Below are positions 1 through 64,000 of a DNA stretch of 64,000 nt, in pieces. Both the position numbers and the translations under genes were made by a program. Under the pieces are notes generated by a model, which did not search any database, was not told the DNA's origin, and was given only the letters and a program-made list of their open reading frames with translations. The DNA is from an uncultured delta proteobacterium (GTDB taxonomy: Bacteria; Desulfobacterota; Binatia; UBA9968). The first letter of the stretch is position 1; each line of letters opens with the position of its first letter. The stretch covers positions 22,976 to 86,975 of the forward strand of contig CAVSLC010000012.1 in assembly GCA_963728565.1 (NCBI GenBank), written 5' to 3'.

Positions 1-1035
1 GGGCATTACCGGCGCGGCGGAATTCTGAATGACTGGCTGGGTATCCAAAGTGCTGAAAATGCGTTCGGATGAGGCCATCGCAGCTTGCATGATATTGTAC
101 TTCTCCGCCAGATCGCGGATCGGTTGGTACATGCGCTGCAGGTACTGAATAAAGGCAACAATAACCCCCGCCTGCAGACCATCGATGCCGATCAACCAAC
201 CCCCATACCAAAGCACCAACCCAATCGACAGCGCGCTGAAAATCTCGATGATTGGAAAAAAGACTGCATTGTAGCGCACGCTGCGCAGAAGCACGTTGCG
301 GTAATTGGAGTTGATCTCCTGGAACCGGTCGTACATCTTGCCTTCCTGACCAAAGACCTGGATGGTAGCGATGCCTGCAATGGTTTCTTGAAGCCTGGCA
401 TTGAGCCGAGCCAGGATTAAACGGCTTTCGCGATATACCTCGCGCGCCCGCCGTCGATAAAAGCGCGATGCGTAAATAATTACCGGAAAAACGCACAGCG
501 CGATCAATGCCAGCTTCCAGTCCAGCCATAGCATGGCGCCGGCGATTCCGAATACAATGAACACGTCGCCCAACAAACCGACCACGCCGGTACTGAACAG
601 TTCGTTCAGCGTCTCAACGTCATTTACCGTCCGGGTCATCAAACGTCCGACGGGATTGCGATCGAAATAATCCATGTCTTGCCTCTGCAGATGCGTGAAG
701 ATCTGCATCCGCAAATCGTGCATCGCTCGCTGGCCGGCGTACTCGGTCGTATAAGTTTGAATGAAAAGAAAAATGAAACCGGCAATCACCGTGCCGAGAT
801 AGATGAGCACCATGGAATCCAAACCGCCGATGTCCCCGGTGGCAATATAGCGGTCGATAGCGATTTTGGTGATATAGGGGCGGAGCAGCTCGGTTGCCGT
901 ATGGGAGATCAAAAACGCAAGCGCCACCGCTAGCAGCTTCCAATAGGGTTGGAGATAGCGCAGTATGCGGCGCATCAAGCGGGCATCGTAAGCTTTGCCC
1001 AGGATTTCGTCTTCGGCGTGCGGATCTTGGCTCAC
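1..1035 (-). CDS. ABC exporter permease/ATP-binding subunit, N-terminal TMD (partial, runs off window); probable heterodimer partner of the upstream ABC gene
   Basis: Read manually: GTG at 1035 overlaps the upstream TGA (GTGA). Translates MSQDPHAEDEILGKAYDARLMRRILRYLQPYWKL...YFDRNPVGRLMTRTVNDVETLNELF, typical of an ABC transmembrane type-1 domain. Absent from the ORF track because no stop falls in the window. Confidence 0.85.
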   Translation of the reverse strand, partial: MSQDPHAEDEILGKAYDARLMRRILRYLQPYWKLLAVALAFLISHTATELLRPYITKIAIDRYIATGDIGGLDSMVLIYLGTVIAGFIFLFIQTYTTEYAGQRAMHDLRMQIFTHLQRQDMDYFDRNPVGRLMTRTVNDVETLNELFSTGVVGLLGDVFIVFGIAGAMLWLDWKLALIALCVFPVIIYASRFYRRRAREVYRESRLILARLNARLQETIAGIATIQVFGQEGKMYDRFQEINSNYRNVLLRSVRYNAVFFPIIEIFSALSIGLVLWYGGWLIGIDGLQAGVIVAFIQYLQRMYQPIRDLAEKYNIMQAAMASSERIFSTLDTQPVIQNSAAPVMP

Positions 1036-2738
1036 AGACGACTGTCCATTCGATCGAGCCTCTCAACTTCGCGCACTAGTTGTTGACGGCGGTAAAGCTC
1101 GTAGTAGGCACCCCGTCGTTCGAGCAGCTCGTCGTGGCGGCCTCTCTCGATGATCTCGCCCTGGCGCAGGTAAACGATCAGATCCGCATCGCGCACGGTT
1201 GCGATGCGATGGGAAACCAGCAAGGTAGTGCGGCCGGCCATAAAATCGCGCAGTCGCGCAAGGATCTTCTCCTCGGTTTCTGCATCGACACTGGAAAACG
1301 CATCGTCGAGGATCAAGATCGGCGGGTTTTTGATAATTGCCCGCGCCAATGCAGTGCGCTGCTTTTGCCCACCCGAGAGTCGCACGCCGCGTTCACCTAT
1401 TATAGTTTCGAACTTGCCTGGAAATTCCTGAACCGCAGGCAGAAGCTGCGCCGCGCTCGACGCCTCTTCGATGGCTGCTTCGTCAACTAGGTTCGTCCCG
1501 AACAGAACGTTTTCGCGAATGCTCCCCGAGAAAAGAAAGATGTCCTGCGAGACGTAGCCGACGGAATCAGTCAGTACTCGGGGCGGCATCTTGGTAATAT
1601 CCATACCGTTGATGAAGATGGTGTCGGATGGCGGCTCGTGGAGCCGCAGCAGCAAATTAGCCAAAGTGCTCTTCCCCGAACCCGTTTCACCGACGATAGC
1701 GCATACGCTGCCCGCCGGAACGGCCAGGGTGATATTTTTCAGAGCCGGTCCATTATCGCCATAAGTGAAAGTAAGATTACGAAACTCTACCGCCAGATCG
1801 CTTGCGGGTTGCTGATCGGTAAAAACGGCTGCGTCGTAGCGCGGCGACGGTTCGGCGTCTAGAACTTCGCCGATTCTGCTCAAAGCCGCGGTACCTCGCT
1901 GATACTGGTTGACAACGTAGCCGATCGCCATTAACGGCCAGGTCAACATGCCCAGGTATCCGTTGAACGCGACAAACTCGCCGAGGCTCATGGTTCCCTG
2001 AAGCACCTGGCGCCCGCCGAGCCACAAAACGATCGTCGCGGCAATACCGGAGACGACACGCATGAGCGGCCAGAATATTCCCCAGAGAATCGCCAGCCAC
2101 ATGTTTTTGCGCATGCACTCTGCGCTGATCTTCTCGAATCCGCGAATCTGATTGTCTTCCTGGGCGTAAACCTGAACAACGCGCATGCCCGCGAGATTCT
2201 CCTGGACGTAAGCACTTATGTCGCTTAACTGTTCTTGCACCGAATGGGACCAGCGGAAGATATGCCGGCCGAACGTGCGAACCGTCAGCGTGATCATCGG
2301 CATCGCCAGCAACGACCACAACGTGAGCCACGGATCGATATAGATCATGCAGGCTAGACTGAAAATAATCGTGATGATGGCATCGATGCTGGCAAGCGAA
2401 CCGAATCCGAGCAATTCCCGCACCGCCTGAACGTCGATAGTAAGGCGGGACATCAAATCACCCGTCTTATTGTGCTGAAAGTAGCCGAGAGGGAGCTTCT
2501 GCAGATGACGAAAAACCTTTTCGCGTAGATCGGCTTCCGCTTTGCGTGAAAACCCGTTGATGTTGATGCGCCAGCAGTAACGAAAAAAACCCTGGAGGAT
2601 TGCCGCCAGCAGGATCAGCAAGGGAAAATAAATCAGTGAGACGCCGGCTAATTTCTTCTGCACCGCCATATCGATGCCCTCCTTGATCAGCCACGGAAGC
2701 GCGATGCCCGTGATATCCGTACCGATCAGTGAGAGCAC
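1032..2738 (-). CDS. ABC exporter, fused TMD-NBD (MsbA/MdlA-like)
   Basis: Walker A GETGSGKS, signature LSGGQKQR, Walker B ILILDD, N-terminal TM helices. The frame stays open ~70 nt further upstream, so the true start is uncertain. Confidence 0.92.
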   Translation of the reverse strand: MLSLIGTDITGIALPWLIKEGIDMAVQKKLAGVSLIYFPLLILLAAILQGFFRYCWRININGFSRKAEADLREKVFRHLQKLPLGYFQHNKTGDLMSRLTIDVQAVRELLGFGSLASIDAIITIIFSLACMIYIDPWLTLWSLLAMPMITLTVRTFGRHIFRWSHSVQEQLSDISAYVQENLAGMRVVQVYAQEDNQIRGFEKISAECMRKNMWLAILWGIFWPLMRVVSGIAATIVLWLGGRQVLQGTMSLGEFVAFNGYLGMLTWPLMAIGYVVNQYQRGTAALSRIGEVLDAEPSPRYDAAVFTDQQPASDLAVEFRNLTFTYGDNGPALKNITLAVPAGSVCAIVGETGSGKSTLANLLLRLHEPPSDTIFINGMDITKMPPRVLTDSVGYVSQDIFLFSGSIRENVLFGTNLVDEAAIEEASSAAQLLPAVQEFPGKFETIIGERGVRLSGGQKQRTALARAIIKNPPILILDDAFSSVDAETEEKILARLRDFMAGRTTLLVSHRIATVRDADLIVYLRQGEIIERGRHDELLERRGAYYELYRRQQLVREVERLDRMDSRL

Positions 2739-2889
2739 TCCGAGAATGAGCTGGCGCCGATAGCGGTCGATGAGAAACTTGATGCGAAGGTAGTAGCGGT
2801 AAATCGTCGTTACCTTTTAGGGTCTGAGCAGATTTCAGAAAGACTGCTTGCTATATGGCGCCGCCCCGACGCATTAGACTGGAGCGAGA

Positions 2890-4353
2890 TCAGTCGGCAG
2901 AAGCGACAGTAGCAACGCCAGAACTTCCAACGACGTCGTTCCAATGGCCGGTCATTAGCTCCGACATAACGATTTCGACGTTAGCCAGCGGCACCCGAAT
3001 TTGTTGCATTGTGTTACGGTCGCGGATGGTGACTTTTTCATCAGCAGCCGACTTACTATCGCCAACGGTCTGAACGTCTATCGTCACGCAAAACGGCGTG
3101 CCTACTTCATCCTGCCGCCGGTACAGCCGGCCTATGGAGGCGGTGTCGTCGTAGACAGCGTGCCAGCGTTTGCGCAGATCCAGCATGAGCTTTTTTGCGG
3201 TTTCTACGATGCGATCGTTTTTCTTCAATAGCGGCAATACCGCGGTTTTTATCGGCGCGAGTTCGGGATGAAATTTCAATACAACTCGCTTCTCCGATCT
3301 AACTTCCTCTTCCTGATAGGCATCGACCAAAAACGCCAGTGTCGCGCGGTCGGCGCCGGCGGAAGGTTCGATCACGTAGGGAACGATCTTCTGCTTGCTT
3401 TCTTCATCAAAGTACTCCAACGCTTTGCCGCTAAACTGCGCATGTTGTTTGAGATCGAAGTCGGTGCGGTTGGCGACGCCTTCCAATTCGCTCCAGCCCA
3501 TCGGGAATAGATACTCGATATCGGCAGTGCGCTTGGCATAATGCGCCAGCTCGTCCTTGTCGTGTTCGCGCAATCGCAGGTTGTCTTTGCGGATGCCGTA
3601 TTTCGGATACCAAGCAAAGCGTTCATCGAGCCATCTTTGATGCCATTCTTCATCGGTGCCGGGCATGACGAAAAACTCGATCTCCATCTGCTCGAATTCA
3701 CGGCTGCGAAAAGTGAAATTTCCCGGCGTGATCTCGTTGCGGAAGGACTTGCCGATCTGCGCGATACCAAAGGGCAGCTTCATGCGCATGGACTGAATAA
3801 CGTTATCGAAGTTGACGAAAATACCCTGAGCAGTTTCCGGCCGCAGGTAAGCCACCGCGGCGTCCTCCTCCACCGCACCCATGAAAGTCTTGAACATCAA
3901 ATTAAACTGGCGCGGTTCGGTGAGCTCGCCCTTGCCGCAAGCCGGGCACAGCGTGCGTCCGGCGCCGCAGTGTTTACAGGCCTCGCCAGGAGGCACGATA
4001 AACTTATTGCCTTTTGTCGCTGCGCAATAATGAACCCATTCCATCTCTTCGAGCTTGTCTGCACGAAATCGCTTTTTGCAGGCCCGACAATCCACCATCG
4101 GATCGGTGAAATGGTCGAGATGCCCGCTCGCCTGCCAAACCCTCGGATGCATAAGGATCGACGAATCCAACCCCACCATGTCCGGCCGCGACTGCACGCT
4201 GTCGCGCCACCACGCGGCCTTGACGTTATTCTTGAGCTCCACGCCCAGCGGCCCATAGTCCCAGCACGAACCGGTGCCGCCATAAATCTCACTCGATTGA
4301 AAAATAAAGCCGCGCCGCTTCGAGAGCGACACGATCTTGTCCATCTCTACCAT
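2890..4353 (-). CDS. glyQS: Glycine--tRNA ligase, homodimeric (alpha2) type
   Basis: [63 protein letters not shown] and a C-terminal anticodon-binding domain. Start set at the ATG of MVEMDK after AAGGCGG. Confidence 0.97.
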
Positions 4354-4386
4354 TAAACCGCCTTGGCTAAATTGAGAATAGAAATC

Positions 4387-4415
4387 AATGTAAAGGATGC
4401 GGCGGGCGGAGTCAA
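4387..4415 (-). promoter_or_regulatory. Putative sigma70 promoter of glyQS (TTGACT-17 bp-TACATT)
   Basis: Minus strand reads TTGACT ccgcccgccgcatcctt TACATT, ~35 nt upstream of the ATG. Confidence 0.6.
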
Positions 4416-4454
4416 AAAGGCAATTCGTCGCCGCAGCAAAGTTAACGCGCAAGA

Positions 4455-4529
4455 CTAACAGATTTCGCGCGATTGAAAAATAAAGCCTCGCCGCTGCGAG
4501 AGCGACACGATCTTGTCCAAATCTACCAT
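4455..4529 (-). CDS. 24-aa mini-ORF paralogous to the GlyRS N-terminus ([24 protein letters not shown]); truncated duplicate or leader peptide
   Basis: ATG at 4529, TAG at 4455-4457, same AAGGCGG RBS as glyQS. Aligns with [24 protein letters not shown]. Expression unproven. Confidence 0.45.
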
Positions 4530-4559
4530 TGAGCCGCCTTGGGTAGTTGAGAATACGTT

Positions 4560-4588
4560 AATCTAATGGATGCCATGGGCAGAGTCAA
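4560..4588 (-). promoter_or_regulatory. Second putative sigma70 promoter in the duplicated unit (TTGACT-17 bp-TAGATT)
   Basis: Minus strand reads TTGACT ctgcccatggcatccat TAGATT; the -35 and the spacing are kept while the spacer sequence has diverged. Confidence 0.55.
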
Positions 4589-5171
4589 AAAGGGAATCTA
4601 CGCCGCCGCAAAGTTAAGGCGCAAGACTGTCAAGCCGCTGCGTGGCATCGCCACTTTTGATTCAGAGGCGTATCCTCCCCATGAATGGTCGCAGCAGTGA
4701 TCACGCTCCAAAGCATCGTCAAACCGCAGCATGTCCTATGAGTATTGCCTGTGCGAATCGCCTGCGGCGGGCATGCCGAATCTGCGTGGGCGCCCGCCCC
4801 GACCGCCTCTCCCATCCGCTGCCTTGCCAGCCTGACCAACGATCCTGCTCGCCTCTGCGCCGCTTCAACCAGCAGATGAAGGCAGGCACTGCAGGGCGCG
4901 TCTACTTTTCGAAGAAATGCTGCTCGAGGTTTCGGCATATGCCGCGCTAGAACCGGTAACGAAAAAGATACGTACGGGTTTCAAAGTATGCGGTCCGAGA
5001 TGACCCAAAGTCGATTGTATATATCGGCCCTTGACCCGTGGTTACGAAACGTACTAAGTAGCTGCGGTCCCGCAACATATAATGTTGTGGATGGGAGCCG
5101 GAACGGGCCGCTGTTATTTTGATACTAGTCGCGTCATGGAACATTCAACGAGTCAGCCACAGGAGTTGCCA

Positions 5172-7844
5172 ATGATCAAGCTACCATTATCGCTGGCATT
5201 GTTCCTAGCTTTTCTGTTTGCAAGCTTTTCCCCCGTCATGGCTGCGCAACCGACGCCACAAACCAGAGATATGTTCCGGATGAAATCATCGTCAAGTTTC
5301 GCCCGGAAGTCGATGAAAGTCAAAAAGACCTTGCGCGTTTTCGTGTATTCGGAGCGCGCAAGAAGGCTTTCAAGGTACTCCGAAACGCCGAGGTGGTTAA
5401 ACTTGGCCGCGGCATAACGGTTGAAGAGGCAACTGAAATTTTGAGTAACAACCCTGATGTTTTGTACGCTGAGCCTAATTACATTGTACATACGACCGCT
5501 GTTCCAAATGAGACTCGTTTTGGCGAATTGTGGGGTCTTAACAATATAGGGCAATCGGGCGGCACGCCGGGCGCTGACATCGATGCAACCAGCGCCTGGA
5601 ACATCGCGACCGGTGACAGCAATGTTATAGTTGCAATTATTGATTCCGGAGTTGATTATAATCATCCGGACCTTTCTCCTAACATGTTCCGCAACACGGC
5701 CGATTGTAACAACAATGGTATCGACGATGACGCGAACGGCTATATCGATGATTGTTATGGTATCGATACCCAAAATAACGATTCAAATCCCATGGACGAT
5801 AACAATCACGGCTCGCATGTGGCAGGGACAATCGGCGCTGCGGGAAATAACGGCATCGGCGTTGTCGGAATCAACTGGAATGTAAAGATTATGGCGTGCA
5901 AATTCGTAAACGCCAGCGGTTCTGGAAGTACGGAAGCCGCCATCGATTGCTTGGAGTACGTCAGAATCATGAGAGATCGCGGCCTGAACATTGTCGCGAC
6001 GAATAATAGCTGGGGCGGAGGAGACTTCTCACAGGCGCTGATTGATGCCATCGAACTTCAGGGCCAAAGCGGGATTCTGTTTATTACCGCTGCCGGCAAT
6101 GGCAATTTCTTCGGATTGGGCTTGAACAATGACCAGACTCCTTTTTATCCCTGCAATACTTACTTGCCCAATGTTATCTGCGTCGCTGCAACAACAAGAA
6201 TCGACGGGCAGGCGGTGTTTTCAAACTATGGCCGTCGCAACGTTCATATCGGCGCCCCAGGCAGCGAGATTTTGAGCACCATGCGCAATGGTAACTACGG
6301 AATATCGAGCGGCACATCAATGGCCACTCCTCATGTCACCGGCGTCGCGGCACTACTAAAAGCGGCCGACCCGAGCTTCGACTGGATCGCAATTAAAAAC
6401 TTGATTCTGGCCGGCGGCGACAACGTCACTTCCATGGCGAACACCGTTACGCAAAAGCGCCTTAACGCTAACGGGGCGCTAACTTGTTCCGACTCGACAG
6501 TTCTTACAAGGGTCAGACCCATCGCAAACACGATCAATGGTGAGGTCGGCACTCCGATTGATTTATCCGCATTACACATCAACTGCGCGAACCCCAACGG
6601 CAATGTCGTCATTGATGTCAATTCAGGAAGTGAAACAGTAACTCTGACCGACGACGGCGTCGGCAACGACCAAATAGCGAATGATGGAATGTATTCAGCT
6701 CAATGGACTCCTTCGTCTCACGGCACCTTTGTCCTAACGTTTCCTGACGGCGACACCATCACAGTGACAATCGGAGAAGTCGATTCCATCACACCTAACC
6801 CGATCGATTTGGCTTCACCGCCGTCAAGCTTCACGATCACCGGCGGCGGCTTTGCCAACTTGGGCTTTGGTTTGCCGGTGGTTAACTTCTATGCATAGCA
6901 CGAGTACCACGTTCATCGCCCAGGCACGCGCTATTTCGATGAACTCCAATGGCACACTCAATCACCGTTCCTTATCCCACCAATGCTACCAGTATCTCCG
7001 GACCCTTACCCGGGCTGAGGGCGGGAACCATCACCGTAAAGGTGTTTAACCAGCACGCAAACACCGGATCTTCTCAGTGGACGCTGATCGGCAGCACAAC
7101 CCTAACCGTCAGTGATACACGGCCACCGCCTGGAGTTAGTTCCATCACTCCCAATCCCATCGACTTGGCTTCACCGCCGGCAAGCTTCACGATCACCGGC
7201 GGCGGTTTCGCCAACTTGGGCTATGGTCTGCCCGTAGCTAACTTCTATGCTGGGACGACCTTCATCGCCCAGGCACGCGCTATTTCGATCAACTCGAATG
7301 GCACATCAATCACCGTGCCTTATCCTACCAATGCTACCAGTATCTCAGGACCCCTGCCTGGGCTGAGGGCGGGAAACATCACCGTAAAGGTGTTCAACCA
7401 GCACGCAAACACCGGATCTTCTCAGTGGACGCTGATCGGCAGCACGACCCTAGCCGTCAATGATACACGGCCAGTGCCAGGAGTTGAGTTCCATCACTCC
7501 GAACCCCATCGATCTTGGCTTCACCGCCGGCAAGCTTCACGATCACCGGCGGCGGTTTCGCCAACTTGGGTTACGGGCTACCCGTAGCTAACTTCTACGC
7601 GGGGACGACCTTCATCGCCCAGGCACGCGCTATTTCGATGAACTCGAATGGCACATCAATCACCGTGTCTTATCCTACCAATGCTACCAGTATCTCAGGA
7701 CCTCTGCCTGGGCTGAGGGCGGGCAACATCACCGTAAAGGTGTTCAACCAGCAGGCAAACACCGGATCTTCTCAGTGGACGCTGATCGGCAGCACCACGC
7801 TGGCGGTCAACGATACGCGTCTACTGGCTAAGGGAGCGAAGTAA
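5172..7844 (+). CDS. Secreted S8 (subtilisin-like) serine peptidase with propeptide, choice-of-anchor-X-like motif and three C-terminal Ig/IPT-like repeats; broken by several frameshifts
   Basis: AGGAG RBS at 5161, then signal peptide MIKLPLSLALFLAFLFASFSPVMA and propeptide YVPDEIIVKF. Triad motifs IIDSG, HGSHVAG, GTSMATPHV; also LTDDGVGNDQIANDGMYS. Joins ORFs 5082-5417, 5393-6898, 6949-7587 and 7515-7844. Confidence 0.88.
6785..7820 (+). repeat. Three tandem ~350-bp intragenic repeats (6785-7140, 7141-7489, 7490-7820)
   Basis: Each unit encodes SITPNPIDLASPPxSFTITGGGFANLGxGLPV...SQWTLIGSTTLxVxDTR; differences are mostly synonymous. Confidence 0.95.
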
Positions 7845-8103
7845 ACAACATCGAAGCTATCCAGACTAGGCAATCGCTATTAAAAACGTTCTTGAAACGA
7901 CTCCATGCACGGGCAGCAAGGCGGAAGTCGGAAATTGCAGACGGTATTGGCTATATAATGATAGGGAGTAGGTGAACGTTGTTGGGGTAGGACTTAGAAA
8001 TCCAAGGCACCTGCCACTACGCACCCATTCTGCAAAGCATCTCTATAGGACTCTCTGTATTTGACTCATAGGTCAAAACCAATTGATGGGCGAGCTAATC
8101 TAT

Positions 8104-9633
8104 TCAACGTAGACGTTGATAAATCTTATAATCCCCGTACGATTTTATTAGATGGAATGCACCCGTGCTTAGTACGGCCTCATATAGCGGCCAAAGTTTG
8201 CGACGTGGACCGACTATAAGATATTCGGGATCTTGCGCTAACGGATCATACTCGATGGCTACTGGTTGACGAAAGATGTAACGCCGAATCAGCTGAATGT
8301 GAAGTTGATCAGGTGGGTAGTGATATGGCCTCTCCAAAAGGAAAAAAAGCTCCGGATCGTATGTTTCAATCAGCGCATCGGAGGATGTCTCGGTGTTGAG
8401 GAAATCTGATACCTGCAATACGGATGAATCCGCATTCGTGAAATAAGTGTAGTGAAGCATTCTTAGAGTCAAAGGTACAGATGCCGCCACGACAAGGAGA
8501 ACGAGAGTGGTCACAATGCCGCGCATTCTCAGCCAAGGGCCGCATGTACTAGAAGCGAGGGGACTACGCTGAGGACGTTGGGTTAAAGCGGACGTTAGAT
8601 TCACGAGCATGGCCGCCGTGAAAATACTGCCGATAACCGTAACTGGAAAAAGATAACGAAGCCAACCAGCGGAAAGCATGAGGAACCAGGCAAACCAAGT
8701 GGCCGCCAAAACGAGAAGGGAGAGTTGGACAATGTCTGTTTGATTCGATACAAGAAATTGTCTTTTATCTTTCATCAACCTCCATGCGACGTAACAAAGG
8801 CCGCCGACCGTTGGGATTCCAAAGAACACGGTGGATGATAACGCAAGCGCACGAGCCCGCGGTGCCGTGACCAGGGCGGTGACGTAATAAAGTCCTGGCA
8901 GCGGCGATAATCGGGTTGTTGCGCTGTCTAATAGAATCTGCTGTAGCCTGAGCATCGCGCGAGCCGACAAAAACGATGCACACAGTCCGACGGTGAGCAA
9001 CAATATGATCTTCCAGCGTCGCGTCAACACGGCTATGGCCAAGGGAACGAGTAATGAAGCGAGCCAAAAAGGAAACACCTGTAGTTTCGTGACTAGTGCA
9101 GCCCCCCAGAAGCACGCTGACAATGGTAGGGCGATCAGAGGGCGTTTTTGCGCCGACAAAAACATCGTATAGCCCGCCAGCAGGAAGAACAACGCAGGTA
9201 TTTCGCCAAGCACTTGTCTGCCCGCAAGTACAGGATGAATGTCGTGATGGAAAGGGGTAAACAGCAAGACCAGAAGAGCGGTGATCGCAACTCGGCGATC
9301 GTAAAGGTGCCGCGCTAGGTGGTATAACAGAGCCAGGGTTGCAAGTGTGAAGAGTACGCTAGGAATCCTTCCTTGAATTAGGCCCACGCCAAAGAAGCGA
9401 AAGCTCATCGCAACAGAGGCCGTCACCGGGAAAGCGGCCGCCAAGTCCGGAGGCGCTGGCTGTCCAAGCAAATACCTCCCATAATGTCCGTCGACAACCC
9501 AATTGCGAGCGACAGACAATGTCCACCCCTCGTCCCACCAAACCGGCGGGGCACTATCGAGATTCACCGTTGCTAGAGCAAGGACAAAGAATCCGAAGAA
9601 CCCTGCAGTCGCCCTACGCAAGTATAATCTCAT
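8104..9633 (-). CDS. GT-C fold membrane glycosyltransferase (ArnT/PMT, GT39/GT83-like)
   Basis: Acidic WWDEGW motif after the first TM, GRIPSVLF, LARHLYDRRVA, multiple TM helices and a C-terminal soluble domain. Confidence 0.78.
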   Translation of the reverse strand: MRLYLRRATAGFFGFFVLALATVNLDSAPPVWWDEGWTLSVARNWVVDGHYGRYLLGQPAPPDLAAAFPVTASVAMSFRFFGVGLIQGRIPSVLFTLATLALLYHLARHLYDRRVAITALLVLLFTPFHHDIHPVLAGRQVLGEIPALFFLLAGYTMFLSAQKRPLIALPLSACFWGAALVTKLQVFPFWLASLLVPLAIAVLTRRWKIILLLTVGLCASFLSARAMLRLQQILLDSATTRLSPLPGLYYVTALVTAPRARALALSSTVFFGIPTVGGLCYVAWRLMKDKRQFLVSNQTDIVQLSLLVLAATWFAWFLMLSAGWLRYLFPVTVIGSIFTAAMLVNLTSALTQRPQRSPLASSTCGPWLRMRGIVTTLVLLVVAASVPLTLRMLHYTYFTNADSSVLQVSDFLNTETSSDALIETYDPELFFLLERPYHYPPDQLHIQLIRRYIFRQPVAIEYDPLAQDPEYLIVGPRRKLWPLYEAVLSTGAFHLIKSYGDYKIYQRLR

Positions 9634-9661
9634 CTCGGTAGAAGGGGAAAACTGTGGTCGA

Positions 9662-10468
9662 TCAGGAAGATTTTCGCGCGAGAATCACGTATGCTCCGCA
9701 GGTCAACTCGTCGCGGTTATAATTGGCAAGTTCACACTCGATGGCGGGCGTCAAGAACTCTTCACCCTCACGCATTGCGCAATACTTTTTGATAATTTCA
9801 AAATGTTTGGAAAAGGTCTTGAGGAATTGGTCTTGACGCCACTCGTTCAAAGGCACGTGAAATGTTAAACGGCGTCTCCTCAAGTGATCCCAAGGCTCGA
9901 CACCACTTGGAATGTTGCGAAGAGGGGTCTCTGCCAAACTGATGTTATGGCCTCCTGATAAACTCGTAAATAGATGGACCAAGACCCAAGCCACGCCCCC
10001 GGGCCGTAAAACTCGATGCATTTCCGCAACGACACCAGGGACATCGTAAAAATGCTCGAAGGCAGCGATGGAGGTCACCAAATCTAAACCGTTGGACGCC
10101 AAAGGTAATTCGGCGACGGAGCCACAAATTAGAGAAGAATTGGAATCGCTCACGCTGATAGGGATCTTTCGAGCATACAGCCAACGGGCTAAGCGATAAC
10201 TTGTTTCTACTCGACTATGTTCAGCTCGATTGTTTATGTCGATCCCATACACCTTGTGGCCTGCCGCCTTTAACAACATGTATTGGGGTCGCAAGCGGCC
10301 ATTGGCAAGATCGAGGATTTTAAGCGTTGGGCAGCCGTTAAGAAAGGGAGCGATGTCTCTTTGACGCATCTCGAATAGCCATCGCTCATGTTTCTCGCGC
10401 TTTCCGTTCACGAGCTGCCACCCATATCGAAGCTGCTCGATGAAAGAGTTCGCGATGACGAAACGCAT
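9662..10468 (-). CDS. Class I SAM-dependent methyltransferase
   Basis: ILDLANG motif I variant, DLVTSIAAFEHF, EMHRVLRPGG. Start moved to MRFVIAN to avoid overlap with the upstream gene. Confidence 0.82.
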   Translation of the reverse strand: MRFVIANSFIEQLRYGWQLVNGKREKHERWLFEMRQRDIAPFLNGCPTLKILDLANGRLRPQYMLLKAAGHKVYGIDINNRAEHSRVETSYRLARWLYARKIPISVSDSNSSLICGSVAELPLASNGLDLVTSIAAFEHFYDVPGVVAEMHRVLRPGGVAWVLVHLFTSLSGGHNISLAETPLRNIPSGVEPWDHLRRRRLTFHVPLNEWRQDQFLKTFSKHFEIIKKYCAMREGEEFLTPAIECELANYNRDELTCGAYVILARKSS

Positions 10469-10475
10469 GTTTGAT

Positions 10476-11186
10476 TTAATCTTGACAAGTGACGGGTGTT
10501 GCCAAAACAAAAAGCTCGTCACCGCGTTTGTGAGAGTTCAGCATGAACAGAGAATAAATAATCAGCGATATCGCCTTGCGAACGGGGCCGAACTGTCCGG
10601 TCGTCCCTTTACTGTCCGTTAGATCCAAGAGGTCACGATAGAGCGGCGAGTAGAACGGAAACCCCCATTGCACAACGGAGATCGCTTTCAAACCGATTGA
10701 TTCAAGTTTCCTGACAAGATCTCCTGGTGCATAATTCCGGACGTGCCCAATCTGTTTCTCGAATGCGCGCATCCGTCCCTGTGGTGTCGAAACCAGCAGG
10801 TATTTGTTGGTCATTTTGCCAAGATTCTCCATTGCGGCAATATCGTCTGGAATGTGCTCTAAGACTTCGCTACAAACAACCAAATCGAATCTTGTATCGA
10901 GTGAAGTCTGGGCGATATCGAGAATCCGGAAATCCCCGTCGGGCATGCGCCGCCGCGCCAATTCGATCGCGGAAGACGAGACGTCCACACCCATCGGTTT
11001 GATGTGAGGGAATTCGGATTTCAATTCCGCCAGCAGCGAGCCTGCCCCACAACCCACATCCAGTACAGATTGAAACTTAAGGGAGCAAATCATCTCTTTG
11101 ATGATACGGTGTAAATGACGATGAAACGGGCCGTAGGTTTGTACATCGCCCCAAGTGGTTTTCCATATGGCTTCGTAATCGACCAC
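10476..11186 (-). CDS. Class I SAM-dependent methyltransferase
   Basis: VLDVGCGAG, FDLVVCSEVLEHI. Confidence 0.88.
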   Translation of the reverse strand: MVDYEAIWKTTWGDVQTYGPFHRHLHRIIKEMICSLKFQSVLDVGCGAGSLLAELKSEFPHIKPMGVDVSSSAIELARRRMPDGDFRILDIAQTSLDTRFDLVVCSEVLEHIPDDIAAMENLGKMTNKYLLVSTPQGRMRAFEKQIGHVRNYAPGDLVRKLESIGLKAISVVQWGFPFYSPLYRDLLDLTDSKGTTGQFGPVRKAISLIIYSLFMLNSHKRGDELFVLATPVTCQD

Positions 11187-11290
11187 GTCCAGTTAAGCCT
11201 CATTTGAGAGAAAAGCCTCGCAGCACGGGCTAGCATGACAATAGGCCGAACAACGGCCCAATAAATTCACGGAGGCGGAGATGGGAGAAT

Positions 11291-12496
11291 TCATTGTATG
11301 TCCTCACAAACCCGATCTTGTCGCGCCACCGACGTACATATGACGCCGCGAGCAATCTGGACGCATAAATCCAAATATCTTTGTGCCATACTTTCCCAAG
11401 AAAACTTGATCGCAATTTGTCGACTCGCCTGCCCCAACCGGTGACGCAATTCTCGATCTCCTGCCAACAAAGTTAGGTGTTCGGTTAGGGCTTGGACATT
11501 TGCCCAGGGCACAACAAACCCATTCACATTTTCGCGTACAAGTTCCGCCGTTCCGCCGGTTTCTGTAACAATCGCCGGCAAACCCGAGGCCATCGCTTCC
11601 AAAAGTGCAATCGACATCCCCTCATTCTGTGAAGGCAAAACAAATGCATCGGCTTCTCTATAAATCTGAGGCATCTTCTCGTTTGAGACAACGCCAACAA
11701 ACTCCACTTCTTCATCTACAAACAAGTCTTTGGCTAATTTCTTGAGAGAAGCCTCCTCGTCTCCCGTTCCAACCAAAGTCAACTTGATTTCTTGCTTCAA
11801 CTTGGGTCGCAAGTTCGCGAAAGCTCGAATAAGATAGGCCTGTCCCTTTCGCTCGATTAAGCGGCCCACAGAGAGGATATTGATCCTGTCACTCTCTGTT
11901 TGCTTTTCCGACGGAAAAAACAGCGTGATGTCAACGCCATTATGGACAATCGGGATGTTCGGTTTGGCTGTTGTATCATGTGCCAACCGACGATGATGAT
12001 CACTGATAGCTGTTACCACGGCCGCATGATGCCAAATATGTCGAATTAACGGTTTTAGAATTAAGTATAAATAAGTGTAGCGAGCTTCAAATCCCGGAAC
12101 ATCCGGCCCTTGCAAAGAAACCAAATAAGGCAATTTGTTGGTAGAATGCAGCGCATAGCTGATCGCCCCCGCGGGCACCGTGGAAAATGCAAAGCTCAAA
12201 GCAAAACGATGCTGCCGGAGGAGTTTTCGACTGTAATCGAAGCCACGCCAAGCATAAGTCAGCAGTTCGCGGTTACTGGCATGGTGGATGTTCTTATTAT
12301 CGACCGGAACTTTATATATAGTAATTCGCTCGCCAAAGCGTTCACTCTCAAAGGTGCTACGTGATCTAGAGGAAGTTACCAAATCGATCCAGAGGTTGGG
12401 CACGGTGTTGAAGAGTCTCAGGAGGTGATAGTTGACTACACCCGTACCGCCGCCCAACGGTGGAAACTCATTGTCAAGCATCAATATACGCATCAC
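11291..12496 (-). CDS. Glycosyltransferase family 4
   Basis: EFPPLGGG, SVGRLIERKG, PSQNEGMSIALLEAMASGLP (E-x7-E). Confidence 0.92.
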   Translation of the reverse strand: MMRILMLDNEFPPLGGGTGVVNYHLLRLFNTVPNLWIDLVTSSRSRSTFESERFGERITIYKVPVDNKNIHHASNRELLTYAWRGFDYSRKLLRQHRFALSFAFSTVPAGAISYALHSTNKLPYLVSLQGPDVPGFEARYTYLYLILKPLIRHIWHHAAVVTAISDHHRRLAHDTTAKPNIPIVHNGVDITLFFPSEKQTESDRINILSVGRLIERKGQAYLIRAFANLRPKLKQEIKLTLVGTGDEEASLKKLAKDLFVDEEVEFVGVVSNEKMPQIYREADAFVLPSQNEGMSIALLEAMASGLPAIVTETGGTAELVRENVNGFVVPWANVQALTEHLTLLAGDRELRHRLGQASRQIAIKFSWESMAQRYLDLCVQIARGVICTSVARQDRVCEDIQ

Positions 12497-13452
12497 TGCC
12501 GTCCGGTCATACGGCGCAAAATGTAAAGCGGCCGTCTTTTGGCCTCTTCAAATATGCGACCGACATATTCGCCAATGACGCCTAAAGTAATCAGTTGAAT
12601 CCCGGCAAGAAAAAATATGGATACGATAATACTGGCATACCCGGGCGGGTTTAGGCCATAGAGAAGTTTTTTTGTAAAGAAGAAAGCCGCCATGATTAGC
12701 GACAATAGGGACACGCTCAGGCCAAGCAGAGTGATGATGCGCAATGGCACATAGCTGAATGAGATCAATCCGTCCAAAGCCAGAAGCATTAACCGCTGGA
12801 TTGTATATTTCGAGCTCCCAGCGTGGCGCAGCTGGCGCTCAAAGGGTACGCCTACCTGGCGCAGCCCCACCCAGCTGCGAATGCCCCGTATGAAACGATT
12901 GCGCTCGGGCATGGTTTTGAGCAAATCCACGACCCGACGGTCCATTATACAAAAATCGCCGGCATCTAAAGGAATATCGATACTTGATACGTGGCGCAGC
13001 AAGCGATAGAACGCCGCGTAACTTGTCTTTTTGAACCAACCTTCTTTGCGCTGCGCACGCACCGCGTATACAACCTCATTGCCCTCGCGCCATTTGGCAA
13101 TGAAGTCGGGCAGCACTTCCGGGGGATCTTGCAGATCCGCGTCCATTACGGCAACAGCTCTCCCGCGCGCGAAATCGAGCCCGGCTGTGATCGCAATCTG
13201 ATGACCAAAGTTGCGTGCCAGACCAATTACCTGAATACGGTTATCCGATGCTTCCAGGTTGTTTAACATCTGCGGGCTTTCGTCGTTGCTACCGTCGTCC
13301 ACGAAAAGGATTTCGAATTCGATCTTTGCACCTTCCAGCACACTTACGAGTCGGTCATAGAGCGTGGGGATGTTTTCCTCTTCGTTGTAGATCGGAACGA
13401 CAACAGTCAATTCCGGCGATGACGCATTCTCAGCCACTAGGCCAAATTTCAT
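12493..13452 (-). CDS. GT2 polyprenyl-phosphate glycosyltransferase (GtrB/YkoT-like)
   Basis: VVVPIYNEEENI, FVDDGS, RNFGHQIAITAG, MDADLQDPP and two C-terminal TM helices. Start set at MKFGLV. Confidence 0.9.
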   Translation of the reverse strand: MKFGLVAENASSPELTVVVPIYNEEENIPTLYDRLVSVLEGAKIEFEILFVDDGSNDESPQMLNNLEASDNRIQVIGLARNFGHQIAITAGLDFARGRAVAVMDADLQDPPEVLPDFIAKWREGNEVVYAVRAQRKEGWFKKTSYAAFYRLLRHVSSIDIPLDAGDFCIMDRRVVDLLKTMPERNRFIRGIRSWVGLRQVGVPFERQLRHAGSSKYTIQRLMLLALDGLISFSYVPLRIITLLGLSVSLLSLIMAAFFFTKKLLYGLNPPGYASIIVSIFFLAGIQLITLGVIGEYVGRIFEEAKRRPLYILRRMTGRQ

Positions 13453-13692
13453 ACTGCCATATTTACGGTCTTGGTCGTCAAAAATGGCTAATGACGCGAT
13501 AGGCATCTGACCGGCAAGTGCTCGGCAAAAGCGCAACGCAGCTTCCGGATTATCGGTGGGAATCCGCGAAACCGACACTAGATCCGTTCGTATCTGTTCA
13601 CCAAGGCTGGGTGCGGCTTTGTTCACGAAGAATCTGGTAGACACAACAAAAGCTATACAGACCGGCATTTTAATGGGTATCCGGTTCTATGG

Positions 13693-15428
13693 CTAGCATA
13701 ATTTCCGATGACCTTCGCGCCTGAACCACGTCCATACTGAGCTATCGGTTAAGCACGGCAAGGAGTCAGACTGCGTCGAAACGGTGGTTATTGCCGGGGC
13801 GTTGATCTTTGATCTGGAGGGCGCGGTAAGGCATAGATTTTGTGCAATCCATCGCTGCTTTCGAAAACAAGCTCGGGTTCGACACTGGTACGACCGCAAT
13901 AGATTCGCGAACAACTCGGCGGCAGCGACCCTTTCGCTGTATCCTTCCAGCGGATTCACGACGAGAAACCGCACGCCAAGCTTGTTCAGGCTATCCCTGA
14001 TTTCCTCAACCGATCCGAGATCGGGCGTGGCGTTGCCGATAAGGATAGAAATAGGTTTCCGGACGGTGGATCCACGGTCTTACAGCCTTTCTTCCGGTGT
14101 AGAGATAGTACATCGGATCGTAGGCGGTCGCGAGAACGTCGTCGCTTCGCGTGTTCTGTTTGATCCAGGAAAAGGTCTCGCCGAAACCGGTCCATCCGTA
14201 CGATGCACGAAAGCCGTGCCCACAGGGCGAGATGATTCCTCGCGGTCGAGTTGGGTATAGCTCCAGAGCCATGCCGCTGTTAAAACCACAACAATGGCGA
14301 TAGGGATGCGGATTGCAAATGGAACTATCGCGGCAGACCAAGTGTTCCGTGGCGCATGGCCGGATGACGGCGGTAGCAGCTTGCGCTCCTTGGAATAACG
14401 AAAGAAGCACGACTGGGAACAGAGGCATCAGATAGCGCGCCGGGTGCCAGGGCCAAGACAGGATCAACACGGTGTAGAGCAAGCATGAAGCCGTTAAAAA
14501 AAACATTTTGCCGCCGCAGTGATGGACCAGAGCCCCCAGATCATCAGGGGATAGATCACGACTCTCAACTCAGGAAGAATATGAAGGAAGCATCATAGAA
14601 TCCACGGTCAGAGCCGAATATAGGAGATTGGCTCCAGATAATCTGAACCGCGAGCACCGGGATCGGAGCCCGCCAAAAAAAAGGCCGGACTTTCGTACGA
14701 TTGATAATAAGCAAGCAGCGGGTTCTCGACGGCGACTGAGCCGTGCATGGCCTGCCATAAGACCCAAGGGAGTATCAGGCAACCGACAACGACAACATAA
14801 AGGTAAAATTGTTTTCGTTGCCTACCGAGAAGCGCATAAGTTAAACCGGCGAGGATCAGCGCCGCGCCGGCGCTACGAAATAAAAAAGCGCTGCCGGCGC
14901 CGGCTGCCAGAAGCACAATCGATCGCGTGCGACTGGTAAAGCCGTTTGCTGGAATTGCGACAAGGTCAAACAAAACAGCGCGGCCGCCATGAACGGGATG
15001 TCGCTCAACGGATAACTGGTCCAGGAAAAAACAAACGCATTCGCCCCGACCAAAAAAACATAGAGAAGGGCATCCGCCTTTCCTCCCTCGGTGTTCTGTA
15101 CATAAAAGACATAGGCCAGCAGGAGAGACGCGAAGTAAGAAAACACTGTGACGAAATTCAGAAGCGAAATGTTACTGGGAAACTGAGGATTGAGACTCCA
15201 CGCCCACGAAAGTAGATACGAATATAAAAACGGGTACTTCGTCTGGTATGGTTCGCCGGGCAAACTAATGATTCGATATCCCTCGCCCTCGCTGAGCGCC
15301 TTTGCGACCACGGCATAAATTCCATCATCATGGAAAAGGCCGATAATGTTTGGCGCCGAGAAAAACGCCAAAGACGACAGACCTAGCGCAAGCAGAAGAA
15401 CCAGCGGCCATGCGCTTCGTAACTTCAT
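13693..15428 (-). pseudogene. Second GT-C-like multi-TM glycosyltransferase, fragmented by several frameshifts (real pseudogene or sequencing error)
   Basis: N-terminal FHDDGIYAVVAKALSEGEGYR...TKYP; consecutive fragments in ORFs 14856-15527, 14608-14973, 14006-14506 (ARYLMPL, DPMYYLYTGR) and 13693-13974. Confidence 0.65.
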
Positions 15429-15808
15429 CGATTGTGCTATGGCGGCGCCTCGATGAAGCGCAGCTGTTGGCTCGCTCGTATGTCGCGGAATGGGAGGACG
15501 AGGACGATCAAAGGTCTGATTGAGCATGCGATTTCCGGGTGGCGACTGGAAGGCAGTTTAAACCAGGTGCTTATTTCTCACCAGTGCTTTTTGATTTACG
15601 GCGCAGCGCTGTCAGGCCGGCAATTCTCCGCTGTGGATTCAAGACTCAACCGCGACCAGATTTATAGCTGAACATGCCTCGCATGTGTAAGGCGACTCCC
15701 CTGAAGGGCCGATGGGAAGGGTGGCAAAAGACAACTTTCTTCGTCGTCTGCGAAAGTAGCAGGCTACCGTGATCTGCCAGGCAAGAATGAGGGTGGGAAC
15801 TTGGTCAT

Positions 15809-16619
15809 CTACAAGCGCAGCACATCGTGCATCCCGTAAAGTCCAGGCTTTTGCCGGGCGAGCCACCGAGCGGCGCGGATAGCGCCGTGGGCGAAGGTGT
15901 CGCGGCTATGCGCGCGGTGGATGAACTCGAGGCGCTCGCCGATGCCACCGAAAATCACCGTATGCTCGCCGACGATGTCGCCGGCGCGAACGGAGAGAAG
16001 AGCGATCTCTTTTTTTGATCGTTCTCCGACAATCCCTTTGCGTCCATGAATACCAACTTTGTCCAAATCACGGCTCAGCGCTCCAGCGATGGCGCGGCCG
16101 AGCGCCAGGGCCGTACCGCTGGGCGCGTCCTTCTTGAACCGGTGGTGCGCCTCGACGATCTCGACGTCGTAATCGTCGCCGAGCATTCTTCGCGGCGGTG
16201 CCGAGCAGGCTCACAAGCACATTCACGCCCAGGCTGGTATTGGCCGACAAGAGAGCCGGCGTCCGGCGCGACAACCGTTTGATCTCCGCGGTTTGCCGAG
16301 GGTCAAACCCTGTTGTCCCGACGACAATGGGCACGGCTTTTTTCGCCGCTGCCCTGATATAAGTCAATGAAGCCTCGGGTCGAGTGAAATCGATGATGAC
16401 AGTTCCGGGTTTGAGGTAAGGCTCGATCTTATCGCTTACAGTAATGCCGAGATTGCCGGCGGCGGAAATTTCGCCGGCGTCTTTTCCCAGCCTCGGGCTA
16501 CCGGGTTTGTCGATGGCGGCAGCTAGCGCCGTTCCCGCGCTTTGCTGGATCGCGCGCACCACCGCTGTGCCCATACGGCCGCCCGCGCCGCAGACGATCA
16601 GGTTGAGATTTTTTGCCAT
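15809..16619 (-). CDS. dapB: 4-hydroxy-tetrahydrodipicolinate reductase (frameshift near 16190)
   Basis: GAGGRMG and VVGTTG in ORF 16068-16619; [15 protein letters not shown] and RAGDIVGEH in ORF 15809-16186. Confidence 0.93.
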
Positions 16620-16655
16620 TAGGTGGAACGAAGTCGAAGAGTCTCGGCCGGCGAT

Positions 16656-17531
16656 CTAATGAATCAAGTGGAAGTCCGCCAATGCGCGTTTGAGCTTCTT
16701 GACATTGCCGTCGGCCATGGGCGTGAGCGGCAGGCGCAGCTCGGCGGTGCATTTACCCATCAGCGCGGCGGCCGTTTTGACCGGTATGGGGTTGGTTTCG
16801 ATGAAAAGGCTGCGGATCAGCGGAGTCAGCTTGAACTGCAAATCGCGCCCTTTCTCCCACTCACCGTTAAGGCAAGCTTCGGTCAGCTGTGACATTTCTC
16901 TGGGTGCGACATTGGCAACCGTCGAAATCACACCTTTGCCGCCCAACGCCATGAGAGAAAACGTCAGCGTATCTTCACCGGAATAAACGGCGAGATTGTC
17001 GCCGCAAAGCCGGATAACGTCGATGGCTTGATCCACTGAGCCAGTCGCTTCTTTAACGCCGGCGATGTTCTTGATTTCGGCCAAGCGGGCCAGCGTCTCC
17101 GGCTCAATTTTCGATCCGGTCCGCCCCGGAATGTTGTATACGATGATCGGAATGCCGACTTCGGACGCAACTGTCTTATAGTGTTGGTAGATTCCTTCCT
17201 GGGTCGGGCGATTGTAATAGGGAGAAATCATCAGCGCGCCGTCGGCGCCTGACTTTTCGGCTGCGCGTGTTAACCGCACGGCTTCGTCCGTCGAATTAGA
17301 ACCGGTCCCCGCGATCACCGGCAGCCGCTTTTTAACGGCTTTGATGACGGCTTTGATGACCTCGTCGTGTTCTTCATGGCTCAAGGTCGCCGACTCGCCA
17401 GTGGTGCCGCACGGCACAATGCCATGGGTGCCGCTCTGGATGTGAAAATCGATCAGCCGTTCAAGACTTTGCCAGTCGACCTTGCCGCCTTTAAAGGGTG
17501 TGATCAAGGCGACCATAGAACCGGTAAACAT
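16656..17531 (-). CDS. dapA: 4-hydroxy-tetrahydrodipicolinate synthase
   Basis: GTTGESATL, YNIPGRTG, GVKEATG, ETNPIPVK. Confidence 0.97.
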   Translation of the reverse strand: MFTGSMVALITPFKGGKVDWQSLERLIDFHIQSGTHGIVPCGTTGESATLSHEEHDEVIKAVIKAVKKRLPVIAGTGSNSTDEAVRLTRAAEKSGADGALMISPYYNRPTQEGIYQHYKTVASEVGIPIIVYNIPGRTGSKIEPETLARLAEIKNIAGVKEATGSVDQAIDVIRLCGDNLAVYSGEDTLTFSLMALGGKGVISTVANVAPREMSQLTEACLNGEWEKGRDLQFKLTPLIRSLFIETNPIPVKTAAALMGKCTAELRLPLTPMADGNVKKLKRALADFHLIH

Positions 17532-17541
17532 CAAACTGCTC

Positions 17542-18363
17542 CTAACTAACTTTGACGCTGCCTTGAAAGACCTCTTCGGCCGCGCCAGTCATATAAACAC
17601 GATTATTGTCGCGCCAGTCGATAAATAGGTCGCCGCCCTTAACATGCACTGTCAGCTTTCTTTCGGTTTTACCGCCGAGCACGCCTGCGACTGCCACTGC
17701 TGACGCGCCGGTGCCGCAAGCCCAGGTTTCGCCTGCGCCGCGCTCCCAGACGCGCATGTTCACCTCATTGGGGCTCAGCACTTTGATGAATTCCGTGTTC
17801 ACTCGTTTAGGGAAAAAGGCGTGATGCTCAAAGAGAGGGCCGATCTTCTCTAAATCGAGAGCATCGATATCGTCGAGGTAGAGCACGCAATGCGGATTGC
17901 CCATGGAGACGCACGTCACGCTGTAAGTCCGGCCTTCGACGATCAGCGGTCGGTTTACGATCTGACCATCGGCATCAACGGGAATCTTGCGTCCCTCGAG
18001 AATCGGCTCACCCATATCGACCTCGACCAAGTCGCCGACGATCCGGGGACGAATAATACCAGCTAGCGTTTCAACTTCCAGTTCCTTGTTCCGTGTCAGA
18101 CCGTGTTCATAAACGTATTTGGCGAAACAACGAATGCCGTTGCCGCACATTTCCACCTGACTGCCGTCGGCGTTGTAAATCTCCATTTTGAAGTCCGCGC
18201 TCCTGGATGGATGCACCGTCAGGAGTTGATCCGCGCCGATGCCGAAGCGCCGATCACAGAGCTTGCCGGCGATAGCGCCTAGATCAGGGATATCGTTTTT
18301 CAGGCAATCTATAAAAATGAAATCATTGCCGCAGCCATGCATCTTGGTAAACGGAATTTCCAT
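17542..18363 (-). CDS. dapF: Diaminopimelate epimerase
   Basis: FTKMHGCGNDF, EMCGNGIRC, GNPH, ERGAGETWACGTG. Confidence 0.97.
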   Translation of the reverse strand: MEIPFTKMHGCGNDFIFIDCLKNDIPDLGAIAGKLCDRRFGIGADQLLTVHPSRSADFKMEIYNADGSQVEMCGNGIRCFAKYVYEHGLTRNKELEVETLAGIIRPRIVGDLVEVDMGEPILEGRKIPVDADGQIVNRPLIVEGRTYSVTCVSMGNPHCVLYLDDIDALDLEKIGPLFEHHAFFPKRVNTEFIKVLSPNEVNMRVWERGAGETWACGTGASAVAVAGVLGGKTERKLTVHVKGGDLFIDWRDNNRVYMTGAAEEVFQGSVKVS

Positions 18364-18378
18364 CTCATTCGAACCTTG

Positions 18379-18503
18379 CAGGCTGCGGAAAAAGAGTCAT
18401 ATGATGAGTTGCACTCCGTCGACTCGCTTCAACGTACTGAAGCGGACGCCTCAGCTCGTTGAACGTCACGCGCTTCGGCTCTGAGATCTTTTCGAACAGC
18501 CTG
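18379..18503. repeat. ~125-bp intergenic palindromic (MITE/REP-like) element, copy 1
   Basis: Imperfect terminal IRs caggctgcggaaaaaga / tcttttcgaacagcctg; homologous to 60917-61042. Confidence 0.7.
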
Positions 18504-18582
18504 ATGAAAACATTTTCCAAATCGGCCTTAACTCGACCTTCGTCACCTTCAACCTTTGAACATTGAAACGTTTGAATGGTCC

Positions 18583-19854
18583 TTATTGTAGCGCCGCCGG
18601 TATTGTCTCGCCACTGATCAAATCTTCAAAAGACTCGCGTTTACGGACAACGTAGTATTTGTCGCCGTCAACGAGAACCTCGGGAGCCTTCGGATGAGAA
18701 TTGTAGTTCGATGCCATAGTAAAACCATACGCGCCGGCGCTCATGACTGCCAACAAATCGCCGCGTTGCGGCCGCGTGATGTCGCGATCCTTAGCGAGGA
18801 AATCGCCGCTCTCGCAAATCGGACCGACGACATCCGCGACGATCTTCTCGGCTCTGGTTTCCACCACCGGACGGATCGCCTGATAGGACCCGTAAAGCGC
18901 CGGACGTATGAGATCGTTCATGCCGCCGTCGACGATTACGAAGTTTTTGGCTTCATTCTCTTTGACGTATTGGACCTCAGTGACAAGAATGCCGGCATTG
19001 CCGACGATCACTCGCCCGGGCTCCAGTATCAATGTAACGTCCAGACCTTCCAAGCCTTCGATGATCGCCCTGGCGTATTCCTCCGGCTGCGGTGGAGTTT
19101 CATCGTTATAATTGATGCCCAGCCCCCCGCCCAAATCGAGGTAACGAATCTGCGCGCCTTCTTTTTCTAACGATCCCACCAGCACGCGATCGAGATACTC
19201 TCGGACCCTGGCCAAAGCATCGACGAATGGCGAAAGAGACGTTAGCTGCGAACCGATGTGACAATCGACCCCAACGACGTCGACGTTGGGCAATGCTGCG
19301 GCTTTCTTGTAAGTCTCCAATGATTTTTTGATTTCGACGCCGAACTTCGCTTTCTTCATCCCCGTCGAGATGTAAGGATGAGTTTGCGGATCGACGTCAG
19401 GGTTGACCCGTATACTGATCGGAGCTTTCTTGCCGATGGCGCGGGCGATTTCGTTCAAAGCCACCAATTCGTCTTCGGACTCGACGTTGAACATCAAAAT
19501 CTCCGAATTGAGGGCGTACTCGATTTCATCCTTTTTCTTGCCCACGCCAGAGAACACGATCTTTTTCGGATCGCCGCCGGCCTTTAGTGCGCGGAACAGC
19601 TCGCCGCCGGAAACAATATCGAACCCGCTGCCTTCCTTGGCGAAGGTTCTGAGCACGGTCAGATTTGAGTTGGCCTTAACCGAGAAGCAAACAATGTGCG
19701 GAACCTTGGCAAAAGCCTGATCAAAGACCTGGTAGTGCCGTTTCAATGTCGCTAAGCTGTAAATATAAGCCGGCGTGCCGACTTCACGGGCGATGCGTTT
19801 TACCGCCACCCCTTCTGCATACATTTCCCCATTTCGATACTCAAAATGATTCAT
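18583..19854 (-). CDS. lysA: Diaminopimelate decarboxylase
   Basis: FSVKANSN (PLP lysine), HIGSQL, DLGGG, EPGR, GPICESGD. Confidence 0.97.
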   Translation of the reverse strand: MNHFEYRNGEMYAEGVAVKRIAREVGTPAYIYSLATLKRHYQVFDQAFAKVPHIVCFSVKANSNLTVLRTFAKEGSGFDIVSGGELFRALKAGGDPKKIVFSGVGKKKDEIEYALNSEILMFNVESEDELVALNEIARAIGKKAPISIRVNPDVDPQTHPYISTGMKKAKFGVEIKKSLETYKKAAALPNVDVVGVDCHIGSQLTSLSPFVDALARVREYLDRVLVGSLEKEGAQIRYLDLGGGLGINYNDETPPQPEEYARAIIEGLEGLDVTLILEPGRVIVGNAGILVTEVQYVKENEAKNFVIVDGGMNDLIRPALYGSYQAIRPVVETRAEKIVADVVGPICESGDFLAKDRDITRPQRGDLLAVMSAGAYGFTMASNYNSHPKAPEVLVDGDKYYVVRKRESFEDLISGETIPAALQ

Positions 19855-20294
19855 TATGGACCTCGCGTAGCTTCAACTTCATTGGACGGGTTGCTTAACG
19901 ATCCATCCTTCAACTGCGACGACACCCGGTAGCGATAAATCGTCTGTGCTTGGGCATTTTCATCAATGAAGCGATACTGCTTTTGTTTGACGAATTTCTC
20001 CCGATCCTCGACGTTCACGGCAGCCAGGGGCCGATACGGCACCGGACATTCCGGGCACGTTGGCGAGAGATCTTTGCGAAAGATAACAAACCCGGTCAGA
20101 TCGGTGAGTGATCTGCCGTCGACATACTCGGTGGGGCGGCTCCAGGTGAGTACAATGCCATTGCGGTCCGGTTTTGCCGTGAGGTTCTTAATAAGCTGCG
20201 GCATCGCTAATTCGGGAGCGCGCGGCTCACCCTTTTTACCGCAACCGATACACAGCACTACGATTATACTGCCTAGGGTAAAGAAAGTTTTCAT
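19854..20294 (-). CDS. Lipoprotein with FN3-like domain, coupled to lysA
   Basis: Lipobox CIGC followed by GKKGEP; LTWSRP and YRYRV. Confidence 0.7.
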   Translation of the reverse strand: MKTFFTLGSIIVVLCIGCGKKGEPRAPELAMPQLIKNLTAKPDRNGIVLTWSRPTEYVDGRSLTDLTGFVIFRKDLSPTCPECPVPYRPLAAVNVEDREKFVKQKQYRFIDENAQAQTIYRYRVSSQLKDGSLSNPSNEVEATRGP

Positions 20295-21680
20295 CCAAGC
20301 CCTATCTCTTTGAGGCGACGCTCCACATTCTTTCGAGCCGTGCCTCCCAGTGCTCGACGCCGGCCAACCACCGCTTCGGCAGAAAGATAGCGGTATATAT
20401 CTTTTTCAATTTTTTTAGAAAAATCTTTCAGTTCATTGAGAGCCAGTTCTTCAATGCGTCGCCGCCTTAACCATGCAATGTTTCACTATCCCGCCGGCGA
20501 TCTCATGTGCTGAGCGAAACGGTTCCCCGCGCTCAACCAGATAGTCGGCCAGGTCGGTTGCGTTCATAAAACCATCCTGCGCCGCGCTTAACATTCTGTC
20601 GGCATTAACCTTCACTCCCTGAACGATTTCTCGCATCATCTGCAAGCTGGCCTTGACCGTATCGACCGTGTCGAATAGTGGAATTTTGTCCTCTTGCAGA
20701 TCGCGATTGTATGCCAGCGGCAACCCTTTCATGATCGTCAGCAGCGCCTGGAGGTGACCGAACACCCGGCCCGTTTTGCCGCGAATCAACTCCGGCACAT
20801 CGGGGTTTTTCTTCTGCGGCATCATCGAACTTCCGGTACAGTAACCGTCAGGCAGCTCGATGAACGAGAATTCCTGACTAGACCACAACACCCATTCATC
20901 CGCAAGGCGACTCAAATGAACAAAGAGTATCGACGATCCGGCTAGAAACTCGATGAGAAAATCGCGATCGCTGACCGCGTCGATGCTGTTTTTGGAGATT
21001 TGGGGGAAAGTCAGAAGCCGGGCAAGATAGGCGCGGTCGATGGGAAAAGTCGTTCCGGCCAGCGCACCGGACCCCAACGGCAAAACATTGATCCTTTTCA
21101 GCGACTCAACAAATCGCTGGCGGTCGCGGTCGAACATATCGTAGTAGGCAAGCAAATGATGCGCTAACAGGACCGGCTGCGCCCGCTGCAAGTGCGTATA
21201 TCCAGGCATGATCACATCAATGTGCCGTTTGGCCAGACGGGCGATTTCGCGCTGCAGCGCATTTAAGGAATCGATGACTAATTGAACCTCTTCACGCAAG
21301 AACAGTCGCATGTCGAGCGCCACCTGATCGTTGCGACTGCGGGCGGTGTGCAGCATGCCGCCGGCCGCGCCGATCTTTTCGGTCAAACGGCGCTCGATAT
21401 TCATATGGATGTCTTCGTCAGCCGGAGAGAAGTGAAAATCGCCCTGCTCGATCTCGGCTTGAATCGCCTTAAGCCCGCGCACGATCTTACGCCCCTCACG
21501 GGCGGGAATGATACCCTGCTTTGCCAGCATTTTCGCATGGGCGATGCTGCCCATGATGTCGTATCGATAAAGCCGCGAATCGATATGAATTGAAGCGGTG
21601 AAAGCTTCCACCGATGCCGCGGTGCCGTAAGCGAAACGCCCGCCCCAAAGTTTTTTCTCTTTTGTTTTTGTACCCTTCAA
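20291..21680 (-). CDS. argH: Argininosuccinate lyase (frameshift near 20465; C-terminus continues to TGA at 20291)
   Basis: [27 protein letters not shown]. The shifted frame reads [39 protein letters not shown]. Confidence 0.95.
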
Positions 21681-22885
21681 TACGATCTCTTAGTTTTGCT
21701 CAGTTTCTGCAAGCGCAACCGTAGAGCGTTCAAGCGAATGAATCCTTCGGCGTCCGCCTGCTGATAAACGGTATCTTGTTCAAAAGTCGCCACTTGGGGA
21801 TCGTAGAGCGAAAAGTCGGATTTACGCCCGGCGACAACGACATTGCCCTTGTAAAGCTTCAACCGCGCTGTTCCGTTTACATTGCGCTGCGCCGCATCGA
21901 TTGCTCCCTGCAAGACCTCACGTTCCGGCGAGAACCAGTAACCGTAATAAATCATTTCAGCGTAGCGCGAAATCAAGGAATCTCTCAGCCGCATCACCTC
22001 GCGATCCATAGTGATAGACTCTAGCGCGCGATGAGCCGCATGAAGTATGGTCCCGCCAGGCGTCTCGTAAACGCCGCGCGACTTCATGCCGACATAGCGA
22101 TTCTCGACCAGATCGACGCGGCCGATACCATGCTTGGCGCCGAGATCGTTCAACCGCGCCAGAAGTTCAGCGGGAGACAATGTCTTGCCATTGATCGCAG
22201 TCGGATCGCCGCGCCGATAATCGATTTCAACATACTCGGCTCGATTGGGCGCCTTCTCCAACGGCCGGCACCAGACAAACATGTCTGGCGGCGGCTCTTT
22301 CCATGGATCCTCAAGAATGCCGCCCTCATAACTAATATGAAATAAATTTCGATCGGTGCTGTAGGGACGGGCTTTGGTAACCGGCACTGGAATGCCATGC
22401 TTGCGCGCGTAGGCGATCAAAGAGGTGCGTGAACTGAGACTCCAAAGCCGCCACGGCGCAATCACCTTGATGGCCGGCTTGAGCGCATAATAAGTCAATT
22501 CAAAACGCACCTGGTCATTGCCCTTACCGGTGGCGCCGTGCGACACCGCGTCGGCGCGCTCGGTTACGGCGACGTCGATCTGTGCCTTGGCGATGAGCGG
22601 TCGGGCGATGGAGGTGCCGAGCAGGTAGGAACCTTCGTAGATCGCGTTGCCGCGCAGCATCGGGAACACATAATTTTTCACAAACTCTTCGCGCAGATCG
22701 CCGATTACCGCTTTGCTTGCACCGGTGTCGATCGCCTTCCGTTTGACCGCCTGCAGGTCTTCCCCCTGTCCTAGGTCGGCGCAGAAAGCGATGACTTCGC
22801 AGCCATATTCTTCCTTAATCCAACGCAGAATAACCGATGTGTCTAATCCTCCCGAATAAGCCAGCACCACCTTCTTTACGTTCAT
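21677..22885 (-). CDS. argG: Argininosuccinate synthase
   Basis: [37 protein letters not shown]. Confidence 0.97.
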
Positions 22886-23884
22886 CTTTTCTTATTGGAA
22901 CCTTTGCTTCCTCTGGATTGATTTCCCATTTTCCTTGAACCTTCGAGCTTCTGAACGGTTGAACTTCTCGTGCCATTCAGCAACCAGACCATGATGGCTT
23001 TTTGCGCATGTAATCTGTTTTCAGCCTGATCGAAGGCAATGCACTGCGGGCTTTCTAAAACCTCGTCAGTGATTTCTTGACCGCGGTGGGCCGGTAAGCA
23101 GTGCATAACCACCGCATCTTTCTTGGCCATCGCCAGGACTCGGTGGTTCACCTGATATTCATGAAAAGCTTTGAGGCGGGTGGCCACGTCCCACTCCTGT
23201 CCCATGCTGGTCCAAACGTCGGTATAGACCGCATCGGCTCCGCGCAAAGCATCTTTAATGGAATGCGTCACCGTCACGTCAGCGCCGTTTCTTTTTACCC
23301 GAGCTTCAATCTCTCGGTTGGGCTCGTATCCTTTGGGACACGCCAGGGCGAATGAGAATGGGATCTTCTCGGCCGCCTCCATCCAGGAATGCACCATATT
23401 GTTGCCGTCGCCGATGAAGGTAATCTTAAGTCCTTTCAGCTTTCGCTTGTGTTCCAACAATGTAAGACAGTCGGCAAGGACCTGACATGGATGATAGAGG
23501 TCGGTCAGAGGCGTTGATCACCGGAACGGACGCGGCACGCGCCATTTCCTCCAGAGTTGCCTGCGCGAATGTGCGCACGACAATCATATCGACCCAGCGG
23601 CTCAGGCTGCGCGCGCAATCTTCTGGAGTTTCGCGGACTCCCATCTGTACTTCGGTGGGCGAGAGAAACACCGCATGGCCGCCGAGCTGAACCATCCCCG
23701 CCTCGAAAGTCACCCGCGTTCTCAGACTGGGTTTCTCAAATAACATGCCCAGCCCCTTGCCCTCGAGCAGGCGATGCACGACGCCCTGCTTCTGCTTCTG
23801 TTTTAGATCTTGCGCCAGTCGCAGAATCGATTCGAGCTCGTGGCGGCTCCAATCAGCGAAATTCAACAAATCTCGTTTACTCAT
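22882..23884 (-). CDS. argF: Ornithine carbamoyltransferase (frameshift near 23510)
   Basis: FEKPSLRTR in ORF 23426-23884; HPCQ across the shift; [17 protein letters not shown] and QAENRLH in ORF 22882-23460. Confidence 0.93.
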
Positions 23885-23905
23885 GGCTGGGATACCGACG
23901 AGCGT

Positions 23906-25093
23906 TTATTGGCGGGCGAGAACCTTCTCAAGAATGTCGAGGCCGCGATCGATTTCGTTTCTCTTTATCGTCAGCGGTGGAACAAAACGGAGGACTTTGT
24001 AGGCGGTACAATTAAGGAGCAATCCCTCTTGCATGCAGCTGTCCGCGACTTTGCTGCCCTCGATCTCCAGCTCCACGCCGATCATCAGCCCCTTGCCGCG
24101 CACTTCTCGTATAAACGAAAAGCGCTTTTGCAAAGCTTCGAGGCCTTTGACGAAATACTGCCCCATCTGCCGGCAGTTCTTCAGGGCGCCGCCTAACAGG
24201 GTTTGCATCACCACCAACCCGGCGCTGCATGCCACCGGATTACCACCGAAGGTCGATGCATGACTACCAGGCCCGAAGCTTGTGGCAATCTCTTCGCGCG
24301 CCAACATCGCGCCCAGAGGCAGGCCTCCCCCGAGAGCCTTGGCCAAGGTCATGATGTCCGGTTTGATAGCAAAATGCTCGTAGCCGAACAGCGTGCCGGT
24401 GCGCCCCATTCCGGTTTGAACTTCATCGAAGATGAGCAAGATACCGCGCTGGTCGCAGAGCTCACGCAAGCCTCGCATGTAGGCCTCGTCCGGGACGTTG
24501 ACGCCGCCCTCAGCCTGAATCGGCTCGACTAATATGGCGGCGGTTTTCTTCTCGTCGATGGCTTCTTCGATGGCAGCGAGATTATTATAGGGCACCTGGC
24601 GAAACCCAGTGGGCAAAGGATCGTAACCCGCGCGGATCTTCTCCTGCCCGGTAGCGGTCAGGGTCGCGAGTGTGCGGCCGTGAAAGGAGTTGTGGGTGGA
24701 AAGTATCTCGTACTTACCTCCGAGTCTCTCTAGACCGTAGCGTCGAACCAGCTTGATCGCCGCCTCGTTTGCTTCGGCGCCGCTATTGCAAAAGAAAACC
24801 CGCTCGGCAAACGAATGGTCGCACAACTCGCGCGCCAACTCTGATTGCGGCAGGATGTGGTAGAGGTTGGAGACGTGCAGCAGCTTTTTCGACTGCTCCC
24901 GAATCGCCCGGACGATAGCCGGGTGACAGTGACCCAAACTGTTGACCGCGATTCCGGCCAGGAAGTCGAGGTACTCCTTGCCCTCGGCATCCCAGACCTT
25001 GGTGCCTCTTCCCCTGACTAATGCGATTGGGATGCGGGCGTAGGTTCGAGCAACATATTTGTCAGTCAGCGCGGCGATTTCCAAGTTGTTCAT
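23906..25093 (-). CDS. argD: Acetylornithine aminotransferase
   Basis: NSGAEANEAA, SFHGRT, FDEVQTGMGRTG, TLAKALGGG; arg operon context. Confidence 0.95.
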   Translation of the reverse strand: MNNLEIAALTDKYVARTYARIPIALVRGRGTKVWDAEGKEYLDFLAGIAVNSLGHCHPAIVRAIREQSKKLLHVSNLYHILPQSELARELCDHSFAERVFFCNSGAEANEAAIKLVRRYGLERLGGKYEILSTHNSFHGRTLATLTATGQEKIRAGYDPLPTGFRQVPYNNLAAIEEAIDEKKTAAILVEPIQAEGGVNVPDEAYMRGLRELCDQRGILLIFDEVQTGMGRTGTLFGYEHFAIKPDIMTLAKALGGGLPLGAMLAREEIATSFGPGSHASTFGGNPVACSAGLVVMQTLLGGALKNCRQMGQYFVKGLEALQKRFSFIREVRGKGLMIGVELEIEGSKVADSCMQEGLLLNCTAYKVLRFVPPLTIKRNEIDRGLDILEKVLARQ

Positions 25094-27383
<2,290 letters not shown>

Positions 27384-27479
27384 TAGAATACGTAACTCCT
27401 AGCAACTTCAAAGACAAAAGCAAATACTCTTGTAGCGCGGAAACCTACGGCTTCCCGCGTCTATCGAAGCGGCTCACGT

Positions 27480-28010
27480 TTACGCCAGCTCTTCAAACGT
27501 AAGCTGCTCGTTTGTATAGACGCAGATACTGGCGGCCACGCGCATCGATTCTTCAGCAATCCCGCGCGCGTCAAGCTGACTGTGCTTCACAAGTACCCGA
27601 GCTGCTGCCAATGCGAAATTTCCTCCCGAACCGATAGCAATGATGCCATCGTCGGGTTCTATCACATCGCCGGCTCCGGAAATCACCAACAGGTCATCGA
27701 TGTCGGCGATGATTAGTAGCGCTTCCAGTCGTCGCAAAATTCGATCTGTGCGCCAGTCCTTCGCGAGCTCCACTGCGGCGCGCTTGAGATTGCCGTTGAA
27801 CTGTTCCAGCTTGGCCTCAAACTTCTCGAACAAAGTGAATGCGTCGGCAGTGGCGCCGGCAAAACCTGCGATGACTTTGTCGTGATGAAGCTTGCGCACC
27901 TTCCGGGCGCTGTGCTTCATCACCGTTTGACCGAGACTCACCTGTCCGTCGCCGACGACCACCACTTTTCCTCGGTGTCGAATCGCCAGTATGGTCGTTC
28001 CTTCAAACAT
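27480..28010 (-). CDS. hslV: ATP-dependent protease subunit HslV
   Basis: GTTILA (N-terminal Thr nucleophile), [15 protein letters not shown]. Confidence 0.97.
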
Positions 28011-28100
28011 CGCTCAACTCACCATTCATCATTCAATTTCAATGATCCACGATTCGAAGATAATCTCGCGTTAACCCGCGCGTATCGCTTAAGCCCTGCT

Positions 28101-29010
28101 TCAGGCGCGTGGATGAGCTTTATCGTACACCGCCGTTAGCTGATCCAGGTTTAGGTGCGTATAGTGTTGAGTTGTGGAAAGACTCGCATGGCCAAGCATT
28201 TCCTGTATCACTCGAAGATCGGCGCCACTATTTAAAAGGTGAGTAGCAAACGTGTGCCGCAAACCGTGCGGGCCGATATGCGACCGGGATCCCGCAAGCT
28301 TTCAAATGCTTTTCAACGCTGCGCCCTACGCTTCGGGTCGTCATCCTTTTACCACGGCGGTTAAGAAATACCGCATTTTCGCCTTTGCAGGGCAGATTCC
28401 AATTCTTTTTATGTTCTAAACTATAATCTTGTAGCGCTTGCATTGCTATCGTGCCAATCGGCACGACGCGCTCTTTGGATCCTTTTCCGACGACTCGGAT
28501 GATGCCCAGCTGAAAATCGATATCACTCCAGTTAAGCCCCACCAATTCACTCGCCCGTATTCCCGTCGAATAAAACACCTCGAGCATGGCGCGATCGCGC
28601 ACATCTAACGATCCTTTGATCGTGATACCGCCCAGGAGCTGGAACACATCGTCGACCGAGAGAAAAGAGGGCAGCGGCTTGTCCTGCTTGGGCGTCTGAA
28701 TCAGCAATATAGGGTTTGTTGCGATCTGCCCGGTGGCCGCCAAATATTTAAAGAATCCTTTCAGCGCCGCCAGCTTGCGCGCCACAGAACTCTTTTTACG
28801 ATGCTTGTTTATTGAAGCCAGGTAAGCGCGCACGATATGAATGTCCAGTTTTTGCTCGTCTATGTTCCCGTTTTCGTCCAGACAAAAATCGCTATCGCGA
28901 AGAAACTGTTGGAACTGATTGAGATCGCTTAGGTAATTTCTAAGTGTGTGCGACGAGAGGTTGCGCTGATCGCGGAGATGATCGATAAATATCTTAATTA
29001 GCTCGTTCAC
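28101..29010 (-). CDS. xerC: Tyrosine recombinase XerC (frameshift near 28280)
   Basis: [19 protein letters not shown] and GKGSKER; the shifted frame gives [39 protein letters not shown]...HPRA. Canonical position upstream of hslVU. Confidence 0.9.
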
Positions 29011-29161
29011 TTGTGCTGCATGGCCAGATCCTTCAAGGATAACATGCCGCCTCATCAAACGAAATCAGCAAGTTCAATGTTTCTGCTGTCCACCGATCTC
29101 GACAGCTGACTTCAAAGTTAAATAAATCTAAGCTAGAGTCCTGCTAACTCGCGCGAGCCAA

Positions 29162-29929
29162 ATGTTGGAAGAAAGAATATCTTTCGGTAGTAGCGGCGCT
29201 AAGAATATCGTTGGCATACTGCATCATCCGGCCGGCGATTTGCCCCGCGGTGCGATTATCCTGTGCCACGGCATGGACTCCAACAAGGACAGCGAAAAAT
29301 TGATTTCTCTCAGTCGCGGTTTAGCTGCAAGCGGGTTTCTCACGCTCAGATTTGATTTTGCATACGTCGGCGAATCCAGCGAGAGGTTTGAAGACATCAC
29401 CTACAGCGGCGAGATCGAGGACCTGCGCGGCGCATGTTCTTTTATCCGCGATCGTTATTCCGGCGACATCGGAATTCTCGGCTCCAGCATGGGCGGCACT
29501 GTGGCTTTGCTGTTTGCCGCCGAAGATCCAGGCATTGCTGCTCTGGTCACGATCGCCGCGCCGGTCCACCCTGAAGATTTCCCGCGCCGGATTCTCAGCC
29601 CGGACGCATTGCAAAAATGGCGGGACCGCGGCTTTACCTTCTACAACCGGCAGCGGCTTAATCTGGCGTTGCTTGAGGACTTAGAATCCCTCAATGTCAT
29701 CGAATCGGCGCGCAAAATCGCTTGTCCGGTACTGATCATTCATGGCGAAAGCGACGAGGTCGTGCCGGTCGAAGAAGCGCATGAACTGAACGCATGCATC
29801 TCGGGTAAAAAAAAATTGTTGATATTGAAAGGAACCGACCATCGCCTGTCCAATCCGCTGATGATGCAGCAAGCTCTTACCGAAGCCGTCGATTGGCTCA
29901 CGGCACACGTTGGTCGTCGCGCCCAATGA
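29162..29929 (+). CDS. Alpha/beta hydrolase
   Basis: LCHG, LRFDF, nucleophile GSSMGG, IHGESDEVVP, GTDH. Confidence 0.88.
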   Translation: MLEERISFGSSGAKNIVGILHHPAGDLPRGAIILCHGMDSNKDSEKLISLSRGLAASGFLTLRFDFAYVGESSERFEDITYSGEIEDLRGACSFIRDRYSGDIGILGSSMGGTVALLFAAEDPGIAALVTIAAPVHPEDFPRRILSPDALQKWRDRGFTFYNRQRLNLALLEDLESLNVIESARKIACPVLIIHGESDEVVPVEEAHELNACISGKKKLLILKGTDHRLSNPLMMQQALTEAVDWLTAHVGRRAQ

Positions 29930-30336
29930 AATTCATTCGCACATCTCCCTACGTGCTTATTGCTCTTATCGCTTTATTGGCCATTGGCTGCGGTCGCGAT
30001 CTCAGTACTGCGCAAGGCGTAACCGAAGCCTTCGTCGATCACCATTATGTGAGTTTCGACTTGCAAAAGGCCAAAGATTACACAGTCAGTATCGCTTTGG
30101 ACAAGGTTAATGACGAGATCAGGCTAACCACGGGCCAGACAATCGATGCCTCGACTCAGAAGCCTCGAGTCAACTACCGGCTACTAGAGAAAAAGGAGGG
30201 AGAACGGCGAGCCTCTTTTCTTTACGAAGGGACGATACAATCCGACGATGGCACCTCTTTTACCCGCAAGTGGTTGATAGCCGCGCGCAGAGACGGAGAT
30301 CACTGGCGCGTGTCGAACTTTACCGAATCTGACTGA
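29926..30336 (+). CDS. Hypothetical lipoprotein
   Basis: ATG overlaps the upstream stop (ATGA); signal peptide with lipobox LAIGC. Confidence 0.7.
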   Translation: MKFIRTSPYVLIALIALLAIGCGRDLSTAQGVTEAFVDHHYVSFDLQKAKDYTVSIALDKVNDEIRLTTGQTIDASTQKPRVNYRLLEKKEGERRASFLYEGTIQSDDGTSFTRKWLIAARRDGDHWRVSNFTESD

Positions 30337-30371
30337 CAGCAGCCTGCGCTTTCAGCCTGCGTTTATGTCGG

Positions 30372-31700
30372 TCAGGCTCCTGCCGGCTGCGCGTGCGCCG
30401 TCACCGGCGGAACTGCCTTAGGCTTGGTTTTAATCTGCAATGCCAGTCCCGCGGCGACCAGCGCAATCACCCCGCCGGAAAAAAAGGCAGAATGATAGTC
30501 GCCCAACCAGGTGCGAAGCGCGCCCGCGCTTGAAGCCATAATCGCCGCGCCGATCTGATGCGACATAAAAATCCAGCCATAAACCTTACCTACGTTTTGC
30601 TTGCCGAACGTATCCGCAGTGATCGCCATCGACGGCGGCACTGTGGCGAACCAATCCAATCCGTAAATCACTGCGAAAAGAAAGAATCCTGAAATACTAT
30701 GAACAAACGGCAGCATGAGCAGCGAAAGCCCGCGGAGCGCGTACACCAACGCCAGCCATCGTTGCGGCTGGACACGGTCAATCATCCAACCTGAAAAAAT
30801 GGTGCCGACCATATTGAGCGCGCCCATCACCCCGAGTAAAGACGCCGCAGTGATCTGTGGAATACCTCGGTCGATTTCGTGGGGAATCAAATGGGTACCG
30901 ATCAGACCGTTGGCGGTTCCGCCGCAAACAAAGAAGCTAGCCGCCAATAGCCAGAAGGTTGGATGGGAAATCACTTCGCGCGCTGTGATGGTTGCATTGC
31001 CGGATCGCATGCCCCGCAGCGAAGCCACGCCGCCTGAACTTGCACCCGCCGGATCTCCCGCTCCATAAGGTTCCAGTCCGACCTCAGACGGATCATCGCG
31101 CATGAAAAAGTAAATCAGCGGCACCAAGATAATCGCAACAATGATCAACGCCATCGATCCCATGCGCCAGCCGGCATAAGTGATTGCGGCCATGAACAAA
31201 GGCAGAAAGATTATCTGCCCGGTGGAGCTGGCGCTGCCAAGAATCCCCAGTGCCAGGCCGCGTCTGGCGACGAACCAGCGGTTTCCCACGGTGGCCGTTA
31301 GAACCGAGCCCACCCCGCCTGCCCCGAGTCCGACGACCACTCCCCAGACCAGAAAAAATTGCCAGAACTGATCCATCGCCATCGTGCCGCTTACGCCGAA
31401 AATCAATAGAGCCAGGCTGCCGATCATGACTTTGCGCGGACCATATTTGTCGATCAGCCAGCCGCTGATCGGCGCGGCAACGCCAAACAGCAATAGATTC
31501 ATGCTGACGGCCGAGGCGATCAGGGCGCGGCTCCAGCCAAATTCAGCTTCTAAGGGGTGAATCAGCACCGACGGCGAGGAACGAACCCCGGCACTGGTCA
31601 ATGTTGTCAGAAAGACAATCGATAAAACGAACCAACCATAATAGAATGGCAAGGATAACGGCGGGCGCGCTGCGGTACCTATCTTGTTGTTCTGCATCAT
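30372..31700 (-). CDS. MFS transporter
   Basis: About 12 TM helices; motif A GWLIDKYGPRK; YGLDWFATVPP. Confidence 0.92.
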   Translation of the reverse strand: MMQNNKIGTAARPPLSLPFYYGWFVLSIVFLTTLTSAGVRSSPSVLIHPLEAEFGWSRALIASAVSMNLLLFGVAAPISGWLIDKYGPRKVMIGSLALLIFGVSGTMAMDQFWQFFLVWGVVVGLGAGGVGSVLTATVGNRWFVARRGLALGILGSASSTGQIIFLPLFMAAITYAGWRMGSMALIIVAIILVPLIYFFMRDDPSEVGLEPYGAGDPAGASSGGVASLRGMRSGNATITAREVISHPTFWLLAASFFVCGGTANGLIGTHLIPHEIDRGIPQITAASLLGVMGALNMVGTIFSGWMIDRVQPQRWLALVYALRGLSLLMLPFVHSISGFFLFAVIYGLDWFATVPPSMAITADTFGKQNVGKVYGWIFMSHQIGAAIMASSAGALRTWLGDYHSAFFSGGVIALVAAGLALQIKTKPKAVPPVTAHAQPAGA

Positions 31701-31871
31701 TTTATATAAACCAGTTTGGGCTTACTTCACAAACCCGGTCGGTCGCTGCCCGGGTTGACCCCGAAGCATCCGGGCAAACACTTTGTAACTATACGACAGC
31801 CGCTACCCAGAACCTAATCGCCATGCTGAGACAAGGCTTCGATATCATTTAGGATTATAGGTCGCGATGAA

Positions 31872-32099
31872 CCCGGATTCCGCAGTTGAAGGAGGAGTCA
31901 TGAGCGAGGAGCAAACCTCCGCAGCGCAGACAATGCGTTTCTACCTCTGAGAGGCGAGAACTGTCGGTGCCGTGCGTAACGCCGTCACGCAAATAGAGGC
32001 GGCGAGCCAAGCATCAAAAAAGACTTTGAAACTGAGCACTCCGGCTTCTTCGCTTCTCCAGGCCTGCCGCTCGCTCAGTTTTCAACTGCGGAATCCGGG
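31872..32099. mobile_element. 228-bp non-autonomous element (MITE) with perfect 19-bp TIRs and a 5-bp target-site duplication ATGAA
   Basis: CCCGGATTCCGCAGTTGAA (31872-31890) is the exact reverse complement of TTCAACTGCGGAATCCGGG (32081-32099). ATGAA at 31867-31871 and 32100-32104. No transposase inside. Confidence 0.85.
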
Positions 32100-32669
32100 A
32101 TGAAAGAAAAATTATCCTCGCTGGTTATCTTCGTTTGGCTACTCGCTTGCGGCGTTGTTGAGGCAACTGCAGACTTTCCGGAGGAAATCCCTTTTGTCCC
32201 GACGCCCATCGAAGTCATCGACAAAATGCTCGAAATGGCTCAGGTCCAGAAAAATGATGTGGTGTATGACCTCGGCAGCGGCGACGGTCGAATCGTGATT
32301 CGCGCCGCCAAGAAGTACGGCGCGCGCGGCGTCGGCATCGAGATGGACCAGACGCTCCTGGATAAAGCGCGCAAATCCGCCGAGGCGGAAGGCGTCAGTC
32401 ACTTAGTCGAATTTCGCGCAGAAGATGCTTTGAAGACCGATCTTTCACCGGCAACCGTGGTAACGCTTTACATGCTTCCGTGGTTCAATGAAGCTATGAA
32501 GCCCAATTTCAGAAATTACCTTAAACCGGGATCCCGCATTGTCGCTCACGACTTCGGCATCGAAGGTTGGACACCCGATAAGACGGAAAAGTTAGCTGAA
32601 CCGGAGAAGAAAGCCGGCGGATACGTTCACTACCACACGATTTTTCTGTGGAATGTCCGTGACAACTAA
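32100..32669 (+). CDS. SAM-dependent methyltransferase with N-terminal signal-like segment
   Basis: PFVPTP, VYDLGSGDGRIVI, LKPGSRIVAHDF. Confidence 0.88.
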   Translation: MKEKLSSLVIFVWLLACGVVEATADFPEEIPFVPTPIEVIDKMLEMAQVQKNDVVYDLGSGDGRIVIRAAKKYGARGVGIEMDQTLLDKARKSAEAEGVSHLVEFRAEDALKTDLSPATVVTLYMLPWFNEAMKPNFRNYLKPGSRIVAHDFGIEGWTPDKTEKLAEPEKKAGGYVHYHTIFLWNVRDN

Positions 32670-33401
32670 CTTCCGCGATTCGCAACGGACGCTTAGGCGG
32701 GAAGCCAGCAACTCTGCCGAAGTGAGTTCGGCAAGCACAACCTTCAGCAGCCTGGATATCGATTTATCGCTGCAAACTACCCCAGCGAGCCGCTCATGCA
32801 CCACTGCGCGGTGGTGCCAACCTTGTGAATCATCGTGATCCAGCGCGCGCTTTAAGGATGAGGACGGCATCTCCCGTCCCAGGCTAGACATGAGCTTGTA
32901 CAAAGCTTCACGGCTGCTCCATAAGCGATAGAATGCCGCAATCCGATCATCATCTGGTTGCTGCATCAGCCAAAGCTGCTCGTTAGGTTCAAATGACGCT
33001 TGGCTAAGAGCGACAATATCACGATCGGGATGGGTGACTTCTAGATCGAAGCCCAACATCACGTCGGTGCTGAGCGCGCAGCCAACCCAATCCCCACTGT
33101 GAGAGATGCTGAAATTCGGCGGTAAGGATTGTCCATCGGCAAAGAAAAGCTTTGGAGCGGATCCCACCCGGTCTATGACTGTGATGTCATGGACCGGCAC
33201 ATTCATCATTTTGGAAACCGCTAATCGAAGGAGCATTCGCCCAACCAGGAACTGCCGCTTACGCTGTTTCCGCGCAAATGTGGCGTATCGGTGGGCCTCG
33301 GACGCGGCGAGTCGCTGCTCGAAACCAGCGACAGCAAACTCAGTTACCCGTCGAATGTCGAGCAACCAGACGGTTGCGCAGCGGCTGTTTCGCTCATCCA
33401 T
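32592..33401 (-). CDS. Sfp-type 4'-phosphopantetheinyl transferase of the APE cluster
   Basis: NFSISHSG, LGFDLE, FYRLWSSREALYK; last gene of the ACP/KS operon. Confidence 0.85.
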   Translation of the reverse strand: MDERNSRCATVWLLDIRRVTEFAVAGFEQRLAASEAHRYATFARKQRKRQFLVGRMLLRLAVSKMMNVPVHDITVIDRVGSAPKLFFADGQSLPPNFSISHSGDWVGCALSTDVMLGFDLEVTHPDRDIVALSQASFEPNEQLWLMQQPDDDRIAAFYRLWSSREALYKLMSSLGREMPSSSLKRALDHDDSQGWHHRAVVHERLAGVVCSDKSISRLLKVVLAELTSAELLASRLSVRCESRKLVVTDIPQKNRVVVNVSAGFLLRFS

Positions 33402-33840
33402 CGGCAAGTTTTACGAAATCGCCTTTCAACGCCACGCCAGCAATGATTGCCCCCGCATGGCATTCGAACTCGGTCGCGCTCGACATTACTTTTTTGTTGT
33501 AATAGCTAACGATGTTGATGACCGCGTTTGCGCCCAGTTGCTGCGCGCGTGTTTGGAGCGCCACCATAGCTGAAAGGAAGGCCCAATTGCAGGCTTTCTC
33601 ATCGGATTTGCCAAACGCATTGGTCTTGCGATTGGATACATCGCTGCCTAAATTGGTTAAAACCTGCGGCGGCAATTGATCACCGAAGTAGAACTTCACT
33701 GAACCATCAAGCTTGTCCTGCGCGTCTTTAACCTCCATCGCAATCGCAATCGGCAGGAGATGTCTCGTGTCGCGCCCATGCGCGGGTAAACCGATTGCCA
33801 GACACAGAATCAAAACTGCCACCGATATCACATTTCTCAT
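33394..33840 (-). CDS. Secreted YbjQ-like protein commonly found at the end of APE clusters
   Basis: Signal peptide; SNRKTNAFGKSDEKACNWAFLSA, GANAVINI, ECHAG. Confidence 0.7.
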   Translation of the reverse strand: MRNVISVAVLILCLAIGLPAHGRDTRHLLPIAIAMEVKDAQDKLDGSVKFYFGDQLPPQVLTNLGSDVSNRKTNAFGKSDEKACNWAFLSAMVALQTRAQQLGANAVINIVSYYNKKVMSSATEFECHAGAIIAGVALKGDFVKLADG

Positions 33841-33880
33841 TTGCTTCTCCTTCGACTTTCGTCGCACGGCCACGTTCGCC

Positions 33881-35110
33881 TCAATCATACCTCTTGAAGA
33901 TCAACGAAGTATTAATACCGCCGAAGGCGAAATTGTTGGACATGACATATTCGCATTCGAGATGCCGGCCGGCGCCGACAATATAGTCGAGATCGGCACA
34001 GTGCGGATCGATCCGGGAAAGATTGATCGTCGGCGCAAACCACGCTGCGCGCATCATCTCGATGCTGATCCATGATTCCAAAGCGCCGCAAGCTCCGAGC
34101 GTGTGTCCCATGTAGCTTTTAAGAGAACTGATCGGCACCTGGCCGCCGAAAACTTGCCGCGTAGCTTGCGATTCCGCGATATCGCCGTGTTCGGTCGCAG
34201 TCCCGTGAGCGTTGACGTAACCGATAGACGATGGCGGGATACCGGCGTCAGCCAGCGCCAACTCCATCGCAATTTGCATAGTGCGCGCATTTGGCTGGGT
34301 GATGTGACTGCCATCGCTGTTGGTGCCGAAGCCGACCACTTCGGCAAAGATCTTAGCGCCGCGGGCGCGGGCATGTTCGAGATTTTCCAAAACCAAGCTG
34401 CCAGCGCCCTCGCCAAGGACAAGGCCATCGCGCTCCGCATCGAAAGGGCGCGGTGTCGAGTCGGCGGCTTCGTTGCGCGCGCTGGTGGCAAATAGAGTAT
34501 CAAAAACGGCTACCTCGGTGACGCACAGTTCTTCGGCACCGCCGGCAATCATCGCTAGCTGACGCCCGCTGCGAATGGTTTCATATGCGTACCCGATTCC
34601 TTGACTACCCGAGGTACAAGCGCTGGAGGTTGTGACGATCCGGCCCGTAATGCCCAAAAAAACCCCGAGATTTACCGGCGCGGTATGTCCCATCATTTTT
34701 ATGTAAGTCGTCGCATTGATGCCCTTGGTACTTTTTTCATCGATCATCTTGCCGAAATCGCAAATAGCTTTGGGGGTGCCGGCCGAGGAGCCATAGGCGA
34801 TGCCCAACTGACCGCTTTTTAACAGCGGGTCATCGATCAGCCCGGCATCCCGTAAAGCTAGTTCGCTGGCGCGGGTTGCCATCAAAGCTACTCTCCCCAT
34901 GCTGCGGGTTGCCTTGTTAGTGTAGCGTTCCGACAGCTCAAACGGCGCCGCCGGCGCGCCCAGCAACGTATTCAGACCATCGTAGTCGGACCACTCGGGC
35001 ATGCGCATGACGGCATTGCGATAGCTTCCCAAGCGCGTACGAATGCTGGCCCAGTGGTTGCCGATGGGACTGATGCCAGCCATGCCGGTGACCGCGACCC
35101 GTCGCCTCAT
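33881..35110 (-). CDS. Beta-ketoacyl-ACP synthase (ApeR-like)
   Basis: SSACTSG, NAHGTAT and GHTLGACG (Cys-His-His); NNFAFGG. Confidence 0.92.
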   Translation of the reverse strand: MRRRVAVTGMAGISPIGNHWASIRTRLGSYRNAVMRMPEWSDYDGLNTLLGAPAAPFELSERYTNKATRSMGRVALMATRASELALRDAGLIDDPLLKSGQLGIAYGSSAGTPKAICDFGKMIDEKSTKGINATTYIKMMGHTAPVNLGVFLGITGRIVTTSSACTSGSQGIGYAYETIRSGRQLAMIAGGAEELCVTEVAVFDTLFATSARNEAADSTPRPFDAERDGLVLGEGAGSLVLENLEHARARGAKIFAEVVGFGTNSDGSHITQPNARTMQIAMELALADAGIPPSSIGYVNAHGTATEHGDIAESQATRQVFGGQVPISSLKSYMGHTLGACGALESWISIEMMRAAWFAPTINLSRIDPHCADLDYIVGAGRHLECEYVMSNNFAFGGINTSLIFKRYD

Positions 35111-35832
35111 ACGAGCCCGCCATCGACCGAGATGACTTGGCGAGTGATGTACGCCGCCCCATCCGTAAGCAGGAAACTCACTGCCGCCGCGACCTCGTCG
35201 GGAGTGCCGGTTCGACCTGCGGGAATCAGTTTGAGTATTTCATCCACAGGCGCATGATCGATCATTTCCGTCTCAATCAGTCCCGGAGCGACACAGTTTA
35301 CGGTAATCTCGCGTTTTGCCAGCTCCAGCGCCAACGCTTTAGTCGCACCAATGATGCCGGCCTTCGCTGCGCTGTAATTCACTTGACCGCGATTGCCCAT
35401 CAACCCGGACGCCGACGCCAAGGTGACAATCCGCCCCGGCGCTCGTCGCCGCACCAACGGCATAATCAAGGGATTGAGCACATTATAAAACCCGTCGAGA
35501 TTTGTTCTGAGAACAACGTCCCAATCGTCTCCTGACATGGCGGGAAAAACACTGTCGCGAGCAACGCCGGCGTTACATACGACACCGTAGTAACAGCCAT
35601 GCCGCTCAACGTCCTCTTCCAGTGTTGCTGCGGCGGTGGCGCGATCGCCAATATCGAATTGCAAGACGCGAGCTTGGCGGCCGAGTGCGATAATGGATCG
35701 GCCTAATTCATCGGCCTCTTCGCGGCGCGCTCGGCAATGGGCCACGATGTCGTAACCATCCCGCGCGAGCCGGTAAGCGATGGCTTTTCCGATGCCGCGG
35801 CTGGAGCCGGTTACCAGGACGGTTTTATTCAT
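35107..35832 (-). CDS. 3-oxoacyl-ACP reductase (FabG/ApeQ-like)
   Basis: TGSSRGIG, CNAG, YSAAK. Start set at MNKTV. Confidence 0.92.
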   Translation of the reverse strand: MNKTVLVTGSSRGIGKAIAYRLARDGYDIVAHCRARREEADELGRSIIALGRQARVLQFDIGDRATAAATLEEDVERHGCYYGVVCNAGVARDSVFPAMSGDDWDVVLRTNLDGFYNVLNPLIMPLVRRRAPGRIVTLASASGLMGNRGQVNYSAAKAGIIGATKALALELAKREITVNCVAPGLIETEMIDHAPVDEILKLIPAGRTGTPDEVAAAVSFLLTDGAAYITRQVISVDGGLV

Positions 35833-36298
35833 TCGAGCTCCCTTTGATGAAATCAACGGCATCGGCCGGTTGAAATACCGTGAGCGTGGCTGTGGCGACT
35901 TCTTGTTCCTCATGCTCGATACGGCACTGAAACGAGCCTAAACCATTGTCGCTCTGCAGGACGCGCCGGACATGGACTCTGAGCAAGCTGCCCGGACTGA
36001 ACATCGGCAGGGTACACTCATAGCGTCTTGCTCCGAGTAAAAACCCGGGCTTGACGGCTTCGCCGCGCGCGTAAGCGGTATATCCTGCGAAAGCAGCTAT
36101 GGTTTGGGCCATATATTCGAGACCCACCCAGGCGCCGACGCCGTCCGCCGCGCAGAACAAGCTATCAAGGCGGATACGCACCTCCGCGCACAGGCTCTCT
36201 TCATCTGCCGCGATTACCCGATCGAGTAGCACCATTGCGCCACTGTGTGGAATCAAAGACCTAATATCCGGCCAACCCATCTCATCCTTCGAAATCAA
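35825..36298 (-). CDS. 3-hydroxyacyl-ACP dehydratase (ApeP-like hot-dog fold)
   Basis: LIPHSGAMVLLD, GLEYMAQ, GFLLGAR. Confidence 0.88.
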   Translation of the reverse strand: MISKDEMGWPDIRSLIPHSGAMVLLDRVIAADEESLCAEVRIRLDSLFCAADGVGAWVGLEYMAQTIAAFAGYTAYARGEAVKPGFLLGARRYECTLPMFSPGSLLRVHVRRVLQSDNGLGSFQCRIEHEEQEVATATLTVFQPADAVDFIKGSSNE

Positions 36299-36402
36299 GA
36301 GATCCGAACTATCGCATTGCTCTGCTAAGACATGTCACTGCTATGAATGGAAACCACATAGGGGTCTCGTCAAGATTAAGAATCTGATCAGGCGAGGTCA
36401 TC

Positions 36403-37587
36403 TCATCCCCGGCCAAAAACGAGGGCTGCATTGGCGCCGCCGAAAGCGAACGAATTGCTCAATATCCAATCCAACGGCCGGCCAAGATGGCTGCCTGGTT
36501 GCGCCACATTCAGCGCCGGCAGCGTCGGATCGGGTATGCCATCCCAGAGGTGCGGCGGGAATCTGCCGGCAGGATTATCATCCTGCATCGCCAACCAACA
36601 CAATCCAGCCTCGATGGCCCCGGCCGCCCCCAGCGCATGCCCGGTCAATGGTTTAGTCGAGCTCACCGCAACCGCATCACCAAAGAGCGCGTCGATGAGG
36701 CGAGCTTCCATGGCGTCGTTCTGCACAGTTCCAGTACCATGGAGGTTTACGTAGTCGATCGTTTCAGCAGAAATTCCAGCTCGAGAAAGAGCCCGTTCGA
36801 CGGCCAGACGCGCCCCCGCGCCGCTGGGGTCCGGAGCTGACATATGATAGCCGTCAGACGATTCGCCCCAGCCGCGCAGCGCGACAGGTCCGGGCTCACG
36901 GCTCATCAAGAATAGCGCGCCGCCTTCGCCGATATTGATGCCATCGCGATTACGGCTGAGCGGATTGCATCGTCTCGCACTAACGGATTCGAGGGCGGCA
37001 AAACCGGCAACCGTAAACCCGCATAAAGTATCCACACCGCCGGTTAAAACCGCATCGCAAGCGCCCGCGCACAGCAAACGAGCGGCGCTGGCGAGGGCCT
37101 TGGCGCTTGAGGCGCAGGCACTTGAATGGACGTATGCCGGCCCCCAAACGCCAAGCTCGTCTGCGAGCAGAGTAGCCAGCGAGCTCAATTCCTGCTGCCC
37201 ATAGTGGAACTGGTCCGGCAGGCTTCCAATCCTGGTGAAGTGACGAAACGCGGCTTCGCTCTCGGCGATTCCGGAAGTACTCGTGCCGATCACGATCCCG
37301 AGACGCCCCTTGCCATAGTGCTCAATCGCGTCATCGACCGCAGTTCGGATCTGCGCCAATGCAGCCAATGCCACTCGGTTGTTACGGCTCCTTGCGATGA
37401 CGTCCAAATGGCTGACTGCCGGCAGCGGCAGCTCGGCATCGATGCGGCCCAGGGGCAGCAGTCGTCCAGGCGAATACTCTTCAGACAACGAAACGCCGCT
37501 TTGCCCTGTATTCAGCAGCCGTTGTTTCACCTGCTCACCGGAATTTCCTAATGGGCAGACGATTCCAAGTTGATTGAGGTAAATCAT
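36403..37587 (-). CDS. Beta-ketoacyl-ACP synthase (ApeO-like)
   Basis: SSACASS, NLHGTGT, GHALGAAG, SNSFAFGG. Confidence 0.92.
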   Translation of the reverse strand: MIYLNQLGIVCPLGNSGEQVKQRLLNTGQSGVSLSEEYSPGRLLPLGRIDAELPLPAVSHLDVIARSRNNRVALAALAQIRTAVDDAIEHYGKGRLGIVIGTSTSGIAESEAAFRHFTRIGSLPDQFHYGQQELSSLATLLADELGVWGPAYVHSSACASSAKALASAARLLCAGACDAVLTGGVDTLCGFTVAGFAALESVSARRCNPLSRNRDGINIGEGGALFLMSREPGPVALRGWGESSDGYHMSAPDPSGAGARLAVERALSRAGISAETIDYVNLHGTGTVQNDAMEARLIDALFGDAVAVSSTKPLTGHALGAAGAIEAGLCWLAMQDDNPAGRFPPHLWDGIPDPTLPALNVAQPGSHLGRPLDWILSNSFAFGGANAALVFGRG

Positions 37588-38136
37588 CTAAGGCTCATTG
37601 GGAACGGATTGGATGGTTATGCGGTAATCAAGCTGCAGGTTGGTTACTTCGACTTTGCCGCTCCAAAGCGGCAAGGCACTGTAATCAATTATCATGATGG
37701 CTAAACCATCTTGTCGGATGGTGCGGCGCAGATCGTTCTCTTCGATGCTCCAGCCGACGGGTAAGGCTTGTCGGATTGCATCAACCGGCCAAAGTGTGAG
37801 TTGTAGGTTTTCAAGCACCTCTTCGCCGCGCAGGTGGACTGGCCACATCGGGTGGCGCCATGATTGTAGGGTCTTGCCATCGTAATGAAGCGACAACACT
37901 CTCCGACCGAGCGCGAGGCCAATCAAATCGATGCGTGCAGGGTCGATTTCGAGTGCGACGTCGAGCTGAGCGCTGCGGCCCTGCCCTTCTACATCCAGAC
38001 GCTGCTGCAAGCTGATCGATTCCCCGAGCGCCGCCGGCCTCAACTTCAGGCCCACACCGACCGGTCTTGACTCTGGCGCGACACACGCACCGAGCGACAA
38101 AACCAGAAATGCGAAGATGGCGTATCGGGCCGGCAT
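37588..38136 (-). CDS. DUF3261-like lipoprotein (ApeN-like)
   Basis: Lipobox LGAC, LENLQLTLWP; position directly before the KS as in APE clusters. Confidence 0.75.
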   Translation of the reverse strand: MPARYAIFAFLVLSLGACVAPESRPVGVGLKLRPAALGESISLQQRLDVEGQGRSAQLDVALEIDPARIDLIGLALGRRVLSLHYDGKTLQSWRHPMWPVHLRGEEVLENLQLTLWPVDAIRQALPVGWSIEENDLRRTIRQDGLAIMIIDYSALPLWSGKVEVTNLQLDYRITIQSVPNEP

Positions 38137-38138
38137 CG

Positions 38139-39360
38139 CTATGAGCACAACTCCTCCAATGCCGCCAATCGTCGTCTCGGCTCGCGCACGTAAGGATTGC
38201 TTACATCCCAAGCGTATCCGGCGAGGATCGCCGAGATCATGCGCCGAATTTCCACGGGTTGATTGTGGTGGAAGACGATCCGCTGAAAGCCTCCGCGGTA
38301 CCAAGATTCGACAAAGGCCCGGAAGGTATCGACGCCTATTTTGAGCGGCTCAGCGTATTGGCTAGACCAGTCAACCGCTTCACCGGCGAAGCGACGCTGC
38401 AGGACTGCGGCGGCAAGGCTCGCCGATTTGAAAGCGATCGTAACCCCGGACGAAAAAATCGGATCGAGAAACTCCCCAGCATTACCAAGCAGGGCATAAC
38501 CTGGACCCGATAACGATTTGACGTTGGCCGAATAACCAACGATGCGTCGGGCCGGGGTATCCCAACAAGGCATTTTCAAGCAGATTGGCCAAGGTACGGT
38601 CTTCGCCTACCAAGGCCTGCAAACGTTGCGTATCCGTTCCCTGATAACGCTCGAGTAAAGCGGGTTCAGTCACAACCCCCAGAGAACAGCGGCCGGAGGC
38701 AAACGGGATCAACCAAAACCACACGTCGGTACGTTGCGGGTGAACTATCACTCGTATCTTATTGCGGTCGAACTCCGAGTGTGTGATCCGGTCTTCGATG
38801 TGCGTGAATATGGCGCTACGCACGGGAAAATTTGACGGCTTCTCTAGTTTCAGCAGGCGCGGCAGAATCCGCCCAAAACCGCTGGCGTCCAGAATGAAAC
38901 ATGCTTCGACAAGATAATGTTCGCCCTGTGGATCCTTGACTTTTACCCGAGGCCGGTTGCCGCCGACATCGATCGCGACTACTTCGTGGCGGTAGCTTAC
39001 TTCGGCCCCCTGAGCCTCTGCCTCTAACGCCAGCAGATGATCGAAGCGAGCCCGCGGCACCTGGTAGGTAGTGCTCCAGCCGGGTGAATATTTTTCGCTG
39101 AAATCGAAGTCGCTGTATTGCTGGCCTTGAGCGAAAGCGGCGCCATTCTTCAACTGAAAACCGGCCGCAACTACGGCGCGCAGCATCCCGCCCTGCTCGA
39201 GGTACTCCATACTCTGCGGCAGCAGACTCTCACCGATGCTAAAGCGCGGGAACTGCTCGCGCTCGAGCATCAGAACATGCCGGCCCTGCTGTCGCAGCAA
39301 CGCCGCCGCTACGGATCCGGCCGGACCGGCGCCGATAATGACAACTTCCACCTTCTTCAA
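38139..39360 (-). CDS. FAD-dependent oxidoreductase / flavin-dependent halogenase-like (frameshift near 38560)
   Basis: GAGPAG, FPRFSIGESL, DASG and WFWLIP in ORF 38482-39444; LGNAGEFLDPIFSSG in ORF 38139-38579. Confidence 0.85.
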
Positions 39361-39385
39361 CGTTTCTCCCCTAAGCCAGCCAACC

Positions 39386-41770
39386 TCATACGGTGACCCC
39401 AAGCCGCTCGGATGGAATCTCATTGGCTCTTGCTGCAACAGCAAAACAGGGGACGACCAGACACACGGCGACTGTTCCGATCAACATGGTCAGGCCAAAA
39501 GCTTGCAAAGCAGGAGTCTTGCTTAAACTGAGCAGGCCGAATGAAAGCAACGTGTTAATTGCCGAAAGCGCCACCGAGAGCCAGGCGATCGCGTCGCGCC
39601 GGCCGAAATGCTCTTGCAAAAAAATCCCATAATCGATGCCAATGCCCAGTAGGAGCATTAGGCCGAGCACATGGAACAACTGCAGACCTGCGCCGACGCT
39701 GCCCAGCAGCGCAAGCGTAGTCAGACTCGCGATTGCTGTTGGAGCGACTACTCGCCAGGTGTGGCGGCCATAGCGCGGGTAGAGCAAGCCGTAAACGGCA
39801 AAATAGGAAAATACCACGAGCCAAGTCATATATCGGCGGTAAGCCGCTAGGACGGACGAGACTTCACTGACTTTGTCCACCCACTGAACTCCCTCGAGGC
39901 CGCCGGCGGCTTGCTGCAGAATTGCTAGGGTATCTTTTTTCGCTCCCCGCACCGCGACAATGCTGGCGTAGATGCCGTTCAGATTGCCGAGCCAGATAGG
40001 ATGGCTGAGTTCAGCGATCGACGATTTAAAAAAATTTTCGGGTGAGAGAGGCAAAGCCGATGCAAGCAGAGCTTCACGGGAGCGGGACACCCATTGGTCG
40101 TCTTCCCCGAGTTTTTTCGCCAGCAGGTTGAGCGCGCCGCCGTCATTCAGAAGCTTGTTTTGAATAAGTCGCCGGTGCTCGCCCTGCACCTGCAAAGAAG
40201 GCACCCAATTCGATAGCGCCTGATAGCCGCTGATCAGGCGCTTTTCAATCATCGGCTCAAGCCGTTCTCTTAGCACTTCCTCGCGCTGAAGCACCGCCTC
40301 GGCCGTGGACCCGCGAACTAAATAGAATTGAGCCGGCGCGGGGACGTCCAGCAGTTGGCTGAGCTTGATCTGCTCCTCGACCAGATGTTTGGGCGGATTC
40401 TGCAGCGACCGGATATCGTCGTCTGTATGGAGCCCTGATAAGCCGAAAGCCGCCAAAGCGATCGCCAATAAACTAAACGTCAGCGTCCCTTGATCGCAAC
40501 GCAGCACCGGCCAGTGCTGCATCGTACCAGCGTACTTCTCGGCCAACCGACCACTCTTAAATGTGCCGCGCCACGCCAAAGCCGGGAACCAACAGATCAC
40601 AGTAAGCCATGCGAAAACCAACCCGACGGCGGAAAATACCGCCACCTGCCGCAAGCCCGGAAACGGCGTCAGCGCAAGGCCGAGATAGCCAATTACTGTC
40701 GTTACCAGGGCCAAAGTCAGCGCCGGCGTGAGCCGACGCAGTAATTGCCATGAGTTAAGTTGACGCGCATCGGCCGCAAATCGGTTGCATAGGAAGTAGG
40801 TTCCATAATCCTGGGCGCCACCGATCAGACTGGCGCCGAATACCAGGGTCAGTAGGTGGACGCGATCGAAAACCACCCAGCAGACCGATAAAGCGCCTAG
40901 GCAACCGATGGCCACCGAAATCATCACCCAGGCTATCGGCTTTAACGAACGAAATGCGATCCAGGTCATCGCAATGATGCCGAGCATCGAGCCAAGGCCG
41001 ATGGTGCCGATTTCTTTCCTTGACTGCTCGGCCGCAGCGGCGGCATACAGGATCACACCTGATGACAAAACTTCAACGCCCGGGACGGCTTTGCGCGCGC
41101 TGTGCTTGGCTTTTTGCAGTAGCGGAACGATCGCCTGCTGGGCGGTCGTTGAAAAAGCAGCAACTCGCAACGTGAACGGCAAAACGACATATTCGCGCCG
41201 GCCGTCGCTGATAGACAACCGACCGTCACGTGGCCGCACCGTCGTCTCTTGGGCGCGGGCCTGGGCCCATTCGCCAAACAAATCAAATGGATCATCGTGC
41301 CAGGTACTTAGGATCGAGCCGCCAAACGGCCTATAGAGCTTGCTCAATGCCTGGTCTACCCAAAACTGCGCCGGCTCGTGACGTAATGTCGATTTTTGCT
41401 CGGGTGTCAGCAAGCCCAGCCGATGTTGTCGGAACAATCCAAGCCACTCTTGGCGTGAATCAACCGTTGTGCGCTGCTCCAACTGCAGCAGATCGTTATG
41501 AGGCGACAACTCCGAGACGTACGCGTCAGCCGCAGCTCGCGCTTGCATCCAATCATCCGCGCCAATCAGGACGATCAGCCGCTGCTGTCCCGTATCAATC
41601 ATCTGAGTAAAGGCTTGCTGCAATACGGGATCGCGTTGTGGAAGCGGCAGAAGCGCCAAAATATCGGTCTCCGGAGCGATCCGCTGGTTCAGCCAAAGAT
41701 ACGAGGTATGAGCCACGAGCAAGCAGACCACCAGACTCCACAGCCATGCCAGCAGCTTTAGCTGAGTCAA
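39386..41770 (-). CDS. MMPL/RND-family exporter (ApeM-like)
   Basis: Two TM bundles with large periplasmic loops; LVFGASLIG, GIGIDYGIF. Confidence 0.88.
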   Translation of the reverse strand: MTQLKLLAWLWSLVVCLLVAHTSYLWLNQRIAPETDILALLPLPQRDPVLQQAFTQMIDTGQQRLIVLIGADDWMQARAAADAYVSELSPHNDLLQLEQRTTVDSRQEWLGLFRQHRLGLLTPEQKSTLRHEPAQFWVDQALSKLYRPFGGSILSTWHDDPFDLFGEWAQARAQETTVRPRDGRLSISDGRREYVVLPFTLRVAAFSTTAQQAIVPLLQKAKHSARKAVPGVEVLSSGVILYAAAAAEQSRKEIGTIGLGSMLGIIAMTWIAFRSLKPIAWVMISVAIGCLGALSVCWVVFDRVHLLTLVFGASLIGGAQDYGTYFLCNRFAADARQLNSWQLLRRLTPALTLALVTTVIGYLGLALTPFPGLRQVAVFSAVGLVFAWLTVICWFPALAWRGTFKSGRLAEKYAGTMQHWPVLRCDQGTLTFSLLAIALAAFGLSGLHTDDDIRSLQNPPKHLVEEQIKLSQLLDVPAPAQFYLVRGSTAEAVLQREEVLRERLEPMIEKRLISGYQALSNWVPSLQVQGEHRRLIQNKLLNDGGALNLLAKKLGEDDQWVSRSREALLASALPLSPENFFKSSIAELSHPIWLGNLNGIYASIVAVRGAKKDTLAILQQAAGGLEGVQWVDKVSEVSSVLAAYRRYMTWLVVFSYFAVYGLLYPRYGRHTWRVVAPTAIASLTTLALLGSVGAGLQLFHVLGLMLLLGIGIDYGIFLQEHFGRRDAIAWLSVALSAINTLLSFGLLSLSKTPALQAFGLTMLIGTVAVCLVVPCFAVAARANEIPSERLGVTV

Positions 41771-42372
41771 AATAGCTTGGCCTCATCAACATCCATGGCG
41801 CTGTCGCCGGTCTCGATTGCCATCAAGTCGATGCTCGTGCGATCGCCATTAGCTTCATCGATTGTAATGCCTCTGACATGGATGCCGCCTTTGAGCGCGA
41901 TGCTGCCAATGGCCTTGGCCAAACCCGGTTCAAGCGCTTTGAGCGTTATGCTCCACGCCTTGTTTTGAACTGAGCCGTGGATTTCGAAGAGCTTTTCAAT
42001 CTGCCCGATATCGCCCGCGAGCAAGGCAAACAAAACCGTATTGATCAGCCGCACGCTAGGCTCTTTCTTGGCTTCAAGACGCAGCGCCACCTGATCTCCG
42101 CGCATTTGGACGATCTCATCATGGGTCAGCCGCAAGGTGCTAGGAAACGGCTGTAGCGTGCGCCACAATACACCCTTATCGGCAACCACACAGAAGCGGC
42201 CGCTAGAGTTCACCGGATTTTTCAAACCGACTAGCTGCTTTTTTTGCTCAAAGCGGCCGCACAGGACCGCCGCTTTGAGAAGCATGGACTCGACGGTCGC
42301 CAAGGGCGCAGCGCCGAGGAGCGGCAGCGAGCACACCACAAGACAAAACCCGATGAGATTCCTGCTCAACAA
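41767..42372 (-). CDS. LolA-like lipoprotein carrier (ApeL-like)
   Basis: Signal peptide; GRFEQKK, SSGRF, GVLWRTLQPFPS. Confidence 0.8.
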   Translation of the reverse strand: MLSRNLIGFCLVVCSLPLLGAAPLATVESMLLKAAVLCGRFEQKKQLVGLKNPVNSSGRFCVVADKGVLWRTLQPFPSTLRLTHDEIVQMRGDQVALRLEAKKEPSVRLINTVLFALLAGDIGQIEKLFEIHGSVQNKAWSITLKALEPGLAKAIGSIALKGGIHVRGITIDEANGDRTSIDLMAIETGDSAMDVDEAKLF

Positions 42373-42794
42373 GCCGCAATTCCCATTCGGTCAAGAAGCA
42401 CCCGCGGCGATACGAAGCACATCTCGCGGGTGGCGATGTCGACCGCGACTTGTGTGGTGCTGGCGCGGGTGAGACGACGGCCGCTCTGCGCATCGGTGAT
42501 GAGGTAGCCGATCTTAAGCCGATTTTCCCACTCGAGGATTTCCGCCCGGAGCTTAATTCGCTGACCGAAGATCGCCGGAGCGATGTAACGCAGGTGCATA
42601 TCGATCACCGGCCAGACGTAACCCGATGCCTTCATCTGCCGGTAGTTGTAATCAATGGTATCGAGCAAGACGCCGCGAACCATCTCCAGGTACTTGACGT
42701 AACGACCATGCCAAACGATTTCCATGGGATCGAGATCGAAGAACTCTATGTGTGTCTCGGTCTCGGCAATCCAGCGGCTCGACGCCTTATTCAT
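42366..42794 (-). CDS. Acyl-CoA thioesterase (ApeK-like, 4HBT family)
   Basis: FFDLDPMEIVWHGRYVKYLE. Confidence 0.88.
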   Translation of the reverse strand: MNKASSRWIAETETHIEFFDLDPMEIVWHGRYVKYLEMVRGVLLDTIDYNYRQMKASGYVWPVIDMHLRYIAPAIFGQRIKLRAEILEWENRLKIGYLITDAQSGRRLTRASTTQVAVDIATREMCFVSPRVLLDRMGIAAC

Positions 42795-44343
42795 ATAGGT
42801 TCCATGCTCGACTGTGGATGCGTTCCAAAAGCAATCGCAAGTCCGGCTCGAGCCGTCGGTCTTCCTCGATAGCGGTAATGTCGTTCTCCAGATCGTGCAG
42901 CATTCTCTGTAGCGCCGGTTGCAGTTTCGCAGAGGGATTCAATCTGCGGCGAAGCCAGACACCCTGCCGGACTGTGATCAGCAGCGCCGCGACAACTTGC
43001 TCGGTCAATTCCAAGACGCGCAGGCAATCGCGTGCTGCGATCGTCCCCATGCTGACCTTGTCTTGATTGTGGCACTCGGTGGAACGCGAAAAGACCGAAG
43101 CCGGCATGGTCAGCTTTAACGCTTCCGCCGTCCATGCCGAAGCGCTGATCTGCAGCGCCTTGAGCCCATGATTAATCGCTAGACGCGGCCCCTCAATGCC
43201 GGACAGATTGGCGGGCAAGCCATTGTTGAAACGACTGTCCACCAGGAGCGCCATTTGCCGGTCGAGAAGATCGGCCAAATTAGCGACGGCGTTTTTCATG
43301 CTGTCCATTGCGAACGCAATGTGACCGCCATAGAAGTGACCACCGTACAGAACCCGTTCACCGGCCGCATCTATGATCGGATTGTCATTGGCGCTGTTCA
43401 GTTCGTTCTCGATCGACTCGCGCAGCCACGGTAAGGCATCGGCCAGCACGCCGATGACGTGGGGCGCACAGCGAATCGAATAGCGGTCCTGAAGGCGCCT
43501 GCCGTTGCGCGGTGGTTCGTCGCATAATAAATCCGCGCGCAGCCAAGCGGCTACCCGCTGCTGCCCCCGATGAGGTTTGACGGAGAATAGTGTTTCGTCA
43601 AAATGATAGGCATTGCCGTCTAGAGCGAACAGGGCAAGCGCGGTAACCCGAGTCACCAACCGGCCTAGATACTCGGCGCGGGAGTAAGCGAGACACGCTA
43701 AAGCCGTCATCACCGCGGTGCCATTCATGATCGCGAGAGCTTCCTTCGGCCGCAGCCTTAACGGCGCGATTCCGGCCTCAGCCAAAGCCACGGCCGCGGA
43801 TGCCGCAGCACCTTCCCGCCACACTTCCCCCTCACCACAGAGTACGGCAGCTAGATAAGAGAGCGGCGTCAGATCACCGCTGGCGCCGACTGACCCTTCG
43901 GATGGAATTCTCGGTAACAGATCGGCGTGCAGCAAGCGCACCATTTGCTCCAACAATTCGACACCAACACCGGAAAACCCTTTACACAAAGACGTCAAAC
44001 GGGTCGCAATCACTGCGCGGGTTTGCGCACCTGTGAGATACTCCCCGAGGCCGCAACCGTGATAAGTATAAAGGTGGCGCGGTAACTCGTCCGCTAATTC
44101 ACTCCCGACCGTCACCATGCATGAATCGCCAAAACCCGTTGTCACGCCGTAGATCCTGCCGTCTTCAAGTAGGAGCCGGTCGACAAATTCCGCGCCCCGG
44201 GCAATAGCCGAGCGGAACTCCGGCGCTTGAGACAATATGGGCCGGGCTGATCCGTTGGCAACATCAACGATGTCTTCGATCTTCACCCAATCCATGTTGA
44301 ATCGGATAGTGCGGATCGTTTTCTTGACGCCGATACTCTCCAT
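42787..44343 (-). CDS. MIO-dependent aromatic amino acid ammonia-lyase (HAL/PAL/TAL family)
   Basis: IYGVTTGFG, GSVGASGDL (MIO-forming ASG), QDRYSIRC, NDNP, HNQDKVSMG. Confidence 0.93.
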   Translation of the reverse strand: MESIGVKKTIRTIRFNMDWVKIEDIVDVANGSARPILSQAPEFRSAIARGAEFVDRLLLEDGRIYGVTTGFGDSCMVTVGSELADELPRHLYTYHGCGLGEYLTGAQTRAVIATRLTSLCKGFSGVGVELLEQMVRLLHADLLPRIPSEGSVGASGDLTPLSYLAAVLCGEGEVWREGAAASAAVALAEAGIAPLRLRPKEALAIMNGTAVMTALACLAYSRAEYLGRLVTRVTALALFALDGNAYHFDETLFSVKPHRGQQRVAAWLRADLLCDEPPRNGRRLQDRYSIRCAPHVIGVLADALPWLRESIENELNSANDNPIIDAAGERVLYGGHFYGGHIAFAMDSMKNAVANLADLLDRQMALLVDSRFNNGLPANLSGIEGPRLAINHGLKALQISASAWTAEALKLTMPASVFSRSTECHNQDKVSMGTIAARDCLRVLELTEQVVAALLITVRQGVWLRRRLNPSAKLQPALQRMLHDLENDITAIEEDRRLEPDLRLLLERIHSRAWNLYE

Positions 44344-45300
44344 TCAATTGTCCACGGTGGCCAGGCTCCAGAAATCGTAAAAGTTAAACCATTGTAGCGG
44401 CGCGCGCCGACAGAAATGTTCAAGTCGCCGGGCATACTCTGTCGCCACCTGAGCAAGCGCCTGATCACGACCTTTGCGCGGCAAACGGATGGCCTGATGA
44501 AATAGTTCGAAGTGAATTTCCGCCGTGACTCCGTGACTCATGGAAAACATCAAATACACCGGGCATTGGAACAAGTTTGCAAGAACGTACGGTCCGATCG
44601 GAAACGGCGCCACCGTTCCGAGAAACTCGGCCAGGGCGACACGCGGATGGGGTGATACCGGAATGCGGTCGCCGGCTATAGCGACAAATTCTCCCTGGGC
44701 CACTTTCCTTGCGAGAACAATTGCCGTGGCCGGCGAAAGTTCCGTGACCTGCATGAGATCCACCTGACTCTCGGGATTAAGATGCGCCAGCAGCCGATTG
44801 AATCGCTGCGCGTGTTTGGTATGGATCAGCACTGTCAATTTGAGACCGGGTAGCTGTTTGGAAAGGAAACGGCTTAATTCCAAATTTCCCAGGTGACAAC
44901 AAATCAGCAAACCACCGCTTTGCGCGGCGGTTTGCGCCATGATCAACTCCTTACCGACGAATTTCACCTGATCAGTTTCATACAAGCCGCTCCACAGGAG
45001 CATCTTTTCGAGAATGCTTTCGGCAAAGCAGGCAAAGTGGCGGAAGACGCTGAAGACACCCGGTTTAAGAATTACTTCCCCTCCGGACTGCGCCAATCGC
45101 CTCAAGTAGTCTGTGGATGCAGCCCTGGCTGCAGGTCGGGTCATCATGTACCACAGCACCACCGGATAAAGCGCAGCCCGCAACGGCCATCGTCCGAAAA
45201 CGCGAATAATCCAAAACAACAGGTAAATCCCGGCGACGAAGCTGCACTCATTGATCTGAGCCCAGTGCCGTATACGGCGACCGGCAATGATTTGGCTCAT
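44344..45300 (-). CDS. LpxL-like acyltransferase (equivalent of the C-terminal half of ApeJ)
   Basis: HLGNLE, IAGDR, PLQWFNFYDFW; ATG overlaps the GT2 stop (ATGA). Confidence 0.85.
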   Translation of the reverse strand: MSQIIAGRRIRHWAQINECSFVAGIYLLFWIIRVFGRWPLRAALYPVVLWYMMTRPAARAASTDYLRRLAQSGGEVILKPGVFSVFRHFACFAESILEKMLLWSGLYETDQVKFVGKELIMAQTAAQSGGLLICCHLGNLELSRFLSKQLPGLKLTVLIHTKHAQRFNRLLAHLNPESQVDLMQVTELSPATAIVLARKVAQGEFVAIAGDRIPVSPHPRVALAEFLGTVAPFPIGPYVLANLFQCPVYLMFSMSHGVTAEIHFELFHQAIRLPRKGRDQALAQVATEYARRLEHFCRRAPLQWFNFYDFWSLATVDN

Positions 45301-46037
45301 CGTCCGCTCCACTTGCGGGCAATCAATATGGGCAGACGCAGCAACATTCCAAAAAACAACGTTGCGTGCATACGCGAGAGCAGCGCATTATCCATGAAGC
45401 CGCGGAAATGCGAGATTCCATCCGCCGGATAAATGACCGGGGTGGAGACATTGAGAATCTGCAGCCCATCCCAATATAGCCTGACCAGCACTTCGGTATC
45501 GAAGTCCATCCGTGTGCCCAACCTGATCCGTTGATCGAGCGCGATCACCGGACCGAGAGGATAGACGCGGAAGCCGCACATCGAATCTTTGATTTCTCGG
45601 GACAAGGTATTGATCGAAACCCAGATGGTGGTCAAGTAACGAGCATAGAGCCGCAACACCGGCACGGTGCTATCGTACTCCGGGTACCCGACAATCAGCG
45701 CGTCAGGATGCGCCAAGGCTTGCTCAAGAAAACGTGGAATATCCGCAATCCGGTGCTGCCCATCGGCATCGACTTGCACCGCGTGGGTATAACCCGCCTC
45801 AGCCGCATATCGCAGTCCGGTGAGCACAGCGCCGCCCTTGCCGCGATTGATCGGATGACGCAGCAAAGTGATATGCGGAGACGTTAGGGCGATCTCATTC
45901 AGCGCGCCGGAGCACTTGTTCGAGCTCCCGTCATCGACGAGCACGCATGGGAGATTTTGGGTAAGAACTGCCCCGACCGCCGCGCTCACTGGTCCCTCGT
46001 GGTCAAAGACGGGAATCACGACGCACGGGTTAAACAT
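45297..46037 (-). CDS. GT2 glycosyltransferase (equivalent of the N-terminal half of ApeJ)
   Basis: VVIPVFDH, LVDDGS, NRGKGGAV, QVDADGQH, DSMCGFRVYP. Confidence 0.9.
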   Translation of the reverse strand: MFNPCVVIPVFDHEGPVSAAVGAVLTQNLPCVLVDDGSSNKCSGALNEIALTSPHITLLRHPINRGKGGAVLTGLRYAAEAGYTHAVQVDADGQHRIADIPRFLEQALAHPDALIVGYPEYDSTVPVLRLYARYLTTIWVSINTLSREIKDSMCGFRVYPLGPVIALDQRIRLGTRMDFDTEVLVRLYWDGLQILNVSTPVIYPADGISHFRGFMDNALLSRMHATLFFGMLLRLPILIARKWSGR

Positions 46038-47758
46038 CGCCTGCTCTAAAGATAATTCGCCCGCTGGCATGCTTCCCCAGGCGAGAGCTGATGTTGAAAG
46101 ATAAACATGACATCAACGGATCATGCATCAGTTCGAGCGTGATCGGCAATTTCGGCGAAATCACCCGGTGAAATTTCAGCGCGTGTATGGCACGAAAGAA
46201 GGGTGGCAAATCAAAGCATCGCCGACCAAAGCCAATGATCCATTCGATCTGGACCACACCGGCGAGGATCGGCATGTCACGGAAATGTCCGTCGAAGTAG
46301 AGCAAATCACTTGGTGCGACTAACTCAAAGACGGCGTGCTGATCGCTTTGATGCACTCGGCATTCGATGGGTTGTCTCGGACGGCTATCCCAATTATCAA
46401 ATAACGCGAGGAGCGCGGCCTGGGTAGTCTTGCCCTGTGCGTCAATCGGCAGAGCATCGACGTAGCGCCAAAGTCGTGGCAAGCCCACCGGTTCAATGGT
46501 CTCGCGCAGAAAATCGCGCAGCATGCGATTAAAAACCAGCTTGCCAAGTTGCGCCAATCTGTCGCGCCCGCTTACCGACGGCACAATGACAGCGGCAACT
46601 CGTTGACGACGACCATCGAGAACCAGGGCTCTGGCGTCGCTCGCCAGCGGCGATGCTGTTAGGCGCGCTTCAATGGCGTTCAGTGAAATCCGCTTGCCTT
46701 CGACTTTGACAATTCGATCAACACGCCCCATGAGAATGAAATGGTCTTCTCCGGCGGGTCTCGCCCGATCAGCAGTTCGAAACCACTCTTCATCCGGTAA
46801 ATGAGTTGAACGAACTTCGAGCACGCCTGCCTGGACGTCGATGCGCCATTTGATGTTTGGCAGAGGGGTCCATTTTTCGTCGTGTACCGTCTGTTGCTGG
46901 CGCCATGCGATACCGCCGGTTTCAGAACTGCCGTAAATCTCAATCGGCATGTGCCTGAGTAATCGCCTAGTTTCGCGGGCGACCGCCACCGGTAAAGGGC
47001 CGCCGGATGAAAAAACTGCTCGAAGCCGTTTTGCAGCAAGCGCCCAAAGCGAACTCTCTGGTAATCTTTGCAAATGAGCAGGGGTTGAAACCAAAACGCT
47101 TTCACGTTGGGCGAGCGCCATCGTCAATCCCTCTAAAGAACCGAAATTTATGGCGGCAAAAGCGCGTCCGGAGCTAAGCGGCCACAAAACATTAAACAGC
47201 AATCCATAAATATGCTGATGCGAGACGGTGGCGACAATGTCGGCGTTATCGATAAGATCGCCGAACTGGGCCTCAAGAGTGGCTATCTCAGCCGACATCT
47301 GGGAGAGCTTTTTCGGTATTGCTTGCGCCACACCGGTGCTGCCGGAAGTATAGATAACTAATCCAGCAAAGTTTGAGTCCAGAGGCTTCAACTCAGCGGC
47401 AGCCGCCAATCCGTCCGCGGATGTCGGCATCCTGGGCTTCCATTCGGGCGCAAATTCGCCCAAATAGCCATCGACGATTGTACGCAATGCGCAGCAGGTA
47501 CGTGGCAGGCGATCACCCGGCAGATAAATCGTTTTTCTTGCCTGCCAAGCGCCGAACAGGGCGGCGGCAAACTCTGCGGCATCGCTGATAGAAAGAGCGA
47601 AGGTTTGCCCCGAGGTTCGAGTCAAAAACCGCTGCCATGCGCGAGTTCGATCCAAAAATTCTCCGATAGCTTACGGATCGCTGATGCCGCCATGCGATGA
47701 TTTGGCTGGGCGGGCGCGGCGTGACAGCGACACGCAACATGTCTGGCGCTTCAGCCAT
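46030..47758 (-). CDS. AMP-dependent acyl-ACP synthetase fused to a dehydratase-like domain (ApeH-ApeI-like); frameshift near 47665
   Basis: YTSGSTG, YGSSETGG, GRVDRIVKVEGKR; C-terminal YFDGHFRDMPILAGVVQIEW. N-terminus MAEAPD is in ORF 47513-47758. Confidence 0.87.
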
Positions 47759-48302
47759 TGAGTCGCCGCTTGAAGTTACAGCGAATCCGATATTCGCCAG
47801 CGAAGAGAACTCCCATCAGCAGATAAGCTACAAACCCGTTGTAAAGTGACCAGGTGGCCGCAGAGGCCCACAGCGCAGTGACAAGCGCGATCCCGCCGTT
47901 CAGGGCAAAGAAAACGCACCAGACCTGTGTCACACGCCGGGTATAAGTGACGCTCTGTGGCGTTAGATCGGGCTCCAGCCGGCGTGCCAACTGCTCGACC
48001 ATAGATGGAGGAACAAGAAGGCTATAAGTGAAAACGCTTAGCATTGCTGCATTCACCAACACAGGATAAAGTTTTAGCGTCAGGAAATGATTTCCCCACA
48101 AAGCAATAAGAGAAAGCAACAGCGTCCCCACCAGCCAACCGATTCCGGCAACACCGGCTCTCATCCCAGGCAATCTCATGAAACCGGCAAGTAGTAGCAG
48201 GCCGGCGAGAAACCGGGGTTCGACTTGCCCATGACCCAACCAGATGGCGAAAGGGTAGAGAACCATGATGGACAGAGACCATAACGTTGAGAGGCGACGC
48301 AC
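47751..48302 (-). CDS. COG4648-like membrane protein (ApeG-like)
   Basis: LYPVLVN, YTRRVTQVW, WSLYNG; follows the two ACPs. Confidence 0.82.
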   Translation of the reverse strand: MRRLSTLWSLSIMVLYPFAIWLGHGQVEPRFLAGLLLLAGFMRLPGMRAGVAGIGWLVGTLLLSLIALWGNHFLTLKLYPVLVNAAMLSVFTYSLLVPPSMVEQLARRLEPDLTPQSVTYTRRVTQVWCVFFALNGGIALVTALWASAATWSLYNGFVAYLLMGVLFAGEYRIRCNFKRRLNG

Positions 48303-48305
48303 CTG

Positions 48306-48575
48306 CTATTTCACGAGCAGGCCGGCGAGAGCGTTTACGACGTCCTGAACCGTGCGAACGCTTTTAAACACTTCTGGTTGCAGCCGCTTGCCGGTAAGTT
48401 GCTTGAGTTTGACGGCGAGATCGACAGCATCGATGCTGTCGATGTCCAGATCCGTGTACAAGTTCGCTTCACCGGTGATCTTCGCCTTATCCAGGTCGAA
48501 CATTTCATGCAATAGATCGACTAACCACGGGTAAATCTCTTCCTTGCTGGCTGGGCTTGCCGGAGTCATATCCAT
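48306..48575 (-). CDS. Acyl carrier protein (ApeF-like)
   Basis: DLDIDSIDAVDL with the Ppant serine. Confidence 0.92.
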   Translation of the reverse strand: MDMTPASPASKEEIYPWLVDLLHEMFDLDKAKITGEANLYTDLDIDSIDAVDLAVKLKQLTGKRLQPEVFKSVRTVQDVVNALAGLLVK

Positions 48576-48579
48576 TCCC

Positions 48580-48840
48580 TCATTTTTTACGATTGCTGCC
48601 GATCATACGTCCAAGCGCGCGCACGGACGCGAAGTGCCGGCGCGTATCATCCGAATCGGCCGGCAGCGTAACCCCATAACGCTTGTGGATGGCAACCCCG
48701 AGTTCGAGAGCGTCGATAGAATCCAATCCGAGTCCATCGACAAACAAAGGCGCATCTGCGTCGATATCGGCAGGCGTAACGTCTTCGAGCTGAAGAACAT
48801 CGATAATCATTTGTTTGATTTCATCATCATCCGATTGCAT
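48580..48840 (-). CDS. Acyl carrier protein (ApeE-like)
   Basis: GLGLDSIDALELG with the Ppant serine. Confidence 0.92.
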   Translation of the reverse strand: MQSDDDEIKQMIIDVLQLEDVTPADIDADAPLFVDGLGLDSIDALELGVAIHKRYGVTLPADSDDTRRHFASVRALGRMIGSNRKK

Positions 48841-49599
48841 GGGACGGCTGTTCCTTCGTAAAGTAATCCTGCAGATAATCCGTTAACTGCCGGACGGCCA
48901 AAAGCTCACTACCGGTGCGAGTGATAAAGGGCTGCACGTCTATGTCTTCTTTAACCGCGATAGTGAAGCGCGACGGATGATGCGGTAAGCGCCACCACTT
49001 TTGTCCCTTGGCTAACATCGGCGGCGCGCAGCGTATAAGCACTGGAGTAATATTGCACAAGCCTCTTACCGCGATATTGGCCGCGCCCCGTTTGAGAACG
49101 ATCGGGCCATTGTTCGGCGTGCGCGTGCCCTCAGGAAAAATTATCAGATTGCCGCCACGGCGAATCGCAGCAACACAGTCTTCGATCAGTTGGACGCCAT
49201 GATCGTCATTTCGGACATAAGCGGCGGCACGAACAGTCGAATGTGTAAACGGATTGCGCCAAAGGCCGCTCTTGACGATGCAGTCCGCGCCCTTGACGAA
49301 AGCCATTAGAAAAACGATGTCGATCAACGTCGGGTGGTTGGCCAGAATTAGCAGTCCGTTTCGCTTCAATCGTTCTATTCCGGTGATCTCATAACGGAAC
49401 ACACCCATAATCCGCATTAGCCCGACGATGCAGCGGAAACTAAAACTAATCGCATGACGCGCGAGCATCGAACGCAGCTTGTGGTTTATGAATAACGATA
49501 TTGAGCACCGGAAACATGAAGACTCCGCCAACTCCCACCGCGACAAAACTCGACGCCGGTGCCGAAGACACGCCACCAACGGACGATACTATTCAGCAT
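48827..49599 (-). CDS. Lysophospholipid (PlsC-like) acyltransferase (ApeD-like); frameshifts near the 5' end
   Basis: ANHPTLID, IFPEGTR. N-terminus MLNSIVRWWRVFGTG starts at 49599 in another frame. Confidence 0.87.
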
Positions 49600-50350
49600 G
49601 ACGAGACCAGAGCCAGCGGCGCTTATTGCAAACCCGCTCTAACACTGAATCCTTGCGCAAGTAAAAACGCAGAACCTCTAATCCACCGGGCGAGCGTTTA
49701 CCCCGAAAAGGACACACGTCCGTACCAGCCTCCCAGCGGAGCGACAACATCTCCTCAGCCGCCGGTTCCATTAACCATGCCCAAGCGTAGGGTTGCTCAT
49801 CACAATCTTCGAATTCGGTATACAAAGCTGGTAGAGGGCAGTCATAAACAACCAACAGAACCGCCGGCGCACCCTCCGAAATCAATCCGCAAGCTTCAAT
49901 GACAGCATGTTCGACACTGCTGGTCCCCGCAGCCAAAGCCATATTCGGCGCTCGGTCGCCGCGTGCAATGGAAAAAAGACCACCCGCCGCGTTGTGAACC
50001 GACAAACTAAAGGAGGTGGGAGAAAGCGGCAGCCCGCGAGCCAGATCCAAAAGCAGATCAGCGGAGCGCGAGGTCTCACCATGTCGGGAGCTGAATACCG
50101 TTGGAACATCAGTTCTGGCGCCGAGACATTGATAAGCGACCTCCAGCGCCATTTTTCCGAGAAAACCAGCCCGCCGCCGTAATATCGACGGCATGGGTCG
50201 GATCGATGGGGTTGATCTACCTGCGATGCGCCGATCATCGAAAGCCCAGGCCAACCACTCATCGCGCGTTTCGATATGCGGAGCCCATGCGGCAGAGGAT
50301 GCAACTGAAAAGCAGATACCTTCAAAAGTTACAGGGGGTAGCTGTCCCAT
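49589..50350 (-). CDS. Beta-ketoacyl synthase chain-length factor (ApeC-like)
   Basis: LRRRAG, VFSSRHGE, SPTSFSLSVHNA; first gene of the operon. Confidence 0.87.
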   Translation of the reverse strand: MGQLPPVTFEGICFSVASSAAWAPHIETRDEWLAWAFDDRRIAGRSTPSIRPMPSILRRRAGFLGKMALEVAYQCLGARTDVPTVFSSRHGETSRSADLLLDLARGLPLSPTSFSLSVHNAAGGLFSIARGDRAPNMALAAGTSSVEHAVIEACGLISEGAPAVLLVVYDCPLPALYTEFEDCDEQPYAWAWLMEPAAEEMLSLRWEAGTDVCPFRGKRSPGGLEVLRFYLRKDSVLERVCNKRRWLWSRHAE

Positions 50351-50651
50351 CTTCGTTCCGCCCCATTATAGGCGAACAAATAACATCGATGTACAAAAAT
50401 CTTCGTGAACGAGCCGGCGCTTACAAATTGCAAGCAATCAGGAAAAGATTGCCAGAGCCCCGACTTGGTAAATATCTTCAGGGATCACGAGGATCTTAAG
50501 CAGATGACCGGACGGAATACGGATTAGTGAACGCAAATATCGGCACGTTTCGAGGTATACGATAGAGTGGGTTCAGGTCTGACAGGACAAATACAAGTAC
50601 CAAGGCTTGAGCGTAGCGAGTTAACTGTCCACTACCTCAAACGCTCTGATC

Positions 50652-50687
50652 AAAAAAAGACGAGATGCCGACTAGGACATCTCGTCT
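50652..50687 (-). terminator. Rho-independent terminator after the 50722-51069 gene
   Basis: Stem AGACGAGATG/CATCTCGTCT with an A7 tract on the left (U-tract on the minus strand). Confidence 0.75.
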
Positions 50688-50721
50688 AAAAGCAATGCAG
50701 GAGATACCGGGGGACTACCGG

Positions 50722-51069
50722 TTATTCGCCGTAGTCTCTTGCAACCTGGGACGGTCTGACAATCCAAGACCCGGTACAAGAGCGTCGGGCCGTTTCGCCG
50801 ATGTCTCTGCCGTTGGTACCGCCGTCATAGTGCCCCTCCACGCCGAAGGTACCCGCGTACGCAACAGCGGAGGTCACCTGAGTCCCGGCACATGTTACTG
50901 CCTTGAATGGCACATGCAGGGTGGTGAAAACAATGCTGCCGAGAACGCTAAAGAACCCCGGCCGAGCCGTTCGCTCATTTGCCTGTTGCGCCCTGCTGAT
51001 GCTTGGCGTAGCGGCAAAGCTGAGTAGCAAAATAGCGGCGATCAATACTGAATACTTTTTATCCTTCAT
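50722..51069 (-). CDS. Hypothetical secreted protein
   Basis: GAAAGG RBS, signal peptide MKDKKYSVLIAAILLLSFAA, two Cys, downstream terminator. Confidence 0.65.
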   Translation of the reverse strand: MKDKKYSVLIAAILLLSFAATPSISRAQQANERTARPGFFSVLGSIVFTTLHVPFKAVTCAGTQVTSAVAYAGTFGVEGHYDGGTNGRDIGETARRSCTGSWIVRPSQVARDYGE

Positions 51070-51236
51070 GGCGGTGCACCTTTCTATGGCTGCCATTTTG
51101 GCTTCCTCTTCAGCGCACGTCAAGCAGAGAAGGATCTCCGCGCGCAGATTTTCGAGGTGTCAGAGACAATTGATGACAAAAGATGTCACGGGAAATACTC
51201 AAAAGCAGAAAAAAATACCTGACCGGTTTTTCGGAA

Positions 51237-51965
51237 TTAACAATTATCGACGACAGCTCTGGCCTCTAGCAGGGTGAAAGCTCGCGCATACAAGGCCCTG
51301 CCGATCACGACCCCTTCCACTCCTTCATTTTTAAGCGGAGCTATCGTTCTGAGATCTTCCAGGCTCGCTACGCCGCCTGACGCAATGATGGGAATCGTTA
51401 CCGCGCGCGCAATCGTCAGCGTCTCGTCGACATTGACGCCACCACTCGTACCATCGCGGCTGATATCCGTGTAAATGATTCGCGAGGCGCCGGCTTGCTC
51501 ACAGCGTTTGGCTAGCTCGACGGCATCCATCGCAGTCGTTTCCTTCCAGCCTTTGACGGCGACTTTGCCTTTGCGCGCGTCGATACCGACAACAATGCGG
51601 CCGGGGAATTTTTCACACAGGAAACGTAGAAAGCCGGCATCATTGTAGGCTGCAGTGCCGATCACCACTCTAGTAACCCCAAGCGCGAAGGCTGCTTCGA
51701 CAGCCTCCAATGATCTAAGCCCGCCGCCGAATTCCACTGCCAACCTAGTCTCCCGGCATATTGCCTCGACCTGCCGCGTATGAACCGGCCGGCCTTCGAC
51801 CGCCCCATCCAAGTCGACGATGTGAATCATCGACGCGCCTTCGTCGAGCCAATGCCGCGCCGCCTCCAACGGATCTTCAAAGTAAACTGTTTCCTGGTCC
51901 ATTTCGCCTTGGAACAAACGCACACAACGGCCGTGTTTAAGATCGATCGCCGGAATAATGATCAT
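51237..51965 (-). CDS. hisA: ProFAR isomerase
   Basis: IIPAIDL, HIVDLDGA, GGGLRS, YTDISRDG, IASGGV. Confidence 0.96.
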   Translation of the reverse strand: MIIIPAIDLKHGRCVRLFQGEMDQETVYFEDPLEAARHWLDEGASMIHIVDLDGAVEGRPVHTRQVEAICRETRLAVEFGGGLRSLEAVEAAFALGVTRVVIGTAAYNDAGFLRFLCEKFPGRIVVGIDARKGKVAVKGWKETTAMDAVELAKRCEQAGASRIIYTDISRDGTSGGVNVDETLTIARAVTIPIIASGGVASLEDLRTIAPLKNEGVEGVVIGRALYARAFTLLEARAVVDNC

Positions 51966-51968
51966 GAG

Positions 51969-52586
51969 TTAATTAGAAGCGGCGAAGCGGCCGAAGTTCG
52001 AAAGAATCCGCAGGCCGATTTCCTGACTCTTCTCCGGATGAAATTGGCAGGCAAAAAGCGAATCCGTAGCGATGCTGGAAACAAATGGGCTGCCATATTC
52101 GGTGTCGGTAGCTATCACCGAAGCGTCTTCCGGAACGACATAGAATGAGTGGACAAAGTAGACAAATTCACCGCTGGGAACTCCCTCCAAAAAAGCTGAA
52201 TCTTTTTTCTTATGGAGGCTGTTCCAACCCATGTGCGGTACCTTGAGGCTGCCTTTAGAATGGAAACCAACGACTTTGCCGGCAAACAAATCGAGCCCTT
52301 TCTGTCTGCCGAATTCTTCACTTTCTGAAAACAGTAATTGGAATCCTAAGCAAATACCCAAGAACGGCTTTCCGCGCCGGACAATGCCGCAAATGGGCTC
52401 TATCAGACCAAATCGGCCAAGATTTTCCATGCAGGCGCTGAAAGCGCCAACGCCGGGTAAGACTACGCCGCGAGCGGACTCGATCTGGCCGGCGTCGCGC
52501 GTGACCATGGCCTGGCAACCTACTCGCTCGAACGCCTTCTGAACGCTACGCAGGTTGCCCATACCGTAATCAATAATCGCAATCAT
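51969..52586 (-). CDS. hisH: Imidazole glycerol phosphate synthase, glutaminase subunit
   Basis: IDYGMGNLRS, LGICLG, QFHPEKS. Confidence 0.96.
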   Translation of the reverse strand: MIAIIDYGMGNLRSVQKAFERVGCQAMVTRDAGQIESARGVVLPGVGAFSACMENLGRFGLIEPICGIVRRGKPFLGICLGFQLLFSESEEFGRQKGLDLFAGKVVGFHSKGSLKVPHMGWNSLHKKKDSAFLEGVPSGEFVYFVHSFYVVPEDASVIATDTEYGSPFVSSIATDSLFACQFHPEKSQEIGLRILSNFGRFAASN

Positions 52587-52650
52587 AGACTTTTTCTCTG
52601 CTCATTTATCGGATCTGACGATCTAGACCCTGAACGAGTTGACGTTCTAA

Positions 52651-53244
52651 CTAGAGGCTGCCCTTGGTGGACAGCACGCCCGTGATACGTTCGTCAAAGC
52701 CGGTCGCCATGTCCATCGCGCGCGCAAACGCTTTGAAACAAGCTTCAATAATATGATGTGGATTTTCGCCGCGAATCACATCGATGTGCAGATTCATGCC
52801 GAGCTGGTTGGTAAACGCCGCGTAAAACTCATGCGGCAGGTCGGTATCGAAACTGCCGACTCGACCGGGGCGAATTTTGACGTTGTACGAAAGATAGGGT
52901 CGGCCGCTCAAGTCGATAACCACCTTCGCCAAAGTTTCATCTAACGGGCAGCTTGCCTCGCCGAACCGGCGAATCCCTTGTTTATCGCCCAGTGCCTTCT
53001 TGAATGCCTCACCCAATGCCAGACCGACATCCTCGACAGTGTGATGATAGTCAACTTCTAAATCGCCTCTTGCCTGAACCTTTATGTCGAACAAGCCGTG
53101 GCGCGAAAAGCTGTCCAACATGTGGTTGAAAAACGGCATGCCGGTTTCAATGTCCGCTTTGCCGCTGCCCTCGAGATCAACCGAAGCTACGATTTCGGTT
53201 TCCTTGGTCTTACGTTCAACCATGCCGGTGCGTCCCATTGTCAC
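52651..53244 (-). CDS. hisB: Imidazoleglycerol-phosphate dehydratase
   Basis: RKTKET, HHTVEDVG, NPHHIIEA, STKGSL. Confidence 0.96.
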   Translation of the reverse strand: MTMGRTGMVERKTKETEIVASVDLEGSGKADIETGMPFFNHMLDSFSRHGLFDIKVQARGDLEVDYHHTVEDVGLALGEAFKKALGDKQGIRRFGEASCPLDETLAKVVIDLSGRPYLSYNVKIRPGRVGSFDTDLPHEFYAAFTNQLGMNLHIDVIRGENPHHIIEACFKAFARAMDMATGFDERITGVLSTKGSL

Positions 53245-54536
53245 CCCTCCTTCACGAATCGCGCCTCGACAGCGCGCGCATGATTATCGAGCCCTTCAAG
53301 TCGCGCCAGCTGAATAATCTTGGGAGCCAAAGCCCGCAAGGCGCGTTTTTCGGCGTGAATCACCGTAGTTCGCTTGAGGAAGTCATAGGTGCCCAGTGGA
53401 GAGAAAAAGCGCGCGGTGCCGCCCGTCGGAAGCACGTGATTTGGGCCGGCGAGATAGTCCCCTAACGGCGGCGCCGAATAAGGCCCTATGAAGATAGCTC
53501 CGGCGTTGCGGATCTCCAATGCCCATTTTTGCGGCTGTCGAACGAGTAGTTCGAGATGCTCCGGCGCAATCTGGTTGGCGATCCTCACAGCTTCGGTCAA
53601 ATCGGCGGTAACAATGATGGCCCCGTAATTTTCTAGCGACTTCATTGTAATACTGTGTCGCGGGGCCCGGCGTAGCTGCTCTTGGAGCGTCTGCTGTATC
53701 TTTGTCGCGGCACTCATCGAGGGCGTAATGCATAGAGCTGCGGCAAGTTCGTCATGCTCAGCCTGGGAAAGCATGTCTGCGGCGACATGCGCCGGATCGG
53801 CAGAATCGTCAGCCAGCAGCAGGATTTCGCTGGGCCCGGCGATGGAATCGATGTTGACTTCACCGAAAACCAGCCGCTTGGCGGTCGCGACAAAGATATT
53901 TCCCGGCCCAACGATTTTGTCGACTTTGGGAATCGACGCAGTACCGAACGCTAAAGCCGCAATTGCCTGAGCGCCGCCGACGCGAAAAATCCGGTCGACA
54001 CCGGCAATTTTGGCGGCGGCTAGAATGATATCGGCGTCGTTACCTATGGGCGAGGTCATGACGATTTGCTTAACCCCTGCCACTTTCGCCGGCATTACGT
54101 TCATCAGCACAGTTGAGGGATAAGAGGCTTTGCCTCCCGGAACATAAACTCCGACTCGCTCCAGTGGAGTAATTCTTTGCCCCAGAACCATTCCCAGTGA
54201 ATCGCGATAACCCCAGCTTTTCTGCAATTGGCGCCGGTGAAACGCGGCGATCCGCTTGGCAGCGAGACGCAGAGTGCCGAGATCCTTGGCAGGCACTTTG
54301 CCCATCGCCTGATTGATTTCATCAGCTGTGACTTCCATGGTGGCGCGAGTCAAGCGCCTCTGATCAAATTCCTGAGTGTAACGTAGCACCGCGCGATCGC
54401 CTTGTTGCTGCACTGTCCGGATGATCTCATTGACGCGCTGCTCGATGTCGCCTTGACGACCGCCACGGCGCGCAAGAATTCGCCTGATCAGCGAGCGATA
54501 GCCCGGCTCAGATGTCTTATAGATCCTAACCTTCAC
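53241..54536 (-). CDS. hisD: Histidinol dehydrogenase
   Basis: YVPGG, GGAQAIAA, GPGNIFV, AGPSE, QAEHD, GPNHVLPT. Confidence 0.97.
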   Translation of the reverse strand: MKVRIYKTSEPGYRSLIRRILARRGGRQGDIEQRVNEIIRTVQQQGDRAVLRYTQEFDQRRLTRATMEVTADEINQAMGKVPAKDLGTLRLAAKRIAAFHRRQLQKSWGYRDSLGMVLGQRITPLERVGVYVPGGKASYPSTVLMNVMPAKVAGVKQIVMTSPIGNDADIILAAAKIAGVDRIFRVGGAQAIAALAFGTASIPKVDKIVGPGNIFVATAKRLVFGEVNIDSIAGPSEILLLADDSADPAHVAADMLSQAEHDELAAALCITPSMSAATKIQQTLQEQLRRAPRHSITMKSLENYGAIIVTADLTEAVRIANQIAPEHLELLVRQPQKWALEIRNAGAIFIGPYSAPPLGDYLAGPNHVLPTGGTARFFSPLGTYDFLKRTTVIHAEKRALRALAPKIIQLARLEGLDNHARAVEARFVKEG

Positions 54537-54583
54537 GCTTGGCGATTCTCCCTGGCAGAGACGAAGAACACGCGGCTTGCTGC

Positions 54584-55852
54584 CTATGCTTTAACCCGCT
54601 CGATCTGCGCCCCCAGGCTGGATAATTTCTCTTCGATATATTCATAGCCCCGGTCCAAGTGGTACACCCTGGAGACTTCAGTCGACCCGCTTGCTACCAG
54701 TCCAGCAAGAATGAGCGAAATACTGGCCCGCAGATCCGTCGCCATTACCGGCGCGCCCGACAGCTCCCTGGCGCCACGAACCACGGCGCGATTGCCTTCG
54801 AGCTGGATCTGGGCTCCCATACGGTCCAGTTCCTGCGCATGCATGAAACGGTTTTCAAAAATCGTTTCGGTGATAACGCTAACGCCATCGGCCACCGACA
54901 TGAGAACCATCATCTGAGCTTGCAGATCCGTTGCGAAGCCAGGATAAGGCAAAGTTGTTACATCAACGCTTTTGATTTTGCCATTTCTCCGCACTCTGAT
55001 GCCGCCGGCATCGCAGCTAAGCACGACACCCGCCTCCTGCAGCTTGATCAGAAAAGCGTCCAGATGTTCGGCCCGCGCGCCTTTAATCCAAACATCACCG
55101 CCGGTAATGGCGCTGGCGATCACGAAACTGCCCGCTTCGATGCGATCGGGAATGATCTCGTGCGAAAATCCATGCAGCGAATCTACTCCGTCGATCTGAA
55201 CAATGTCGGTGCCCGCGCCGCGAACCCTCCCACCCATTTTGTTCAAGGCAGAGGCCAGATCCTCAATCTCCGGTTCCTTGGCGGCATTCTCGATAACCGT
55301 TGTGCCGTCGGCAAGCGTCGCCGCCATCATGAGATTCTCGGTGGCGCCAACCGAGGGCAAGTCGAGATAGATCTTCGCCCCACGCAACCGAACCGCGGTT
55401 GCCTCGATGTAGCCATGGGAGTGCTCAATGCGCGCGCCCATTGCTTCCAAGCCTTTGAGATGCAGATTGACCGGACGCGCGCCGATGGCGCAGCCGCCGG
55501 GGGTCGAGACTCTTGCTTGGCCAAAGCGAGCCGTCAAGGGTCCCAGCACCAAAAAGGACGCGCGCATGGTTTTCACCAAATCGTAAGAGGCTTCAAGCTT
55601 ACTTACAGCCTCAGCTTGTAATGCCAGTTCGCTGGTTCCTCGAGCCCACCCCTGTTTGTCGATCTTTACACCCAGCCCGCCGAGAAGTTTCAAAGTCGTA
55701 TGGATATCGGCCAGATTCGGAACTCGCTGGTAGCGGCAAGGTTCCGCCGTCAGTAAGGATGCTATTAAAATTGGCAGCGCCGCATTTTTCGATCCGCTGA
55801 CAGTGACTTCACCGGTGAGTCTTTTGCCCCCGTGCACGATGATTTTGTCCAT
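54584..55852 (-). CDS. murA: UDP-N-acetylglucosamine 1-carboxyvinyltransferase
   Basis: [39 protein letters not shown]. Confidence 0.97.
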
Positions 55853-55863
55853 TGGTTGTGGCT

Positions 55864-56790
55864 CTAGGCGGAGTTTGGCGATGCCGCGTAGGCGACAATC
55901 ACGCGATCCCTAAGGGCATAATCTTGGTACACCAGCGGCGGCGCATAATTACCGGCGGCGCCCAGCAACTTCGTAATCTCGCGTCCCATAGCAGCGCCGA
56001 TTTCCATGATCAACGCACCGCCCGGCAGCAGATGACGCAATCCCTGGCCTACGATGCCGCGATAGTAATCGAGTCCATCAAGACCGCCGTCCAGTGCGGT
56101 TCGCGGCTCCCACTGCCTAACCTCCGGCGCCAGACCGGGGAGCTCACCGCGCCTAACATACGGAGGATTGGCAACGATGAGATGGAACTCATGCTCTCCG
56201 ATTGAATCGAACAGATTGCTGGCACAAAATTGGATCCGATCGGCGACTTGATGACGAGCGGCATTGTGGCGCGCAATCTCAAGTGCCGCCGGTGATACAT
56301 CCGTGGCCAATACTTGCGCCCACGGCAGTTCCTTTGCCAGTGTGATTGCAAGGGCGCCGCTGCCAGTGCCGATATCGAGAATTCGCAAGGGCAAGTCACC
56401 GTCGAAAGCGCCGGCGCATTCCAGGGAGGTCTCAACGAGCCGTTCGGTTTCCGGCCGAGGAATGAGGACATCGGGCGTGACCAGGAAATCAAGGGACCAG
56501 AACTCCTGACGACCGGTGATGTAGGCTATCGGCTCGCGCTGTAACCGGCGCACCAAAAGATCACCAAACCGAAGTCGCGCACTACGCTCCAGTGGCTCAT
56601 CGAGACTGACGTAGAGCTGCGATTTCTCGGCTCGTAGCGCGTGGCACATCAGCACCTCGGCATCAAGACGCGCCGAATCAATTCCCGCGGCTTGAAGTCG
56701 CTGTGCAGCGCCAACGAGTACGCAGCGGATTGTCTGCGGTCCCGACGTTGAATATACCGCCTGGCTGTCCGTATCCATGCAAGTCATCAC
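55864..56790 (-). CDS. prmC: Release factor glutamine methyltransferase
   Basis: [20 protein letters not shown]; directly after prfA. Confidence 0.95.
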
Positions 56791-57851
56791 CCGGTGGCCT
56801 TCAGTGCTTCCGCTTGATAGTGCGTGATTAGTCCATCGACAATCTCATCGATTTGCCCGTCCATGATACGCTCGAGCTGGTAAATCGTTAGATTGATACG
56901 ATGGTCGGTGAGCCTTCCTTGAGGAAAGTTATAGGTGCGAATTCGTTCGCTCCGGTCGCCGCTGCCAACCATCAGCTTTCGCGTTGCGGCAATCTCCGAG
57001 CGCTGTTCTTCCTGTTTTTTTTCCAGTAGCCGGGCCATCATGATTTTCATCCCTTTGGCTCGGTTCTTGTGCTGTGATTTCTCATCCTGGCATGACACCA
57101 CGATGCCGCTTGGGATGTGCGTGATCCGCACCGCAGAGTCGGTTGTATTGACGCTCTGGCCGCCGGGTCCCGACGAGCGAAAAACATCGATGCGGATATC
57201 CTTCGGATCGATGTCGAGTTCCACTTCATCCGCTTCCGCAAGCACCGCGACCGTCACTGCCGATGTGTGAATACGCCCGGAACCCTCGGTGACGGGAACT
57301 CGCTGCACTCGATGAACTCCGCCCTCGAACTTGAGGCGGCTATAGGCGCCCTTTCCCTCGACCATCAGAATGATTTCTTTGAAGCCGCCGAGCCCGGTCG
57401 GACTGGACGTCAGAATCTCAACGCGCCAGCCGCGCGATTCGGCGTAGCGAGAATACATGCGGTAAAGCTCGCCGGCAAAGAGCGCGGCCTCGTCACCGCC
57501 CGTGCCGGCGCGAATTTCGATAATCACGTTTTTGCTGTCGTTAGGGTCTTTAGGCAGAATCAGATACTTCAGACGGTTTTCCAACTCTTCCTCGCGCTGA
57601 CGAAGAGCGTTGACCTCTTCTTTGGCCAGCTCTCTTATGGCCTCGTCGTTTTCTTCGAGGAGTTGACGATTTTCTTGTATCTCCTGCTCGACCTTGCGCC
57701 ATTCACGGTAAGAGACGACGATCTCCTCCAATTCGGATCTCTCCTTGGCCAGCTTGGAATATTCCCGCTGTAGGGCGGCAAGGCCCGGATCCGACATCAG
57801 ACGTTCCAGCTCTTCGTAGCGCTTTTCAACCTCTGCCAGTTTATCAAGCAT
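56787..57851 (-). CDS. prfA: Peptide chain release factor 1
   Basis: PVT specificity motif, [15 protein letters not shown]. Start set at MLDKL. Confidence 0.97.
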
Positions 57852-57890
57852 AGGATTTAACCTGAGAAATTGGATGTTTCCGAAAAGTAT

Positions 57891-57930
57891 AAAAAAAGGG
57901 CAAAGAGAGGATGACAACTCTTTGCCCTTT
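57891..57930 (-). terminator. Rho-independent terminator after rpmE
   Basis: Stem AAAGGGCAAAGAG/CTCTTTGCCCTTT with an adjoining A tract. Confidence 0.8.
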
Positions 57931-57982
57931 CCGCGCCGGAAATTGTTAAGTCTCTCAGTTCAGCCCCAGTCCTCCGCTGAAC

Positions 57983-58192
57983 TCAAGCTTCGCTTTTGGG
58001 GGCGTATCGCTTTCTGAACTTCTCTACGCGTCCTGCTGCGTCAATGAATTTTTGTTTTCCAGTAAAGAAAGGGTGACAGTTGGAACAGATATCGACGTGG
58101 ATGTTGCCGACGGTGGAACGCGTCTCCACTGTAAAGCCGCAAGCACAGATAACCTGCGCCTGTTTGTACTCTGGATGGATGCCTTGTTTCAT
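57983..58192 (-). CDS. rpmE: 50S ribosomal protein L31 (zinc-binding form)
   Basis: [25 protein letters not shown]; GAGG RBS. Confidence 0.96.
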
Positions 58193-58286
58193 AGCTACCT
58201 CGCGATCACTGTTTATAACACACTGAAGTAATCTCTTCAAATCGATCCCGCTTCGACAGAGCTTAGAGAATTTCGTGCAGGGTGGT

Positions 58287-58775
58287 TTAAGAGGCCGGCA
58301 ATAACTTAGAATGAAGTTCCAGGTGATCAGCGATGGCGGCCAGACCAAGAACGTTGGTGGGATGTTGATATAGTCTCAGGACCTCGGGCTGCTTTGCTCG
58401 TTTCGACAGCCTTCGGTTCAACTCGCCAATAAACAATATGGCATCGGCCCAGTAATGATCTTTGTAGTAACGCATCGTTGAATCGTGGGCCAGGTCCGAG
58501 TCTTTCAGCCACTGCTGCCGTAATGCGCGCGCCCCCTCTTTACTCGCGTTCGGCCGGTCCTTTCTGTCGTACTCGGTCATTAACTCACGGTCCTTTTTTT
58601 TGTAAGAATCGACCAAGCGGCGGATGTCTTGGACGAGCTGAAGCGATTTTTGCTTGAGTGCTCTGTTCGATACGTGGGAATAAACGGTCGTCTCGGTCGT
58701 TGCTCCGAGGGTGATGATCGCCATTAATCCGATAAACAAGAGAAAAGCCGCGCGTTTCGCAACGCGCAAATCCAT
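58287..58775 (-). CDS. Hypothetical helical protein with N-terminal TM/signal segment
   Basis: Open frame with hydrophobic [16 protein letters not shown] followed by a charged helical region; no family recognised. Confidence 0.55.
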
Positions 58776-59007
58776 GGAGAGATCGAGTCCTAACTGCATG
58801 GTGATTTTGATCAGCAACCTTCGTTCATACTGGTTTCCCGCCGGTTTCAAGTCATAATATGCCAGCGGTGCGAGGGCAAACAAGACGGCAACCAGGCAGC
58901 TGTGCGATCTGCTAAACTAAGCTTGCGAAGGAGCCGGAGCAATTGTCCGGATGAAACGCCGATGATACAGCTCGAAGAACCATCCACTGGATTCACGGAG
59001 GACAGCC

Positions 59008-59439
59008 GTGCCTAAGGTGCGCACGCACTACGATAACTTAAAAGTGGCACGCGATGCGCCGCCTGAAGTGATCCGCGCCGCATATAAATCCTTGTCACAG
59101 AAGTATCATCCCGATCGAAATCCGGGCGATCCAAAAGCATCCAGGACCATGACGATCATCAATGCGGCTTACAGGGTTCTTTCCGATCCTGATCTGCGAA
59201 GGAAACATGACGAGTGGATCCGGAAGGTCGAAGCTGAACCGCCAGCCAAGCCCCGACCGACAACCCGTCCGGCGGCAAATAGACCTTCTCGACCGCCAAC
59301 CCCCAAAACTCCAGCGCCTCAAGCGCCGGTCTTTAAGAGCAAATACAAAATCGTCAATCACTTGAGACGTTATGGCTGGGTTTACCTGTTTCTGCTGCTA
59401 GTCGAATGTCTTTTGATCGCGACGATGTTGTTTTTGTAA
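59008..59439 (+). CDS. J-domain protein with Pro-rich linker and C-terminal TM anchor
   Basis: THYDNLKV, KYHPDRN (HPD), INAAYRVLSDP; hydrophobic C-terminus. Confidence 0.88.
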   Translation: MPKVRTHYDNLKVARDAPPEVIRAAYKSLSQKYHPDRNPGDPKASRTMTIINAAYRVLSDPDLRRKHDEWIRKVEAEPPAKPRPTTRPAANRPSRPPTPKTPAPQAPVFKSKYKIVNHLRRYGWVYLFLLLVECLLIATMLFL

Positions 59440-59618
59440 GGCAACCATTCGAGCTAACCCGAGCGCCTTGCAGCGCGAAGCTAATAGCGTGAAAGCTAGG
59501 AGGCCAGAAATCTCCAGCTTCCCAGCTTTCTCCCGCCGAGCTTTTTAGCTTCCCCGCTTCCCAGCTGTAGAGATCTCTGCTGAAAGACTTCAAAGAACCC
59601 GGAGTAAGCCCGATCACG

Positions 59619-59655
59619 AAAAAAAAGCCCGGTCTGGAGGACTCCCCAGCCGGGC
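59619..59655 (-). terminator. Rho-independent terminator after the FAD oxidoreductase
   Basis: A8 tract followed by the GCCCGG...CCGGGC stem. Confidence 0.7.
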
Positions 59656-59716
59656 CGATCAAAATGCGATTACCAGCATGCGTTAGCACGAAATCGTCAC
59701 ATTCGGATACACCAAA

Positions 59717-60898
59717 CTACGCGTCAAGTCGGGCGTCTGTCGACTTATAACCGTATCTGTCAGGCTCAGTTATTTCTTTTCGCGACAACACGGCGGCTAG
59801 ACTTATCAATCGCGGCTGCGCAAGAAGGATGCGGCATACGATTCTGGCCGCCTGATCGCGGTTGTATCTGCCTAACAAGTGGATGGTCTTTTCGTTCATC
59901 AAACCGAGAAGCCGGTCGTAATCTGCGCCGTGAAATCGGTTCAATACGTTCCTGATCAGCAGATGCAGACTCAGCTCCCGGCGCAACGCGCGCAGCTCCT
60001 TCATGTAATCGGAGCCGCGCAAGATCGCATTGGCCGCAGCTCTTGCGCCGCGTAATCCGGTCACCAGGCCGCCCACAGTCGTGACCTTGACCTGAGCCGC
60101 GGCATCGCCGATCAGGTAGACCTGGCAACGGCCGATACGCCGGCACGGTCGAGTGGAATGGGCGTAGGAAGGTATTCGGGCTGACTGCATCTCCACGGCT
60201 TTGAGCCCGATGCGGTCGAGAAATCGTTCCAATCTGCGCCTCGCGCTCTTGCCATCTTCGGCGATAAAGCCTACGGCCGCATGGGTTTTTGATTGCGGGA
60301 TGAGCCAATAAAAATAACGCGTATCCGCCGGCTCAAACCAGACTTGCGTAGTGCCCGGCCGCGTTCCCTTCGGCAGTTCGACTATCGCTTGGAGAAGCGG
60401 CGTCGTGCCGTGGCCATTGCGCGCGGTGGCTTTCGCCACACGGCTCGATATGCCGTCGGCGCCGATCAGGATTTTACTCTCAATCTCTTCGGTTCGGTCT
60501 CGGTGAGCATCCCGGATGGTGATTGTCAGAGACTCATCGCCCGGCTTCATATCGATTAACTTGCAACCGCCCCTAAGCTCGACCCCGGCGTCGACGGCTT
60601 TACGAGCCAGCAGCCGAACGACGCTGGATCGTTCGACGACCAAATCCGGCTCTTGCATCGGAATGCTTACCGAACGACGCGGTGAATAAAGCTCGATTCG
60701 GTCGATCTGGTTGACAACCGCTTCAGTGGGGAAAAAGCCCAGAGCTTCGCTTAATCGTGAGGTCGTGATCAAAGTCCGACAATCTACGTTCAGGACATCA
60801 TTTGCATCGAAGAGCCGTACCCTTTTGCCCTCCCGGGCGAGCAAGTAGGCTGCAAATAATCCCGCTGCCGAACCGCCGATGATATCAACATCTGCCAC
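59717..60898 (-). CDS. NAD(P)/FAD-dependent oxidoreductase, geranylgeranyl reductase family
   Basis: IIGGSAAG, IGADG, FYWLIP, IGDAAAQVKVTTVGG. GTG start at 60898 after GAGGAAG. Confidence 0.8.
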   Translation of the reverse strand: MADVDIIGGSAAGLFAAYLLAREGKRVRLFDANDVLNVDCRTLITTSRLSEALGFFPTEAVVNQIDRIELYSPRRSVSIPMQEPDLVVERSSVVRLLARKAVDAGVELRGGCKLIDMKPGDESLTITIRDAHRDRTEEIESKILIGADGISSRVAKATARNGHGTTPLLQAIVELPKGTRPGTTQVWFEPADTRYFYWLIPQSKTHAAVGFIAEDGKSARRRLERFLDRIGLKAVEMQSARIPSYAHSTRPCRRIGRCQVYLIGDAAAQVKVTTVGGLVTGLRGARAAANAILRGSDYMKELRALRRELSLHLLIRNVLNRFHGADYDRLLGLMNEKTIHLLGRYNRDQAARIVCRILLAQPRLISLAAVLSRKEITEPDRYGYKSTDARLDA

Positions 60899-60916
60899 TA
60901 TCTCTTCCTCCCTTTT

Positions 60917-61042
60917 CAAGCCTGCTGAAAAAGACTCATATGCTTTGTTGCGCTCAATCGGCTCGCTGTGACGTAGCATAAGTACGCCTTCGCTCGTCGA
61001 TTCTTCGCGCGCCGCGCATCTGAGATCTTTTTGAGCAGCTTG
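60917..61042. repeat. ~125-bp intergenic palindromic (MITE/REP-like) element, copy 2
   Basis: caagcctgctgaaaaagactcatatg...ctgagatctttttgagcagcttg; aligns with 18379-18503. Confidence 0.7.
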
Positions 61043-61066
61043 CGATGAGTTTTTTTAATCCTGCCG

Positions 61067-61380
61067 CCCGATCTCTGATCTCCGTCTTCCGACGATCGCG
61101 CTGCGGCTCGTTAGCGTTCTTTGCGTTTGCTCCCCGCTCCTTGCTCGCAAACTTCCGACCTCTGACTTCCGACTTCTGGCTCCGCTCTCCCTGCTCCATG
61201 CTCTTTTCCCGCTAACCCAACACCTGATACCTAATACCCGATACCCGATCCCTGCGTTCGTTGCGTCCATCGCGTTACAGCGTTGCGGATGGGGGACCGG
61301 AGACGGATGACCGCTTGGCGCCTTGCTCTTCGCTGAGGGCTCCATGCTCTCTGCTCCTTGCTCCATGCTCGATGCTCTTG
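61067..61380. repeat. Mosaic of short degenerate tandem arrays (mostly 7-mers, some 9-mers)
   Basis: Examples: tccgacc-tctgact-tccgact-tctggct; acccaac-acctgat-acctaat-acccgat-acccgat; gctccat-gctctct-gctcctt-gctccat-gctcgat-gctcttg. Confidence 0.8.
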
Positions 61381-61999
61381 CTGTTAACTCCCTGCTCATC
61401 GCTGACCTTCGGAAAGTAAACGCCGTCGCGGCGAAAAAGTAACACGGCCGCCTTGAGTAAGATCGAGAAATCCAATGACAGCGACCAGTGATCGACATAA
61501 CAAAGGTCCATTCGGACCCGTTCATCCCACGGCAGTCGATTGCGCCCATTAATCCACGCCAAACCCGCCATGCCAGGTTTAATGTCGAAGCGCCGGCTAT
61601 GCTCCGACGAGCAGTAGGCTGCTTGCGCCGCCACCCAGGGTCGCGGCCCGACGATGCTCATATCGCCTTCGAGCACATTCCAGAGCTGCGGAATCTCATC
61701 CAGCGTCCAGAGTCGCAAAAGCCGTCCGACGCGTGTGATGCGCTCGTCATCGGCTGTGACCGTCAGTTTGCTGCCATGTTCTCTGCGCCGACAACCATCG
61801 TGCGAAACTTGTAACAGCGAAAATTTTTTCGTCCCCTGCCGACCCGGTCTTGCACGAACAACACCGGCCCGCCGTCATCCCATTTGATCGCTAGAGCGAT
61901 GATGCCGATAATCGGTGACAATGTCAGCAGCGCAGTTGCCGAAACAGTGACGTCAAAAATACGCTTCAACGCGAGAGCAGTCTTAGAGTTGCAAGTCAT
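61275..61999 (-). CDS. Bacterial sugar transferase (undecaprenyl-phosphate phosphoglycosyltransferase); frameshift near 61765
   Basis: KRIFDV and YKFRTM in ORF 61763-61999; [22 protein letters not shown] and KPGMAGLA in ORF 61275-61718. Confidence 0.9.
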
Positions 62000-62014
62000 C
62001 TTATCTCCATCGGC

Positions 62015-63301
62015 TCAAAGCTGGTGTATTTCTGTTTGAGCGGTTTCGGTGGGAGTGCACACCACATGCTGCTCTTCAGAAGTTGCCGCGCCATCTTCGA
62101 ACGGTTGCTTGACGATTGCGATCATGCGCGGGATCAAGGACTCGCTTGAAACGAGCGACATCAGCTCATTGGAAGGTGAAATATGTAAAGTTGCGGCAGC
62201 CGCGGCCGCTCGAATATGTGCGACGACGCATCCGATATCACCATGGTGCGCGGTACGCGCTTGCATCTGAGCAGGATACCGCTTCAGAAGATCCGAAACA
62301 TGGCTTTCTTCGGGACCGATGTAAAGGAACGGCGCGCCGATAGCGATGATGTTATAGACCTTGCACGGATGTACCAGCCCTTTGAACCGCTCTCCCATGA
62401 TAACCACGTGGAGGTCGGCCGCCGAAAGCGAGCCGGCAAGTTGGCTGCGCGGCTGGTAAGGCAGGCAAAGGATATTCGATAAGGAATTGTTCCGAGCGAA
62501 GTCTTTGACCTTGTGAAACTCGCTGCCGCCGCCAACGAAACAGAATACGATCCGCTCCTCCGACTGCAGTGTTAGAGCCGCCGTTAAAAGAGTGTCGAGT
62601 GGATGGCAGGCACTGTGATTACCGGAGTACATCACCACGAACTAGTGAGTTAACCGGTGCGACTCCCGAAACGCCCTACGGCCGGCCTCCTCGTATCGAA
62701 TTTCCGCGTCGTGCGACCATGGCGGAATAACGGTTATGCGCTCGGCTGTAATGCCCTTGTAAATGATTCGCTCCCGCATAAAGCGGTCAAGCGCGATAAT
62801 CCGATCCGAGCGTCTGAGGCTGTATTTGAGAAGCGCTTGCAGCACGCGAGCAACGAGGGAATTCTTCCGAACCCAGCCCAATTCAATGCCCTCGTCCGGA
62901 TTGAGGTCCATGACCCAAAAACAAAATCGCCCGCCGCGCAGTTTGACGAACAAGGCGCCGAAGAACGAAATCAATGGCGGAGAGGTAAGCGCCAAGGTAA
63001 GATCTTGACGCGGTAGGAACATCAATCGCACAAAGCAGATCAGCAAATAACTAGCAAAATCCAAGCAGCGGAGCCACTTGTTCGCTTTACCTAAGCCAAG
63101 GGACGGTATGCGTATGATATCTATGCCGCGCCAATTCTCGCGTCCGCAAAAACGCTGGGTCGGGTCGTCGTAGCCGCGCCGGCTTGCGAGAACCGTCACC
63201 TGATGGCCTCTATCGATCAAGCCCAGCGCAAGGTCCGTCAAATGCTGCGCCGTCGCCACGACGTCGGGATAGAAGCACTGGTTGAGGAGTAAGATTCTCA
63301 T
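62015..63301 (-). CDS. Glycosyltransferase family 4 (WcaI/WbuB-like), interrupted by one in-frame TAG at 62642-62644
   Basis: NQCFYPDVVAT, TSPP and WVMDLNPD, then CAC TAG TTC GTG GTG ATG TAC (H*FVVMYSGNH) in the same frame, then HPCKVYN. Confidence 0.85.
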
Positions 63302-64000
63302 GGGGAAATTCCACCCGGGGTTACGCTATTTGATTTGCATCTACTTCTCCGGCGCACGGCATAGTTGCCGAGGTAGAGAACATCCATGCGGGTCTTGAGG
63401 AAGCATTCGAGGGCCTGCTGCGGCGTGCAAACGATCGGCTCGTTTTCGTTGAACGACGTATTCAGCAGCACCGGCACTCCAGTCAACTGATGGAAATCTG
63501 AAATCAGTTGGTAATAGCGCGGGTTCACAGCCGCACTGACGGTTTGCAACCGTCCGGATCCATCCACGTGCGTCACCGCCGGGATGACGGATAGTTTCTC
63601 CTCGCGCACTTGATAGACCATCAGCATCGTCGGCGCGGGATGGTCTTGCTCGAAGTATTCCGCGGTGTGTCCTTCGAGAATCGACGGCGCGAATGGCCTA
63701 AACGGCTCACGTTTTTTGATGCGCTCGTTCAAAATCTGCTTCATATCGACGCGGCGCGGGTCGGCTACGATCGAACGATTGCCCAATGCGCGCGGCCCGA
63801 ATTCCATGCGACCCTGGAACCATCCGGTAACCGCTCCGTCGGCGATGTCTTGCGCCGCCCGGTGGGTAACCTCCCGGTCATCGTAGCGCTCATATGCCAC
63901 CCCGGTCTCGTCGAGCAACGAGCGGATTTCCGAGTCGGTAAAGTCCGGTCCAGTGTAAGCACCGTCCATCGTAAAGCCGCTAATATCCGAGGGTCTCGTT
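63298..64000 (-). CDS. Carbamoyltransferase (NodU/CmcH family), C-terminal part (partial)
   Basis: WFQGRMEFGPRALGNRS, KKREPFRPFAP, HVDGSGRLQTV, LNTSFN. Confidence 0.93.
   Translation of the reverse strand, partial: TRPSDISGFTMDGAYTGPDFTDSEIRSLLDETGVAYERYDDREVTHRAAQDIADGAVTGWFQGRMEFGPRALGNRSIVADPRRVDMKQILNERIKKREPFRPFAPSILEGHTAEYFEQDHPAPTMLMVYQVREEKLSVIPAVTHVDGSGRLQTVSAAVNPRYYQLISDFHQLTGVPVLLNTSFNENEPIVCTPQQALECFLKTRMDVLYLGNYAVRRRSRCKSNSVTPGGISP

Follow-up and report, generated by a model that had tools for sequence, protein, structure and literature searches.

Duplicated or regulatory sequence ahead of bacterial genes is known in several forms. Small segmental tandem duplications lie head to tail with nothing between the copies and leave a truncated gene fragment, a partial-gene pseudogene; one copy is joined to the working gene, and the other is truncated and gathers changes at constrained residues. 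Tandem promoters in P1/P2 arrangements occur ahead of single genes. Leader-peptide attenuation of the pheST and trp type acts on aminoacyl-tRNA synthetase or amino-acid operons, and glyQS in Firmicutes is under T-box control; in such systems the gene is preceded by a short ORF that is translated or by a structured leader. The dusA gene is a target of genomic islands that enter at its 5′ end and, according to the available text of one report, supply a new one, with the old and new ends flanking the island and an integrase present (PMC4482086).

In the 64-kb stretch of DNA analysed here (the window), the start of glyQS is preceded by a diverged copy of itself, and the arrangement shares features with these systems. 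The downstream copy (D) is the start of the working gene, and the upstream copy (U) is a truncated fragment directly ahead of it. In contrast to partial-gene pseudogenes, the unit includes a promoter in full, together with a ribosome-binding site and a start codon, and transcription and translation of the relic probably continue, judging from these motifs. The copies are ~17% diverged, which indicates an old event, unlike transient amplification. Two sigma-70-like sites in the same direction would feed one gene, as in P1/P2 arrangements, but the second putative promoter is a paralogue of the first and has a truncated coding start attached. U resembles a synthetase leader in its short upstream ORF and differs from leader-peptide attenuators in having no Gly codon enrichment, no terminator/antiterminator pair after the ORF, no Rfam T-box match and a full promoter between ORF and gene. 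A duplicated gene 5′ end with its promoter, next to inserted DNA that precedes a housekeeping gene, recalls the dusA islands as far as the available text describes them (PMC4482086); here, however, both copies lie on one side, without an integrase and without attachment repeats.

Structure of the repeat

The gene downstream of the repeat is a glycine–tRNA ligase (GlyRS) gene by its NCBIfam match (NF003211, 662.6 bits) and its Pfam domains (tRNA-synt_2b and HGTP_anticodon). Direct reading and three independent computations found its ~172-base start unit twice, head to tail, on the minus strand (Table 1). A blastn search of the whole window with the region as query aligned U and D at 83.0% identity over 171 columns (E 3e-44) and found no third copy in the window, and a repeat search returned three matches (D1, 84 nt, 88%; D2, 42 nt, 81%; D3, 38 nt, 82%) at spacings of 172–176. 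These results uphold the initial annotation, which had described a head-to-tail repeat of ~175 bp duplicating the glyQS promoter and first ~24 codons. In a self-comparison of the whole window the pair was recovered at E 5e-42 as one of only four repeat matches, and no other repeat of this kind was found in the 64 kb. Tandem Repeats Finder gave no report for the region, probably because there are just two diverged copies. The gap between U and D is 5 bases with no unrelated sequence, as in a tandem segmental duplication, and there are no Ns. Divergence is about 17–20% overall and ~25% in the surrounding non-coding positions, and it is unevenly spread. The first 20 codons are 93% identical (4 of 60 bases differ), compared with 8 differences in the 15 bases of codons 21–25 at the junction end of U, and divergence is not confined to the ends of the unit, peaking in its middle, the 5′ UTR, where indels occur.

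Table 1. Features of the glyQS start region and its neighbourhood in window coordinates
Feature	Position	Strand	Basis
glyQS, dimeric-type glycine–tRNA ligase, 487 aa; ATG 4353–4351, stop codon ends at 2890	2890..4353	-	NF003211, Pfam
D copy: promoter and 5′ UTR native to glyQS, with the first codons of the working gene	4286..4456	-	Repeat search, blastn, L001 motif
Hairpin of 10 bp followed by a T-run in glyQS codons 7–18, -16.0 kcal/mol; terminator-like by pattern only	4310..4334	-	Fold
glyQS ribosome-binding motif AAGGCGG, 4 nt ahead of ATG	4358..4364	-	Direct reading
D promoter-like site: TTGACT (4415–4410), 17 nt, TACATT (4392–4387)	4387..4415	-	Promoter scan, 9/12 matches
U copy: diverged duplicate of glyQS promoter, 5′ UTR and first ~24 codons	4462..4628	-	blastn, alignments
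Mini-ORF, 24 codons and TAG stop	4455..4529	-	ORF list and translation; tblastn, 82.6% over 23 residues to GlyRS N-terminus
Weakened hairpin and T-run copy within the mini-ORF, -11.2 kcal/mol	4489..4507	-	Fold, pattern
Mini-ORF ribosome-binding motif AAGGCGG, 4 nt ahead of ATG	4534..4540	-	Direct reading; 7/7 identical to D
U promoter-like site: TTGACT (4588–4583), 17 nt, TAGATT (4565–4560)	4560..4588	-	Promoter scan, 9/12 matches
Stretch of 11.2 kb missing between dapB and glyQS in L001 and L002	4629..15809	.	Domain scans, gene-order comparison
dapB, with a single extra A near 16185 that breaks it into two frames	15810..16619	-	TIGR00036 profile 2–147 and 150–269 in two ORFs; alignment; synteny

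Promoters, mini-ORF and RNA folds

A promoter scan of 4000–5500 found exactly two sigma-70-like sites, one per copy (shuffle mean 0.9); both are pattern matches only, and they lie in the same orientation upstream of glyQS, 173 nt apart, in the layout of tandem promoters. The extended motif TTTTTGACTC-N14-16-TTAnATT matched the window twice, at just these two sites, and was absent from each of 100 shuffles. A site orthologous to the D promoter precedes glyQS at 5938–5967 in L001, a close relative, which identifies this promoter as the native one. As initially reported, U retains TTGACT-17-TAnATT, AAGGCGG, an ATG and an open frame, all of which are found in both copies. The promoter hexamers and ribosome-binding motif agree at 18 of 19 positions, compared with 64 of 85 other non-coding positions, at p 0.069 with the better alignment and with motifs that had been picked after both copies were seen. 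A cruder MAFFT alignment, with the ATG also counted, gave 21/22 vs 58/84 (p 0.012), a value owed in part to misalignment of the 5′ UTR. In the −10 box and beside the −35 box, the L001 state is kept in U and changed in D. Together, the motif identity and these ancestral promoter states hint at some constraint on U.

The two 24-residue translations are exactly those given earlier, and the changes then named (GAG>GAA, ATT>ATC, CGC>CGA, E>D and M>L) are all present. The mini-ORF ends 101 nt ahead of the glyQS ATG and is in a different frame from glyQS; its peptide contains a single Gly in 24 residues, that is, no glycine-codon enrichment. The only terminator-like hairpin in the U transcript lies inside the mini-ORF and is a copy of the glyQS-internal hairpin, weakened from -16.0 to -11.2 kcal/mol by the CGC>CGA change at R14. 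The predicted transcript from the U promoter (4553–4330) folds at -60.8 kcal/mol, compared with -61.1 for shuffles (z 0.08), and this fold contains no terminator/antiterminator pair overlapping or following the mini-ORF. Rfam gave no matches at gathering thresholds in the whole window, and a search of 3900–5500 at E up to 1 for a T-box or any other family returned a single weak sRNA match (18.5 bits vs a gathering score of 44).

The hairpin in codons 7–18 of glyQS itself exceeds its synonymous recodings in stability, with z -3.25 in the window and -2.91 and -2.73 in the two close relatives L002 and L001. Across the best 80 of 597 relatives, z falls below -2 at 10 of 80 loci with a median of 0.03, and pair counts give no sign of covariation (69.1% paired vs 67.9% in shuffles; the covariation score was reached by 57 of 500 shuffles). 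With this median and without covariation, the hairpin and U-run were rejected as a conserved attenuator in general.

Comparison with relatives

Among the best 80 of 597 confirmed relatives, L001 and L002 are the two closest genomes, with GlyRS 81–83% identical to that of the window. Both have a single copy of the glyQS start. No second N-terminal copy was found in any of these best 80 relatives (GlyRS identity at most 83%), for 77 of which the sequence extends at least 300 nt upstream; two other second matches at E 0.2–0.3 are chance. The duplication is thus present at 1 of 81 loci, the window alone, when the window is counted with the best 80 of 597. U and D share derived states relative to L001 and L002 (Ser11 TCG, GTA, CTC and the AAGGCGG motif), and Ser11 is rare (4 of 79 among the best 80 of 597), which points to duplication within this lineage or from a very close relative.

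The changes since then are one-sided. Of the nine coding differences between U and D, eight have the L001 state in D, which places those eight changes on the U lineage; the ninth, the third base of codon 3, differs in all three sequences. Every polarisable coding change therefore falls on U. Three of the U changes affect invariant or near-invariant GlyRS residues within the best 80 of 597 relatives: S21R (R in 0 of 79), Y24C (0 of 80) and Gly25 to stop (Gly in 79 of 80). The changes E3D, M4L and K12Q lie within the natural variation of the same 80. U and D differ by 5 non-synonymous and 4 synonymous changes, with dN/dS 0.30 (p 0.10 vs neutrality) and 0.86 over codons 1–20, whereas D and L001, a true orthologue pair, differ by 1.5 non-synonymous and 6.5 synonymous changes (dN/dS 0.04). 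Halving the divergence at non-coding positions outside the motifs gives 12.4% per lineage. The coding part of U, with 12 changes in 75 bases, fits this rate, and the 4 changes in the 60 bases of codons 1–20 are not significantly low against it (p 0.12). Selection on the mini-ORF was accordingly rejected, its dN/dS being indistinguishable from 1 and the motif and codon conservation not significant with the better alignment.

Genomic neighbourhood

The repeat had been placed at the edge of a protease/glycosyltransferase island, and U does lie at the glyQS-side edge of an 11.2-kb stretch that L001 and L002 lack. The gene order is argH-lysA-dapF-dapA-dapB-glyQS-ABC in L001 and dapA-dapB-glyQS in L002, with dapB adjoining glyQS in both. 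In the window the stretch carries an S8 protease on the plus strand and, on the minus strand, a PMT_2-like glycosyltransferase, two methyltransferases, GT4, GT2 and PMT-like fragments, and its G+C content is 0.48–0.52 compared with 0.54–0.58 in the flanks. No integrase, recombinase or transposase family was found in the 77 stop-to-stop frames of at least 60 aa across 4560–15900 (72 were scanned, and the other five lie inside frames covered by a separate domain scan). No direct repeats flank the stretch, the best border-to-border match being 11 nt (E 0.15), and the window holds no tRNA genes. Besides dapB, frame breaks occur in argF, a WcaI-like glycosyltransferase and the S8 protease N-terminus; those in dapB and argF indicate that the window sequence is not error-free.

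Origin and function of the upstream copy

At a probability of roughly 0.58, we take the repeat to be a real relic: part of glyQS was duplicated in tandem a fairly long time ago, and what is left would now passively provide a second promoter and a short upstream ORF. The U copy looks like a slowly decaying leftover and not a new kind of regulator. The copied unit would comprise almost all of the ancestral dapB–glyQS intergenic region, with its promoter, 5′ UTR and ribosome-binding site, and the first ~24 glyQS codons; D would have stayed joined to the gene, still under GlyRS constraint, and U would have drifted as a truncated pseudo-start. The duplication may have arisen by slippage in place or unequal exchange, or by an illegitimate end-join that accompanied the upstream arrival of the 11.2-kb stretch with its protease and glycosyltransferases, so that U would stem from a close relative, as the trailing end of the DNA that came in; an in-place duplication and a donor-derived end predict the same geometry. 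Homology-facilitated illegitimate recombination is one option, and not a direct precedent, since the duplications in the available text of PMC3240628 flank an integrated plasmid. With intact motifs, the putative sigma-70-type promoter of U plausibly acts as a passive second promoter, which would give glyQS two tandem promoters. Its transcripts would carry the 24-codon ORF behind a good ribosome-binding site; the ORF would be translated, its ribosomes released before the glyQS start codon, and the peptide itself would have no role. Against the relic reading, a neutral tandem repeat reaching ~20% divergence must have escaped recombinational deletion.

The repeat could instead be a false duplicate, created where two contig ends with a ~170-base overlap, too different to merge, were joined end to end, whether because two related populations were sampled or because the ends of the reads were rich in errors. 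The geometry would fit, with U ending exactly where D begins across the short gap and the differences concentrated at this junction; the frame breaks in dapB and the other three genes, all otherwise conserved, are those of draft-quality sequence, and false duplications at joins are a documented error of vertebrate assemblies in the available text of PMC9516828. We nevertheless consider this unlikely. There are no Ns and no long exact word common to the copies at the junction that would prompt an assembler to join them, divergence is highest in the middle of the unit, the repeat is the sole one of its kind in 64 kb, and the stop and the changes at (near-)invariant residues in U would not occur in a live allele of another strain. 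The initial annotation had also offered a scar of an element integrated at the glyQS 5′ end. In a dusA-style version, this would be the attachment-site scar of a site-specific integrative element that targets the glyQS 5′ end and brings a replacement 5′ end. The duplicate does consist of a promoter and gene 5′ end at the edge of a lower-G+C stretch missing in relatives; however, in the dusA family the displaced 5′ end is found at the far island boundary and the integrase at the edge, according to the available text of PMC4482086, whereas the two copies here are adjacent and the searches for a third copy, flanking repeats, integrase or transposase families and tRNA genes came back empty. This idea is largely refuted and keeps a barely appreciable probability.

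Selection could also have retained U as a regulatory module, for its second promoter, for which there was perhaps a need once the insertion had cut glyQS off from dapB read-through; the number of upstream transcripts reaching glyQS would then be adjusted by the mini-ORF, if translated, together with its hairpin and U-run. The persistence of hexamers, spacing, ribosome-binding motif, ATG and open frame next to ~25% diverged non-coding sequence is consistent with this, as are the ancestral promoter states kept in U and lost in D, the near identity of codons 1–20 and the survival of the repeat for long enough to diverge. Such retention is nonetheless rather improbable, as no conservation test is significant with the better alignment, the mini-ORF has one Gly codon, the fold gives no signal of alternative structures, the hairpin is weaker in U and has no covariation support in the best 80 of 597 relatives, and none of these 80 has the duplicate. 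The same results, with the lack of an Rfam match, weigh against the leader peptide regulating GlyRS that had been proposed at the outset, so that of the initial interpretation the identity of the duplicate and its place at the island edge stand, and neither the integration scar nor the regulatory leader does. Among the literature matches listed for glyQS leader peptides, the topics were T-box, TRAP or genome description. A more specific version has U as a domesticated paralogous leader, whose promoter drives a translated 24-codon decoy start and whose hairpin and U-run end untranslated transcripts early, so that upstream transcription reaching glyQS would depend on ribosome loading; we regard it as very improbable. 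If true, it would be a synthetase leader born from duplication of the gene's own start, and leader peptides arising in this way are not described among the literature matches listed.

Significance

Annotators should leave the 24-codon ORF out of the gene list and place the start of glyQS at 4353 instead of at the in-frame TTG (4452). Were U a selected leader, for which the present data hold no significant support, it would illustrate one way in which leader peptides originate. The value of the case lies mostly in a warning and in a minor illustration from evolution: a partial duplicate with complete promoter, ribosome-binding site and start codon would in one step place a second promoter and an upstream ORF before an essential gene, and such a duplicate may serve as raw material for leader evolution.

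Repeat structure at the glyQS start

The gene glyQS encodes a dimeric-type glycine--tRNA ligase (GlyRS; NCBIfam NF003211, 662.6 bits; Pfam tRNA-synt_2b and HGTP_anticodon) and reads on the minus strand, a detail that we add to the initial annotation. A unit of ~172 bases is present as two head-to-tail copies directly upstream of and into the gene start, namely a downstream copy (D), which is the native start, and a diverged upstream copy (U) of the promoter, 5' UTR and first ~24 codons, with 83.0% identity over 171 columns (blastn, E 3e-44). No third copy was found by blastn within the 64-kb window, and the pair is one of only four repeat matches in a whole-window self-comparison; Tandem Repeats Finder did not detect it. 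The promoter scan returned only two sigma-70-like sites in 4000-5500, one per copy, and AAGGCGG lies four bases 5' of an ATG in both. A gap of 101 nt separates the end of the 24-codon frame opened by U (mini-ORF) from the glyQS start codon, and the two frames differ. Blastn, the promoter scan and translation bore out every detail of the repeat, promoter motifs, ribosome-binding site, ATG and open frame as first described.

The glyQS frame is also open for 33 codons 5' of its ATG, as far as a TTG at 4452 (2890-4452), so that automatic gene callers could annotate a product of 520 aa whose N-terminus is falsely extended through the D promoter. At 4419-4432, a small hairpin, GGCGACGAATTGCC, precedes a TTTTT that extends into the -35 box of the native promoter, and the promoter scan reported no counterpart in U; this pattern match might weakly insulate glyQS from upstream transcription.

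Coordinates and properties of the repeat copies, the inserted stretch and the genes with frame breaks
Feature	Position	Strand	Detail
glyQS	ATG at 4353, stop codon end at 2890	minus	487 aa
D copy	4286-4456	minus	continuous with glyQS
U copy	4462-4628	minus	upstream of D copy
D promoter-like site		minus	TTGACT, 17 nt, TACATT (promoter scan)
U promoter-like site		minus	TTGACT, 17 nt, TAGATT (promoter scan)
mini-ORF	TAG at 4457-4455	minus	24 codons, then TAG (translation of U)
Island content	4629-15809	plus	S8 protease
Island content	4629-15809	minus	PMT_2-like glycosyltransferase, two methyltransferases, GT4, GT2, PMT-like fragments
S8 protease N-terminus	5082-5417 vs 5129-6895		frame change
dapB	15810-16619		two frames; one extra A near 16185 vs L001 and L002
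argF	22885-23884		two ORFs; profile matches 4-136 and 145-305
WcaI-like glycosyltransferase	62018-63301		frame change

Gene order in related genomes

The genome scan used the best 80 of at least 597 confirmed related glyQS loci. The nearest among the loci listed belong to two metagenome-assembled genomes, L001 (81% GlyRS identity) and L002 (83%), followed by Rokubacteria-labelled genomes (72-75%). Their gene orders (argH-lysA-dapF-dapA-dapB-glyQS-ABC transporter in L001, dapA-dapB-glyQS in L002) match the window in all but one respect: dapB and glyQS are direct neighbours in both relatives, and in the window 11.2 kb (G+C 0.48-0.52 vs 0.54-0.58 in the flanks) lies between dapB and U. Synteny thus upholds the proposed island relative to the two nearest genomes listed, with U at its glyQS-side edge. 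Judged from L001, the ancestral dapB-glyQS intergenic region was ~130 nt, of which the repeat unit covers ~104 nt, so an insertion anywhere between dapB and the promoter of glyQS would land beside the unit; adjacency alone is no proof of a mechanistic link between U and the island.

Within the island, three tandem copies of a ~356-base unit (6775-7819; 85-91% identical) overlap the C-terminal part of the S8 protease gene and extend slightly beyond it. They encode repeated domains (~118 residues each, motif ITPNPIDLASPP...FTITGGGFANLG), which gave no significant Pfam match.

Origin and divergence of the upstream copy

We consider the repeat to be probably (about 0.58, judged from sequence) a genuine, fairly old partial tandem duplication, in which U would be a decaying pseudo-start that passively gives a second predicted promoter, its motifs still intact, and a short upstream ORF. 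Its age is suggested by a U/D divergence of ~25% in non-motif non-coding positions, compared with ~45% raw synonymous difference to L001. Both copies share derived states relative to L001/L002 (Ser11 TCG, GTA, CTC and the AAGGCGG motif; Ser occurs at residue 11 in 4 of 79 relatives), which places the duplication within this lineage or its source in a very close relative. On the evidence of one genome, U may have been duplicated in place or formed by an illegitimate end-join upon arrival of the 11.2-kb stretch.

Of the nine U/D differences in the 24 codons, eight show the L001 state in D, which assigns those eight changes to the U lineage; at the ninth (codon 3, third base) U, D and L001 all differ. 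E3D, M4L and K12Q lie within the range seen naturally among 80 GlyRS sequences, and S21R (0/79), Y24C (0/80) and the replacement of Gly25 (Gly in 79/80) by a stop fall outside it. The dN/dS analysis gave 0.30 for U versus D (five non-synonymous and four synonymous differences; 0.86 over codons 1-20) and 0.04 for the true orthologues D and L001 (1.5 and 6.5), and neutrality was not rejected for the former (p 0.10). U carries 12 changes in 75 bases, consistent with a per-lineage rate of 12.4%, and the four in codons 1-20 are not significantly below that rate (p 0.12). Non-coding changes occurred on both lineages, two promoter positions keeping the L001 state in U and changed in D. In a careful global alignment, 82 of 104 non-coding positions are identical, with 18/19 in the hexamers and ribosome-binding motif versus 64/85 elsewhere (p 0.069); an earlier MAFFT alignment gave p 0.012, partly because of poor 5' UTR alignment. 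The data on U are compatible with neutral decay. A weak trend, short of significance, points to better preservation of its expression signals than of the sequence around them.

A false duplicate created by an assembly join is unlikely. The end-to-end geometry of U and D would fit such a join, as would the crowding of differences beside the junction (codons 21-25, 8 of 15 bases) and the clear disruption of reading frames in several conserved genes (dapB, argF, the WcaI-like glycosyltransferase and the S8 protease N-terminus); these split genes are either indel errors or pseudogenes, and two broken biosynthetic genes favour sequence errors. However, the sequence has no Ns, the junction lacks a shared word that would prompt an assembler to join, the most diverged part of the unit is its middle, and the changes in U would be intolerable in a live GlyRS allele. 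The initial annotation had also proposed the scar of an element integrated at the glyQS 5' end. Elements that target a gene 5' end and supply a replacement are described in an account of dusA islands (PMC4482086). This origin was rejected here because U and D are adjacent and no third copy exists in the window; moreover, the best match shared by the island borders is 11 bases (E 0.15), no integrase or transposase family matched 77 stop-to-stop frames of at least 60 aa in 4560-15900, and no tRNA gene lies in the window.

Regulatory potential

The suggestion that U encodes a leader peptide regulating GlyRS found no support. Rfam models, T-box included, gave one weak sRNA match far below threshold in 3900-5500 (E up to 1) and none across the window at gathering scores, Gly accounts for one of the 24 residues of the peptide, and shuffled sequences fold as stably as the predicted upstream transcript (4553-4330; z 0.08). 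A second GlyRS N-terminus was found in none of the 80 relatives (best 80 of at least 597; 77 with at least 300 nt upstream of glyQS), the window being the sole carrier among 81 loci. The literature matches listed for glyQS and leader peptides concerned T-box, TRAP or a genome description.

Within glyQS, codons 7-18 (4310-4334) contain a GC-rich 10-bp hairpin with a U-run after it (-16.0 kcal/mol, z -2.65). L001 (~6020-6045) and L002 (~2387-2412) share this stem, at -15.6 kcal/mol each, and it is weaker in U (-11.2 kcal/mol) because of a CGC>CGA change. The glyQS hairpin is unusually stable against synonymous recodings (z -3.25 in the window, -2.91 in L002, -2.73 in L001). A conserved attenuator was not accepted, since z falls below -2 in 10 of 80 loci with a median of 0.03, pair counts revealed no covariation among the 80 sequences (paired cells 69.1%, vs 67.9% after shuffling; observed covariation score reached by 57 of 500 shuffles), and conservation of residues VSL and KRR explains most of the complementarity.

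Other features of the window

A ~125-base intergenic sequence occurs twice with 74% identity, between lysA and dapF (18380-18503) and across the start and upstream region of a geranylgeranyl-reductase-like gene (60919-61042); it has no Rfam match and may represent either a small repeat element or an RNA not yet described. On the minus strand, ~33400-50350 holds a long cluster resembling aryl-polyene/flexirubin-type biosynthesis by NCBIfam names, with two beta-ketoacyl-ACP synthases, a FabG2-like reductase, an aromatic ammonia-lyase, a LolA-like protein, an RND-type exporter, a thioesterase, acyltransferases, an adenylating ligase and a halogenase-like flavoprotein.

Implications

The duplicate is a new example of a type of event already known, and its general interest is low unless it is conserved in same-genus genomes. 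For annotation, the glyQS start should be set at 4353 and the 24-codon ORF should not be called a gene. U illustrates that a single step can create both a promoter and an upstream ORF.
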